From: Selaginella moellendorffii
Taxonomy: Eukaryota; Plantae; Lycopodiophyta
DNA length: 64,000 bases
Assembly (NCBI RefSeq): GCF_000143415.4
Contig: NW_003314316.1
Location: forward strand, 688,669 to 752,668
Reading direction: 5' to 3'
Made by a program: the position numbers and the translations under genes. Below are positions 1-64,000 of this stretch, in pieces. The notes beneath the pieces are model-generated. The model saw nothing but the letters and a program-made list of their open reading frames with translations, did not search any database and had not been told where the DNA came from. Within the stretch, counting starts at the first letter, position 1. The number at the start of each line of letters is the position of its first letter.

Positions 1-216
1 ATCTCGGACTCCATCTCGGACTCCATCTCGGGTCCATCTCGGACTCCATCTCGGACTCCATCTCGGGTCCATCTCGGGTCCATCTCGGACTCCATCTCGG
101 GTCCATCTCGGACTCCATCTTGGACTCCATCTCGGGTCCATCTCGGACTCCATCTCGGGTCCATCTTGGGTCCATCTCGGACTCCATCTCGGACTCCATC
201 TCGGGTCCATCTCGGA
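1..216. repeat. Minisatellite of mixed 12-bp (CCATCTCGGACT) and 11-bp (CCATCTCGGGT) units inside LTR
   Basis: Read directly; about 19 CCATCTCGG cores. Confidence 0.95.
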
Positions 217-448
217 CACTTCCACGTGTCATGTGTTAGTCCTTTTGGGTCCCTTTTTGGAGCCTCGCTTATTGCTTGCTTCATGCTCATTCCTCGAGCA
301 CTTCATTGGGAGTTCCACTCCCGCTCTTGACTTTTCAAGTCGGAGCTTTTGGTCCAAATGTGTTACACTCGTTTGGCTCTCGCTTTGGCCACTACCACGT
401 GGCGCCCTTCCGGCTCCACTTTGGGGCCTAGGGATTTTGTGTCTCACA
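1..448 (-). mobile_element. Partial 3' LTR (U3 end) of non-autonomous LTR retroelement family A, copy 1; truncated by window edge
   Basis: Ends ...GTCTCACA at 448 (TG start on - strand), abutting PPT-like ACTCTACCACCC; near identical to 7786-8234. Confidence 0.85.
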
Positions 449-460
449 ACTCTACCACCC
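449..460 (-). promoter_or_regulatory. Polypurine tract GGGTGGTAGAGT preceding 3' LTR
   Basis: Directly abuts TGTGAGACAC LTR start; recurs at 8235-8246 and 43664-43675. Confidence 0.75.
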
Positions 461-2977
461 ATAGACGAAGTTCGATGTCCTCATCGAATGGTAAACCCTT
501 TCATAAAGTAACACCCGCACGTGTTACCATTTCCATCCTTGGCACCTAGCCAATATTTGTCTATGGTTTGACACCAAAGGTTCACCATGCCTTGTCCATC
601 CTCTAAGGAGTGTAGTCTCTCCAACTTAGAGACTGATTAAACCACATGTAGTGGTTCTCTCCTTTTATTGGTTTAGTTCTTGCTAAACCTCTTAGAGACC
701 CTTCTCTAAGTCAATCCCACTACTCATTCTCGAGTGGTCTCACTTTCCATCGATATAACCCTTGCACTTTGGAACCTTTTAATGTTGACTTCTCAGAGTC
801 AATTTCCTAGGTGTCTCCGACACCTTACGTTGCATATGGTGCAACTCTACTTCCCGTCCTCAGAAGTTTTTTATTTGAGGGCACCATCATCCTCTTTTCA
901 ATATCGTGCCACCTTTGGCACTAAGTTCCAGCTATCGTAATTCGTGCTAGGGCTGTCCATGGCCCTATCATTTGGCTACTTTACCACTCCATCCCTTGGA
1001 GCTTCCCCCTTTGCCAAATCGGAGCAATGGGGAACCTATCCTTGGAAACACATTGCTTTCCAGTAATCCGTTAGCATCCAACACATTAGTGTTCTTGGAC
1101 TAACTTTGCCATTTGGCTTCTATCCCATGATTCCTATGGCCCTTTTTTTAGCCACTAGTCTTTTGCTCCTATCCTTGATTGTTGCACCACGCAACACAGG
1201 ATTGTCACCTCCATTCTCGTGGTATTCTTTCAATTCCATAGCAAAGACTTTGCTTTGCCAAGTCCACAGGGTGTTCACCCCTAGTACGTCTCCTTAGCAT
1301 TTTCTGCTATGGGCTCTATTATGGCCCAACTTTGAGACCCTCCGATGGATCTCTTATAAAGACTACTTTCCTCGGACTTATTATGCCATCGCATTGACAG
1401 CTTATTTCCCTTAGGTGTTCCTCCCACTTGGTCACCTTGACCAAGCCACACCATCATCAATAGTTCCAATCAACACTTTGAACTTGAAACTTTATCCCTT
1501 AACCTCACAAGGACCTTGTCCTTATTTTAGCCATAAGATCACTTAGTGATCTAACCTTGGCACCTTAACAGGTTTGCCAATGCATACTAAGTCTTCTAGA
1601 CCTTTAAGTTGTTCACCATGACCCTGAGGGCATCTCCCACACTTGGCGGTGCACCCAAGCCAGCCCTTTCGGCCAAGGGTCCATAGCAACTGAGATTAGG
1701 TGTCCCCGTCTCATTCACCACGACCTTGGTGCCACTTGCACCAAAGTGTTCAAGTTAGATATGCTAAGCTTTCACACTAAGCAATCCAACCGTGCATCAC
1801 GACTTCGAGGCATCCCTCCCTTGGCGGTGTGCCCAAACCAGTCTCCCCATTGAGAGTCCATGACCACCGAAATATAAGTGTCCTCATATTCCAAACCATC
1901 ACCATGCCCTAGTGAGTTGGGACTCGAACCCAAGCACTAGAGGGTCGAGACTCGAACCCAACCTCCGTATATGCATTTACGGACGGCATCACACCGGATG
2001 CTTGGCGTGACTCCCCACGCCAGTGCATCAACTTATACTTAAAGCGCGCTATAGATCACTGCTTAGGAACCTAGTTCCTCCGCACTGCCAAGTTTTCTCA
2101 CTTGACCAGTCTGTGATCATGCATGGACTCCTCCATGCTTGGCCCCATGGGCCACCCCTTTGAAGTTGGCTCCTTCAACTAGGGTACTCATTCCCCTGAC
2201 TTGCCAATCTCACTTAGCAAGTCATCAGACCACTGTAACATGGTTCATGCATAAGCATGAAAGTCTTTAACCATCGACTTTCATTCAAAGCCTTCTCTTT
2301 AAACACTCGGGAAATATTTCCCTAATCTTGATAGCCTCGCCTCTTGGCAAGCTTCAAGACCACGCTTCTGCTGCGCCACTATAATTTCGCGCGCTCTATA
2401 AACCATTTACACTTGGATGTCTAGGTACTTATCTACCTAGGGGAACGTTCAAAGAACTCTGTTCCTTAGTTTGCTAAGGTCTCTCCATTTGCAAGCTTTC
2501 TAGTTGCCATATAGTCTAATATGGACAATTCTATATTTTAGACTCTCCATGGCATCACGGTTGTTTAGCAACAACATCCTCGAGCCCCCACTTGATTCTC
2601 CACTCCCAGCTGGCACAACCAGCCTTGGTCATGCCCTTCGATTCCTATGGTTTGGTTCTATCCCCTTACTACTTGCTTTTTGGCTTCACACCTTTCCTTC
2701 GGTCATTCTCCTCCAGACTAGGAGGATAGCTTTGCACTTTCTATCATGCCTTAGCAGGTATTCTTAGGGATGAACCGACCAGATAGCCTAGGGAGTGGTT
2801 CTTCAATCTAGGTATGCTCACCTTGTAATCCCACACACTGAGATTACTATTGCTACTTATGGGCTTTCATATGCCCATCATTAGCCTCGCCAAAATCCCC
2901 TTTTTGGCTTTGTCCAATTTGGGTAGACGGACTTCTCTTGTCTCCGCAACCTTGGACATTTGGATAGCACCTCCTAT

Positions 2978-3077
2978 NNNNNNNNNNNNNNNNNNNNNNN
3001 NNNNNNNNNNNNNNNNNNNNNNNNNNNNNNNNNNNNNNNNNNNNNNNNNNNNNNNNNNNNNNNNNNNNNNNNNNNNN
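2978..3077. other. Assembly gap (100 N)
   Basis: Paralog at ~10764 shows only CC between the same flanks. Confidence 0.95.
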
Positions 3078-4574
3078 ATTATTCGCTAGGGACTTTGTCC
3101 CTTGGGACTTATTTATTGCCCTCGCGATACTAAACACCACCTCTTGGTGTTCTAGAGTGTTTGGGTGTCTTAATGATGGCCTCATTGACAATGAGCATTT
3201 CCTTTTATGACATTGACTTACTATATCGCAACATAAGCAACTTATCCCCATAAGGGTATATTTAACTTCTTTATCCCATTAAAAAGTCTTGGGCAGCTAC
3301 CTCCTACCCTTTTAACCAATTACCTGCACCTCTTGCTTAGTTGCCTCATAGTTGTCAAGTCCTACAACTCATTGCTGGTGCTTCCACACCTCCATCATTA
3401 TCTGGGTCACCACACTCTACCATCTGCCTTCCAGTTTAGGCTATGCCATTCCCATTTCCATAAGGATTCCTTTCGCAAGGGGTTCTCATGAACCCATCAA
3501 CATAACCTCAAGGTATCACACCTTGGGCCATTTGGTGTCTCCACACCATTGGCTCCACGAGCTTATCTCGATGACACTTCTTAATTGTGTCTAGGTCTTT
3601 GCCAAGACCAATACAGTGGTCTCTTATGCCAATTATCCATTAACACTGCAGCATAGAGTTCACACACAACTTTGTGTCAAAGTTATTTTCTTTCGGGAAA
3701 CTCCTTCCCACGACTTTAGCATGGCACCTTCTGCCATCAATGAGATACACACTGCTCTCATGCTTGGATCTCAAGATCCTCCCCATCCTTCGTGGGGCAC
3801 CACACACCTCAGTCCAAATGCTTTCCTCAAGCCCTTAGGATTATACCTTGACTCTATTGGAGTCATTCAACTTTTTGGACTTTGTTAATCCGATGACCTA
3901 TGAGGTCCTACCTTTGAGGTGCTAATTTATTAGAATACAACTCCTTGTATTCATATCCTACTCCAAGGACCATCTTTTGCAAGTGTTACTCCGACACTCG
4001 ATTTTTTCTCTAGGGGCAACTTTCTACCCCTTAGGACCACTTGTCCATATGATGAGAATACCAACTCATCCTTTAAGTACACCCCCAACTCCTTGGGTTG
4101 TTCCAGCATTTATTAGAGGTAGCCCCGGCTACCATTTCAAGTACTTGTGTCCTCTTCCGTATTTGACCTCCCACGGTCATCAATTCCGGTCTCAAATTTA
4201 TAAGCACCAGCCCCAACTATATGAGGGTAATCTTGTGACTCCTTTATTGTTTTGGAGTCTGCATCTTGCCTGTGATCCCAACGATAGTTGTTTACTACAA
4301 CTACATTAGCCCGTTTGCTGCGTCAAACGCTCATCTAGATCACATCCTCAACTCTCTGAGGAAACCCTTACACTGTTCCCAAGATCCCAAAGTCGTTCCA
4401 TTATTGGCCCTTTTTTATCCACCACGTTGTCTACAAGTTCACATATGAACTATAATGGAAAGCCATGTCTTCCCGACCTACTACTCCTCAAGGATAGGCC
4501 CACTCCTCGGACCTTCCGATGCCAACACCAGTGGTGGTATACTTGAGCACCAATAAAAGTCGAACTAAGGAACA

Positions 4575-4586
4575 GCTCCGATACCA
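4575..4586 (-). promoter_or_regulatory. Primer binding site, tRNA-iMet type (TGGTATCGGAGC)
   Basis: One mismatch to canonical TGGTATCAGAGC, 3 nt from LTR end CA; second copy at 12263-12274. Confidence 0.85.
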
Positions 4587-4589
4587 AGT

Positions 4590-5553
4590 TGTAAGCGATT
4601 AATTTTTCCATTTTACTTTAGTCACTTAACCGCACCTCCGACCACTTGGAGGAGTCTCATTCACAACCTCCATAAGTCCCAGTTAGGACTTGGGGCTTGC
4701 TAACCCCGAGAATGGCATCTATGCCACTCAACCTTAGCACTTGGTCTAAGTGCTCCACGTGTCCGATCCCATGATCGACACCCCAAGGTGCCACTAACGT
4801 ATCGGCCCATTACGCTAAGGCTATGCCCATTTACCTTGGTCACACTGGTGGTCCAACACCACATGCATTCCAATCCTATCTCTCAAAGACTGGGTCATCC
4901 GTCCATGAGTGATCATCCCAGATCCACTCCTTAACATCTTTAGGATGCCTACAGACATGGGGAATAGCTTTCGTCAATATCTCCGTTCTGGTCCTCACCA
5001 AGTCCCTTTCTATCCTTGGCTGTGTTCGCCAACAACACCATTGGATCAAGGCCCACCGGCCCGACCACTAAGTCCCACTATCCTTTAGGACTTCCTCACC
5101 ATGTGACTGTGTCCTTGGTCACCACACTAGAGGGCTACTCCTTTTCCTTTCCACAGTCTGGGACTTTGGGACACCATTTTGGAACCCCGTGGCCCTACGT
5201 GGGCCTCATGGGTACTCTCCTTGCCTTCTGCATTTGGATGCTCTAGCCATGGGCTTAGAGCGAGGTTCCGTTGAGCCACGCCTGGTATCCAAGTAGGTAG
5301 TGTCACCCACACTTGGACTGGGAGCATCGACCATTCGATCTCCCGGGGGAACTAGAGCCGGCTCTTGAACACTTCACCAAGCTACCTCGCTTGTCGGTTC
5401 GTATTCACTCTAGTTTTGGACTTCCCAGTGGTCAATTCATCACCCAACACTGGGTATGGCCTTCCTGGGCCAAACTGGCCCTTCCTAGCCAAACTGGCTC
5501 CACTGGGCTCCAACCCCCACACTCTCCTTACTATACTTTTGGAACCCCCCGCA
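4590..5553 (-). mobile_element. 5' LTR of family A copy 1, short 964-bp form (TG...CA)
   Basis: Near identical to 12278-13241; homology stops where the internal poly-C tract of the long LTR begins. Confidence 0.8.
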
Positions 5554-7066
5554 GCCATGGTCACATAACCCGCCTCTTTGTCGATGTTCCTTATTCCGTT
5601 AAAAGGGCGTGACCGTGTAAACAACTCTAACTGCCTGTTTACAGTAGTCTATCTAAACCTTACCGACGGGTTTGGTTTCTTTGCTCAGGAGGGTTGGGGC
5701 CTCTAGTTTCTCTCTCTATGTCTCTGCGGGCAGGGCATATCACACTTTTGTAAGCTGGGTGACTCCCAGAGCAGCAGGGGTGGCTGACTCCGTTGGTCAT
5801 TTCCTTGTCGGCGACGGCCGGAAGGTGTCTGAGCTGGTAGCGCATCCGCGTTAGACAAAGAGGTTGCCCCCTAACTCATTTAAGTTGGTGCATTTCTCAC
5901 ATAGTGTGAGTACCGTGAACTTTTTTCTGGAGTTGTTTCCTTGGCGGTATTCTAGACTCGAGTATGCATCAACGAGGACGTCAATCTTCCCTAGGGGGGG
6001 AGAGTGTTGCGAATGTGACTTCGGGTATCGAAAGTTACCTGTCGACTAGTCCTTACGGACACTCTTACCTTACTGCCACGATGGCAGGAGGTCGGTATTG
6101 CTGTTTCCCTTTATTAGCCCCTCTTGTTCAAGTGTTAGTAAACTGGACTTTGCATCTGTACTTGGCCGGATGAGCATAAGGAAGGAATTCCTAAGTGTCT
6201 ATTTAGCTGAGCATACTTGGCCCGGCTTGTTAGTTCTCTTTTGCTTTGTCTTGCACTTGCTTGACAAGAACCCTCGCGTATTGAGATTGGTCCCTCAATA
6301 TCGCCGGATGATAGCTTACCATGTCTGCCAAACACCCTCGCTATCATGCCCTTTGTGTTAGTCTCATTTCGGTCCCAAATGCTATTTATGGAAAGTGTCC
6401 AGATTTGCTCATTTGGCATATCTACGGAATGTAGAGATCGTCCTGAACACAATGGTGTTCGTCCCATGTCCAAATTCACAATCTAGGGACATTCCATATT
6501 TAGTAAGTTTCGAGCTTGTCCCAGAGACTAACTCCTGGTACTAAGGGTGGCTTGGGGTGAAAGCCCAAAGCGTGTGTTCCTCAAGGGGGGGGGGGGGGGG
6601 CTGTGGGGGGTTCCAAATGTATAGTAGGGATAGTGGGTAGGTCGGGCATGGCTGACCAACCTGAGGCATAGTCTAGCTCCCGCTTGCGTGCCTGTCCTTG
6701 TTCTGCGTCCGGCTTGGGTCTAAGCCCAAGTTTCATTCCATGCTAGTTGGTGGAGTACCCATGTCCTCGCGTTAGGCCACCGGTATGCCGAAATAGCGCC
6801 AGACTTCGTTTGGCTCCGTTTTGCGTGCTGGTCCTGGCATTGGGATGCTGGTTGCTCCAGGACTGTTCCAAGTCGCTCCGGGCTCCTGTCCCTTCGCTCC
6901 TTGGGCTTCATGCTCGGGAGTTGCTCCGTGGTTCGGTTCCGTCACTCCTTGGCTCCATGCTTGGGAGTTTGGCACCGTTCCTTCGTTCAGTGGCCCAAGG
7001 CCCTGAACTTCGGGTTCCTATGGACACGTGGCATGGACACGTGGCATGTGACACGTGGCATCTGTC
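5554..7066 (+). mobile_element. 3' fragment of a second degenerate Gypsy-type element (family B): internal end, PPT (AA+16G, 6583-6600), LTR starting TG at 6602, running into N gap
   Basis: Poly-G PPT followed by TGTGGGGGGTTCCAAATGTATAGT; ~6005-6590 is homologous to 34936-35520. Confidence 0.65.
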
Positions 7067-7216
7067 NNNNNNNNNNNNNNNNNNNNNNNNNNNNNNNNNN
7101 NNNNNNNNNNNNNNNNNNNNNNNNNNNNNNNNNNNNNNNNNNNNNNNNNNNNNNNNNNNNNNNNNNNNNNNNNNNNNNNNNNNNNNNNNNNNNNNNNNNN
7201 NNNNNNNNNNNNNNNN
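7067..7216. other. Assembly gap (150 N)
   Basis: N run between family B LTR and family A LTR. Confidence 0.95.
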
Positions 7217-7677
7217 AACCCCGTGGCCCTACGCGGGCCTCATAGGTACTCTCCCCGCCTTCCGCATTTGGGTGCTCTAGCCATGGGCTTAGAGCGAGGT
7301 TCCGTTAAGCCACGCCTGGTATCCAAGTAAGTAGTGCCACCCACACTTGGATTGGGAGCATCGACCATTCGATCTCCCGAGGGAACTAGAGCCGGCTCTT
7401 GAAAACTTCACCAAGCTACCCCGCTTGTCGGTCCGTATTCACTCTAGTTTTGGACTTCCCAGTGGTCAGTTCATCACCCAACACTGGGTATGGCCTTCCT
7501 GGGCCAAACTGGCCTTTCCTGGCCAAACTGGCCCTTCCTGGCTAAACTGGCTCCATTGGGCTCCAACCCCCACACTCTCCCTACTGTACTTTTGGAACCC
7601 CGGAGGCCCCCCCCCCCCCCCCCCCCCACCTAGGGGACGATCGCTTTGGGCTTTCACCCAACTGCCTGTATTAGTAT

Positions 7678-8002
7678 TCGGACTCGGACTCAGTCTCGGT
7701 CCCGGTTTCAAACTTGGACTCGGTCTCGGTCTCGGCTTCAGCCTCGGTCTCAGTCTCAGGTCCATCTCGGACTCCATCTCGGGTCCATCTCGGACTCCAT
7801 CTCGGACTCCATCTCGGGTCCATCTCGGACTCCATCTCGGACTCCATCTCGGGTCCATCTCGGACTCCATCTCGGACTCCATCTCGGGTCCATCTCGGGT
7901 CCATCTCGGACTCCATCTCGGGTCCATCTCGGACTCCATCTCGGACTCCATCTCGGGTCCATCTTGGGTCCATCTCGGACTCCATCTCGGGTCCATCTCG
8001 GA
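7678..8002. repeat. CTCGGW hexamer run followed by 11/12-bp minisatellite (~21 cores) in LTR
   Basis: Read directly. Confidence 0.95.
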
Positions 8003-11000
8003 CACTTCCACATGTCATGTGTTAGTCCTTTTGGGTCCCTTTTTGGAGCCTCGCTTATTGCTTGCTTCATGCTCATTCCTCGAGCACTTCATTGGGAGTT
8101 CCACTCCCGCTCTTGACTTTTCAAGTCGGAGCTTTTGGTCCAAATGTGTTACACTCGTTTGGCTCTCGCTTTGGCCACTACCACGTGGCGCCCTTCCGGC
8201 TCCACTTTGGGGCCTAGGGATTTTGTGTCTCACAACTCTACCACCCATAGACGAAGTTCGATGTCCTCATCGAATGGTAAACCCTTTCATAAAGTAACAC
8301 CCGCACGTGTTACCATTTCCATCCTTGGCACCTAGCCAATATTTGTCTATGGTTTGACACCAAAGGTTCACCATGCCTTGTCCATCCTCTAAGGAGTGTA
8401 GTCTCTCCAACTTAGAGACTGATTAAACCACATGTAGTGGTTCTCTCCTTTTATTGGTTTAGTTCTTGCTAAACCTCTTAGAGACCCTTCTCTAAGTCAA
8501 TCCCACTACTCATTCTCGAGTGGTCTCACTTTCCATCGATATAACCCTTGCACTTTGGAACCTTTTAATGTTGACTTCTCAGAGTCAATTTCCTAGGTGT
8601 CTCCGACACCTTACGTTGCATATGGTGCAACTCTACTTCCCGTCCTCAGAAGTTTTTTATTTGAGGGCACCATCATCCTCTTTTCAATATCGTGCCACCT
8701 TTGGCACTAAGTTCCAGCTATCGTAATTCGTGCTAGGGCTGTCCATGGCCCTATCATTTGGCTACTTTACCACTCCATCCCTTGGAGCTTCCCCCTTTGC
8801 CAAATCGGAGCAATGGGGAACCTATCCTTGGAAACACATTGCTTTCCAGTAATCCGTTAGCATCCAACACATTAGTGTTCTTGGACTAACTTTGCCATTT
8901 GGCTTCTATCCCATGATTCCTATGGCCCTTTTTTTAGCCACTAGTCTTTTGCTCCTATCCTTGATTGTTGCACCACGCAACACAGGATTATCACCTCCAT
9001 TCTCGTGGTATTCTTTCAATTCCATAGCAAAGACTTTGCTTTGCCAAGTCCACAGGGTGTTCACCCCTAGTACGTCTCCTTAGCATTTTCTGCTATGGGC
9101 TCTATTATGGCCCAACTTTGAGACCCTCCGATGGATCTCTTATAAAGACTACTTTCCTCGGACTTATTATGCCATCGCATTGACAGCTCATTTCCCTTAG
9201 GTGTTCCTCCCACTTGGTCACCTTGACCAAGCCACACCATCATCAATAGTTCCAATCAACACTTTGAACTTGAAACTTTATCCCTTAACCTCACAAGGAC
9301 CTTGTCCTTATTTTAGCCATAAGATCACTTAGTGATCTAACCTTGGCACCTTAACAGGTTTGCCAATGCATACTAAGTCTTCTAGACCTTTAAGTTGTTC
9401 ACCATGACCCCGAGGGCATCTCCCACACTTGGCGGTGCACCCAAGCCAGCCCTTTCGGCCAAGGGTCCATAGCAACTGAGATTAGGTGTCCCCGTCTCAT
9501 TCACCACGACCTTGGTGCCACTTGCACCAAAGTGTTCAAGTTAGATATGCTGAGCTTTCACACTAAGCAATCCAACCGTGCATCACGACTTCGAGGCATC
9601 CCTCCCTTGGCGGTGTGCCCAAACCAGTCTCCCCATTGAGAGTCCATGACCACCGAAATATAAGTGTCCTCATATTCCAAACCATCACCATGCCCTAGTG
9701 AGTTGGGACTCGAACCCAAGCACTAGAGGGTCGAGACTCGAACCCAACCTCCGTATATGCATTTACGGACGGCATCACACCGGATGTTTGGCGTGACTCC
9801 CCACGCCAGTGCATCAACTTATACTTAAAGCGCGCTATAGATCACTGCTTAGGAACCTAGTTCCTCCGCACTGCCAAGTTTTCTCACTTGACCAGTCTGT
9901 GATCATGCATGGACTCCTCCATGCTTGGCCCCATGGGCCACCCCTTTGAAGTTGGCTCCTTCAACTAGGGTACTCATTCCCCTGACTTGCCAATCTCACT
10001 TAGCAAGTCATCAGACCACTGTAACATGGTTCATGCATAAGCATGAAAGTATTTAACCATCGACTTTCATTCAAAGCCTTCTCTTTAAACACTCGGGAAA
10101 TATTTCCCTAATCTTGATAGCCTCGCCTCTTGGCAAGCTTCAAGACCACGCTTCTGCTGCGCCACTATAATTTCGCGCGCTCTATAAACCATTTACACTT
10201 GGATGTCTAGGTACTTATCTACCTAGGGGAACGTTCAAAGAACTCTGTTCCTTAGTTTGCTAAGGTCTCTCCATTTGCAAGCTTTCTAGTTGCCATATAG
10301 TCTAATATGGACAATTCTATATTTTAGACTCTCCATGGCATCACGGTTGCTTAGCAACAACATCCTCGAGCCCCCACTTGATTCTCCACTCCCAGCTGGC
10401 ACAACCAGCCTTGGTCATGCCCTTCGATTCCTATGGTTTGGTTCTATCCCCTTACTACTTGCTTTTTGGCTTCACACCTTTCCTTCGGTCATTCTCCTCC
10501 AGACTAGGAGGATAGCTTTGCACTTTCTATCATGCCTTAGCAGGTATTCTTAGGGATGAACCGACCAGATAGCCTAGGGAGTGGTTCTTCAATCTAGGTA
10601 TGCTCACCTTGTAATCCCACACACTGGGATTACTATTGCTACTTATGGGCTTTCATATGCCCATCATTAGCCTCGCCAAAATCCCCTTTTTGGCTTTGTC
10701 CAATTTGGGTAGACGGACTTCTCCTGTCTCCGCAACCTTGGACATTTGGATAGCACCTCCTATCCATTATTCGCTAGGGACTTTGTCCCTTGGGACTTAT
10801 TTATTGCCCTCGCGATACTAAACACCACCTCTTGGTGTTCTAGAGTGTTTGGGTGTCTTAATGATGGCCTCATTGACAATGAGCATTTCCTTTTATGACA
10901 TTGACTTACTATATCGCAACATAAGCAACTTATCCCCATAAGGGTATATTTAACTTCTTTATCCCATTAAAAAGTCTTGGGCAGCTACCTCCTACCCTTT

Positions 11001-13306
11001 TAACCAATTACCTGCACCTCTTGCTTAGTTGCCTCATAGTTGTCAAGTCCTACAACTCATTGCTGGTGCTTCCACACCTCCATCATTATCTGGGTCACCA
11101 CACTCTACCATCTACCTTCCAGTTTAGGCTATGCCATTCCCATTTCCATAAGGATTCCTTTCGCAAGGGGTTCTCATGAACCCATCAACATAACCTCAAG
11201 GTATCACACCTTGGGCCATTTGGTGTCTCCACACCATTGGCTCCACGAGCTTATCTCAATGACACTTCTTAATTGTGTCTAGGTCTTTGCCAAGACCAAT
11301 ACAGTGGTCTCTTATGCCAATTATCCATTAACACTGCAGCATAGAGTTCACACACAACTTTGTGTCAAAGTTGTTTTCTTTCGGGAAACTCCTTCCCACG
11401 ACTTTAGCATGGCACCTTCTGCCATCAATGAGATACACACTGCTCTCATGCTTGGATCTCAAGATCCTCCCCATCCTTCGTGGGGCACCACACACCTCAG
11501 TCCAAATGCTTTCCTCAAGCCCTTAGGATTATACCTTGACTCTATTGGAGTCATTCAACTTTTTGGACTTTGTTAATCCGATGACCCATGAGGTCCTACC
11601 TTTGAGGTGCTAGTTTATTAGAATACAACTCCTTGTATTCATATCCTACTCCAAGGACCATCTTTTGCAAGTGTTACTCCGACACTCGATTTTTTCTCTA
11701 GGGGCAACTTTCTACCCCTTAGGACCACTTGTCCATATGATGAGAATACCAACTCATCCTTTAAGTACACCCCCAACTCCTTGGGTTGTTCCAGCATTTA
11801 TTAGAGGTAGCCCCGGCTACCATTTCAAGTACTTGTGTCCTCTTCCGTATTTGACCTCCCACGGTCATCAATTCCGGTCTCAAATTTATAAGCACCAGCC
11901 CCAACTATATGAGGGTAATCTTGTGACTCCTTTATTGTTTTGGAGTCTGCATCTTGCCTGTGATCCCAACGATAGTTGTTTACTACAACTACATTAGCCC
12001 GTTTGCTGCGTCAAACGCTCATCTAGATCACATCCTCAACTCTCTGAGGAAACCCTTACACTGTTCCCAAGATCCCAAAGTCGTTCCATTATTGGCCCTT
12101 TTCTATCCACCACGTTGTCTACAAGTTCACACATGAACTATAATGGAAAGCCATGTCTTCCCGACCTGCTACTCCTCAAGGATAGGCCCACTCCTCGGAC
12201 CTTCCGATGCCAACACCAGTGGTGGTATACTTGAGCACCAATAAAAGTCGAACTAAGGAACAGCTCCGATACCAAGTTGTAAGCGATTAATTTTTCCATT
12301 TTACTTTAGTCACTTAACCGCACCTCCGACCACTTGGAGGAGTCTCATTCACAACCTCCATAAGTCCCAGTTAGGACTTGGGGCTTGCTAACCCCGAGAA
12401 TGGCATCTATGCCACTCAACCTTAGCACTTGGTCTAAGTGCTCCACGTGTCCGATCCCATGATCGACACCCCAAGGTGCCACTAACGTATCGGCCCATTA
12501 CGCTAAGGCCATGCCCATTTACCTTGGTCACACTGGTGGTCCAACACCACATGCATTCCAATCCTATCTCTCAAAGACTGGGTCATCCGTCCATGAGTGA
12601 TCATCCCAGATCCACTCCTTAACATCTTTAGGATGCCTACAGACATGGGGAATAGCTTTCGTCAATATCTCCGTTCTGGTCCTCACCAAGTCCCTTTCTA
12701 TCCTTGGCTGTGTTCGCCAACAACACCATTGGATCAAGGCCCACCGGCCCGACCACTAAGTCCCACTATCCTTTAGGACTTCCTCACCATGTGACTGTGT
12801 CCTTGGTCACCACACTAGAGGGCTACTCCTCTTCCTTTCCACAATCTGGGACTTTGGGACACCATTTCGGAACCCCGTGGCCCTACGTGGGCCTCATGGG
12901 TACTCTCCCTGCCTTCTGCATTTGGATGCTCTAGCCATGGGCTTAGAGCGAGGTTCCGTTGAGCCACGCCTGGTATCCAAGTAGGTAGTGTCACCCACAC
13001 TTGGACTGGGAGCATCGACCATTCGATCTCCCGGGGGAACTAGAGCCGGCTCTTGAACACTTCACCAAGCTACCTCGCTTGTCGGTTCGTATTCACTCTA
13101 GTTTTGGACTTCCCAGTGGTCAATTCATCACCCAACACTGGGTATGGCCTTCCTGGGCCAAACTGGCCCTTCCTAGCCAAACTGGCTCCACTGGGCTCCA
13201 ACCCCCACACTCTCCTTACTATACTTTTGGAACCCCCCGCAGCCCCCCCCCCCCCCCCCTGGAGGACGATCACTTTGGGCTTTCACCCAACTGCCTGTAT
13301 TAGTAT

Positions 13307-13735
13307 TCGGACTCGGACTCGAGCTTCAACTCGGACTCGGACTCGGTCTCGGTCCCGGTTTCGGACTCGAACTCCGTCTCGGTCTCGGTCTCGGTCTCGG
13401 GTCCATCTCGGACTCCATCTTGGACTCCATCTCGGGTCCATCTCGGACTCCATCTCGGACTCCATCTCGGGTCCATCTCGGACTCCATCTCGGGTCCATC
13501 TCGGGCCCATCTCGGGTCCATCTCGGGTCCATCTCGGACTCCATCTCAGACTCCATCTCGGGTCCATCTCAGACTCCATCTTGGACTCCATCTCGGGTCC
13601 ATCTCGGACTCCATCTCGGGTCCATCTCAGACTCCATCTCGGACTCCATCTCAGGTCCATCTCGGGTCCATCTCGGGTTCCATCTCGGACTCCATCTCGG
13701 GTCCATCTCAGACTCCATCTCGGGTCCATCTCGGA
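13307..13735. repeat. CTCGGW hexamer run plus longer 11/12-bp minisatellite (roughly 29 cores) in LTR
   Basis: Read directly. Confidence 0.95.
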
Positions 13736-13967
13736 CACTTCCACATGTCATGTGTTGGTCTTTTTGGGTCCCTTTTTGGAGCCTCGCTTATTGCTTGCTT
13801 CGTGCTCATTCCTCGAGCACTTCGTTGGGAGTTCCACTCCCGCTCTTGACTTTTCAAGTCAGAGCTTTTGGTCCAAACATGTTACGCTCGTTTGGCTCTC
13901 GCTTCGGCCACTACCACATGGCGCCCTTCCGGCTCCACTTTGGGGCTTAGGGATTTTGTGTCTCACA

Positions 13968-14932
13968 CTCAACTTCAAACAACTAAGTTAAACATCACTA
14001 TCCTCAACCAAGGCACAAGGTTATCTAGGCCAAATTAAGATCAGTGAGAGCTCACTACTCTCATATAATCTAATGAAATGCAAAGTGCAATCTGCTACTT
14101 AGCATAACACTACAGAAGAAAGGCACAAGGGTCACATTTCTAGAAAAGTGCAACAACCACTTTCCTACACCAACTGCAAACTGTATTTAACTCAATTGCC
14201 TTAACCCCAAAAGTCAATATCCCTTTCGAGCTGCATTATACAAACTATCTACTAAAATCTAAGTTAACCAAAATCAACTTTAACCCTTCACTAGTTTGTA
14301 CTGACTTATGAAAATGAAATGGTTTTCGAGCAAAATAATCAATAGATCAGGCATTGGAAAATCTTAAGAAAATTTGTGGAAAATTTTCCATCCTAGAGAA
14401 AAAATGACTCTCAATTTAAAAATATAAAATTTCAAAACTCAACCAACTTTCTCCTACTAACAACTTCATATAGGTTCACCTCAACATAAATTCTGATGAG
14501 CCAACAACATGCTTGTATTTCCAACATCCGACACTGATATTTGCAAAATTCAAAATGAACATCCAAGACTTGATCATAAAGACCATATCTTCAGATATCC
14601 ACATCACATTAACACTCTTTTTTAGCAACCTTTAAGATCCAATGTGAAGCTAAAACACTAACAAAAAAAATGACATGAAAAATCAAAGTCTAAGGAAAAT
14701 TCTTTATCACTCGAAACTACAATGCCATTTCCACTAACACAAATACTAGCAATATCAATGTCTTAACTTCACACCTTCTCTATCCAATAATCTATTTTAA
14801 GTGGTAACAAATAAACCAACAAGCTATAACAAGTTAATGTTATAACCCTTTCCAACACTTTATGGGCAAACCTTCAAAGAAACAAAGTACCAATTTAAGC
14901 TTAACATAATGGATCACTATTGAGAATCCAAT
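13968..14932. repeat. AT-rich dispersed repeat, inverted homolog of ~50686-51650 (unclassified TE relic)
   Basis: Reverse complement aligns by eye at both ends (e.g. 14821-14932 vs 50686-50797). Confidence 0.7.
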
Positions 14933-15780
14933 CAAAGCTACGATAATATTATTACTTGCAAGTAAATTAGTTTCACCATCAACCACTTTAGGATTGATCA
15001 TTGTTTGACCAAACAACTTTGTAAACACATTGCTCATTATCACATGAATATGATATAAGTAAGTATCACAATGATTTGATCATCAATTGAACAACACCAT
15101 AACAATGTCAATATCATTACTTCAAATGTTTATGTGAGTATCAAGTGCTAACTTGATTTAACAAAATACAATATAAATGCCACACCCTATTGATAGAGAT
15201 TTACAACACTTAACACCACTAACTTTTGTTCACAATAGGAATAAGCTCATGCCATTCTTTATTTGATTAAACTCAAAACTAATCCAACACCAAGCTACTC
15301 AAAGAGTAATAACAAAATTCCCCATAAAAGAATTGAGCATTGTAACCCAAATCTTCAATAGTAAGCCTAAACAAAATGGTTTAGTGCTTCATCACTATCC
15401 ATCCTATGACTCACCACTTGTAAAACCATCATAACTAACATACATCAAGATAGGGGCTTTTGATTACATAATGTGAACACGAGCAATGAGTTAACACCTC
15501 ATTGCAAATCATCTCTCCAAGAAGAGAAAATGATTTACGTGTTTGATCTTTTGTCCCTGATAACTCTCTTTTCAATCTCATTTTTGACCAAACCTTAAGT
15601 TTGCTTTTGCACTACTTTCAGTCTAATCCAAGAAAAGTTTATAAGAGAGCACGGCAATGACAACTTAAACCAATAGACTAATCCCTATAATCTTGATTGA
15701 TCCACTTATAATCATGCCTAGGAAGGAGCCATTAGTGCCGTATTAAACAGCTATGGACCAATCTATTTGCCACTCATAGC

Positions 15781-16165
15781 TATGAGACACAAATCCCTAA
15801 GCCCCAAAGTGGAGCCGAAAGAGTGCCACGTGGTAGTGGCTGAAATGGAAACCAAATGAGTGTAACACGTTTGGACTAAAAACTTTGACTTGGATAGTTG
15901 AGAGTGGGAGTGGAACTCCTAACGAAGTGTTCAAGGAACAAGCACGAAGCATATAGTAAGTGAGTCTCTAGAAAAGGGACACAAGAGGACCAACATATGG
16001 CACATGGAAAAGTTTGAGATGGAGTTTGAGATGGACCCGAGATGGAATCTGAGGTCAAGATTGAGACTAAAACCAAGACCAAGGTCAAGACTGAGACCGA
16101 GACCGAGATTGAGGCCGAGACCGAGACCAAGGCCTAGACCAAGACCGAGGCCAAGACCGAGACCT
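15781..16165 (+). mobile_element. Truncated family A LTR fragment (U3 end plus decayed repeats)
   Basis: Starts TATGAGACACAAATCCCTAAGCCCC (consensus TGTGAGACAC); CCGAGA repeats. Confidence 0.75.
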
Positions 16166-17215
16166 TTCCAATTTGCTAACTTACCTTGTTTATTTGACCA
16201 CCTTGGCCTTGGCCTTAATTAAGTTCCCTCATCAAGGTCCCCACCTATTGTACTAGCTCCTACTTGGTCCTACTTGGTAGCAATAACTCACTGCATAAGT
16301 AATAAAGTGTTATCCATCCATCCATAGTCTCCCAAATTTTCTCCCAATTCCCTTCCCCGGGTTAGATTAGACTTAAGGTTTAGCTACACTCCCTACAGGC
16401 ACAAGTAGTCAAACACACCAAGCCTCCAGATTCCTAACATCCCTTGGTACAACAAGACTTGATCATGGGACCCTTTAAATCTCAAGCCTCGGGTGCAACA
16501 ATTGCCCCGGGACACCAAGGGGAAACACCATGGCCTAACGCCCTGGCATGGGTACCCTTACTCCCCCACTTCCATCATGAAGGGAAGGCCCAAGCCCTTA
16601 GGAAGGGCAAGGACCAATGAGCCACAAGGTACTCAAGTGGGGCACTGCTCCACATGAGTCAAGAGCATTGCAGTCAGTTTCCTTTCCAGGAGTGGGAGTT
16701 GCTCTTGAGCACTTCCATGGGTGGCCCTTCCGACACCACTTGAGTCCATACTCACTCCCACCCAAGACCCCTCAACCCCAATCTCAACCTCAAGTCAGTT
16801 TGGAAGCACCACTGGAAAGTTCCTTCAAGACTAGTTCTTGGACCTCACTATCCCTACTATACTTTTGGAACCCCCTACAACTCCCCTTTGGGAGACACAT
16901 GCTTTGGGCCTTCACCCCACAACCTGTATTAGTATTCGGACTTAGTCTCAAACTTGATCTTGAACTCAGTCTTGGACTCGATCTTCGACTTGGTCTTGGA
17001 CACGATCTCGGACCCAATCTCGGACTCTATCTCGAACTCGGTCTCGTACTCAATCTCGAACTCCGTCTTGGACCCAATCTCAGATTTTGGACTTGGTTTC
17101 AATCTTAGTCTCGAACTCGGTCTCGAACTCGATCTCGGAGTTTGTCTCAGACTCGATCTTGGACTCGGTCTCGAACTCAATCTTAGAGTCAGTCTTAGAC
17201 TTGATCTTATCCGAT
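16166..17215 (-). mobile_element. Decayed LTR-element fragment of a related family with the shared PPT/LTR-start motif and hexamer repeat (~16945-17210)
   Basis: CTATACTTTTGGAACCCCC...GCTTTGGGCCTTCACCCC at ~16856-16918 followed by CTCGRW repeats. Confidence 0.55.
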
Positions 17216-20140
17216 GAACTCTTTATCATATTGGTCATGTTTTCAGGGATCTTTTAGCCTTTGACACCTTAGTGAGTTGGTTCCTTACATCACAGTCCAC
17301 AGACCAAATAAAAAATGACATTGACGACTTTCGCAATATTCACAATGATGCAATGCAATTAGAAAAATAATCAACAAAACAACCGAGATACTTTACCTTG
17401 CCCAGGAAGTGTTGCATATCATTCATACACTTCAGGGTAGGGAACTTTAGAATGGCCATAAGTTTGTCAAGATTAATTTGAAAACCCTCACGAGAAATAT
17501 GGTACCCAAGATATATCGTGTCTTTAAACTCAAACACACACTTTAACCACTTCAACTTTAAACCAACTTTCTATAACTAATCCAACACGTTACAAATATT
17601 ACAAACGTATTCCTCTCATGCCCCTTCGAGTGGATCAAGACATCATCGATGAAGTCAACAATGACCTCTGGCATATCATAAAGAACCCCATCCATCATCC
17701 ATTAAAAAATTGTTGGAACATTGTTCAAACCAAACGACATCACCAAGAACTCCTACAAACTAAATAGTGTACAAAAAGAAATTTTAAGAATATCTTCTTT
17801 GGCCATCTGTATTTGCTAATACTCTGAAGCAAGATCTAACTTGGTGAACCAATGAGTTCTCCTTAGACAATCCAAGAAATAAGCAATGTAAGGAAGAGGG
17901 TACATATTCGGGATTGTCACTTCGTTTAATAAATGATAGTCAATGCAGAAACAAATACTCTTATCAAGTTTCATCACAAGATGGGGTTCACACGCTTAAG
18001 AACTTTGTAACTTTTAAATAACAGTATTTTCTAACATCTTCTTAATGTTTGCATATAAAATTTTGATCTCTTTGGGTGACCAAAAATGAATAGAAACCTT
18101 AATTGGACGAGCATCCCCAGTTAAAATAGGATGAAATATTGCAATTTTAGCCCTAGATGATAAATCAAATTCAAAGAGATTGGTATACTCCTTCATGAGT
18201 TGGTTAACTGCTACAACATAAAGACTGTCAAAAGGATAGAAGAAAGATAAGACAGAAATATAAGAGGAAGTAATGGGGAGACAAAAGTGAAAGGTAATAA
18301 AGTGAAAGGAAAAAATATAAAAAAGTATGAGATAAGGGGGAGAAGCTTCAAAGTCACACTCAACATAATTACACTGTAACTAATTTATAACAAGGATGGG
18401 GTCAAAAGTTTAACTCGGCACCACCCTACAATGATTGCAACTCAAACTCGAGATCGTCTATATGCATAACCAAATTTGCCTCATCCCATGCACATGCATA
18501 TGTATTGCCATTGCCATAAAAAATGAAAACTGGCTCTGCTACACAATGTAAATATAGACGATAACATATGGCAATAGGCCGAGCAATAGAAAATAAACTC
18601 AAATTTGTATCAACCAACACAAAGACAATAATAGAAGATCTCTTTTTTATAAACGAACTTGGAAAGTAAACACTAAATGAACTGGTGCCGAGTGAAACCC
18701 TTGATGATACTCCTGAAAAGAAGATGGAGGGGTCACTAACTTTTATTTGTGCAAGATCTTTCCATTACTCATGTGACTCTTTGTTTCCCAACAATATAGC
18801 ATCTCAGTGTCCAAACCTTCCACTACAACAACATTAACAGAATGTTGTTGATGCCAATGTCTCCACCTAGGAACTAGAGGTTGCCACTTTGGAAACACCA
18901 ACAACGTCAATAAGTGTGACCAACTTCATCATATGCTTAGCAGTAGACATCACGGCCATGGCCACAACCATGTCCTCGCTTTTGTCATTGAATTTGGGTA
19001 ATAATAGCATCAATCTCCATTGGAACATGACCATCTCCCATAGAAAGTGGGGCTGAAGGATGTGTAGCAAAAAGTGGAACAAATGACATCTCATAATGAT
19101 GTGCCAAACAAAGAGCATTGTCAAGGGTGGTTGGAGCAAATGCATACACAAGTTCTACAAGATTTTAATGAAGTATTGACCATAACATTATTAACTTGAT
19201 CTGCTCCAATATATTTGGCTCTGTATGAGGCTATAAAAATGAATGCCAAATTACATCACCAATTCAAGTAGCCCTTGACAAAGACAATTCAATTGTTGGA
19301 AGACATCATCACAATCGTCAGCAAAACGAAAACATCTAGGAGAATACTCTAATCCACACGAGTGGTTGCGCTTAAGCCATTTGTAAACTCTTGAATTTGG
19401 ACCCTATAGATTGTCTCTCAAGTCATTCTCTTTAATTACTTATAATCTACCACACTTTCCTTCAAGTTCATGCCTTCGTGAACGAAAGGTCTTGAATGTA
19501 AACTCCTGAATTTAAACTTCCCAAGAGGTCACCCAACCTAATACTATTCAAACCCAATAACATTTAACCCCAAATATCCTAAAACTCTTAACCAATTGAA
19601 AAAAAAAGGATGCACTCTTATTCATGTTCCCTTTATATTTGAACTTTATAGATCATCTCTCAAGTTGTTTTTTTTTGTTGCTTACACAATTATACCACTG
19701 CAACATTACATGGAAAATTCATATAAATGCCAAACTATATCCCAAGAATAATATATCACAATCGCTATAAAGTGATCAAACCAATGGTATATATCATCCT
19801 TAGGATTCCCACGGAAGAACTCTGGCTGGATATAAGGATTGGCAGCAAGAGCAAGAGAAATTGTATCATGCGTTGTGAATATTGCTATCAACTGAATTTG
19901 GTTGTTCAATTTTAATTGCATATCATCAAGCAATTGCACCAACTACAACTCCAAAGTCAAAAGAGAAGGAAATTGCTACTTTGCCATGAAGATGAATGAA
20001 AAAGGAAAGAATAAAAAAAAAAGAAATAGAAAAAGTTAGAAGAATAAGAAGATCTAGATAATGCAAACCTAAATCTAAACTAAAATCCCAAATTTAAGTA
20101 CTTCTTAGGGACAATTAAAGTTGCCCTTCACCTCCACTAA
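17216..20140 (-). mobile_element. Degenerate Ty3/Gypsy gag-protease-RT relic (left duplicate)
   Basis: RT motifs YPLP, FTKLDLAS, FGLNN, FIDD, YLGYHIS, HFLG; protease LVDT; gag-like PEFFRG; many stops. Confidence 0.85.
19382..19686 (-). mobile_element. Cassandra-like TRIM: full LTR 19497-19686 with 5S rRNA-derived core, 52-bp internal domain, internally deleted LTR 19382-19444
   Basis: TSD CCATT/CAATT; empty site at ~45363-45367; 5S-like CTTCCCAAGAGGTCACCCAACCTAATACTA; PPT-like GAAGGAAAGTGTGGTAGA. Confidence 0.8.
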
Positions 20141-20409
20141 TATGAGTGTATGGAATACGAAAATTGAATATAAAAATATATATATCAATAAACCCAAAAA
20201 CCTTAGTTTATATACAGTAGTGATTGAAACCAATCTACTAGCTACTAAAATCCCACTATGCTAATATTAATATACAATATCAAAATTGTACATCTAAATT
20301 TTCATTATCTTTTATTTTAGGGTTTTAGTTTAAAAATTTTTGGCTGATAAAACTTGCAGAATATACAAAGTTCTGTCGGGCGTGAGCAAGGGAGGGCATT
20401 CTTGGAGCC

Positions 20410-20912
20410 ATGGTGGCGGGCGCACCTCTGGATTTTCGATTCCTCGACGAGGGGCTAGGCGGCGCCAAGAACAAGAAGCGCAAGCGCGATGCCGATCAGG
20501 TGGCGATTGATGTGGAGGACCAGCAGCAGGAGGAGAAGCGGCAGGCGATGGCTGAGGGAGATTCCAGGCCCGTCTACGGTAAGCCCAGCTACGACGCGTG
20601 ATCGCAGGGAAGGTGTCGGGGCACAAGTGGAAGGAGGTGAAGACGTGCCGCGCGTCAGCGCTGCGGGTGAGCGTCGAGGGCAGCAGCCTGGAGGAGCGCG
20701 CCACAAGCGCATCGCGGCGGAGTTCCGGGAGCGCAAGCAGCAGCTCAAGGAGCAAATCCGGGCCAACAAGAAAGAGGCTGGAGGACTACAAGAAGAGGAA
20801 GGAGGAAAACGTTAAGAAGTCGGGTTTGAAGCTCCAGAAGGTGACCAACCTCAAGAAACTCCAGAAAATGTCCAAGAGGGAAAAGAAGAAATTGGTGACC
20901 GTGGCAGAGTAG
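20410..20912 (+). pseudogene. CCDC86/CGR1-like nucleolar coiled-coil protein, frameshifted pseudogene (left duplicate)
   Basis: LDFRFLDEGLGG, GKPSYD, IAGKVSG.KWK, KLQKVTN motifs split over different frames. Confidence 0.8.
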
Positions 20913-21707
20913 TAGTTTGGTGGCACAGCACGGCAATTAAAGGTGGCAGTGTGTCGCACAGATCTGCGAGAGAGTAAGTGCTAGACTCGATTGTTAGATC
21001 GATCGATAGTTTTATTTTTTCTCTCCTGTTTTTTGTCGCTTTAATTCCTTGTTGTTGGCTGAGAAGGACCAGAGATTATCGCCGGGCTCTTCTCTCAGAC
21101 CGATCTGCAAAGATTTTGCAAAGAAAGAAAAAACAATTCTAGAGCCTCGGATGTTGCAGTAGATGGAAGGCCCAGCTACTCATGCAAGTGAGCTACAGTG
21201 GTGTTGATTTCCTCAACGTTTGCGAACAGCTCTTCTCCACTCGGTACTTGACTTTCGGCCTGGTCGATTTGGCTCGGCTCGGCTGCTTTAAAGGTTTCTA
21301 ATGGTTTCCTGGACTGTTTCGGATCGTATTGGATTGGACGGACTGACAAAATCCTCCCTAGAGTGTTGGAACCCGAGAGCAAGTCGAGAACGTTGGACAA
21401 GCAAGAAACCTTACATCCGGTTAGAAGCAAGCAGGAAAGCAACGCAGCAACGACAGACAAATTCGTTAACTTTTCATTAGATGTACACAATAATTAGCCA
21501 GGCAGCAGCAGCAGCAGCAGCACAGGGAAGAAGGAAAAAACAAGAAGAGCTGGATGATGTCGAGAAAAATGGACTAACCCACAAGAGATCTTGAAAACTT
21601 TGAACATCCCGCCCCGCGTTCTGAGAAAAAGGAAGAAGGAGCTGAAAGGAAACAAGAAGGAACAGGAAGTGTGTGCTCGCTTGATCGGGCTAGCGAGTTA
21701 GCGTAGC

Positions 21708-23876
21708 TCAGAAACTGGGCGTTCCGGACCAGCCATCGAGACACTTCAACAAGGGAGCAACAAGCTTCCCCTGGCAGATGGCATCGTAGACTTTGGTGAA
21801 GTCCTCGCCGGGCGTTCCACTCTTGGTCCCCATGAGCAGCGCAGTTCCAGCACCTTTCCTCACAAACTCATACAGCGGCGCCGAGGCACAGTCGAAGATC
21901 CGGTTTGGCAGCACCGCGTTACCGCTCTCGTACGCCTCCCTGGCCGCCGGGACCTCGACACTCAACGCCGCCTTGAGCTCCTCCTCGAACAGCCCGATCT
22001 TGTGCAACACCGAGGAGCTCGTCTCCTTCTCGTCCCCGATGTTCTTCAAGGCGTGCTCGACGAGAACCTGGCGGAGCTTCTGCATGAGCGGGTATCCAGC
22101 GCTGGCCGGATCATCGATGTAGGTGAAGACGTGCTGGTTGTCCACCACGGACAGGAGCTCCTTCTCGCAGAGGCGCGACGGCAGCAGCGCTCCGGCAGCC
22201 CCGGTGGTGAGCGTATTCTTAACGGCGTGAGAGACGGTCTGCTTCACGGTGGCTTGCAAGTTCTCCTCGAGGTGGCGGAGGTCGATGGCCTGGCACAATG
22301 CCACCAGATACGTCGACGACATGAGCTTGAGGATGTCGAGAGCTTCCACCGTCTTGCGAGCCGAGACGAGGCCGAGAGAGTTCACGTCCTGGTTGTGCTG
22401 CTCGGCGCTCTGGACGTGGGTGGTGACCGGGTTGGCCAGGTACTGGAGCTCCGAGGTGTACGAGGCCATGGCGATCTCGGCACCTTTGAAACCATAGTCC
22501 AAGCTTGGGTTGGATCCGCCGCTCAAGTTGGAAGGCAGGCCGTTGTTGTAGAAGTCATTGACGAGCTCCGAGAACTGCGCGAACATGAGCTTCCCGATGG
22601 CCGCCACCGCCAGGCGCAAGTTATCCATGGACACACCGATGGGCGTCCCCTGGAAGTTGCCGCCGTGGAGGGCCTTGTCGCGAGCAACGTCGATGATCGG
22701 GTTGTCATTCACGGAGTTGATCTCGCGCTGGATGGAGTGAGTGGCGTGGCGGATGACCTCGATCTGGGGGCCGAGCCACTGCGGGGAGGTCCGCAGCGCG
22801 TAGCGGTCCTGCTTGGGCTTCTTGAGGGAGTCGGTCTCGTGGAGCTTGGCGGCGGCCTTCATGTAGGAGCTCCCGGCGAGGACGTGCTCCATGATGGCGG
22901 CGGCCTCGATCTGGCCGGGGTGGTGCTTGAGCTTGTGCGTCAGCGGATCCGTGAACTCGGGCTTGCCTTGCATCGCCTCGCAGAACATCGCGGACAGGAT
23001 CTCGGCCAGGAGCGCCAGGACGTTGGCGTCGAAGCAGGCGATGGAGGCCACCGCCGCGCCGACTGCCGTGCCGTTGACGATGGCGAAGCCTTCCTTGGGC
23101 TGGAGCTCGAAGGGCTGCTCCACGCCGACGAGCTTCAGCGCCTCGGTGCTGTTGACGACCTTCCCGTCCGGCAAGACGGCGCGCGCGTTGGATCGGCCGC
23201 TGAGCAGCCCGGCAATGTAGCTGAGAGGGACGAGATCGCCGGAGGCAGTGATCGTCCCGCGGAGTGGGATCCGCGGCACGATGCCCGAGTTGACGAGCTT
23301 CTCCATGGCGGACAGGATCTCCCACCGGATGCCCGAGTAGCCCTGGAGGAGCGTGTTGGTGCGCACCAGCATCGCGCCGCGCGCGAAGGCCAGCGGGAGA
23401 ACGTTGGTCGAATCGTCGTCGCTGAAGATCCCGGCGTTGAGGACGCGGATGAGCTCGCGCTGGAGCCCCACGCCCTGGTTGATCCGGCGGTGGGAGGTGG
23501 CGCCGAATCCAGTCGTGACGCCGAGGATGTCGGTCCCCTTCATCGCATTGTCGAGTACCCAGTTGGAGCTCTCGTCCACCCTCTTCTTGGCGGCGGCGGA
23601 ATCCAAGCGTACCTGGGCACCGCGCTTGGCCACCGCCGCCACCTGGGCGATGGTGAGCGTGGTGCCCTCGATCGGGAAGCTGGGCTTGGCGGCGCCGTAG
23701 ACGGTGTGGGCCATCTCGCGGACCTCCTCGAGGTGGCTACCCGACATCGCCGCCGCGGCCTTCTTCCAGCTGAGGGGATCGGCGGTGTCGTAGCGCGGAG
23801 TGGAATTGGTGGGATCTGGCGACACCCGGACGAGCGGCGAGTAGGAGGAGGTTGTGTCGCTGCCGTTGGCCACCAT
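21708..23876 (-). CDS. PAL: Phenylalanine ammonia-lyase-like (MIO enzyme), intronless, 722 aa; catalytic Tyr replaced by Leu
   Basis: [17 protein letters not shown] (MIO), [41 protein letters not shown]; ATG at 23876. Confidence 0.95.
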
Positions 23877-24155
23877 TTTCGCTTCTTCCCTGTGAGCTTC
23901 TCCTCGATCGATCGATCGATTGAGGGAGGATTTGTCTAGCTCCTGCAGCAGGGGAGGAATGAGAAGCCCAAATTGAGAGCGCCGGTGCGTGGAATCGATT
24001 GCCCGGCCTTGCCCTGTTCTCCGATCGAATCGCCGCCTCTTTGCTCCGATCGAATCGAATGTTTGCGCTCTTCTTTGTGTGTTCTTCCTCTTCTTTTGTG
24101 CGTTGGAAAAAGAGAGAAGAGAGAACACTGATCTATGCCAGCGTTTGAACTACCC

Positions 24156-24226
24156 TTTATACCCGCGCTGCCGCCCTCGGATGAGGGCCCATCCGACGGC
24201 TGCGCGGTCATGGCCATGGCCATGAC
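24156..24226 (-). promoter_or_regulatory. Putative PAL core promoter: TATAAA (24156-24161) and perfect 20-bp palindrome (24207-24226)
   Basis: Both elements conserved in right copy (50122-50127, 50173-50192). Confidence 0.45.
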
Positions 24227-25579
24227 TGGCATGACGTGGCAGCAAGATGCTCCGAGAATATTCTGGGCTGCGTCCTAACCCCTAGTTCGCTGTAAGAAAT
24301 TAAAACACATGGGCGGTAGAATCCTACCGTACGCACCTCGATTTTCGTACGAACTGTCACCAACCGCGGCGTCCAGGTGGACGACCGGATTGTCAAGTTC
24401 GCGTGGCTGACGGGTGGATGGACTGGTGGGGGCATGGGGGCATGCGGGCTCATGGTGAATATCTATCTTTTTCTTTTCTTTCTTGTGTGTATGTGGGGTT
24501 GTGATGTGCTGCGTGGAGAGACTAGCCACCTCCCCTCTATGTTTCGATCAATCTGAAATGCCTTAAGAGTTATTTGCTTTGGTGGATTGATCCACAGTGT
24601 TTATGCAATATACCTATTATGGTTCTCTAGCATGCATTGTGTAGTTTTCTATCTTCCTTGATTTCCTAGTACCACACGCTTAACAATTAAAGGAACTATT
24701 TGACAGGTGATTTATAATGGTTTAAATATGAAAAGAAGAGGTGTATAAATAAAAGTGCATTTTATTTTTCAATCGATTAAAGGTTTTGAGATATTTTGGG
24801 TTTGAGTAATATTGGGCTAGATGAAGTTTAAATTTAAAATTTTACATTTGGTATCATAGGGATTTTAGGTTTGACTTTGGAAAAGTTTACTATTAATAGT
24901 TTACATCTGGTATCATAATGGTTTTAAGAATTATACCACATGTTGAGATTAAGATCTAGTAAGTTTAGCTTGCTTCTAGCTGGCTCAAGCTAAGGGGTAG
25001 GATGTCACTAAATCTCCTTAAACTCTTAAGTATTAGTCCTAATTTTCAGATCCATATGAGAATCAGCTAACATTACAAGAAGATATTAAATAGCAAAACA
25101 AAATGCTAGAAACACTAGAATTAAGATTAATGTGTTATATGCATGCTAAGATTCAACACAACTCTTGATCCAATGGACAATCAAAAGAGGGTAACATGAA
25201 CAATATGGGATGTTCTACATTCTTCTCATTGTCTCGTTCGTCTTGCTATATCACCCATCTCATCACTTTAGATCAGTCAAGGCCATAAATCAAGTGAAAG
25301 GTGGTGCAACAAAGAAATCCTTGTTGATCTAGTTGTCAAACCCTTATAAAAATCATACATAGATTTTAATAATGTAAATTCTTTTGTAAATACTTTCGTT
25401 GAAACTATTAGTCTCTTGTAGCATTTGCTTGTTAGTGTCAAAGGATTTTAACATTAGAATCAAAACATTTTGACACTTGAGGTATGTTAATGGTGAAGCG
25501 CTCTATGACAATATTGCATGTTACGGAACATAACAAGTGGCTTCAAGTTTTGTGATGGAGTCACTTAGGAGATGGATGG

Positions 25580-27299
25580 TGTAAGCGACTAATTTTTTCC
25601 ATTATACTTTAGTCACTTAACCATACCTCCAACCACTTGGAGGAGTCTCATTCACAACCTCCATAAGTCCAATTCCGGACTTGGGGCTTGCTCACCCCGA
25701 GAAGGGCATCCATGCCCCTCAACCTTTGCACTTGGTCTAAGTGCTCCACGTGTCTGATCCCATGATCAACACTCCAAGGTACCACCAACATACCAGCCCG
25801 TTATGCTAGGCCATGCCCTTTCACCTTGGTCACATCAGTGGTTCAACACCACTTACATTGCAATCCCGTCTCTCCAAGACTGAGCCATCTGTCCATGAGT
25901 GGTCATCCTAGATCCACTCCTTAGCATCCTTAGAATGCCTGCAGACATGGGGAATAGCCTTCCTCGATATCTCCTTTCCAATCCTCACCAAGTCCCTTTC
26001 TGTCTATGGCTGTGTTCACCAACACTGCCACTAGATCAAGGCCCACAAGCCCGACCTCTAAGTCCCTCAATCCTTTGGGACTTCCTCACCATGTGACCGT
26101 ATCCTTGGTCACTGCACTAGAGGATTGCTCCTCTTCCCTTTTACCGTTTAGGACTTTGGGACAATATTTTGGAACACCGTGGCCTTACGCAAGCCTCATG
26201 GGTACTCTCCCCACCTCTCGCCTTTTGGTGCTCTAGCCATGGGCTTAAAGCGAGGTTCCGTTGAGCCACACCAGGTATCCAAGTAGGTAGTGCCACCCAC
26301 ACTTGGACTGGGAGCATCGGCCAGTCGATCTCCTGGGGGAACTAGAGCCGGCTCTTGAACACTTCACCAAGCTACCCCGCTTGTCGGTCCGTGTTCATTC
26401 TAGTCTTGGACTTCCTAGTGGGCAGCTCATCACCCGACACTGGGTCTGGCCTTCCTGGGCCAAACTGGCCTTTCCTGGCCAAACTAGCCTTTTCTGGCCA
26501 AACTAGCTCCACTATAATCCTCCCCCTACTATACTTTTGGAGCTCACCAAACCCCCCAAGGTCTGGGAGACAAACGCTTTGGGCTTTCACCCTCTCAGAC
26601 TCGAACTCGGACTTGGACTCGGACTTGGACTCGGACTCGGACTTGAACTTGGACTTGGACTCGGACTCGAACTCGGACTCGGTCTCGGCCTCGGCCTCGG
26701 TCCTGATCTCGGTCTTGATCTCGGTCTCGGTCCCGGTCTCGGTCTTGACCTCGGAGTCCATCTCGGGTCCTTCTTGGACTCCATCTCGGATTCCATCTCG
26801 GGTCCATCTCGGACTCCATCTCGGACTCCATCTTGGGTCCGTCTCGGACTTAATCTTGGATCCATCTCGGGTCCATCTCGGGTCCATCTCGGACTCCACC
26901 TTGGACTCCACCTCGGACTCCATCTCGGACTCCATCTTGGACTCCATCTCGGGTTTATCTCGGACTCCGTCTTGGGTCCTTCTTGGGTCCACCTCGGACT
27001 CCACCTGACTCCATCTTGGGTCCTTCTCGGACTCCACTTCGGACTCCAACTTGGGTCCATCTTGGACACTTCCATGTGTCATGTGTTAGTCCTTTTTGGG
27101 TCCTTTTTTGGAGCCTCGCTTATTGCTCGCTTTGTGCTCATTCCTCAAACACGTTTTTGGGAGTTCCACTTCTGCTCTCAACCTTTCAAATCGGAGCTTT
27201 TAATCCAAATGTGTTACACTCATTTGGCTTTTGCTTCGGCCACTACCATGTGACGCCCTTCCGGCTCCACTTTGGGGCCTAGGGATTTTGTGTCTCACA
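25580..27299 (-). mobile_element. Solo LTR of family A (1720 bp) with minisatellite ~26595-27068
   Basis: TGTAAGCG...TCTCACA termini, no flanking PBS/PPT; possible decayed TSD GATGG/AATAG. Confidence 0.88.
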
Positions 27300-27709
27300 A
27301 ATAGCTCATGGGCAGCATTGGGCATTCTTGTTCATAATTTCACTAGTATCTTTAAGAGTGTGTTTTTGATATTGTTTTAGTTTCTATAGGACATTGAGGA
27401 ATGTACATACACATTCATCTTTCAAGTGGCATTTATTTTACACAACTCACTAGAAAGTGAAATCTTGGGTTGTGCTAATGATACCCCACAGCATCTTTTA
27501 TGAATCCACCCCAAAGATAGTGACAATCAAGTGCAAGATACCTACCCTTCAAGGGCATCTTGTGGAATCTAACAACTTCCACAAACGATTTGCTGGGCTC
27601 AAGATTGTGACTTTGTGGTAAAAAGCATAGTAAATCTTCCACCAGCTTTTGAAAGGACATAATACTGGCACTGGGAATCTTGTCCCGTCAAATGTAGGTC
27701 TTTGATTCC

Positions 27710-29277
27710 ATGCCAGATCAGATCCTAGCATCCTGGAATTCCTTGCTGGCAAACATGGCATCTTGTTCCTCTTTAGATGACACAAAGAGGGTGTTTGATT
27801 CCATGAAGAGAAGGAATCTTTTCTCTTGGACGGTGATGCTAACGGGATATGCCCGAACTGGGGATCTGGAGGGCATGAACGCTTTGTTTGGTGCTATGCC
27901 CGAGAGGAATCTGATGTCGTGGACGGTCGCGATTAGTGGGTTTGGTTCCAACGGCAAGATCCAGCAAGCAAAGAGTCTGTTCGACTCGATGCTAGAGTGG
28001 AATCTTGTCGCCATGAATGCGATGCTCGCGGCATTTGTCCAGGAGGGCTATCTCCAAGAGGCCAAATCCTTTTTCGATTGGATGCCTGAGACGAATCTAA
28101 TTTCCTCGCAACGTTGCTGCGAGCTTACGCTCAGGAATCACAAATCCTCGAGGCAAAGCGCTTGTTTGATTCAATGCCGGAGAAGAATCTCGTCACCTGG
28201 ACGACGATGGTAGCGGCATTTGGCCAGGATCCTCTTCTTCTGAGTGAAACGAGAGATCTCTTTGATCGGATGCCGGAGCACAACATTGTATCACGGACAG
28301 TGATGCTGATGTCATACGGTCGCGCTGGCCACGTCACTCAAGCACAAGGCATCTTTCATCAAATGCCTGGACGAGACCTGACAGCGTGGAATGCCATGCT
28401 GGTAGCATTTGCCCAAGATGGGCAAATCTTACACGTAATTAACTTGTTTGGGCAAATGCCTGTGCATGACGTAGGATCCATGTCAATCATGGTAGACACG
28501 CTGGCACGGTGTGGGAAGCTTGAGGAAGCAAAAGAAATATTTGATCATGTCCGCGGCTGGTGCATCTCCTCTTGGACGTCGATGATCTTTGCATATACCT
28601 CGTTCGGGTATTTTGAAGAAGCAGAGGCTTTATTTTATACAATGCCCGAAGTAGATACCATAGCCCAAAACGCGCTTATCTCGTCTTTAGCACTCAATCG
28701 TAAACTTGCTAGTGCAGTTGGTGTTTTTCACAGGGCTAACCAGAGAGATGTAACAACCTGGAACACCGTTCTTTCTGCATTTGCCCGTGATGGAAATCTG
28801 CAAGAAGCTGAAAAAGTCTTCCAATCGATGCCGGAGCGCGATCTCGTGAGCTGGAATTCAGTGCTGGTGGCATATGCGGGGCAAGGCAAGCCAGCCCAAG
28901 CGATCGGATTCTTCTACGAGCTTCAGCAACAGTGGATTCCCAGCGCAATCAGCGTTGTTTGCTTCTTGGTTGCCTGCGGCCGGGTGGGGAACTGCGCACT
29001 GGGCATCTCTTGCTTCAGATCCATGACACGGGACTTCGGATTGGAGGCAACCAAGCAGCACTACAGCTGCGTGATCGATCTCCTGTGCCGGGCAGTCGTT
29101 TTGGCGAATGCCCAAGCCGTGATTGCTGAAATGCCCAGTGTTCCTGATCTTGTCGATTGGCATTGCGTGCTCGCGTTTTGTTCCAGTGACAAAAACGTTG
29201 AACAAGGAAGAGTGTGTGCCATGTCTGTTCTTGAGATGGAACCATACAACGCTGCTGCTTACGTCTCGTTGTCATAA
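27710..29277 (+). pseudogene. PLS-class PPR protein pseudogene (1-nt deletion at ~28108, earlier stop)
   Basis: TCCTCGCAACG vs TCCTCGACAACG in intact paralog; two overlapping ORFs of PPR repeats. Confidence 0.85.
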
Positions 29278-29339
29278 ACATTGATCTAAAACTCCCGCCA
29301 AGATTTAAACTTTTGGCTGACGTGGCGCTCATTTATTGG

Positions 29340-31200
29340 TGGAAGGAACCCTAGAAAGGGATCACTGGAATTCGCGAAGATCCCAGGAGCAGCAAGGAGA
29401 AGGAGCAAGAACAGTCTTCTCCTTCCTCCATGGCCGTCAACAATGCGTTGCTGGAAAAGGTGTCGTTGTCATCTTCTTCGTCGGCTTCCGGTGGTGGTGG
29501 GAATGACAGCCGGGGAAAGCTCCGGGGGCATGATTCCTGTGGAGCCACCGTCACCTCCCATTCCACCAGACACCCACGTCACGCGCTCACACAAAAAATC
29601 GTCCAAGCACAACTCTGGATCGAGCGAGGTGGCCTGAGCCGGAGCTGGGGTGGTTCCAATCTCGGGAGGAATTTGCCTTCTCCTCGTGAGATCTGCGAGG
29701 AGCTTGACAAGTTCGTCATCGGCCAGGAACGAGCCAAAAAGGTGTGTGTTCTTGCTTTTATCTTACGTTTAGTTGTTCTTCTCTTCCAGGTGTTGTCTGT
29801 GGCAGTCTATAATCACTACAAACGGATTTACTTTGAGAGTTTAAGAACTGAAGCTGCCAAAGCCGTTGTTATGGGAGAGTACGCAACATTTTTTCTATTC
29901 CTATACCAACAAGTGCTTGCATCGTTTTTCAGATCAGAGGAATTTGACGAGAGCATAGCGTCGAATGCCAATGCGTCTGGAGACGATGAAGTTGAGCTTG
30001 AGAAGAGCAACGTGCTGTTCCTCGGTCCTACTGGCTCTGGTACCGATGCTTTACACAAGATTCCATGCAAGCTCATCTTGATTTTTTGCAGGGAAGACAT
30101 TGTTAGCTAAGTGCTTGGAAAGTTTTCCTTCATAATTGCAGATGCTATGACGCTCACACAAGCAAGATTAAATCAACAAATTTTCTAAGATGCAAGGAAA
30201 TTTTGTTTGAGCTTGCTTCATTTATAAAGTATTGGCTCCTTCTTAGGCAGGATATGTTGGAGAATCTATCCTTCATAAACTTCTTGTGGTATGTTTGGGG
30301 TACTATTACCAAACCTGGTCGTAAGCACTTTGTCTTTCACTAGGCGGCCGAGTTCAACGTAAATGCAGCTCAGCCTACATTGACGAAGTCGACAAAATTA
30401 CCAAAAAGGTACGATCAAAATCCATTTTTCTTTTTTTCTTTCGGCCTGACTTTTCTCCAGTGCAGTCAGAAAGCCTCAACATTGGAAGGGACGTGAGCGG
30501 TGAAGGTGTTCAACAAGCACTGCTCAAAATTTTGGAAGGAACTGTAAGGAGCTGAAATACTATTCTCATTGCAAAGACTTCTCGGGTAATCAACTCGTTC
30601 AGTGAGTGTGTACAGATTGTTAACGTCCCTGAGAAAGGAGCTAGGAAGCATCCTCGTAGTGATCACACCCAGGTTTGCTGTGGGGTTCTATCTTTCAGCT
30701 TTGATTTATTTAACCATGCCTACCTTCAGATTGATACGAAAGAAATCCTTTTTATATGCGGGGGAGCTTTTGTGGATCTGAACGATTGCAGAGAGGTTAG
30801 TGGTTGCAAAGATTTTAGTTATCGTTTTTATCTAAAGCAATATCCTAGGAGACAAGATTCGTCTATCGGTTTTGGGGCACCAGTTAAGAAACAACGGTGG
30901 TACAACGAGTGCGACGGTTGCTTCATCTTCGCTTGAAAAGGTTTGGTCCACTTTACGGCTTTAAAATTAAGAGATCTCTCTTTTCTCTTGATTAGGTCGA
31001 GAGCAGTGATGTCATTTCATATGGATTGATACCAGAGTTTATTGGATGCTTTCCAGTGATTGTGAGCCTTTCTGCTTTGAACGAGGATCAAATGACTTAT
31101 ATTTTACAGCATAACCTTTGCAAGCGGGCAGGTTCTCATGACGCGTAAGAACGCATTACACCAAGCTCTTTGCAGTGAACGACGTAAGAGATGTCTCAAA
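29340..31200 (+). pseudogene. CLPX: ClpX pseudogene (left duplicate): start region deleted, many micro-deletions, 3' truncated
   Basis: Collinear with 55600-58115; [16 protein letters not shown] and IDEVDKI recognisable but frames broken. Confidence 0.88.
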
Positions 31201-32149
31201 ACCAACTCAAGATTGATCATGGCTTGTTCCAATTGGAATCAAGATGAGAGCTCTTTCACTTTGTTCGTTTATCAGCACTCATCATCTCATTCTTTTGATC
31301 GATCGCGCGATCAAAAAGGGAATTTTGGAATTCTGGAACTCAAATCTGGGAGTGAAATTGCGATCAATGCAGGCTGTTCTATGTGCGCTAAGTAGCGGCG
31401 AGAAAACCCACGAGCGCGATTTTGCTAAGCAAATCCCAGGATCACGTAAAAAGCACCAAGAACACCGGGCATTCAAATGGAGGGAGGAGGAATTCTCTTA
31501 CCTGGACGATTCGGTGAGCTCGACGGTAGGACGTGCAAGCGGAGCAGAGTGGATTCTTGGCGAGGCAAACACAAGACCTGGCTCTCAGGGCGATCGAAGC
31601 GATTCGAATTCCAGCGATCAAAAGAGATGGATCGATCGATGGACGGGGAAAGAAGAGGAAGAAGGCAAACGTTTAATAACAAGATTGATAGAAATTAACA
31701 TCACACAAGACACACCCACACAGCACACACATTACATTGCATCAAGGCGGCTTGGGGCCGCCGATGCCGTCCATTCGTTTCATCCGACGGCCGCCAACTC
31801 CTCGGAATTCCCTTCCTCAGAAACACCGTCGGATTCTAGCGGCCATCCAACGGCCCACAGCGAAGAGCTTGCATGGCTGTCCAATGCCGCATGCCGACAA
31901 GATGCTTTTCCCTAACCTAAATATAGAGTAATTAGCACTATACAAATATTAGTATATATTATCGTAGTTGTACAATTGGATTTCACATCATCCTTTTTTC
32001 TCAAAATGATGAAAAACTATCAATATTCTTTCATAAATGGGCCAAGATTTAAAAAAACATTAAGAGGAGGTATCAATGGATCTATAAATGGTGTTAGTTA
32101 TTCATAATCCCTTTGTATAAAATGTTTCAACTATTGCATATACACAATT

Positions 32150-34935
32150 TATGAAAGATTTATTTGTTAGATGTCATGCCAAACCTCATAAACTTGCAGT
32201 CCCACTTGCTGCAACACCCGATATAGTCCTTTCTACTGAGCAAAAAGCCCCTTAGATAAACTATATACTATAAAATTAGGAAAATAGATTAACATCAAGT
32301 CATTTATTCTGTATTTCATAGATGGGAGTTATATCATTATTCTTGTCCCACTTATACATGATTAAAGTGTTCGGTAAACTCTACTCAGACAAGTGGAAGA
32401 ATGCTCATCAAATACTAATCCCATGATCTAACATACAAAGGTAAACCTAACTTTGTTAGTAATATTGGATCATGATCATATAGAAGTTTATATGGTGAAA
32501 ACTTACATCCTTGTGATATACATATATTAAAGAGATGGCAAATAATTATTCTAATCTAAATGTTGAAAGTTCACATACTTCACAATCATCCTTTTGAAGG
32601 TTCGAACAAGCCGTTCTACCAAATTGTTTGACTATGGATGAGAAACACTTGTGAAAGTGTGGTGTATCCCAAATTGAGACATCAAAATATGAAATACTTT
32701 AGTTATAAATGCAGGACCATTATCTGAAAAAATTCACTCTAAACAGGATTGTTGGAACACCATTCTATTGAGGAGGAAGTATCCAACAACAATTGTAGAT
32801 ACGTTAGCAAGAGCACTGACTTCCACCCAACAAGTTAAGTAATCAGAAGAAATAATAATATACTTATTGCCAATAATTGATCGTGGAAAAGGTCTCATCA
32901 AATTAAACGCCACCAATTCAAATGGATGGGAAACTGTAATTGACTCTAACTGTCCTTGTGCAGCATGAGGGGAAGTATTACGAACTTGGCACCAAACACA
33001 ACTACACACATATCAAATAACATTACATCGCATCTCCGGCTAATAAAAAGACTTGCGCAACTTCACGGTCACACGATGATGTCCTATATACCCACCTAGA
33101 ATAGGAAAATTATGGCAAGCATAGAGAAAACATGGAATAAAGATGGAAAGCACCACAAGACATAAATGATCATTAAGATTCATCCCCAGAAAATAAAGAA
33201 AACCGTCCTTAAGGCAATATTGAGAATGTAAATGCCGAAATGGCAAGTCATTAGCAAGTGATGTAGGATTCTTAAACCTATCGTGAAGTCTTTAAATCCA
33301 CTGCTCAATTTTTTTAGCTTCATGAACCTTGTCAAGAAAAGGTAAATCATGTTTTGCACCTTATGGACACTGAACATCAAAATACAACAACTGCCAATGG
33401 CACAAAATCCTCATCTTAAAAATCCACAGATGCTAGAACAACAGACTTCTCAGAAACATGAGAAAAGAGTGAAGAAGGAAAAGGAGCTCGAGAAAGAGCA
33501 TCAGCATCAGCTACAGCTATATAACTCCCTAAGTAATGAACAACATCAAAATCATATATCAAAAGGTTCAAAACCCACCGAATAGTATAATTAACCAAGT
33601 TCTTCTGTTTTAATAATGAAGTAATTGTAGTATGATCATCTTGTAATAATGTCGAAGAACCATGTAGATATACATAAAGTTTCTTAAAACTCTAAACTAT
33701 TGCTAAACACTTCTTCTCTGTCATAGAGTAGTTCATCTCCGTTAGTTGTAATGTATGGTTATAATAGGATGGCACTGACTAAGCACACTTGGGCTCTCTT
33801 GCATCAACACACTTCCAAGACTATCTACATGCAAAATGAAAGGCCGAGTGTAGTCAAGATATGCTAAAACTAAAGGAATCATCAATAACTCTTTGAAATC
33901 TGTAAATGCCCAGTCACGGTCCATAGACCAAATGAAAGATGACATTGACAACTTCAACAATGCTCACAATGGTGCAGTGTAATAAAAAAGATAATCAACA
34001 AAACGATTGAGATATTGCACCTTGCTCAAGAAGTTGTAAACTCTTGAGTTTAAACTTCTCAGAAGGTCACTCAACCTAATACTATTTAAACCCAAGGACA
34101 CTTAACCCAAGACTCTTGACATATTGGAAAAAGGGGTGCATTTTTATTCATGGACCTTTCCCCTTTTTATTTGAACCCTGGAAAAGGGGGTGCACTTTTA
34201 TTCATGGACCTTTCCCCTTTTTATTTGAACTCTTATGGAGTCATTCTGTTTAATTACTTATAGAAGCGTTATATATCATTCATACACTTTAGGGTAAGGA
34301 ACTTTAGAATAGTTACAAATTTGTCAAGATCAACTTGCAAACTTTTACGAGAAATATGGTACCGAAGATAAGTTATATCCTTAGATCCAAGCATGCATTT
34401 CAACCACTACAACTTTAAATCAACTTTCCGTAGCCAATCTAACACCTTACAAATACCATAGACGTGTTCTTCCCATGTCCCCTCTGAGTGGATAAAATAA
34501 TCATCGATGAAGTCAGTAGTCACTTCTGGCATATTACAAAAAGCCTTGTCTATCATCCACTGAAAAGTTGTTAGAGTATTGTTCAAACCAAATAGCATCA
34601 CCAAAAACTTGTACAAACCAAATAATGTATGAAAAGTAGTCTTAGGAATATCTTCTTCAACAATCGGTACTTGCCAATATCCTAAAACAAGATTTTACTT
34701 AGTGAATTAACAACTTCTTCTCAGATGATCCAAGAGATCAATAGTGTGAGGAAGAGGGTACACATCCAAGATCTCACGTTATTTAATGGACGATAGTCAA
34801 TGCAGAAATGAATATTCTCATCAGACTAGGTCGCAAGATGGGGTTTACACACCCAAGGACTTTATGACTTTCGAATAACATTATTTTCCAACATTTTCCT
34901 GATGTTTACACTTAAAATCTTAATCTCTTTGGGTG
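32150..34935 (-). mobile_element. Degenerate Ty3/Gypsy pol relic (RT, RNase H, integrase), right duplicate part 1
   Basis: Integrase PFELVAF..KYII..DYLT.WVE and HPVKQ/NLVER region; zinc-finger H..H..C..C; RNase H LAYLDY.RPFILHVD, DADALSR; RT FGLNN, FIDD. Confidence 0.85.
34035..34262 (-). mobile_element. Cassandra-like solo LTR with 5S-derived core and internal ~54-bp tandem duplication
   Basis: TSD GAAGT/GAAGC; empty site at ~17406-17410 in paralogous RT relic. Confidence 0.8.
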
Positions 34936-35520
34936 TTGTGAATGTGACTGCAAGTATTGAAAGCTACTTTTCAGCTAATCCTTTCAAATATTCTTTCCTT
35001 ACTATCACAACGGTAGAAGGTCAATATTGCTAGACCCTTTATTAGTCCCTTTTGTGCTAGTGGAGTTAAGTAAGCATTTCGAGTGTACTTAGATTGGACG
35101 AGTATAAGGATGGAATTCCTACATGCTATTAATTAAGCATACTTAGCCTGGTAAGGAGTTCCCGTCTCATTGTGTTTTGCACTAGTTAGTGACAAAAATC
35201 CTTGTGTAATGAGACTAGTCCCTCAGTATTGTCAAATGATAGCTTACCATGCCTGGCGAACACCTTCGCTATCATGCTCTTTGTGTTAGTCTCATTTTGA
35301 TCCCAAATGCTATTTATGGAAAGTATCTAGATTTACTAATTTGGCATATCTACAAAATATAGAGATTGTTCTAAACACAATGGTGTTCATCCTATGTCCA
35401 GATTCTCAATCTAGCACCATTTTACATTTAATAAGTTTCAAGTTAGTCCCAAAGACTAATTCTTTGTACTAAAGATGGCTAAGGGTGAAAGCCCAAAGTG
35501 TGCATTCCTCTAAGGGGGGG
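34936..35520 (+). mobile_element. Family B Gypsy 3' internal fragment ending at poly-G PPT
   Basis: Homologous to ~6005-6590. Confidence 0.7.
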
Positions 35521-38505
35521 ATAGCACAAGAAGGCATTGGACTTCAACCTAGGCATAGAAGGGAGGCTCTGGTGGAATCCAGCCACATAAGCGAGAGTAT
35601 GCTATGGAGGAGGTATAATGATCATTGTCTCTTCCAAGTGGTTAGTGCAAGTATGTGCATAAGGTGTTAGTACCTAGGAAAGCATAGTTGTTGGTCATGC
35701 ACCTACACTTTAGGCGAGTCAAAATTGTCGATGTTTATACACCCACTCAAGGAAGGGAGCGTGCATAAATATGGGTAGAAATTTAGTAGAGCACTCAAGG
35801 AGTGGTGGACGAGTGGCTCATGGTAAGAGATTTCAACATGGTTAAGGATTTGAGTGATTGTCAAGGCTCATTGGGAACCATTCAAGGGCAAAAAAGGAAG
35901 AGTTGGATAGGACCAGTGGAAGCCTTGGGAATACTAGACCTCCAATATGTGGAGGGCTTCACTACTCATTCCCACCTATTCACAAGATGGCAATCAACAA
36001 GGAGCCAAGCATACCTAGACAGGATTTATGCCTCCACCAGGCTGTGACAAGATGGAGGGGGGCTCAAAACATGGCTTACATTTGCCACCTTTTCGAACCA
36101 CGACCCACTCTAGGGCATCCTTAAGCTATAGGCTAAGAAGGGAATGACAGTGCAACAGAGAATCACTAAAGCTACATTGGCTGACCAAGTAATGTTGGAG
36201 CTCATCCGAGAAGCACTAAACGAGTGTAAAGGGGAACTTGTTTTGGCCTTGAGTACTTGCTCCACTAAACTTCGGGAAAGGTAAACAACACTCAAGGGAA
36301 AAGTCCTGAAGAAGGTGAGGTTAGTGAGGCAAAAGGTGGTGGTAGCCCAAATAATGGTATTGAACATGAACGATATGGACAAATGGATAGCAACATTGGA
36401 CGAGAGGGAAGTTAAATTGTGAGATAAGGAATATGTAGTATGGAGGACAAATGGGTGATGAATAAGAGACTCCTCAATAAAGTTTTCTACAAAGGGATCC
36501 ATCCAGTCACCGACACTCCCCCAATCCTAGGACAGCATGGCCACAGATCCTAGGGGGGCTTGGGATCATAGACCCCAGTGACATGGCAAAAGCACTAAGA
36601 TATAAAATCATTCTCATGGCCTGCAATTAGGGAGGCAACCATGGTAGCTAATGTTTTGATAAAGTCTCGTAGCGATACTCCCCAAGCACAACGTGGCCAA
36701 ACTTTGGCAGGAGGACCCTTGGTGGCTCTTTACAAATGGGCCAACTCAAGTAGTGAAAGGGGGCAACATCATCCAAAGTATGCACAGATTATAGAGAACT
36801 TTTCCACTTTAACAGATGTTGCCGAGTAGAGTTAAGGGGTGGCTCAACTAGCCCTTGTTCTTGAATGTAGTGTTCCAAATGGGAGACGTCACACTGGGTT
36901 GGGAGACACACTAGACAATCTAGAGAAAAATGCATTCAAATGGTTTTTGGACCATGAAGAAATTGGTTGGAGTGATCAATAAGGATTGGTGGTGAACAGA
37001 GAAGAAGACACAAGTGTTTGGACCGAGGAGGTGGCACAACATCCAACTAGACATTCTGCTACTCCTTCAAGTCATGAACAACACTGGAGGGACAAAGTGG
37101 CCAAGAAGATGCCTCAAAGCAAGAGACTTTGTAGCAATCCAACAACAAATGGAGTGGGACAAATAGGATGTAGTGCGTCGTCCATTGGGGACATGGACAC
37201 AAGCATTCATAGCACCTAAACTAGTGTGGGTAGAAGGGGATGTTGAGGTGTGGTTCATTGCTTCATCGGAGTATAACACAGGATGACCTTTTTATGTTAC
37301 TAGAGGAGATACACTTTTCCTAACAGGTGAGACACAAATGATGCCAAAAGTCACTAATGATAAGGTATGTGGGAGGATCCAAGTTTTTAGGTAGATGCCC
37401 AAGAGGCTGGACATGGTGGAGTTAGAGGGCTTACTAGAGGGTGTTGGAACATTGCTATGGTGGCAACAATAGATGATAGAAGATCTGGACTAGGACCCTA
37501 TTGCATGGTGACGAGGGGTGAAAAGCTTCATCTCCTATGAGGTCAATAAAGCATGTAAAGGATTGCTGACATCTAGAGAAGAGGCATGGGAGGAGATTCT
37601 GAGGCTGTAGTAGAAGTGGATAGCACAAGGGGTTGATGTGGAGCAGATGGTGAACAACACAATTCACTTGTAAAAGCTACATATGCAAGAGAAAGTGAAG
37701 GTCACCTCATGGCTAGCAGCCAATAATAGTCTCCCGGTCAAACTGTGCTTTCAAGATGATGCAAGTCGCAGGTGCAAGATCAAGATGGTCATGCATGCAC
37801 TATGGGAGTGTGATATTGCAAAGGAGGTATGGCAACAAATCATCAAGGCAGTGAAGGAGTTGGGAGTTACACAAGAGTTTGAGGCTTGCAATGGGGACGT
37901 TCTCCACTAATTTGAGGGAGCAAGAGGTCTTACCCAGGGCTTGGCCCTGTGACACATCAAGTGTAAAGGCCGACATGGCTAGGGGATCTAGGTCCACTAG
38001 GATGCGATTGGGATGGAAATAGGAGTTCTCATGTGGGAAGCTCTTGGCCATGCTCAATGGGTAGTATGGCCAGCGATGGGGGTCCAAGCCTTGTGGGAAG
38101 CACATAATTGGGCATGCTTTAATGGGATACAGGTCAAAGAATCAAAGTGATGGTAGAGTGGTGGAGACTTACACTAGCAATGGTACAGCTCCACTACACT
38201 ATCCTCTAGGACAAGGGAAAGCCAAATCGGCTAGAGGAGTGGCGGAGAACATGGTTACCATATTTTGGTGATGGCGACCAGAAAGGAGTTTGATGGAGAT
38301 GGCACCCCAGAATTAATCTTGCGGTCCGCACAAAGGGGGGACTTGGACTTGGATGTGGTATGATGGTGGCAACTGCAACTGCTTCTACTTTAGACTTAGT
38401 GTCACTTAGAATGAGGGAGAGCGCCACTAGGTAGTGTGAGTTTAAGGTGGCATACCCAATTTTTGTATTAGTCCCTATGTGATATTGGGAAATGTACATA
38501 CACGT
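35521..38505 (+). mobile_element. Degenerate LINE (L1/Tx1-like) fragment
   Basis: Endonuclease-like VDVYTP, DFNMV, YLDRIY; zf-RVT-like HALWECDIAKEVW; many stops; 3' boundary approximate. Confidence 0.7.
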
Positions 38506-39441
38506 TTCATCCTTCATGAGTTAGTCATGGAGAAGGGAAAAGAGGAAAAAGACGGAAACATAAAAGGAAGTAATGGGGAGACAAAAGTGATGGAAACACT
38601 AGTAAAACTAGAGGGATGAAAAGTTATTGAAGTGAAAGGAATGGAAACAATATAAAAAAGTATGAGACAAAAGAGAGAAGTTTCAAAGTCACACTCGGCA
38701 TAATTATGCTGCAATAAATCTATATCAAGGATGAGGTCAAAAGGTTGACTTGGCACCACTTGCAATGATTGCAACTCAAGCTTGAGATCACCTATATGCA
38801 TAATCAAGTCCGCCTCATCCCATGCACATACATGTGTACTGCCGTTGCTATAAAAAATTAAAACTAGCTTTGCCACATGATATAAATGTAGATGGCAATG
38901 TATGGCAATAGGCCAAGCAATAAAAAATAAACTCGAGTTCATATCAACAAATAAAAAAGAATAGCAAGAGATTTGTTATTATAAAAACATGTTTGGAAAG
39001 TAACACTAATTGGCTAGTGCCGAATGAACCCCTTGATGATACTCCCGAAAGAAAGATGGAAGGGTCACTGACTTATTCATGCAAGATCCCTCCACTAGTC
39101 GCATGATTCCTCATTTCCCAAAAACATCTCAATGTTCAAACCTTTCATTACAGCAACACCAATAGGACATTGATGCCAAGGTCTCCATCCAATAAATGGA
39201 AGTTGCCACTCTGAAAAACACAAATAATGTTAATAAGTGTGACTAACTTCATCACATGCCTAATAACAGATATCATGGCCACGACCATATTCTCACTTTT
39301 GTCCTTGAGTTTGGGCAGCAGTAGTATCAACCTAGCAAAAAGCATTGTCAAGGGTGGCTGAAGCAAGTGCATGCATAAATCCTACAAAATCTTAATAAAG
39401 TACTAGCCATAACATTCCCAACTTGATCCATTCCGACATAT
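38506..39441 (-). mobile_element. Gypsy protease/gag relic, right duplicate part 2
   Basis: Collinear with 18190-19215. Confidence 0.8.
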
Positions 39442-42400
39442 TATGAGACACATATCCCTAACCCCAAAGTGGAGTCAAAAGGGTGCTATGTGGTAGTAGC
39501 TGAGGTGGAAGTCAAACAAATGTAACACATTTGGAATAAAATACTCCAACTTGAAAAAGTCAAGAGCGGGAGTGAAACCTCAATGAGGTGCTCGAGGACC
39601 GAGCTTGAAGTGAGAAACAAAGGAGTCTTTAGAAAAGGGGACACAAGAAAAAAGGACACAAAAGGACCAACAAATGACACGTCGAAGAGTCTGAGATGGA
39701 CCTGAGATGGAGTCCGAGATGAACCCGAGATGGAGCCTAGATGAAGTCCGAGATGAAATCCAAAATGGAGTTCGAGATGGACTCGAGATGGACCCGAGAT
39801 GGAGTCTAAGATGGACCTGAGGTGGAGTCCGAGATGGACCTGAGATGGACCCAAGATGGACCCGAGATGAAGTCCAAGATGGACCCAAGATGGAGTCCAA
39901 GATGGAACCAAGACCGAGACCGAGACTGAGTTCGAGTATAAAACCGAGACCGAGACCAAGTCCGATTCAAGTTGTTGGGTGAAAGCCTAAAGCGATCGTC
40001 CCTTAGGCGGTGGTGGGGGGGCGCTGCAAGCAATTTTAGTTGAGGATGGTGCTTATGAATTTGAGACCAGAATTAATGACCGTGACAGGTTAAATACAGA
40101 TAAGGACATAAATCCTTGAAATGGTAGCCGGGGTTACCGTTTATAAATGCTGGAAGAAACCCAAGGAGTTGGGGGTGTACTTAGAGGATGAATTGGTATT
40201 CTCATTATAAGGACAAATAGTCCTAAGGGGTAAAAGTAGCCCACAGGGAACAAAAAATAATCAAGTGTTGAAATAACACTTGCAAAAATGGTTCTTATGA
40301 GTAAAACATGAATACAAGAAGTTGTATTCCAGCGAGCTGGCATCTCAAAAGTAGGACTTTGTGGGTCATTGGATTAGCAAAGTCCAAAGATGCTAGATGA
40401 CTCAAGTGGAGTCAAGGAATGGTCCTAAGAGATTGATAAAAACATTTGGATTGAGGTATGTTGTGCCTCACGATGGATAGGAAGGATTATAAAATTCAAG
40501 TATGAGAATAGTGGGTATCTCATTAATAGCAGAATATACTATACTAAAGTTGTGGGAAAGGTGTTCCCAGAAAAAACAACTTTGACACAAAACTGTATGT
40601 AAACATTATAATGTAGTGCTAATGAATAGTTAACATGAGAAACAATTGTATTAGTCTTGGCAAAGACCCAGACATAAGTAAAAAGTGTTATAAAGATAGG
40701 CTCGTGGAGCCAATGGTATAAAAACACCGAATGTGCCAAGGTGTGATGCCTTGAGGTCAAGTTGGCAAGTTCATGAGAACCCCTTCCCAAAGGAATCCTA
40801 ATGAAAATGGAAATGGCATAACCTAAGTTGAAAGGCATGCAGTTAGAGTGTGGTGATCCAAATAATAATAGAGGTGTGGAAGCACCAACAATGAGTTGTA
40901 AGATTTGACAATTATAAAGCAACTAAACAAAAGGTGCAAAGTAATTGATTGAATTGGTAAAAGATAATTACCTAAGACTTCTTATTGGGATAAAGAAGTT
41001 AGAGATACCCTTATAAGGGATAAATTGTTTATGTTGCGATGTAATAAATCAATGTCGTGAAAGGAATATTTATTGTCAAAGAAGTCCATCATTAAGACAC
41101 TAAAACACTCTAAAACACCAGGAAATGGTGTTTGGTATCATAAGGATATTAGATAAGGCCTAAGGGACAAAGTCCTTAGCAAATGATGGATAAGAAGTGT
41201 TATCCAGCTTCTAAAGTTGTAGAGACGGGAGAAATCTATTTATTCAAATTGGACAAAGCCAAAAAGGGATTTTGGCAAGGCTAGTGATAGGCATATAAAG
41301 GCCCATAAGTAGTAATGTTAATCTCGGTGTGTGGGATTACAAGGTGAACATACCCGGATTGAAGAACCACTCCCTAGGCTAAGAATGTTTGTTAAAGCAT
41401 GATAGAAAGTGCAAAGCTATCTTTTTAATTTAAAAGAGAATAACTGAAGAAAATGTGTAAAGCCAAAAGCAAATAGTAAGGGGGTAGAACTGAATCATAG
41501 GAATCAATATGCAAGTTGGGAGTGGAGAATTAAGTGGGTGCTCGAGCATATTGTTACTAACAACTGTGATGCCATGGAGTTTAAAACATAGAATTATCCA
41601 TGTTAGACCATATATCAATTAGAAAGCTTATGAAAAGAGAGGCCTTAGCAAATAAGTAACAAAGTTCCTTCAAGGTTCCCAAAGACAATTCTAAATAACT
41701 TAGTATTTAGAAAGCCAAAGTGTAAATGGTTCATAGAATGTGTGAAATCAAAGTGGCACAGCAAAAACATGGTTTTGAAGCTTGCTATAAGGCAAAGCTA
41801 TCAAGGTTGGGGAAGTAGTTTCTAAGTGTTCAAAAATATAGTTTTGAATGAAAATTGATAGTCAAGGACTTTCACACTTGCACATGAACCATGTTATGGT
41901 GGTTGGATGACTTGCTAAGCAAGATTGGCAAGTCAAGGGAACAAATACCTTAATTGATAGTGCTAACCTCAAAGGGGGTGGCCCATGGGGCCAAGTATGG
42001 AAGAGTCTATGCATGATTACAAACTTGTCAAGTGAGAGGATTTGACTGTATGAAGGAACTAGGTTCCTAAACTGTGATTTATAACACACTTTAAGTATAA
42101 GTTGGTGCACCAGCGTAGGGAGTCATGCCAGGCATTTTGGGTGATGCCATTCGTAGATGCATATACAAAGGTTGGGTTTGAGTCCTAACCCTTTAGTACA
42201 TGGGTTCGAGTCCTAACTCACTAGGACGTAGTGATAGTTTAGAATATGAGGACATTCATTTTTCAGTGGTCATAAACTCTTAAGAAAGAGACTGGCTTGG
42301 GCATATTGCCAAGTGGGGGATGCTTCGAAGTTGTGATGCACAGTTAAATTGCTTAGTATGGCTCAACATATTTAACTTGAACACTTTGGTGTAAATAGCA

Positions 42401-45174
42401 CCAAGGACGTAGTGAATAAGATGGGGACATCTAATCTTAGTTGCTATGGACCCTTGGCTAGAAGGGCTAGCTTGGGCGCACCACTAAGTGTGGGGGATGC
42501 CCCCGGTGTCATGGTCAACAACTTAAATGTCTGGAAGGTCTAGTACCTATTGGCAAACCTGTTAAGGTGTTAAGGGTAGATTGCTAAATGATCTTATAGC
42601 TAAGCAAAGATAAGGTCCTTATGAGGTTAAAGAATAAGGTTCCTAGTTCGAAGTTTTGATTTGAACTATAGATAATAGTATAGCTTGGTCAAGGTGACGA
42701 AGTGGGAAGGACACCTAAAAGGAAACCAATTGTGCTAATATGATAGTATAATGAATCTAAGAAAGTAGTCTCTAGGAAAGACCCATGGGAGGGTCACAAA
42801 GTTGGGCTATCGATAGAGCCCATAACAGAAAATGCTAAAAAGACCTACTAGGGGTGAGCACCCTCTAGACTTGGCAAAATAAAGCCTTTGCCATGGAACC
42901 AAAAAGATACTTCAAAAATGGAGGTAGTGATCCTATATTGCTTAGTGCAATAATCAACAGATATGAGCAAAAAGCTAGTGGCTAGCCATGGGAATCATGG
43001 GAAAGAATCCAAATGACAAAATTAGGCTAGAAACACTAATGTGTTAGATGTTAACAAATATTGAGAAAGGCAATGTGTTTCCAAAGATGGATTCCCAATT
43101 GCACCAATTTGGCAAAAGTGGAAGCTCCAAGGGAGGGAGCAGTAAAGTACCCAAATGATAGGGCCATGGATAACCCTAACATAAATTATAATAACTGGAA
43201 CTTAGTGCCAAAGATGGTAAAAAATAGAAAAGAGGATAATAGTGTCCTCAAATAGAGAACTTCCTAGGATAGGGAAGTGAAATTTGCATAATATGTGCAA
43301 TGCAAAGTGTTGGAGACACTTAGGGAATTGACTTCAAGAAGTCAAACTTAAAAGTTTCAAATTGGAAAAAGTTATATCGATGGAAACTAAAACTTCTTGA
43401 GAATGAATAGTGGGATGAGAGGGTGTCACTAACAGGTTTAACGAGAACTAAACTAATAAAAGGAAAGAACCACCACAAGTGGTCGAATGAATCTTTAAGT
43501 TGGAGAGATTATGCTTCCTAGAGGATAGACAAAGCATGGTGAGCCTTCGGTGTCAAACCATTGACAAATATTGGCTAAGTGCCAAGGATGGAAAGGGTAA
43601 TACATGCTAGTATTACTTTATAAAATAGTTTATTGTTCAATGAGGACATCGAACTTTGTCTATGGGTGGTGGAGTGGTAAGACACAAATCCCTAAGCCCT
43701 AAAGTGGAGCCAAAAGGGTGCCACGTGGTAGTGGCTAAGGTGGAAGCCAAATGAGTGTAACATATTTGGACTAAAACTCTCCAACTCGAAAAGGTTGAGA
43801 GCGGGAGTGGAACCCTCAACAAAGTGCTCAGGGACCAAGTTTGAAGTGAGAAATAAGTGAGTTTAGAAAAGGGGACACAAGAGGACCAACATATAACATG
43901 TAGAAGAGTCCGAGATGGACCCGAGATGGAATCCGAGATAGACCCGAAATGGACCCTAGATGGAGTCCGAGATGGACCCGAGATGGAGTCCGAGATGGAC
44001 TCGAGATGGAGTTCGAGATGGAGTCTGAGATGGACCCGAGATGGAGTCTGAGATGGAACAAAGACCGAGACAGAGTCCAAGTCCGAAACTAAGACTGAGA
44101 CCGAGTCTAAGTCCGAGTCCAAGTCTAAGTCTGAATATTAATACAAGCTGTTGGGTGAAAGCCTAAAGCGATCATCCCCCAAGGGGGGGGGGGGGGGGGG
44201 GGGCTTCAAAAGTGCAAAGGGTTCCAAAATTTTATAAGGGGAGGGGGGGGGGTTGGCCCCTAAAAAACCCATTTTGGCCAAAAAAGGCTTTTTTGCCCCA
44301 AAAAGGTTGTACCCAGGTGTTGGGTGATGAGATAACCATTGGGAAGTCCAAAGTTATAGTAAATATGGACTGACAAGCAGGGTAGTTTGGTAAAGTGTTC
44401 AAGAGCCAGCTTTAATTCCCCCGGGAGATCGAATAGTCGATGCTCCCAATCCAAGCATAAGTGGCACTACCTACTTAGATACCTGGCGTGGCTCAACGAA
44501 ACCTCACTCTAAGCCCATATCTAGAGCACCCAAAGGCAAAAGGCAAGGAGAGTACCCATAAGGCTTGCATAGGGTCACGGTGTTCTAAAATGTTGTCCCA
44601 GAGTCCCAGATAGTGGAAAGGAAGAGGAGCAATCCTTTGGTGTAGTGAGCAAGGATGCGGTCACATGACAAGGAAGTCCTAGAGAACAAAAGGACTTGGT
44701 CAAGCCTGTGGGCCTTGATTCAATAGTAGTGTTGGCAAACACGGCCATGGATAGAAAAGGATTTGGTGGGGACTGAAAAAAGGATATTAGGGAAAGCTAT
44801 TCCCCATGTCTACAGGCATTCTAAGGATGTTAAGAAGTGGATATGGGATGACCACTCATGGACAAATGACCTAATCTTTAAGAGATGGGACTATGATGTA
44901 GTTGGTGTTGGATCACCAATGTGACAAAGGTGAATAGACACGGCCTTAGTGTAACAGGCTGATATATCAGTGGTACTTTTGGGTGTCGATCATGGGACCA
45001 GACACGTGGAGCACTTGGAATAAGTGCAAAGGTTAAGTGGCATGGATGCCATTCTTGGGGCTAACAAACCCTAAGTCTTGAATTGAACTTTTTGAGGTTG
45101 TGAATGAGACTCCTCTAAGTGGTTAAAGGTGTGGTTAAGTGACTAAAGTAGAATGGAAAAATTAGTCGCTTACA
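39442..45174 (+). mobile_element. Older family A element with perfect 5-bp TSD (CATAT); 5' LTR truncated at ~40025 with PBS region deleted; 3' LTR 43676-45174
   Basis: CATAT at 39437-39441 and 45175-45179; empty site at ~19210; reverse-complement homology to 449-4220; heavy G>A/C>T decay. Confidence 0.9.
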
Positions 45175-45179
45175 CATAT

Positions 45180-45820
45180 TTGACTCTGCATGAAGCAAGA
45201 AGTTATGGAAACAAATGCTATATTGCATCATTGATTCAAATGGCTCTTTGACGAAAACGATGCAATTGTTAGAAAGTATCATCACAATCATCAGCATGTC
45301 TAAATACTCGTTTGAAAACATCTGAGAGAATGCTCCAATCCGCACGAGTGGTTGCACTCAAGCCATTGTATCACTGCAGTGTCGTCCCTTGGAGACATGT
45401 GGGAAATTCATGTAAACGCTAAGCATATCCTAAGAATGATATGTGGCAATCACCATAAAGTGATTAAACCAATAGTATATATCATCCCCAGGATTCCTAT
45501 GGAATAACTCCAATTGAACATAAAAATTGGCAGCAAGAATAGGAGGAACTGTACCATGCACCATAAGTGCCACCATCAATTGAATTTGGTTGTTCAATTG
45601 CAATTACATAGCATCAAGCAATTGCACTAACTATTATTCTAAAATCAAAAGAGGAGGAGACTATTACTCTGCCATGAAGATGAATGAAAAAGGAAAGAAC
45701 AAAAGAAAAAAAAATGAAAAAAGTAAAAGGAAAAGAAAATTTAGATAATGCAAAAACTAAATCCAAACCAAAATCCCAAATTTAAACACTCTACAAGGAC
45801 GATCAAAAGTGCTCCTCACT
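45180..45820 (-). mobile_element. Gypsy gag relic, right duplicate part 3
   Basis: Collinear with ~19215-19381 and 19692-20135. Confidence 0.75.
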
Positions 45821-45885
45821 GTGAGTGTATAAAATATGGAAGTGGAATATAAAAATATATATATCAATTAACCCAAAAACCCTAA

Positions 45886-46147
45886 TCTATAATAATAAGA
45901 ACGAAAAACCCACACCCCCGCAGCCGTCCGATCCCAGGCCCGGGGCAGCCTCGGAAGCCATGGTTCTCGGCAAGGGGAAGCCAGCCCAGGCTCGGGCCAG
46001 GGCCGGTGGCCATGGTTAGTGGGAATATCGGCTCAATGTTGTGGTGGCCAATGGGCAGGATGCATGTGTGGCCGGGAAGGGAAGAGGGCGTGGTGACAAA
46101 TGTTACACCATGCACTTGCACCACAGCATTTGCTGGGCAAGTACTCG
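45886..46147 (+). mobile_element. Small non-autonomous Helitron-like element (262 bp)
   Basis: A|TC start, subterminal hairpin CAGCATTTGCTG, end CTCG|T, no TSD; absent from the paralogous site at ~20205. Confidence 0.65.
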
Positions 46148-46372
46148 TTTATATATAAGAACGAATGATAGTTATTAAAATCCCACTATGCTAATATTAA
46201 TATACAGCACTTTAACCTCACACATTTAAATTTCCATTATCTTTTATTTTTGGGTTTGGGTTTAAAATTTTTTGGCAAAAGATTCTAAATCAAGATTCCA
46301 TTAGGGCTTATAAAACTTGCAGAATATATGAAGTTTTGTCCCGCGCGAGCGAGGGAGGGCATTCTTGGAGTC

Positions 46373-46908
46373 ATGGCGGGGGCGGCGCCTCTGGATTTTC
46401 GATTCCTCGACGAGGGGCTAGGCGGCGCCAAGAACAAGAAGCACAAGCGCGATGCCGATCAGGCGGCGATGGATGTGGAGGAGCAGTGGCAGGAGGAGAC
46501 GGCAGGCTTTGGACCAGAGCCTCGTCCTGCTTGGATGAGGGAGATTCCAGGCCCGTCTACGGTAAGCCCAGCTACGACAGCGTGATCGCGGGGAAGGTGT
46601 CAGGGCGCAAGTGGAAGGAGGTGAAGACGTGCCGCGCGTCGGCGCTGTGGGTCGAGGGCAGCAGCCTGGAGGAGCGCGCCAAGGCCAAGCGCATCGCGGC
46701 AGAGTTCCGGGAGCGCAAGCAGCAGCTCAAGGAGCAAATCCGGGCCAACAAGGTGGAGAAGCGAAAGAGGCTGGAGGAGTACAAGAAGAGGAAGGAGGAA
46801 AACGTGAAGAAGTCGGGGTTGAAGCTCCAGAAGGTGACCAACCTCAAGAAACTCCAGAAAATGTCCAAGAGGGAAAAGAAGAAATTGGTGGCACAGCACG
46901 GCAATTAA
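46373..46908 (+). pseudogene. CCDC86/CGR1-like gene (right duplicate) with one apparent frameshift near 46500-46540
   Basis: N-terminal MAGAAPLDFRFLDEGLGG frame differs from the C-terminal GKPSYD...KKLV frame. Confidence 0.7.
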
Positions 46909-47654
46909 AGGTGGCAGTGTGTCGCACAGATCTGCGAGAGAAAGTAAGTGCTAGACTCGATTGTTAGATCGATCGATAGTTTTATTTTTTCTCTCCTGTT
47001 TTTTGTCGCTTTAATTCCTTGTTGTTGCCTGAGAAGGACCAGAGATTATCGCCGGGCTCTTCTCTCAGACCGATCAGCGAAAAAGAAAGCAAAGAAAGAA
47101 AAAACAATTCTAGAGCCTCGGATGTTGCAGTAGATGGAAGGCCCAGCTACTCATGCAAGTGAGCTACAGTGGTGTTGATTTCCTCAACGTTTAGAACAGC
47201 TCTTCTCCACTCGTTACTTGACTTTCGGCTGGCTCGATTTGGCTCGGCTCGGCTGCTTTAAAGGTTCCTACTGGTTTCCTGATTGGACGGACAAAATCCA
47301 AACTTCCAGTGGTGTTGGAACCCAAGAGAAAGTCATAACCTTTTCATCCACTTAGAAGAAAGCAGGAGAGCAACTAGGCAACGAGAGACAAACTCGCCAA
47401 CATTTCATTAGATGTACACAATAAATACAGCAGCCGCCACAGCAGTAACAGCAGCAGCACAGGGAAGAAGAAGAAGAAAAACACCAAGAGAGATGATGTC
47501 AGAAAAAAATGGATGAACCGGCAAGAGATCTCGAAATCTTTGAACGTCCCGTGTCGCGTTCTGAGAAAAGGAAGGAGAAGCTGAAGAGAAACACAAGAAG
47601 TGTGCTCGCTCGCTGACCCGCTCGTTTGATCGAGAGCTAGCGAGTTAGCGCAGC

Positions 47655-49826
47655 TCAAAAACTGGGCGTTCCGGACCAGCCATCGAGACACTTCAACAAG
47701 GGAGCAACAAGCTTCCCCTGGCAGATGGCATCGTAGACTTTGGTGAAGTCCTCGCCGGGCGTTCCACTCTTGGTCCCCATGAGCAGCGCAGTTCCAGCAC
47801 CTTTCCTCACAAACTCATACAGCGGCGCCGAGGCACAGTCGAAGATCCGGTTTGGCAGCACCGCGTTACCGCTCTCGTACGCCTCCCTGGCCGCCGGGAC
47901 CTCGACACTCAACGCCGCCTTGAGCTCCTCCTCGAACAGCCCGATCTTGTGCAACACCGAGGAGCTCTCGTCCCCGATGTTCTTCAAGGCGTGCTCGACG
48001 AGAACCTGGCGGAGCTTCTGCATGAGCGGGTATCCAGCGCTGGCCGGATCATCGATGTAGGTGAAGACGTGCTGGTTGTCCACCACGGACAGGAGCTCCT
48101 TCTCGCAGAAGCGCGACGGCAGCAGCGCTCCGGCAGCTCCGGTGGTGACCGTGTTCTTAGCGGCGTGAGAGACGGTCTGCTTCACAGTGGCTTGCAAGTT
48201 CTCCTCGAGGTGGCGGAGGTCGATGGCCTGGCACAATGCCACCAGATACGTCGACGACATGAGCTTGAGGATGTCGAGAGCTTCCACCGTCTTGCGAGCG
48301 GAGACGAGGCCGAGAGAGTTCACGTCCTGGTTGTGCTGCTCGGCGCTCTGGACGTGGGTGGTGACCGGGTTGGCCAGGTACTGGAGCTCCGAGGTGTACG
48401 AGGCCATGGCGATCTCGGCACCTTTGAAACCATAGTCCAAGCTCGGGTTGGATCCGCCGCTCAAGTTGGAAGGCAGGCCGTTGTTGTAGAAGTCATTGAC
48501 GAGCTCCGAGAACTGCGCGAACATGAGTTTCCCGATGGCCGCCACCGCCAAGCGCAAGTTATCCATGGACACACCGATGGGCGTCCCCTGGAAGTTCCCG
48601 CCGTGGAGGGCCTTGTCGCGAGCAACATCGATGATCGGGTTGTCATTCACGGAGTTGATCTCGCGCTGGATGGAGTGAGTGGCGTGGCGGATGACTTCGA
48701 TCTGGGGGCCGAGCCACTGCGGGGAGGTGCGCAGCGCGTAGCGGTCCTGCTTGGGCTTCTTGAGGGAGTCGGTCTCGTGGAGCTTGGCGGCGGCCTTCAT
48801 GTAGGAGCTCCCGGCGAGGACATGTTCCATGATGGCGGCGGCCTCGATCTGGCCGGGGTGGTGCTTGAGCTTGTGCGTCAGCGGATCCGTGAACTCGGGC
48901 TTGCCTTGCATCGCCTCGCAGAACATCGCGGACAGGATCTCGGCCAGGAGCGCCAGGACGTTGGCGTCGAAGCAGGCGATGGAGGCCACCGCCGCGCCGA
49001 CTGCCGTGCCGTTGACGATGGCGAAGCCTTCCTTGGGCTGGAGCTCGAACGGCTGCTCCACGCCGACGAGCTTGAGCGCCTCGGCGCTGGTGACGACCTT
49101 CCCATCCGGCAAGACGGCGCGCACGTTGGATCGGCCGCTGAGCAGCCCGGCAATGTAGCTGAGAGGGACGAGATCGCCGGAGGCAGTGATCGTCCCTCGG
49201 AGTGGGATCCGCGCCACGATGCCCGAGTTGACGAGCTTCTCCATGGCGGACAGGATCTCCCACCGGATGCCCGAGTAGCCCTGGAGGAGCGTGTTGGTGC
49301 GCACCAGCATCGCGGCGCGCGCGAAGGCCAGCGGGAGAACGTTGGTCGAATCGTCGTCGCTGAAGATCCCGGCGTTGAGGACGCGGATGAGCTCGCGCTG
49401 GAGCCCCACGCCCTGGTTGATCCGGCGGTGGGAGGTGGCGCCGAATCCAGTCGTGACACCGTAGATGTCGGTCCCCTTCATCGCATTGTCGAGTACCCAG
49501 TTGGAGCTCTCGTCCACCCTCTTCTTGGCGGCGGCGGAATCCAAGCGTACCTGGGCGCCGCGCTTGGCCACTGCCGCCACCTGGGCGATGGTGAGCGTGG
49601 TGCCCTCGATCGAGAAGCTGGGCTTGGCGGCGCCGTAGACGGTGTGGACCATCTCGCGGACCTCCTCGAGGTGGCTACCCGACATCGCCGCCGCGGCCTT
49701 CTTCCAGCTGAGGGGATCGGATGTGTCGTAGCGCGGAGTGGAATTGGGGAGGCAGAGCGTGGGATCTGGCGACACCCGGACGAGCGGCGAGTAGGAGGAG
49801 GTTGTGTCGCTGCCGTTGGCCACCAT
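47655..49826 (-). CDS. PAL: Phenylalanine ammonia-lyase-like (MIO enzyme), intronless, 723 aa, catalytic residues intact
   Basis: [37 protein letters not shown]; ATG at 49826. Confidence 0.97.
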
Positions 49827-50685
49827 TTTCGCTTCTTCCCCTGGATCGATCGATCGATTGAGGGAGGATTTGTCTAGCTCCTGCAGCAGGGGAGGAATGA
49901 GAAGCCCAAATTGAGAGCGCCGGTAAATCGAGCTCCTGCCAATGCACAAGACGAGGATGCGTGGAATCGATTGCCCGGCCTTGCCCTGTTCTCCGATCGA
50001 ATCGTCCTCTCTCTCGGATCAAATCGAATGTTTGCGCTCTTCTTTGTGTGTTCTTCTTCTTTTGTGCGTTGGAAAAAGAGAGAAGAGAGAACACTGATCC
50101 GTGCCAGCGTTTGAACTTCCCTTTATACCCGCGCTGCCGCCCTCGGATGAGGGCCCATCCGACGGCTGCGCGGTCATGGCCATGGCCATGACTGGCATGA
50201 TGTATGCCTCGAGAATATTCTGGGCCGGACCAACCTACGGATGGGCGGCAACCGCGGCGTCCAGGTGGACGGCCGGATTGTCAAGCCCACATGGCGGACG
50301 GGTGGATAGACTGGTGGGCATTGACGTGGAGCCCTAAAAGGTTGATGCATGTATGCTAATATCTATCTTTTTGTTTGGGGGTTCTCTTCTTTCTTGTGTA
50401 TGTGTGGTGTTATGTGCTGTGTGGAGAGACCAGCCATCTCCCCTCTATGTTTTGATCAATCTGAAATGCCTTAGAGTTATTTGGTTTGGTGGATCTATCT
50501 ACAGTGTTTATGCAATTTGCCTATTATAGTTCTTCAGCATGCATTGTGTAGTTTTCTCTCTTCCTTGATTTCCTAGTGGTTTCAATGCCCTATTTGTTGC
50601 TCTAACACACCACATGCTTAATAACTAAAGGGAATGACTTGACAAATAATTTATAATAGTTCAAATATAAAGGGAAAAAGGGTAT

Positions 50686-52360
50686 TTGGATTCTCAATGG
50701 TGATCCATTATGCTAAGTTTAAGTTAGTATTTTGTTTCTTTGAGAATTTGCTTATAAAGTGTTGGAAAAGGTTATAACATTCACTTGTTATAACTTGTTG
50801 GTTTATTCGTTAACACTTTGAGTAAATTGTTGGATGAAGAAGGTGTATAATTGAGGCATTGACATCGCTAGCATTTATGTTAGTGAAACTGGCATTGTTA
50901 TTTCGAGTGATGAGGAATTTTCTTTACATCTTGATTTTTCATGTCATTTTTTTTGTTAGTGTTTTGCTTTCACATTAGATCTTAAAGGTGATTGAAGAAA
51001 AGTGTTAGTGCAATGTAGATATTTGAAGATATGGTCTTCATGATCAAATCTTGGGTATTCACTTTGCATTTTACAGATGTTGATGTCGAATTTGGAAATA
51101 TGAGCATAATGTTAGCATGCTATTGAGTTATAAAAATTTGTGTTGAGGTGAACCTATATGAAGTTGTATGTAAAAGAAAGGTGGTTGAGTCTTGAAAGTT
51201 TATATTTTTAGACTAAAAATCATTCTTTCTCTAGGATGAAAATTTTTCAAAAATTTTTCTTAAACTTTTCCAATGGCTGATCTATTGATCATTTTGCTCA
51301 AAAACCATTTTGTTTTCAAAAGCCAATACAAATTAGTGAAGTGATCTTAGTTAATTTAGACCTTAGTAAATAATTTGTAAGATGCAATCTAAAAGGGATG
51401 TTAACTTTTAGGTTAAAACAATTGAGTTTGGATAGAGTCTGGAGTTGGTATAGAAAAGTGGCCATTACACTTTTCTATAAATGTGATCTTTGTGTCTTTG
51501 TTTTGTAGCATTATGTTTGGTGGCAAGTTGCATCTTGCATTTTATTAAACTCTATGAGAGTAATGAACTTTTATTGATTTTGACTTGGTCTTAGTGGCCC
51601 TACACCTTGGCTAAGGATAGTGATGTCCAACTTAGTTGTTTACAGTTAAAATGTTAGTATCCATATTATAGCCTTGTCTATGAAGAGGTTGTATACTAAT
51701 ATGAGTCCATTTCATAATTTTTACTTTAGTTTTAACTAGTTAGCCTCATCAAGATATGCTCAAAATTATTAGTTATACGTGTTTATGAGTTTATTACAAT
51801 TTAATTAGATTTGAGTGGTCATTTAATCGTGTTTATTCATGAACCTTTATCTCGTACCAAGGGTATTACATTTATATTGGAAAAATATATAACTTGATGA
51901 TATGAGTTTAGTGTTTAGATTTTATGAAAGACAAGTTAAAAAGTGATTGTTAGTTGTCTTGCAATTAGTGATTGCTTGTAAATTTTGTTAAGGACTGTTG
52001 ACACTTGCTTTGCTTAATGAAAATTTGTTAGTGATAGGTTTACTTTACTGGATGGTGTTGCAAAGGATTGTGTTATTAAACTTGTATGGTTTTTCCATAT
52101 TAGTATATCAATTCCACCTTTATCGATTTTATTTAGTTGTGTTTAATCTGTGGTGTTGGATTTCATTGAGTCTTGGATGTGATGAATCACTCATTGATGA
52201 TGTGTTATTTATAACTATATATTATTGAAGGATTAGTTTTGGATATTGAGTAAAATATTTTTGACTTTGGTTAACTTGGTTACTAAAGAGTTTTGAGTGG
52301 TGATTCACTTTTGCTTTCTTCTAGCTTTGTTTTGGTGTTGATAACATTGAAGTGATGCTT
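50686..52360. repeat. AT-rich unclassified repeat relic; 50686-51650 is an inverted homolog of 13968-14932
   Basis: Visual reverse-complement match; absent from the left duplicate; right boundary approximate. Confidence 0.55.
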
Positions 52361-52363
52361 TGT

Positions 52364-53597
52364 CATTTACAAAAGCTTCGACCTAAAAAGTCAAGAGTGG
52401 GAGTGGAACTATAAATTAAGTGCTCAAGGGATGAGCATGAAGCAATTAGTGAATGAGTCTCCAAAAAGGGACACAAGAAAGACTGATACATGGCAAATGT
52501 TGTGACATATGGAACTATCAGGAACAAGATGGAATCTGAGATGGAGTCAAAGATGGACCCAAGATGGAGTCTGAGATGGACCCAAAATGGAGTTCGAGAT
52601 GGACCCAAGATGGAATCCAAGACTAAGATTGAGACCGAAACCAAGTCTAAGTCTGAGCCCGAATTCGAGTCCAAATCCAAGTCTAAGTCTAAGGGTGAAA
52701 GCCCAAAACAATTATCTTCTATAAACTTTAGGAACTCCAAAAGTATAGTAAGGGGAAGATTTCAGTGGTGCTAATTTGGCCAGGAAAAGTAGTGTGACTA
52801 AAAGTATATCCACATGTTGGATGATGGTATAGCCATTAAAGAGTCCAAGGTTAAATATAAGCTTCTAAGTTAAGACTTCCCGGGAGGTCACCCAACCTAG
52901 TACTATTCAAACCTAAGAACACTTAACCTTAAGTATCTCAAGACCCTTAACTGATTGAAAAAAGGGGTGCACTATTATTCATAGGCCCTTTCCCTATATA
53001 TTTGAACTTTATGGATCGTATCTCAAGTCATTCCTTTTGATTGCTTACACTAAAGTTGAAAAGTCCTTTTATGTAGTGACTAAGGATATGATCACATGGT
53101 GAAGAAGTTTTAGATATCAGTGGAACTTAACGGTCAGCCCTTTAAGCCTTGACTTAGTGACAATGTTGGCAAGTATGGCTGTGGATGGGGACTTGGTGGG
53201 AATTAAAAAAAGAATATTAGAGAAGGGTGTTCCTCATGTTTTCCAGCATCTTAAAGATGCTAAGATGTGGTCATAAGATGACCACTCATAAACAAATCTT
53301 TAAGAGATGGGTTTGTAATGTAGGTGGTCTTAAACCACTAAGGTGACAAAAATGAATGGGCATAGCTTTAACATAATAGATTGATATATTGGTAGTACTT
53401 TTGGGTGTTGGTCATAAGATGGAATAAGTGAAACATTTGAACCAAGTGCAAAGGCTAAGTGGTATAGATGTTATTTATGGGGCTAACAATTCCCTAAGTC
53501 CGGAGTAGAACTTATGGAGGTTGTGAGTGAAACTCCTCTAAGTGGTTAAAGGTGTGGTTAAGTGATTTAAGTAAAATGGAAAATTTAATTACTTACA
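52364..53597 (+). mobile_element. Decayed, 5'-truncated family A LTR
   Basis: GAGATGGA repeats, GGGTGAAAGCCCAAA motif, terminus AATTACTTACA. Confidence 0.78.
52856..53049 (-). mobile_element. Cassandra-like solo LTR nested in family A LTR; 5S-derived segment 52874-52927
   Basis: TSD TTAAA/CTAAA; about 45/54 nt match to the angiosperm 5S A-box/IE/C-box region as I recall it. Confidence 0.82.
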
Positions 53598-53907
53598 TTT
53601 TAATGTTGTTTTAGTCTCTATAAAACATTAGGAAATATATATACACATTCATCTTTCAAGTGACATAAATCTTATGTTGTGTTGATGATAGCTCACACCA
53701 TCTTTTATAAATCCACCCCAAAGCAAAAATCTAGATAGTGACAATCAAGTGTGGGACATGTGGAATCTAACAACCTCTGCAAATGATTTGCTAGGCATAA
53801 GATTGTGACTTTGTGGTAAAAAGCATAGTAAATCTTCCACCAGCTTTTGAAAGGACATAATACTGGCATTGGGAATCTTGTCCTGTCAAATGTAGGTCTT
53901 TGATTCC

Positions 53908-55488
53908 ATGCCAGATCAGATCCTAGCATCCTGGAATTCCTTGCTGGCAAGCATGGCATCTTGTTCCTCTTTCGATGACACAAAGAGGGTGTTTGATTCC
54001 ATGAAGAGAAGGAATCTTTTCTCTTGGACAGTGATGCTAACGGGATATGCCCGAACTGGGGATCTGGAGGGCATGAACGCTTTGTTTGGTGCTATGCCCG
54101 AGAGGAATCTCATGTCATGGACGGTCGCAATTAGTGGGTTTGGTTCCAACGGCAAGATCCAGCATGCAAAGAGTCTGTTCGACTCAATGCTAGAGTGGAA
54201 TCTCGTTGCCATGAATGCGATGCTCGCGGCATTTGTCCAGGAAGGCTATCTCCAAGAGGCCAAATCCTTTTTCGATCGGATGCCTGAGACAAATCTAATT
54301 TCCTCGACAACGTTGCTGCGAGCTTACGCTCAGGAATCACAAATCCTCGAGGCAAACCGCTTGTTTGATTCAATGCTGGAGAAGAATCTCGTCACCTGGA
54401 CGACGATGGTAGCCGCATTTGGCCAGGATCCTCTTCTTCTGGGTGAAACAAGAGATCTCTTTGATCGGATGCCAGAGCACAACATTGTGTCATGGACAGT
54501 GATGCTGACGTCATACGGTCGCGCTGGCCACGTCACCCAAGCACAGGGCATCTTTCATGAAATGCCTGGACGAGACCTGACAGCGTGGAATGCCATGCTG
54601 GCAGCATTCGCCCAAGATGGGCAAATCTTACACGTAATTAACTTGTTTGGGAAAATGCCTGTGCATGACGTAGGATCCATGTCAGTCATGGTAGACACTC
54701 TGGCACGGTGTGGGAAGCTTGAGGAAGCAAAGGAAATATTTGATCAGGTCCGCAGCTGGTGCATCTCCTCTTGGACGTCGATGATCTTTGCATATACCTC
54801 GTTCGGGTATTTTGAAGAAGCAGAGGCTTTATTTTATACAATGCCCGAAGTAGATACCATAGCCCAAAACGCATTTATTTCATCTTTAGCACTTAATCGT
54901 AAACTTGCTAGTGCAGTTGGTGTTTTTCACAGGGCTAACCAGAGAGACGTAACAACTTGGAACATAGTTCTTTCTGCATTTGCCCGCGATGGTCATCTGC
55001 AAGAAGCGGAAAAAGTCTTCCGATCGATGCCGGAGCGCGATTTCGTGAGCTGGAATTCAGTGCTGGCGGCATTTGCGGGGCAAGGCAAGCCAGCCCAAGC
55101 GATCGGATTCTTCTTCGAGCTTCAGCAGCAGTGGATCCCCAGCGCAATCAGCGTTGCTTGCTTCTTGGTTGCCTGCGGCCGGGCGGGGAACTGCGTACTG
55201 GGCATCTCTTGCTTCAGATCCATGGCATGGGACTTCGGATTGGAGGCAACCAAGCAGCACTACAGCTGCGTGATCGATCTCCTGTGCCGGGCAGTCGTTT
55301 TGGCGAATGCCCAAGCCGTGATTGCTGAAATGCCCAGCGTTCCTGATCTTGTAGATTGGCATTGCATGCTCGCGTTTTGTTCCAGTGACAAAAACGTTGA
55401 GCAAGGAAGAGTGTGTGCCATGTCTGTTCTTGAGATGGAACCAAACAACGCTGCTGCTTACGTCTCGTTGTCACAAACATTGATCTAA
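53908..55488 (+). CDS. PLS-class pentatricopeptide repeat protein (526 aa) ending in a partial E domain, no DYW
   Basis: ~31-aa repeats (FD.MPE.NLVSWT.M), HYSCVIDLLCRA, LEMEPNNAAAYVSLS. Confidence 0.88.
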   Translation: MPDQILASWNSLLASMASCSSFDDTKRVFDSMKRRNLFSWTVMLTGYARTGDLEGMNALFGAMPERNLMSWTVAISGFGSNGKIQHAKSLFDSMLEWNLVAMNAMLAAFVQEGYLQEAKSFFDRMPETNLISSTTLLRAYAQESQILEANRLFDSMLEKNLVTWTTMVAAFGQDPLLLGETRDLFDRMPEHNIVSWTVMLTSYGRAGHVTQAQGIFHEMPGRDLTAWNAMLAAFAQDGQILHVINLFGKMPVHDVGSMSVMVDTLARCGKLEEAKEIFDQVRSWCISSWTSMIFAYTSFGYFEEAEALFYTMPEVDTIAQNAFISSLALNRKLASAVGVFHRANQRDVTTWNIVLSAFARDGHLQEAEKVFRSMPERDFVSWNSVLAAFAGQGKPAQAIGFFFELQQQWIPSAISVACFLVACGRAGNCVLGISCFRSMAWDFGLEATKQHYSCVIDLLCRAVVLANAQAVIAEMPSVPDLVDWHCMLAFCSSDKNVEQGRVCAMSVLEMEPNNAAAYVSLSQTLI

Positions 55489-55688
55489 ACTCCCCGCCAC
55501 GATTTGAAATTAGGGTGTAATTTTGAAAGCCCTAATTCTGATGTGGCGCGCATTTATTGGTAGTGGGAATGGATGCACCAATTGGCTTATTCTTACTTTG
55601 GAAGGAACCCTAGAAAGGGATTCTCCACGATGCTAGCACCGAGGCGATAGCGCGGCGCCTGGGCCTTGATTCCTGCCCTCCTCCAACG

Positions 55689-58619
55689 ATGATCGTGAGA
55701 TTCAAGCCCCTGGTAGGCGATTCGCGACAATGCAGCACCAAAATCCTCACCGCCTCGCTGAAATCGCTGCTCCGGTTCTGCGAGGGCAAGAGCACGCACT
55801 GCAGATCGCTGCCATGGCGGATGCCGTCTGGAAGCCTCATAATCTCCAGCCGGGGCAAGAATCTAAGCGGCCATTCGACGCCCGCGATCTTGATCAAGCG
55901 CAGGAATTTCGAGAGTGGGAGTAGCAGCGGCGATTCGTCATCGTCGATCAAAACGGAGACGCGGTGCCCGTCCTGCGATGCCAAGATCTCGATTCCTGTC
56001 TCGTCCGGATCCTCGTCGTCGGCAACGTATCTCCACGATATCTTCGGCAAGCGCGGCTACTCCTTCGAGCAGGCTTGCCCTCACTGCGGGGCAATGTGTT
56101 CCATCGGGCCACTGGAATTCGCGGCCGGATGTGCGCAAGATCCCAGGAGCAGCAAGGAGAAGGAGCAAGAACAATCTTCTCCTCCTCGTCCTTCCTCCTC
56201 CATGGACGATCAGCTCCGCGGCTGGGTGAGGAAGATGATCAACAATGCATTGCTGGAGAAGGTGTCGTCGTCATCGCCATCGTCTTCTTCTTCGTCGGCT
56301 TCCGGTGGTGGTAAGAATGACGGTGGAAGGGACTCCAGGGAAAGCTCCGGGGGCATGATTCCTGTGGAGCCACCGTCACCTCCCATTCCACCAGACACCC
56401 ACGTCACGCGCTCACTCAAGAAATCGTCCAAGCACAACTCTGGATCGAGCTACTCGCTGGGTGACACGAGCCGGAGATGGGGTGGTTCCAATCTCGGGAG
56501 GAATTTGCCTTCTCCTCGTGAGATCTCCGAGGAGCTTGACAAGTTCGTCATCGGCCAGGACCGAGCCAAAAAGGTGTGATGGTGCTCGTGTTCTTGCTTT
56601 TATCTTACGTTTGGTTGTTCTTCTCTTCCAGGTGTTGTCTGTGGCAGTCTATAATCACTACAAACGGATTTACTTTGAGAGTTTAAGAAATGAAGCTGCC
56701 AAAGCCGCTTCTATGGGAGAGTACGCAACATTTTTTCTATTCCTATACCAACAAGTGCTTGCATCGTTTTTCAGATCAGAGGAATTTGATGAGAGCGTAG
56801 TGTCGAATGCCAATGCGTCTGGAGACGATGAAGTTGAGCTTGAGAAGAGCAATGTGCTGTTGCTCGGTCCTACTGGCTCTGGTACCGATGCTTTACACAA
56901 GATTCCATGCAAGCTCACCTTGATTTTTTGCAGGGAAGACATTGTTAGCTAAGTGCTTGGCAAAGTTTGTGAATGTTCCCTTCATAATTGCAGATGCTAC
57001 GACGCTCACACAGGCAAGATTCAATCAACAAATTTTCTAAGATGCAAGTAAGGAAATTTTGTTTGAGCTTGGTTCGTTATAAAGTATTGGCTCCTTAGGC
57101 AGGATATGTTGGAGAAGACGTGGAATCTATCCTTCATAAACTTCTTGTGGTATGTTTGGGATACTATTACCTGGTCCTAAGCTTTTTGTCTTTCACTAGG
57201 CGGCCGAGTTCAACGTAAATGCAGCTCAGCAAGGAATAGTCTACATTGACGAAGTCGACAAAATTACCAAAAAGGTATGATCAAAATCCATTTTTCTTTC
57301 TTTCTTTCGGCCTGACTTTTCTCCAGTGCAGTCAGAAAGCCTCAACATTGGAAGGGACGTGAGCGGTGAAGGTGTTCAACAAGCACTGCTCAAAATTTTG
57401 GAAGGAACTGTAAGGAGCTGAAATTCTATTCTCATTGCAAAGGCTTCTCGGGTAATCAACTCGTTCAGTGAGTGTGTACAGATTGTTAACGTCCCTGAGA
57501 AAGGAGCTAGAAAGCATCCTCGTAGCGATCACACCCAGGTTTGCTGTGGGGTTCTATCTTTCAGCTTTGATTTATTTAACCATGCCTACTTTCAGATTGA
57601 TACGAAAGAAATCCTTTTTATATGCGGGGGAGCTTTCGTGGATCTGGAGAAAACGATTGCTGAGAGGTTGGTGGTTGCAAAGACTTTAGTTATCGTTTTT
57701 ATCTAAAGCAATATCCCAGGAGACAAGATTCGTCCATCGGTTTTGGGGCACCAGTGCGAGCCAATATAAGAAATAACGGTGGTACAACCAGTGCGACGGT
57801 TGCTTCATCATTGCTTGAAAAGGTTCGCTTTACGGCTCTAATATTTAGAGATCTCTCTTTTCTCTTGAGCAGGTCGAGAGCAGTGATCTCATTTCATATG
57901 GATTGATACCAGAGTTTATTGGACGCTTTCCAGTGATTGTGAGCCTTTCCGCTTTGAACGAGGATCAACTTGTCCAGGTTAGTGAAATGAGTTATACTTT
58001 ACAGCATACTTTTTCCTACTTTTGCAAGCGAGCAGGTTCTCATGACGCCTAAGAACGCATTGGGCAAACAGTACACCAAGCTCTTTGCAATGAACGACGT
58101 AAGAGATGTCTCAAAAATTTCCTCCTCCATGTGCCGATCCGCTTTCTTTCTCTGTTAAGGTGAAACTTCACATTACCACTTTAGGACTGAGAAGGATCGC
58201 TCAAAAGGCTATGGTCAAAAACACAGGTGCCCGTGGCTTGCGTTCTATCCTGGAGCAGCTCCTCACGGAGGCAATGTTCGTTGTGAGTCGCTAACTTTTT
58301 CTTCGAATTGGAAATTCATACAGACTTTGTTATTCCAAGGTTCCCGACGGTGATATTGGAGCTGCCAAGATTGATGGAGTGGTGATTGACGGTGCTGCCG
58401 TTGGCACACCGGATGGCCAACCAGGTGCCGCCAAGATTCTTCGCGGAGACAACGCGCTCGAGATGTTTGTAGCCAAGCACCTTGAAAACGAAGAAAAGGT
58501 CGGAAGCTCTCAAAACTTTTACGTTTTCTCATCTCATCTCCCAGAGATTTCACGAGAAGAAATCCAGAGACTCTGGAGCAGCATTGGTGGTGGTAGCCGG
58601 AGGGAACAGGCATTGTTGA
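55689..58619 (+). CDS. CLPX: Mitochondrial-type ClpX AAA+ chaperone, multi-exon with short introns
   Basis: CPSC/CPHC zinc motif, [57 protein letters not shown]; stop TGA inferred at 58617-58619. Confidence 0.92.
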
Positions 58620-59005
58620 AGACTTTTTCACCTTTTTATTTTTATTACAAGGCATACAAGCTTTAAGAGAAAAAAGTAGTGTTTTTTTTCCTTTTGGTTC
58701 TTCTGTACAGAATAAATGGGTGGCTTTGACGGACCAAAATAAACAAAACGGATTGTTAGCTAGCGACGAAGCTTTACACTGAAAAACCTGTCGTCGTGCC
58801 GTGTCGGATCATCGACTCTAAATCTCGTAGAAAACCTTGGCCTTCACATCACGATTGAAAGAATAAAATCCTTTCGGTCACAGCCTGGATTAGACAAAAT
58901 CTTTTCAAAGCCACGTAAAGAGAAGAGAGTAAACGTACCCGGAAGTAGCAGTAGAAGCCAGGAAGAAATCCATCTCTCCTGCTTTTGCTTGAAAGAGATG
59001 AAACT

Positions 59006-61878
59006 TCACACAGACCTCACTTCACCACCGCCTGGCCTTTGCTTGTCCGCCGAGAAATCGCGTGACTTCTCGTACACGTCGCCAAAGGGGAGATCAAACT
59101 GGCCGCCACCATCGTTGTCAGCGTGAGTGCTCGTGAAAGAACTCCGTGACGGTCTTCGCAGCCAGTCACTGTCCTGGTCCTCCTCACTCTCGCTGTCCTG
59201 CGGTAAGGTTGCTCCCCGAAACACTGGAGGCTGGAAGATGCTCTCCCCGTTCATGGCCGAGCCACCAGCTCGCCGTGCCCACCATCGACTCTCGGTAGCA
59301 GCCCGGTCGCTTGTAGTCGCCTTTACCAGATTCCTGCCAGCTTCAGCATATCGCTGCAGCTCTCCGGTATTGCTTTCGCCACCACTCTCACGTTCAACCT
59401 GTTCCCCCATTGGTATCGCGATCTCGTAGCCTTGCACGGACTTGGACGTGTAGTACTGGTCGAGCCAGTACATCTGATCCACCTGGACTAAGTTGCTGTT
59501 GGACAGTAGGACGAAGTCGTTTCTCGTGCTCTGCCTCATGCTCGCGCGGAGAAGTGGATGCCGAGAACTCATGCCGTCCCTGAAGATTCCTGTCTGGTGC
59601 AGGATGGTGGATGACAATGAAGGGATCGACATTGGGTGCGTTGCGGGATCTTCGTGGCGCATTCGGAACTGAGCAAGAAGATTTAGGAACTGTTTTCCTT
59701 TGGCGTCGGGTTCCCAGTTTGGATAGTTGCTCTTGAAGCTGCAGCACGCAGTTAGCACAACTGATAAAAGTGATGTTTCGGTTACCTTAGAAACGACTTT
59801 TCCATCTTTCCTTGGTTGCTCCTTCGGTCTTTGGCTGTAAAACACGGGGAACCATACTTCATGTTCCCGTGGTGCTCAAAATCAAATACTGCAAGGCTGC
59901 AAACATCGCCTACGCCAGATAAATTGACAGTGAAGTCCTGAACAAACTGCAGCACATCATCGACACACTGCACACGGAGAGCTAACATCAATGCACGATA
60001 AACATGCCATATAGAAGTACCTCTGGGAGGAGAACAATAAGGATAAAAGGCGTGACGAATATTGAAATCATTTCCTCCAGCAGCATCACACCCGTATACT
60101 GAAAAGACGTTAGGAATTAGCCTAGACCGATTCATGAGCTTAGCCTCCACAAACCTGAAATAATTTTTCAAATTCCAGCCGTATTCTGATCGTATACTCG
60201 GCTCCCCTCCAATGTTTTGGCATGTAATGCGTATGCTGTGCTACATATCTCATGAAGCCTTCTGGATCAAAGACTTGGTTTTCGTCGGCTGTGCATTGCT
60301 TGCTGATTGCAGTTATAGTGCCGAAAACAGCGGCCATCCATAACAAGTTGCGCCCAAAGAGCTAAGAGCAAAAATAAAGAGTCAAAACTTATTCAAATTA
60401 GAGCACAGTCTTACCTGAGCTTCAAGGAGAGATTCATCCAAAAACGCGATAATAATTAGCACGGCTGCTAGTCCGCCGGAGACAAAAGACACGAACTTTG
60501 CAACCTTTGAAACAATTGGAGACGGAAACTGTTTAACGTACTCGACTGCCGGTTTGTAGCTCGCATTAAGCCTTTGATTAAACATATGCTCCAGCTGCGT
60601 GCAGCACACACCACGTTTAAGATCGTTGAGCATTTAGAAACAAAGAAGTTTACCTCGTTGAACTCACGGAATGTCCACTTTGCTAAGTTGGACCACCGGC
60701 GGGAGACAGCAGAGCTTGGGTGATTGTAAAACTGCTCGGCATGCCTCAGGAAGAAGAATACCAGCATAAATATTATCAAGAAGGGAGACAACAAGAGCAT
60801 GCACAGCCCGAATGTTCTCAAGCGCTTCTTTAACCGATGAGGATTGTTAAGAAAGTCTCTTTGAATGGAGAAGCGCCTGAAAGAACGGGAACATTGTGAT
60901 TAACAGACCCACACTGAACACTTCGTTTTACCTGTCAAACATATACTGAAGTATGCACCAGTTTAGACTCCACTCGAGGGTCTTACTGAGAAACAGCCGC
61001 TTCCGCACACCCTGAGGACCACGGGCAACAGTCAGCCCGACTCCCGGCACCCAGTGTGGAAGAGGAAGCGCAAAAACGCCCTTGTTCACCATCCCAATCA
61101 GATAATTCTCCTTTCGCATGATGCGCATCACAATGTCGTGAGCCGAGAGATGCCGAACTATACACAGCCTCTGCTGCACAATTCTCTCCAGAACCACCGG
61201 CCACAAGGTGGTCTGTATCTCGTGTTCCGTAAGGCACAAACTGCAAGAATACAAGCAAACAAGTGAATCCACAGTAGAGTTTGCAATGATAGAGACAGAC
61301 CTTGTGTGGTAAAAGTCCCGGATCTCCAGAGTTTCCTTGAGCTGTGTGAAGAACCTCAGGAAACAAAAGATCCAGTAGAGCGAGAACAGAACCAAGTACG
61401 TGACGACCATAAACCTGTAGAACGTGAGAGGCTGTAGCGGATGCTCGTAGAGCGCCTCCTTTGACAAGTCGCAAGGAGCAGTCCCAGCTTCCGCCGCAGC
61501 AATCCCACACTTGGCAGTCCGGAGGCCATGCCAGTTGACGAAGAGCAAGAAAAACCCCGAGAACAAGATGGTGAAGGCCAGGCACAGCAGCTCCAGAACC
61601 CACTGCGTGACAATGCACCAGAACCCCTGCTCGCGATGGTACTCATAGAGCCGCACGAAGAAACGATCCAAGTCCGAGACCGCATCAAACTTGAGGCTCT
61701 CCTCCTTCATAAAATCCACCGGACTGGAAGAATCATCGCCGGGTGGCGGTGCCGGCGGCGCCCCTGGCAACTGCTGGTAATCGTTAAGCTCCACGTCTCC
61801 TTGCCTCTCCACCATGAATCCTTCGTGAATTCCTTCATTTCTATGCATACTACGCCCTGTGCTAATCACCTCGTACAT
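59006..61878 (-). CDS. ATG9: Autophagy-related protein 9, multi-exon
   Basis: DLDRFF.RLY.Y, AKCG, LSAHDIVMRIMRKENYLIGM, RRWSNLAKWTFREFNE, HTHYMPKHW, GVGDVCS, KMEKSFL. Confidence 0.93.
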
Positions 61879-62323
61879 ATTTCTCCTTCATCCATCCCAT
61901 TCCTTTGTTTCCTCCGCGCTAGCCTCTTCTCCTCCCTGTGGCATCCAGCGAGCAATCGGCGGCCATGGCGGAGGAGCGGCGACGACGATTCCCGGCCCTC
62001 TCTCCAAAAACCCTAACCTTTTGGCGAGTGGCGGTGATCCAGCCGGTGGCGCGTCGATCGATCAGCGGCGGCGGCGCTTCCTTCCCTCAAACCGGCGCTC
62101 GAGGCGACGATTGAGCGCAATGCCTACACGCGACGACAAGCATCGAGAGAAAAAGAGGTATAGAATTTAGGAGAACCATTTTGGTTAAACACAACCCCAC
62201 GCGCTTACGTGTCGCGTGCCCTAACAACGTGGCACGTGGCGTGCCATAATTGGCGGCCGGCCAAAGCCGCCGCCACAGGAATCGAACCCCCACCCTCCAC
62301 GAAAACTCTTAACCCGAGTCAGC

Positions 62324-64000
62324 TTAAATAACCACGGAGTTTGGAATGACCGCGTCTTTTATCACTGTCACGATCCCACAATTGATGAAGAAACCGTCGG
62401 TTTCTCTGGCGGCTTCCTGGACACCATCTTTGTTTATGATCTGCAAAAACGACGAGCAAACACAGATTTTTTTCTCTTCCTTGAAACATCAAAGACAACG
62501 AGATCTTGCCTGAACGTTTTGTCCAATTCGCGCGTTCTTGTCCACAATTGCTCGCCTCACCACACTGCCTTTGCCGATGCCAACGGGGACCCCTCCTTTT
62601 AGTAGAAGAGCGTCTCTTTCCTCGTCAGTCTAGAGAGAAGCATCGTCAGAAGAAAGAAAAACTATAAAGAAAAAAAGATTGCAACACCTCACAGAAGAAC
62701 AAACTATAAAGAAAGAAAGATTGACACACCTCATAGAAGTCGGCACCCATGAGCAGTGCGTCTTCCACCAGCGCATCCTCGGCTATCCAGGACCTCAATC
62801 CAATCACCGAGTGGTGGATCTTACAGCTCTGCGTCGCGTTCGTTAAAGCTTATCTTCTTTGCCGCATTTGAAAAAACAAACCTTGATGAGGCAGCCTTCG
62901 CCGATCACACTGTCAGTCACGTCCGCATCGATGAGTTTCGAGGGAGGTAGAAACCGTGCTTGAGTGTAGATCGGAGCCGATCTATCATAGAAGCTGGAGC
63001 AAGACGAAAGAAAAGTTAGCAGAATGAGCACTCACGACAACAAGCTTCTAGTACCTGAAGTTTGGAACGGGCTTCTTTGTGAATCCTAAGTTGGCATGGT
63101 AAAATGCCTCTATAGTCCCTATGTCTTCCCAGTATCCATCATACAAATACGCTTGCACCTGCAACGAACAGAGTATTGTTTAAGTCACGTTCGTTTCGAT
63201 CCCTTCAGAGCAAAAACAAACCTTCATGCCAAGCTGTGTGGCGCCAGGAATCACTTCACTTCCAAAATCGTTGCAGTTAGGAAATTCATCACGAAGAAGC
63301 CTGCTCATGACATCCTTACTCACCACATAAATACCCATGCTTGCAATGTAAGGCATCTCTTTAGCTCTTTCCGGATCCAGACCAAGAATTGTCGTGTCCA
63401 CCTGCAAGAGCAGCATAGCATTATTGTTTCGATTCTAGTCAGCGAAAACAAACGACAATAAATATACCTCCATAGCCTTGAGAGCACTTCCTTTCGGCTT
63501 CTCAGAAAACTCTGTGATCCGGCCTTCGTCATCAATCTTCATCAAGCCAAAGGCAGTCGCGCGCTTCTCGTCCATAGGCAGTGCAGCCACCGTGATGTCT
63601 GCATCGGTGATCCGGTGAGCTTGAATGAACTTCTGGTAGTCCATGCGATAGAGATGATCTCCAGCCAGAATCAAATACTCCATCACAGGCTGCTCTTCAA
63701 AAAGCCACATATATTGTCTCACAGCATCAGCGGTTCCCTACAAAAACAGCTTCAGCTGGAACTGCGAGAACTTAAAAACTTTGAGAACAATTACCTGAAA
63801 CCAGTTAGGATTCTCGGGACTTTGTTGAGCAGCGAGAACCTCCACGAATCCTTCGTTCTTGTAGTTTCCCATGTTACTGGAATAAGCTCGCGATAAGTGA
63901 CGGTTCAACGATGCCGAGTTGAACTGCGTGAGAACATAGATCTTCCTGATGTTGCTGTTGATGCAGTTGCTCACGGGGATATCGATGAGGCGATAGTTTG
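62324..64000 (-). CDS. APS1: ADP-glucose pyrophosphorylase small subunit, 5' part outside window
   Basis: [60 protein letters not shown]; stop TAA at 62324. Confidence 0.93.

Follow-up and report, generated by a model that had tools for sequence, protein, structure and literature searches.

The window analyzed here is a stretch of 64,000 nucleotides of Selaginella moellendorffii DNA (assembly GCF_000143415.4, contig NW_003314316.1, positions 688,669 to 752,668 of the forward strand). It contains a repeat unit of approximately 26 kb, each unit carrying one PAL gene and one PPR gene. The two PAL genes lie on the minus strand and are referred to as copy 1 and copy 2; residues are given in parsley PAL numbering unless a protein's own numbering is indicated. 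The features considered below are the following:

47655 to 49826, minus strand: PAL coding sequence of copy 1 ("type B"), an intronless and uninterrupted open reading frame of 723 amino acids plus stop
49461 to 49466, minus strand: Ile109 and catalytic Tyr110 of copy 1, codons ATC-TAC (TAC at 49461 to 49463), in the inner lid loop
49404 to 49421, minus strand: own residues 136 (Thr to Ile, parsley 124) to 141 (Glu to Gly, parsley 129) of copy 1, as compared with its paralogue
49380 to 49382, minus strand: Val at parsley 137 in copy 1, codon GTC (TTC, Phe, in the canonical paralogue), in the wall facing the para position of the substrate ring
49176 to 49184, minus strand: Ala-Ser-Gly triad that forms the MIO cofactor in copy 1, own residues 215 to 217, intact
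49023 to 49025, minus strand: Phe at parsley 256 in copy 1, codon TTC (CTC, Leu, in the canonical paralogue), in the wall facing the ortho position
21708 to 23876, minus strand: PAL coding sequence of copy 2 ("type C"), 722 amino acids plus stop, with Ile109, Val137 and Phe256 as in copy 1
23523 to 23525, minus strand: Leu in place of catalytic Tyr110 in copy 2, codon CTC (TAC in copy 1 and in the canonical paralogue), a difference of two adjacent bases

Copy 1 is identical to a RefSeq S. moellendorffii protein (P0121) that is annotated simply as PAL. Its residues 78 to 550 matched the Pfam family PF00221 (Lyase_aromatic) with an E value of 6.6e-152 and 506.9 bits, for a cut-off of 27.3, and its residues 35 to 721 were aligned by phmmer to parsley PAL (1W27) with 1026 bits. 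The match to the Taxus aminomutase was much weaker, at approximately 650 bits, and fungal PAL and bacterial PAL, TAL and HAL likewise scored far below 1W27. All features of the MIO family are present, namely, the PF00221 profile, the Ala-Ser-Gly triad (as ASGDL at own residue 215) and the inner-loop Tyr, and the alignment to plant PAL (EC 4.3.1.24) is full length, including the plant/fungal C-terminal shielding domain and the catalytic residues. Judged by overall sequence and catalytic residues, copy 1 is thus a member of the MIO lyase family and of the plant PALs, and its fold is certain because of its homology to 1W27. A single-sequence AlphaFold2 model (pLDDT of 34) was too poor for a fold search or for pocket geometry.

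In the alignment to 1W27, the altered positions of copy 1 correspond to S109, F137 and L256 of parsley PAL; Ile109, Tyr110, Val137 and Phe256 are its own residues 121, 122, 149 and 268. The preliminary description of this DNA had reported Val and Phe codons in both copies, and these were recovered as GTC (49380 to 49382 in copy 1 and 23442 to 23444 in copy 2) and TTC (49023 to 49025 and 23085 to 23087). Translation likewise bore out the reading KEGFAIVNG in both copies, which also read the same 13-residue stretch. Around these substitutions, the MIO triad ASG, L134, L138, L206, V259, N260, Q348 and Y351 are unchanged in copy 1, as are R354, N384, F400, K456, I460, E484, N487 and Q488, in agreement with the earlier statement that the equivalents of MIO, Y351, R354, F400, I460 and E484 are kept. 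Two further derived changes, at positions 124 and 129, lie between the Tyr110 loop and the helix bearing L134, F137 and L138.

The pocket of copy 1 does not carry the PAL, TAL/PTAL or PAM signature. In place of the Phe137-Leu138 pair and Leu256 of PAL, it has Val137-Leu138 and Phe256; the His found at position 137 in TAL and PTAL is Val; and the equivalents of A77, I79, C89, L97 and Cys107 of the Taxus PAM are Thr, Ile, Thr, Gly and Val, of which only the Ile matches. Compared with canonical plant PAL (parsley PcPAL1, PDB 1W27 and 6F6T), to which it is approximately 72% identical over residues 35 to 721, and with the neighboring canonical S. moellendorffii protein XP_002982907, to which it is 98% identical, copy 1 has the same MIO triad, Tyr110 loop, Y351/R354 and C-terminal part including the shielding domain but differs in carrying Val137, Phe256 and Ile124 instead of Phe, Leu and Thr, as well as Gly129.

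In the pocket map of parsley PAL, L256 faces the ortho substituents of the substrate, L134 the meta substituents, and F137 and I460 the para substituents (PMC9226071). The F137V substitution in parsley or Arabidopsis PAL increases the conversion of p-methoxy-, p-CF3-, naphthyl- and styryl-alanines (PMC6055856, PMC7595223, PMC9226071), whereas the wild type barely converts 4-methoxy-, 4-CF3-, naphthyl- and styryl-alanines (PMC6055856, PMC7595223). These engineered PcPAL and AtPAL variants have the single substitution of the para-facing wall in common with copy 1, but their residue 256 is still Leu or, to admit ortho-substituted substrates, the smaller Val, whereas copy 1 enlarges it to Phe; no report of F137V combined with Phe256 was found in the literature searched on engineered PALs. 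Position 137 likewise alters substrate choice in grass PTAL and bacterial TAL (sorghum SbPAL1, 6AT7; Rhodobacter TAL), which bind the phenol through His137, whereas copy 1 has Val137 and retains Leu138. The Taxus PAM (PDB 3NZ4 and 4V2R) resembles copy 1 in the Ile beside the catalytic Tyr and in the non-Phe residue at the 137 equivalent; it is unlike copy 1 in the three other loop residues and in Cys107/Leu227, and its overall similarity is far below that of PAL (PMC9002059, PMC11374720). The pocket of the Taxus enzyme is formed by L104, C107, L108, L227 and I431, and its balance between lyase and mutase activities is set by A77, I79, C89 and L97 of the inner loop (PMC11374720, PMC9002059). 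The background on which the preliminary description drew, namely, selectivity at 137, admission of para-substituted or bulky substrates by F137V, L256 lining the pocket, and Cys107 and Ile79 in Taxus, is accordingly in line with the literature (PMC9226071, PMC6055856, PMC11374720, PMC9002059). The PALs of S. moellendorffii were described as biochemically uncharacterized as of 2022 (PMC9262799), and our literature searches returned no biochemical work on them and no mention of their Val137/Phe256 residues.

A cluster at 90% identity groups copies 1 and 2 with other PALs into 15 members, all from S. moellendorffii and located on two haplotype scaffolds. Three types can be told apart by the residues at positions 109, 110, 137 and 256:

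Type A (canonical): Thr, Tyr, Phe, Leu; XP_002982907 and XP_002981929
Type B: Ile, Tyr, Val, Phe; copy 1 of the window and its allele
Type C: Ile, Leu, Val, Phe; copy 2 of the window, XP_002982908 and XP_002981930

A type A copy shares the scaffold with copy 1, from which it differs by 14 substitutions and two short indels, and on the second haplotype the genes are ordered A, C, B within approximately 50 kb. All seven copies across both haplotypes have full-length open frames, and the pocket changes are not sequencing noise, because they recur in five gene copies on the two haplotype scaffolds. The type A states at positions 124, 137, 217 and 256 are common to the PALs of S. kraussiana, Isoetes, Diphasiastrum, hornwort, moss, liverwort and gymnosperms, and most of these outgroup PALs also agree with type A at residue 129. 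Since the outgroups (S. kraussiana, Isoetes) match type A at all pocket sites, the pocket states of types B and C are derived. The dS between types A and B is approximately 0.057, and between haplotypes it ranges from 0.013 to 0.038; on these sequence comparisons, the B/C states are also young.

The array is a mosaic. Codons 90 to 268 group B with C, whereas the sequence from codon 269 through the 3' untranslated region groups A with C and leaves B apart; because the grouping switches at codon 269, one of the types is recombinant, and several copies have received the segment with the pocket. Widespread gene conversion homogenizing the coding sequences was also considered and rejected, since the well-aligned flanks differ by 3 to 5% between types, similar to the dS of approximately 0.05, so that only the mosaic is supported. 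The promoter regions of the types are approximately 80% identical, with many gaps, at positions -1000 to -300.

Several other elements were observed in and around the array. The PPR-repeat gene was duplicated together with the 26-kb unit (27418 to 31728 and 53667 to 58116), with open reading frames at 28114 to 29277 and 53908 to 55488, the first being shorter (387 versus 526 amino acids). A fragment of 140 amino acids annotated as "PAL-like" (XP_024543626, L001:3864-4286) precedes the canonical type A gene by approximately 6 kb; its match to the 3' end region of the window PALs marks it as the remnant of an additional PAL copy of the array. Dispersed direct repeats of several families (85 to 100% identical, at least 300 nt) occur upstream of copy 2 at 183 to 8268, 12506 to 14001 and 25808 to 27333 and are probably transposable-element copies. 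An open reading frame at 60928 to 61878 (minus strand) matches the autophagy protein ATG9 over its N-terminal half (PF04109, E value of 9.5e-52) and is presumably one exon of a neighboring gene. A biosynthetic gene cluster was rejected, since a Pfam scan of the nine other long open reading frames of the window returned only the PPR genes and the ATG9 fragment; P450, methyltransferase and acyltransferase genes were not seen among them. The earlier suggestion that the enzyme feeds specialized metabolism thus found no neighboring pathway genes among these nine frames.

The rarity of the pocket residues was evaluated in 119 other top homologues, which span lycophytes, mosses, liverworts, hornworts, ferns, gymnosperms and angiosperms, and in 91 diverse representatives of 50% clusters. 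Position 256 is Leu in 119/119 homologues and in approximately 85 of the 91 representatives; Phe occurs in none of either set (0/119 and 0/91, hence 0/210 sampled relatives). Position 137 is Phe in 117/119 and Val in 1/119 homologues and is highly variable among the 91 representatives (H, F, M, L, S, G, C, V and others; Val in 3/91), which agrees with the literature (PMC9226071). The lone close homologue with Val137 is P0096, a metagenome-derived PAL of 748 amino acids with Met138 and the normal Leu256, and on sequence it is an independent natural variant of the F137V kind. Thr occupies position 124 in 117/119 homologues, and Gly at position 129 occurs in 0/119. At position 109, Ile is the commonest residue (56/119), ahead of Thr (40/119) and Ser (17/119), and its carriers are mostly moss sequences annotated as PAL. 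By these counts, Ile109 is uninformative, Val137 is rare yet not unique, Phe256 is the genuine oddity, and the combination of Val137 and Phe256 occurs in no other sampled relative. The preliminary description had counted S109I among the notable pocket changes, which these frequencies contradict, and Ile109 was rejected as a PAM-like sign for the same reason. Its broader proposal of a PAL-family enzyme with a remodeled aryl pocket holds, the remodeling being derived, lineage specific and unusual, and the residues that it flagged for checking in lycophyte and bryophyte PALs are not common (Val in 1/119, Phe in 0/119).

Selection was evaluated in codon alignments of the seven copies (two A, two B and three C), in which 75.7% of sites are nonsynonymous. 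Private changes of type A amount to 1 nonsynonymous and 14 synonymous (P = 3e-8 versus neutrality). Those of type B amount to 0 to 1 nonsynonymous and 7 synonymous (P = 5e-5 versus neutrality, in a test of eight changes only); the extra nonsynonymous change, D241G, is in the other allele and falls outside the 0:7 count of the strict filter. This indicates, at the sequence level, that type B has been under purifying selection since the haplotypes split. Type C, with private changes of 7:8, is below neutral (P = 0.015) and relaxed relative to A and B together (Fisher P = 0.004), with an omega of approximately 0.28 versus 0.02 in type A. Fixed differences between A and B plus C comprise 7 nonsynonymous and 5 synonymous changes and one two-codon indel, all within codons 90 to 268; this 7:5 ratio exceeds that seen within types (Fisher P = 0.03) but does not differ significantly from neutral (P = 0.18). 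The ratio on the type C-specific branch is 5:1. Overall, these small counts suggest that the protein first changed in a burst, after which constraint returned on B and was relaxed on C. Of the seven stem changes, four affect positions with at least 95% conservation among other PALs, a class that makes up 45% of the protein. Clustering of the substitutions (4/7 stem changes in 29 residues, P = 0.006 over the whole protein) was discounted as a sign of selection, because the mosaic confines the stem changes to codons 90 to 268; for all 14 A-versus-B changes, P is 0.13.

Copy 2 is 98% identical to copy 1 at the protein level and shows zero mismatches to XP_002982909 (P0131) over the aligned positions. 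The motif GTDI had been reported for both copies and is present in both, but copy 2 continues as GTDILG, so that the catalytic Tyr110, kept in copy 1 and in 117/119 homologues, is replaced by Leu. Its MIO triad is retained as ASGDL at own residue 211; the catalytic inner-loop Tyr is absent. Mutants of the Tyr110 equivalent are inactive according to the part of PMC9002059 that cites Röther 2002, and because this Tyr is lost, copy 2 is very unlikely to be a working lyase. It is best described as a drifting recombinant sister that has lost the catalytic base and probably has no lyase activity. Both copies had been put forward as candidate enzymes, and this stands for copy 1, with its catalytic residues kept and its purifying selection, but not for copy 2. 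At least three full-length open copies of the Tyr110-less type C exist on the two haplotypes (window 21708 to 23876; L002:10001-12181; L005:3001-5181). Given these open copies and an omega that is relaxed yet below neutral, a role of type C as a retained noncatalytic PAL subunit is a possibility.

As for expression, none of the 20 runs listed, from at least seven named studies, contained more than 0.56 of the 31-mers of copy 1, approximately the expectation from a 2%-divergent type A transcript alone. In three studies, the Logan contigs that map to the gene end at its untranslated regions; they encode Leu256 (A>G at 49025), have Thr217 (own residue 230) and include the type A insertion of two codons. 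Canonical type A is the copy seen transcribed in these RNA-like assemblies. No type B transcript was found among the RNA-like assembled contigs, a weak negative, as contigs drop rare variants.

Type B also carries V556A, K558N and L560V (window 48147 to 48161, own residues 556 to 560), which precede a Thr matching, by numbering offset only, the Thr545 phosphorylation site of French bean PAL (PMC4156402). K558N is also found in most type C copies. A Lys or Arg three residues before that Thr is kept in 118/119 homologues, and Leu560 in 119/119. Phosphorylation regulation of type B may differ from that of other PALs.

Taken together, we consider that copy 1 has about an even chance of being an active ammonia-lyase whose pocket has gained room toward the para position and lost room toward the ortho position, with a shifted preference among aryl-alanines. 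We infer its activity, the direction of the substrate shift and any role in the plant; the sequence, ancestry, rarity and selection pattern on which this builds are observed. By ancestry, copy 1 is a young, lineage-specific paralogue of the ordinary S. moellendorffii PAL that arose by tandem duplication, type A persisting on the scaffold. The stem branch leading to the window copies acquired seven amino acid changes in codons 90 to 268, among which F137V, L256F, T109I and T124I lie near the aryl pocket and the lid loop of Tyr110. From every catalytic residue being kept and the later purifying selection, copy 1 is most likely an active MIO-dependent ammonia-lyase. F137V is predicted to open the pocket at the para substituent of the ring and L256F to narrow the ortho side; for this reason, preference may have moved from plain L-Phe to para-substituted aryl-alanines (Tyr, O-methyl-Tyr or similar), with the matching cinnamate as product. 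The changed substrate suggested earlier for copy 1 is plausible, though tempered by the probably dead sister copy, the undetected type B transcripts and the commonness of Ile109. Against this reading, the 7:5 ratio of the stem also fits simple relaxation, the loss of Tyr110 in the sister copy fits a lineage that was already dispensable, Val137, in contrast to the His of true TAL and PTAL, cannot donate a hydrogen bond to a phenol, and neither pathway partners among the nine other long frames of the window nor type B contigs were found. An extended version, in which B acts on para substrates (e.g., Tyr or O-methyl-Tyr) through Val137/Phe256 with no His switch and type C copies are maintained pseudoenzymes that enter and modulate PAL heterotetramers, seems to us improbable.

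The same observations can be read in other ways. Copy 1 might be an ordinary PAL isoform in which the swap at 137 and 256 is roughly volume neutral, L-Phe is still the main substrate and divergence concerns mainly regulation or expression. This would agree with the unchanged catalytic and carboxylate/amine-binding residues, with purifying selection as strong on B as on the canonical copy, with the differing promoters (approximately 80% identity at -1000 to -300), with the natural variability of position 137 across the family (PMC9226071) and with V556A, K558N and L560V near the putative Thr545 equivalent, which hint at regulatory rather than catalytic divergence (PMC4156402). However, the conservation of Leu256, never replaced by Phe in close or distant relatives, makes a neutral change unlikely, the parsley F137V mutant has an altered substrate scope (PMC6055856, PMC7595223), and expression of B went undetected among the assembled contigs, so that we regard an ordinary isoform as a serious but rather unlikely alternative. 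Redundancy would account for other parts of the pattern: the B/C lineage, unconstrained after duplication, would have accumulated damaging changes at conserved sites, with catalysis already gone from copy 2 and copy 1 less far along toward loss. The stem (7:5) and type C branch (5:1) ratios are indistinguishable from neutrality, the share of stem changes at conserved sites (4/7) is close to that of such sites overall (45%), type C combines the loss of Tyr110 with its raised omega, and RNA-like assemblies show only type A. Nevertheless, all seven copies are open and full length on both haplotypes, the private changes of B are 7 synonymous to 0 to 1 nonsynonymous, and even type C has fewer nonsynonymous changes than expected under neutrality (P = 0.015); decay of both duplicates is therefore clearly unlikely.

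The proposal of a phenylalanine or tyrosine 2,3-aminomutase yielding a beta-amino acid fares worst, and we give it hardly any credence. The Ile before the catalytic Tyr does recall Ile79 of the Taxus PAM, and T124I adds a hydrophobic residue near the end of the inner loop (PMC9002059). Nevertheless, copy 1 is PAM-like at only one of the four distinguishing loop residues (A77, I79, C89 and L97), as the preliminary description itself had noted for the other three; that one residue recurs in 56/119 homologues, for the most part PAL-annotated sequences of mosses; the pocket lacks both Cys107 and Leu227 of PAM, Val and Phe taking their places (PMC11374720); and the match to parsley PAL far exceeds that to the Taxus enzyme (1026 versus approximately 650 bits).

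Phenylpropanoid metabolism begins with PAL, whose aryl pocket is nearly frozen across land plants. If copy 1 proves silent or ordinary, it would be merely a recent duplicate of an annotated gene. Returning to the preferred reading of a lyase with a remodeled pocket, its pair of Val137 and Phe256 is, in the literature searched, unexplored by engineers, who shrink these residues. The locus holds three states approximately 2% apart, namely, an ancestral enzyme, a constrained copy with a remodeled pocket and a copy without the catalytic base. The array thus amounts to a natural experiment on the evolution of substrate choice in MIO enzymes, one that could be dissected by a few reversions.
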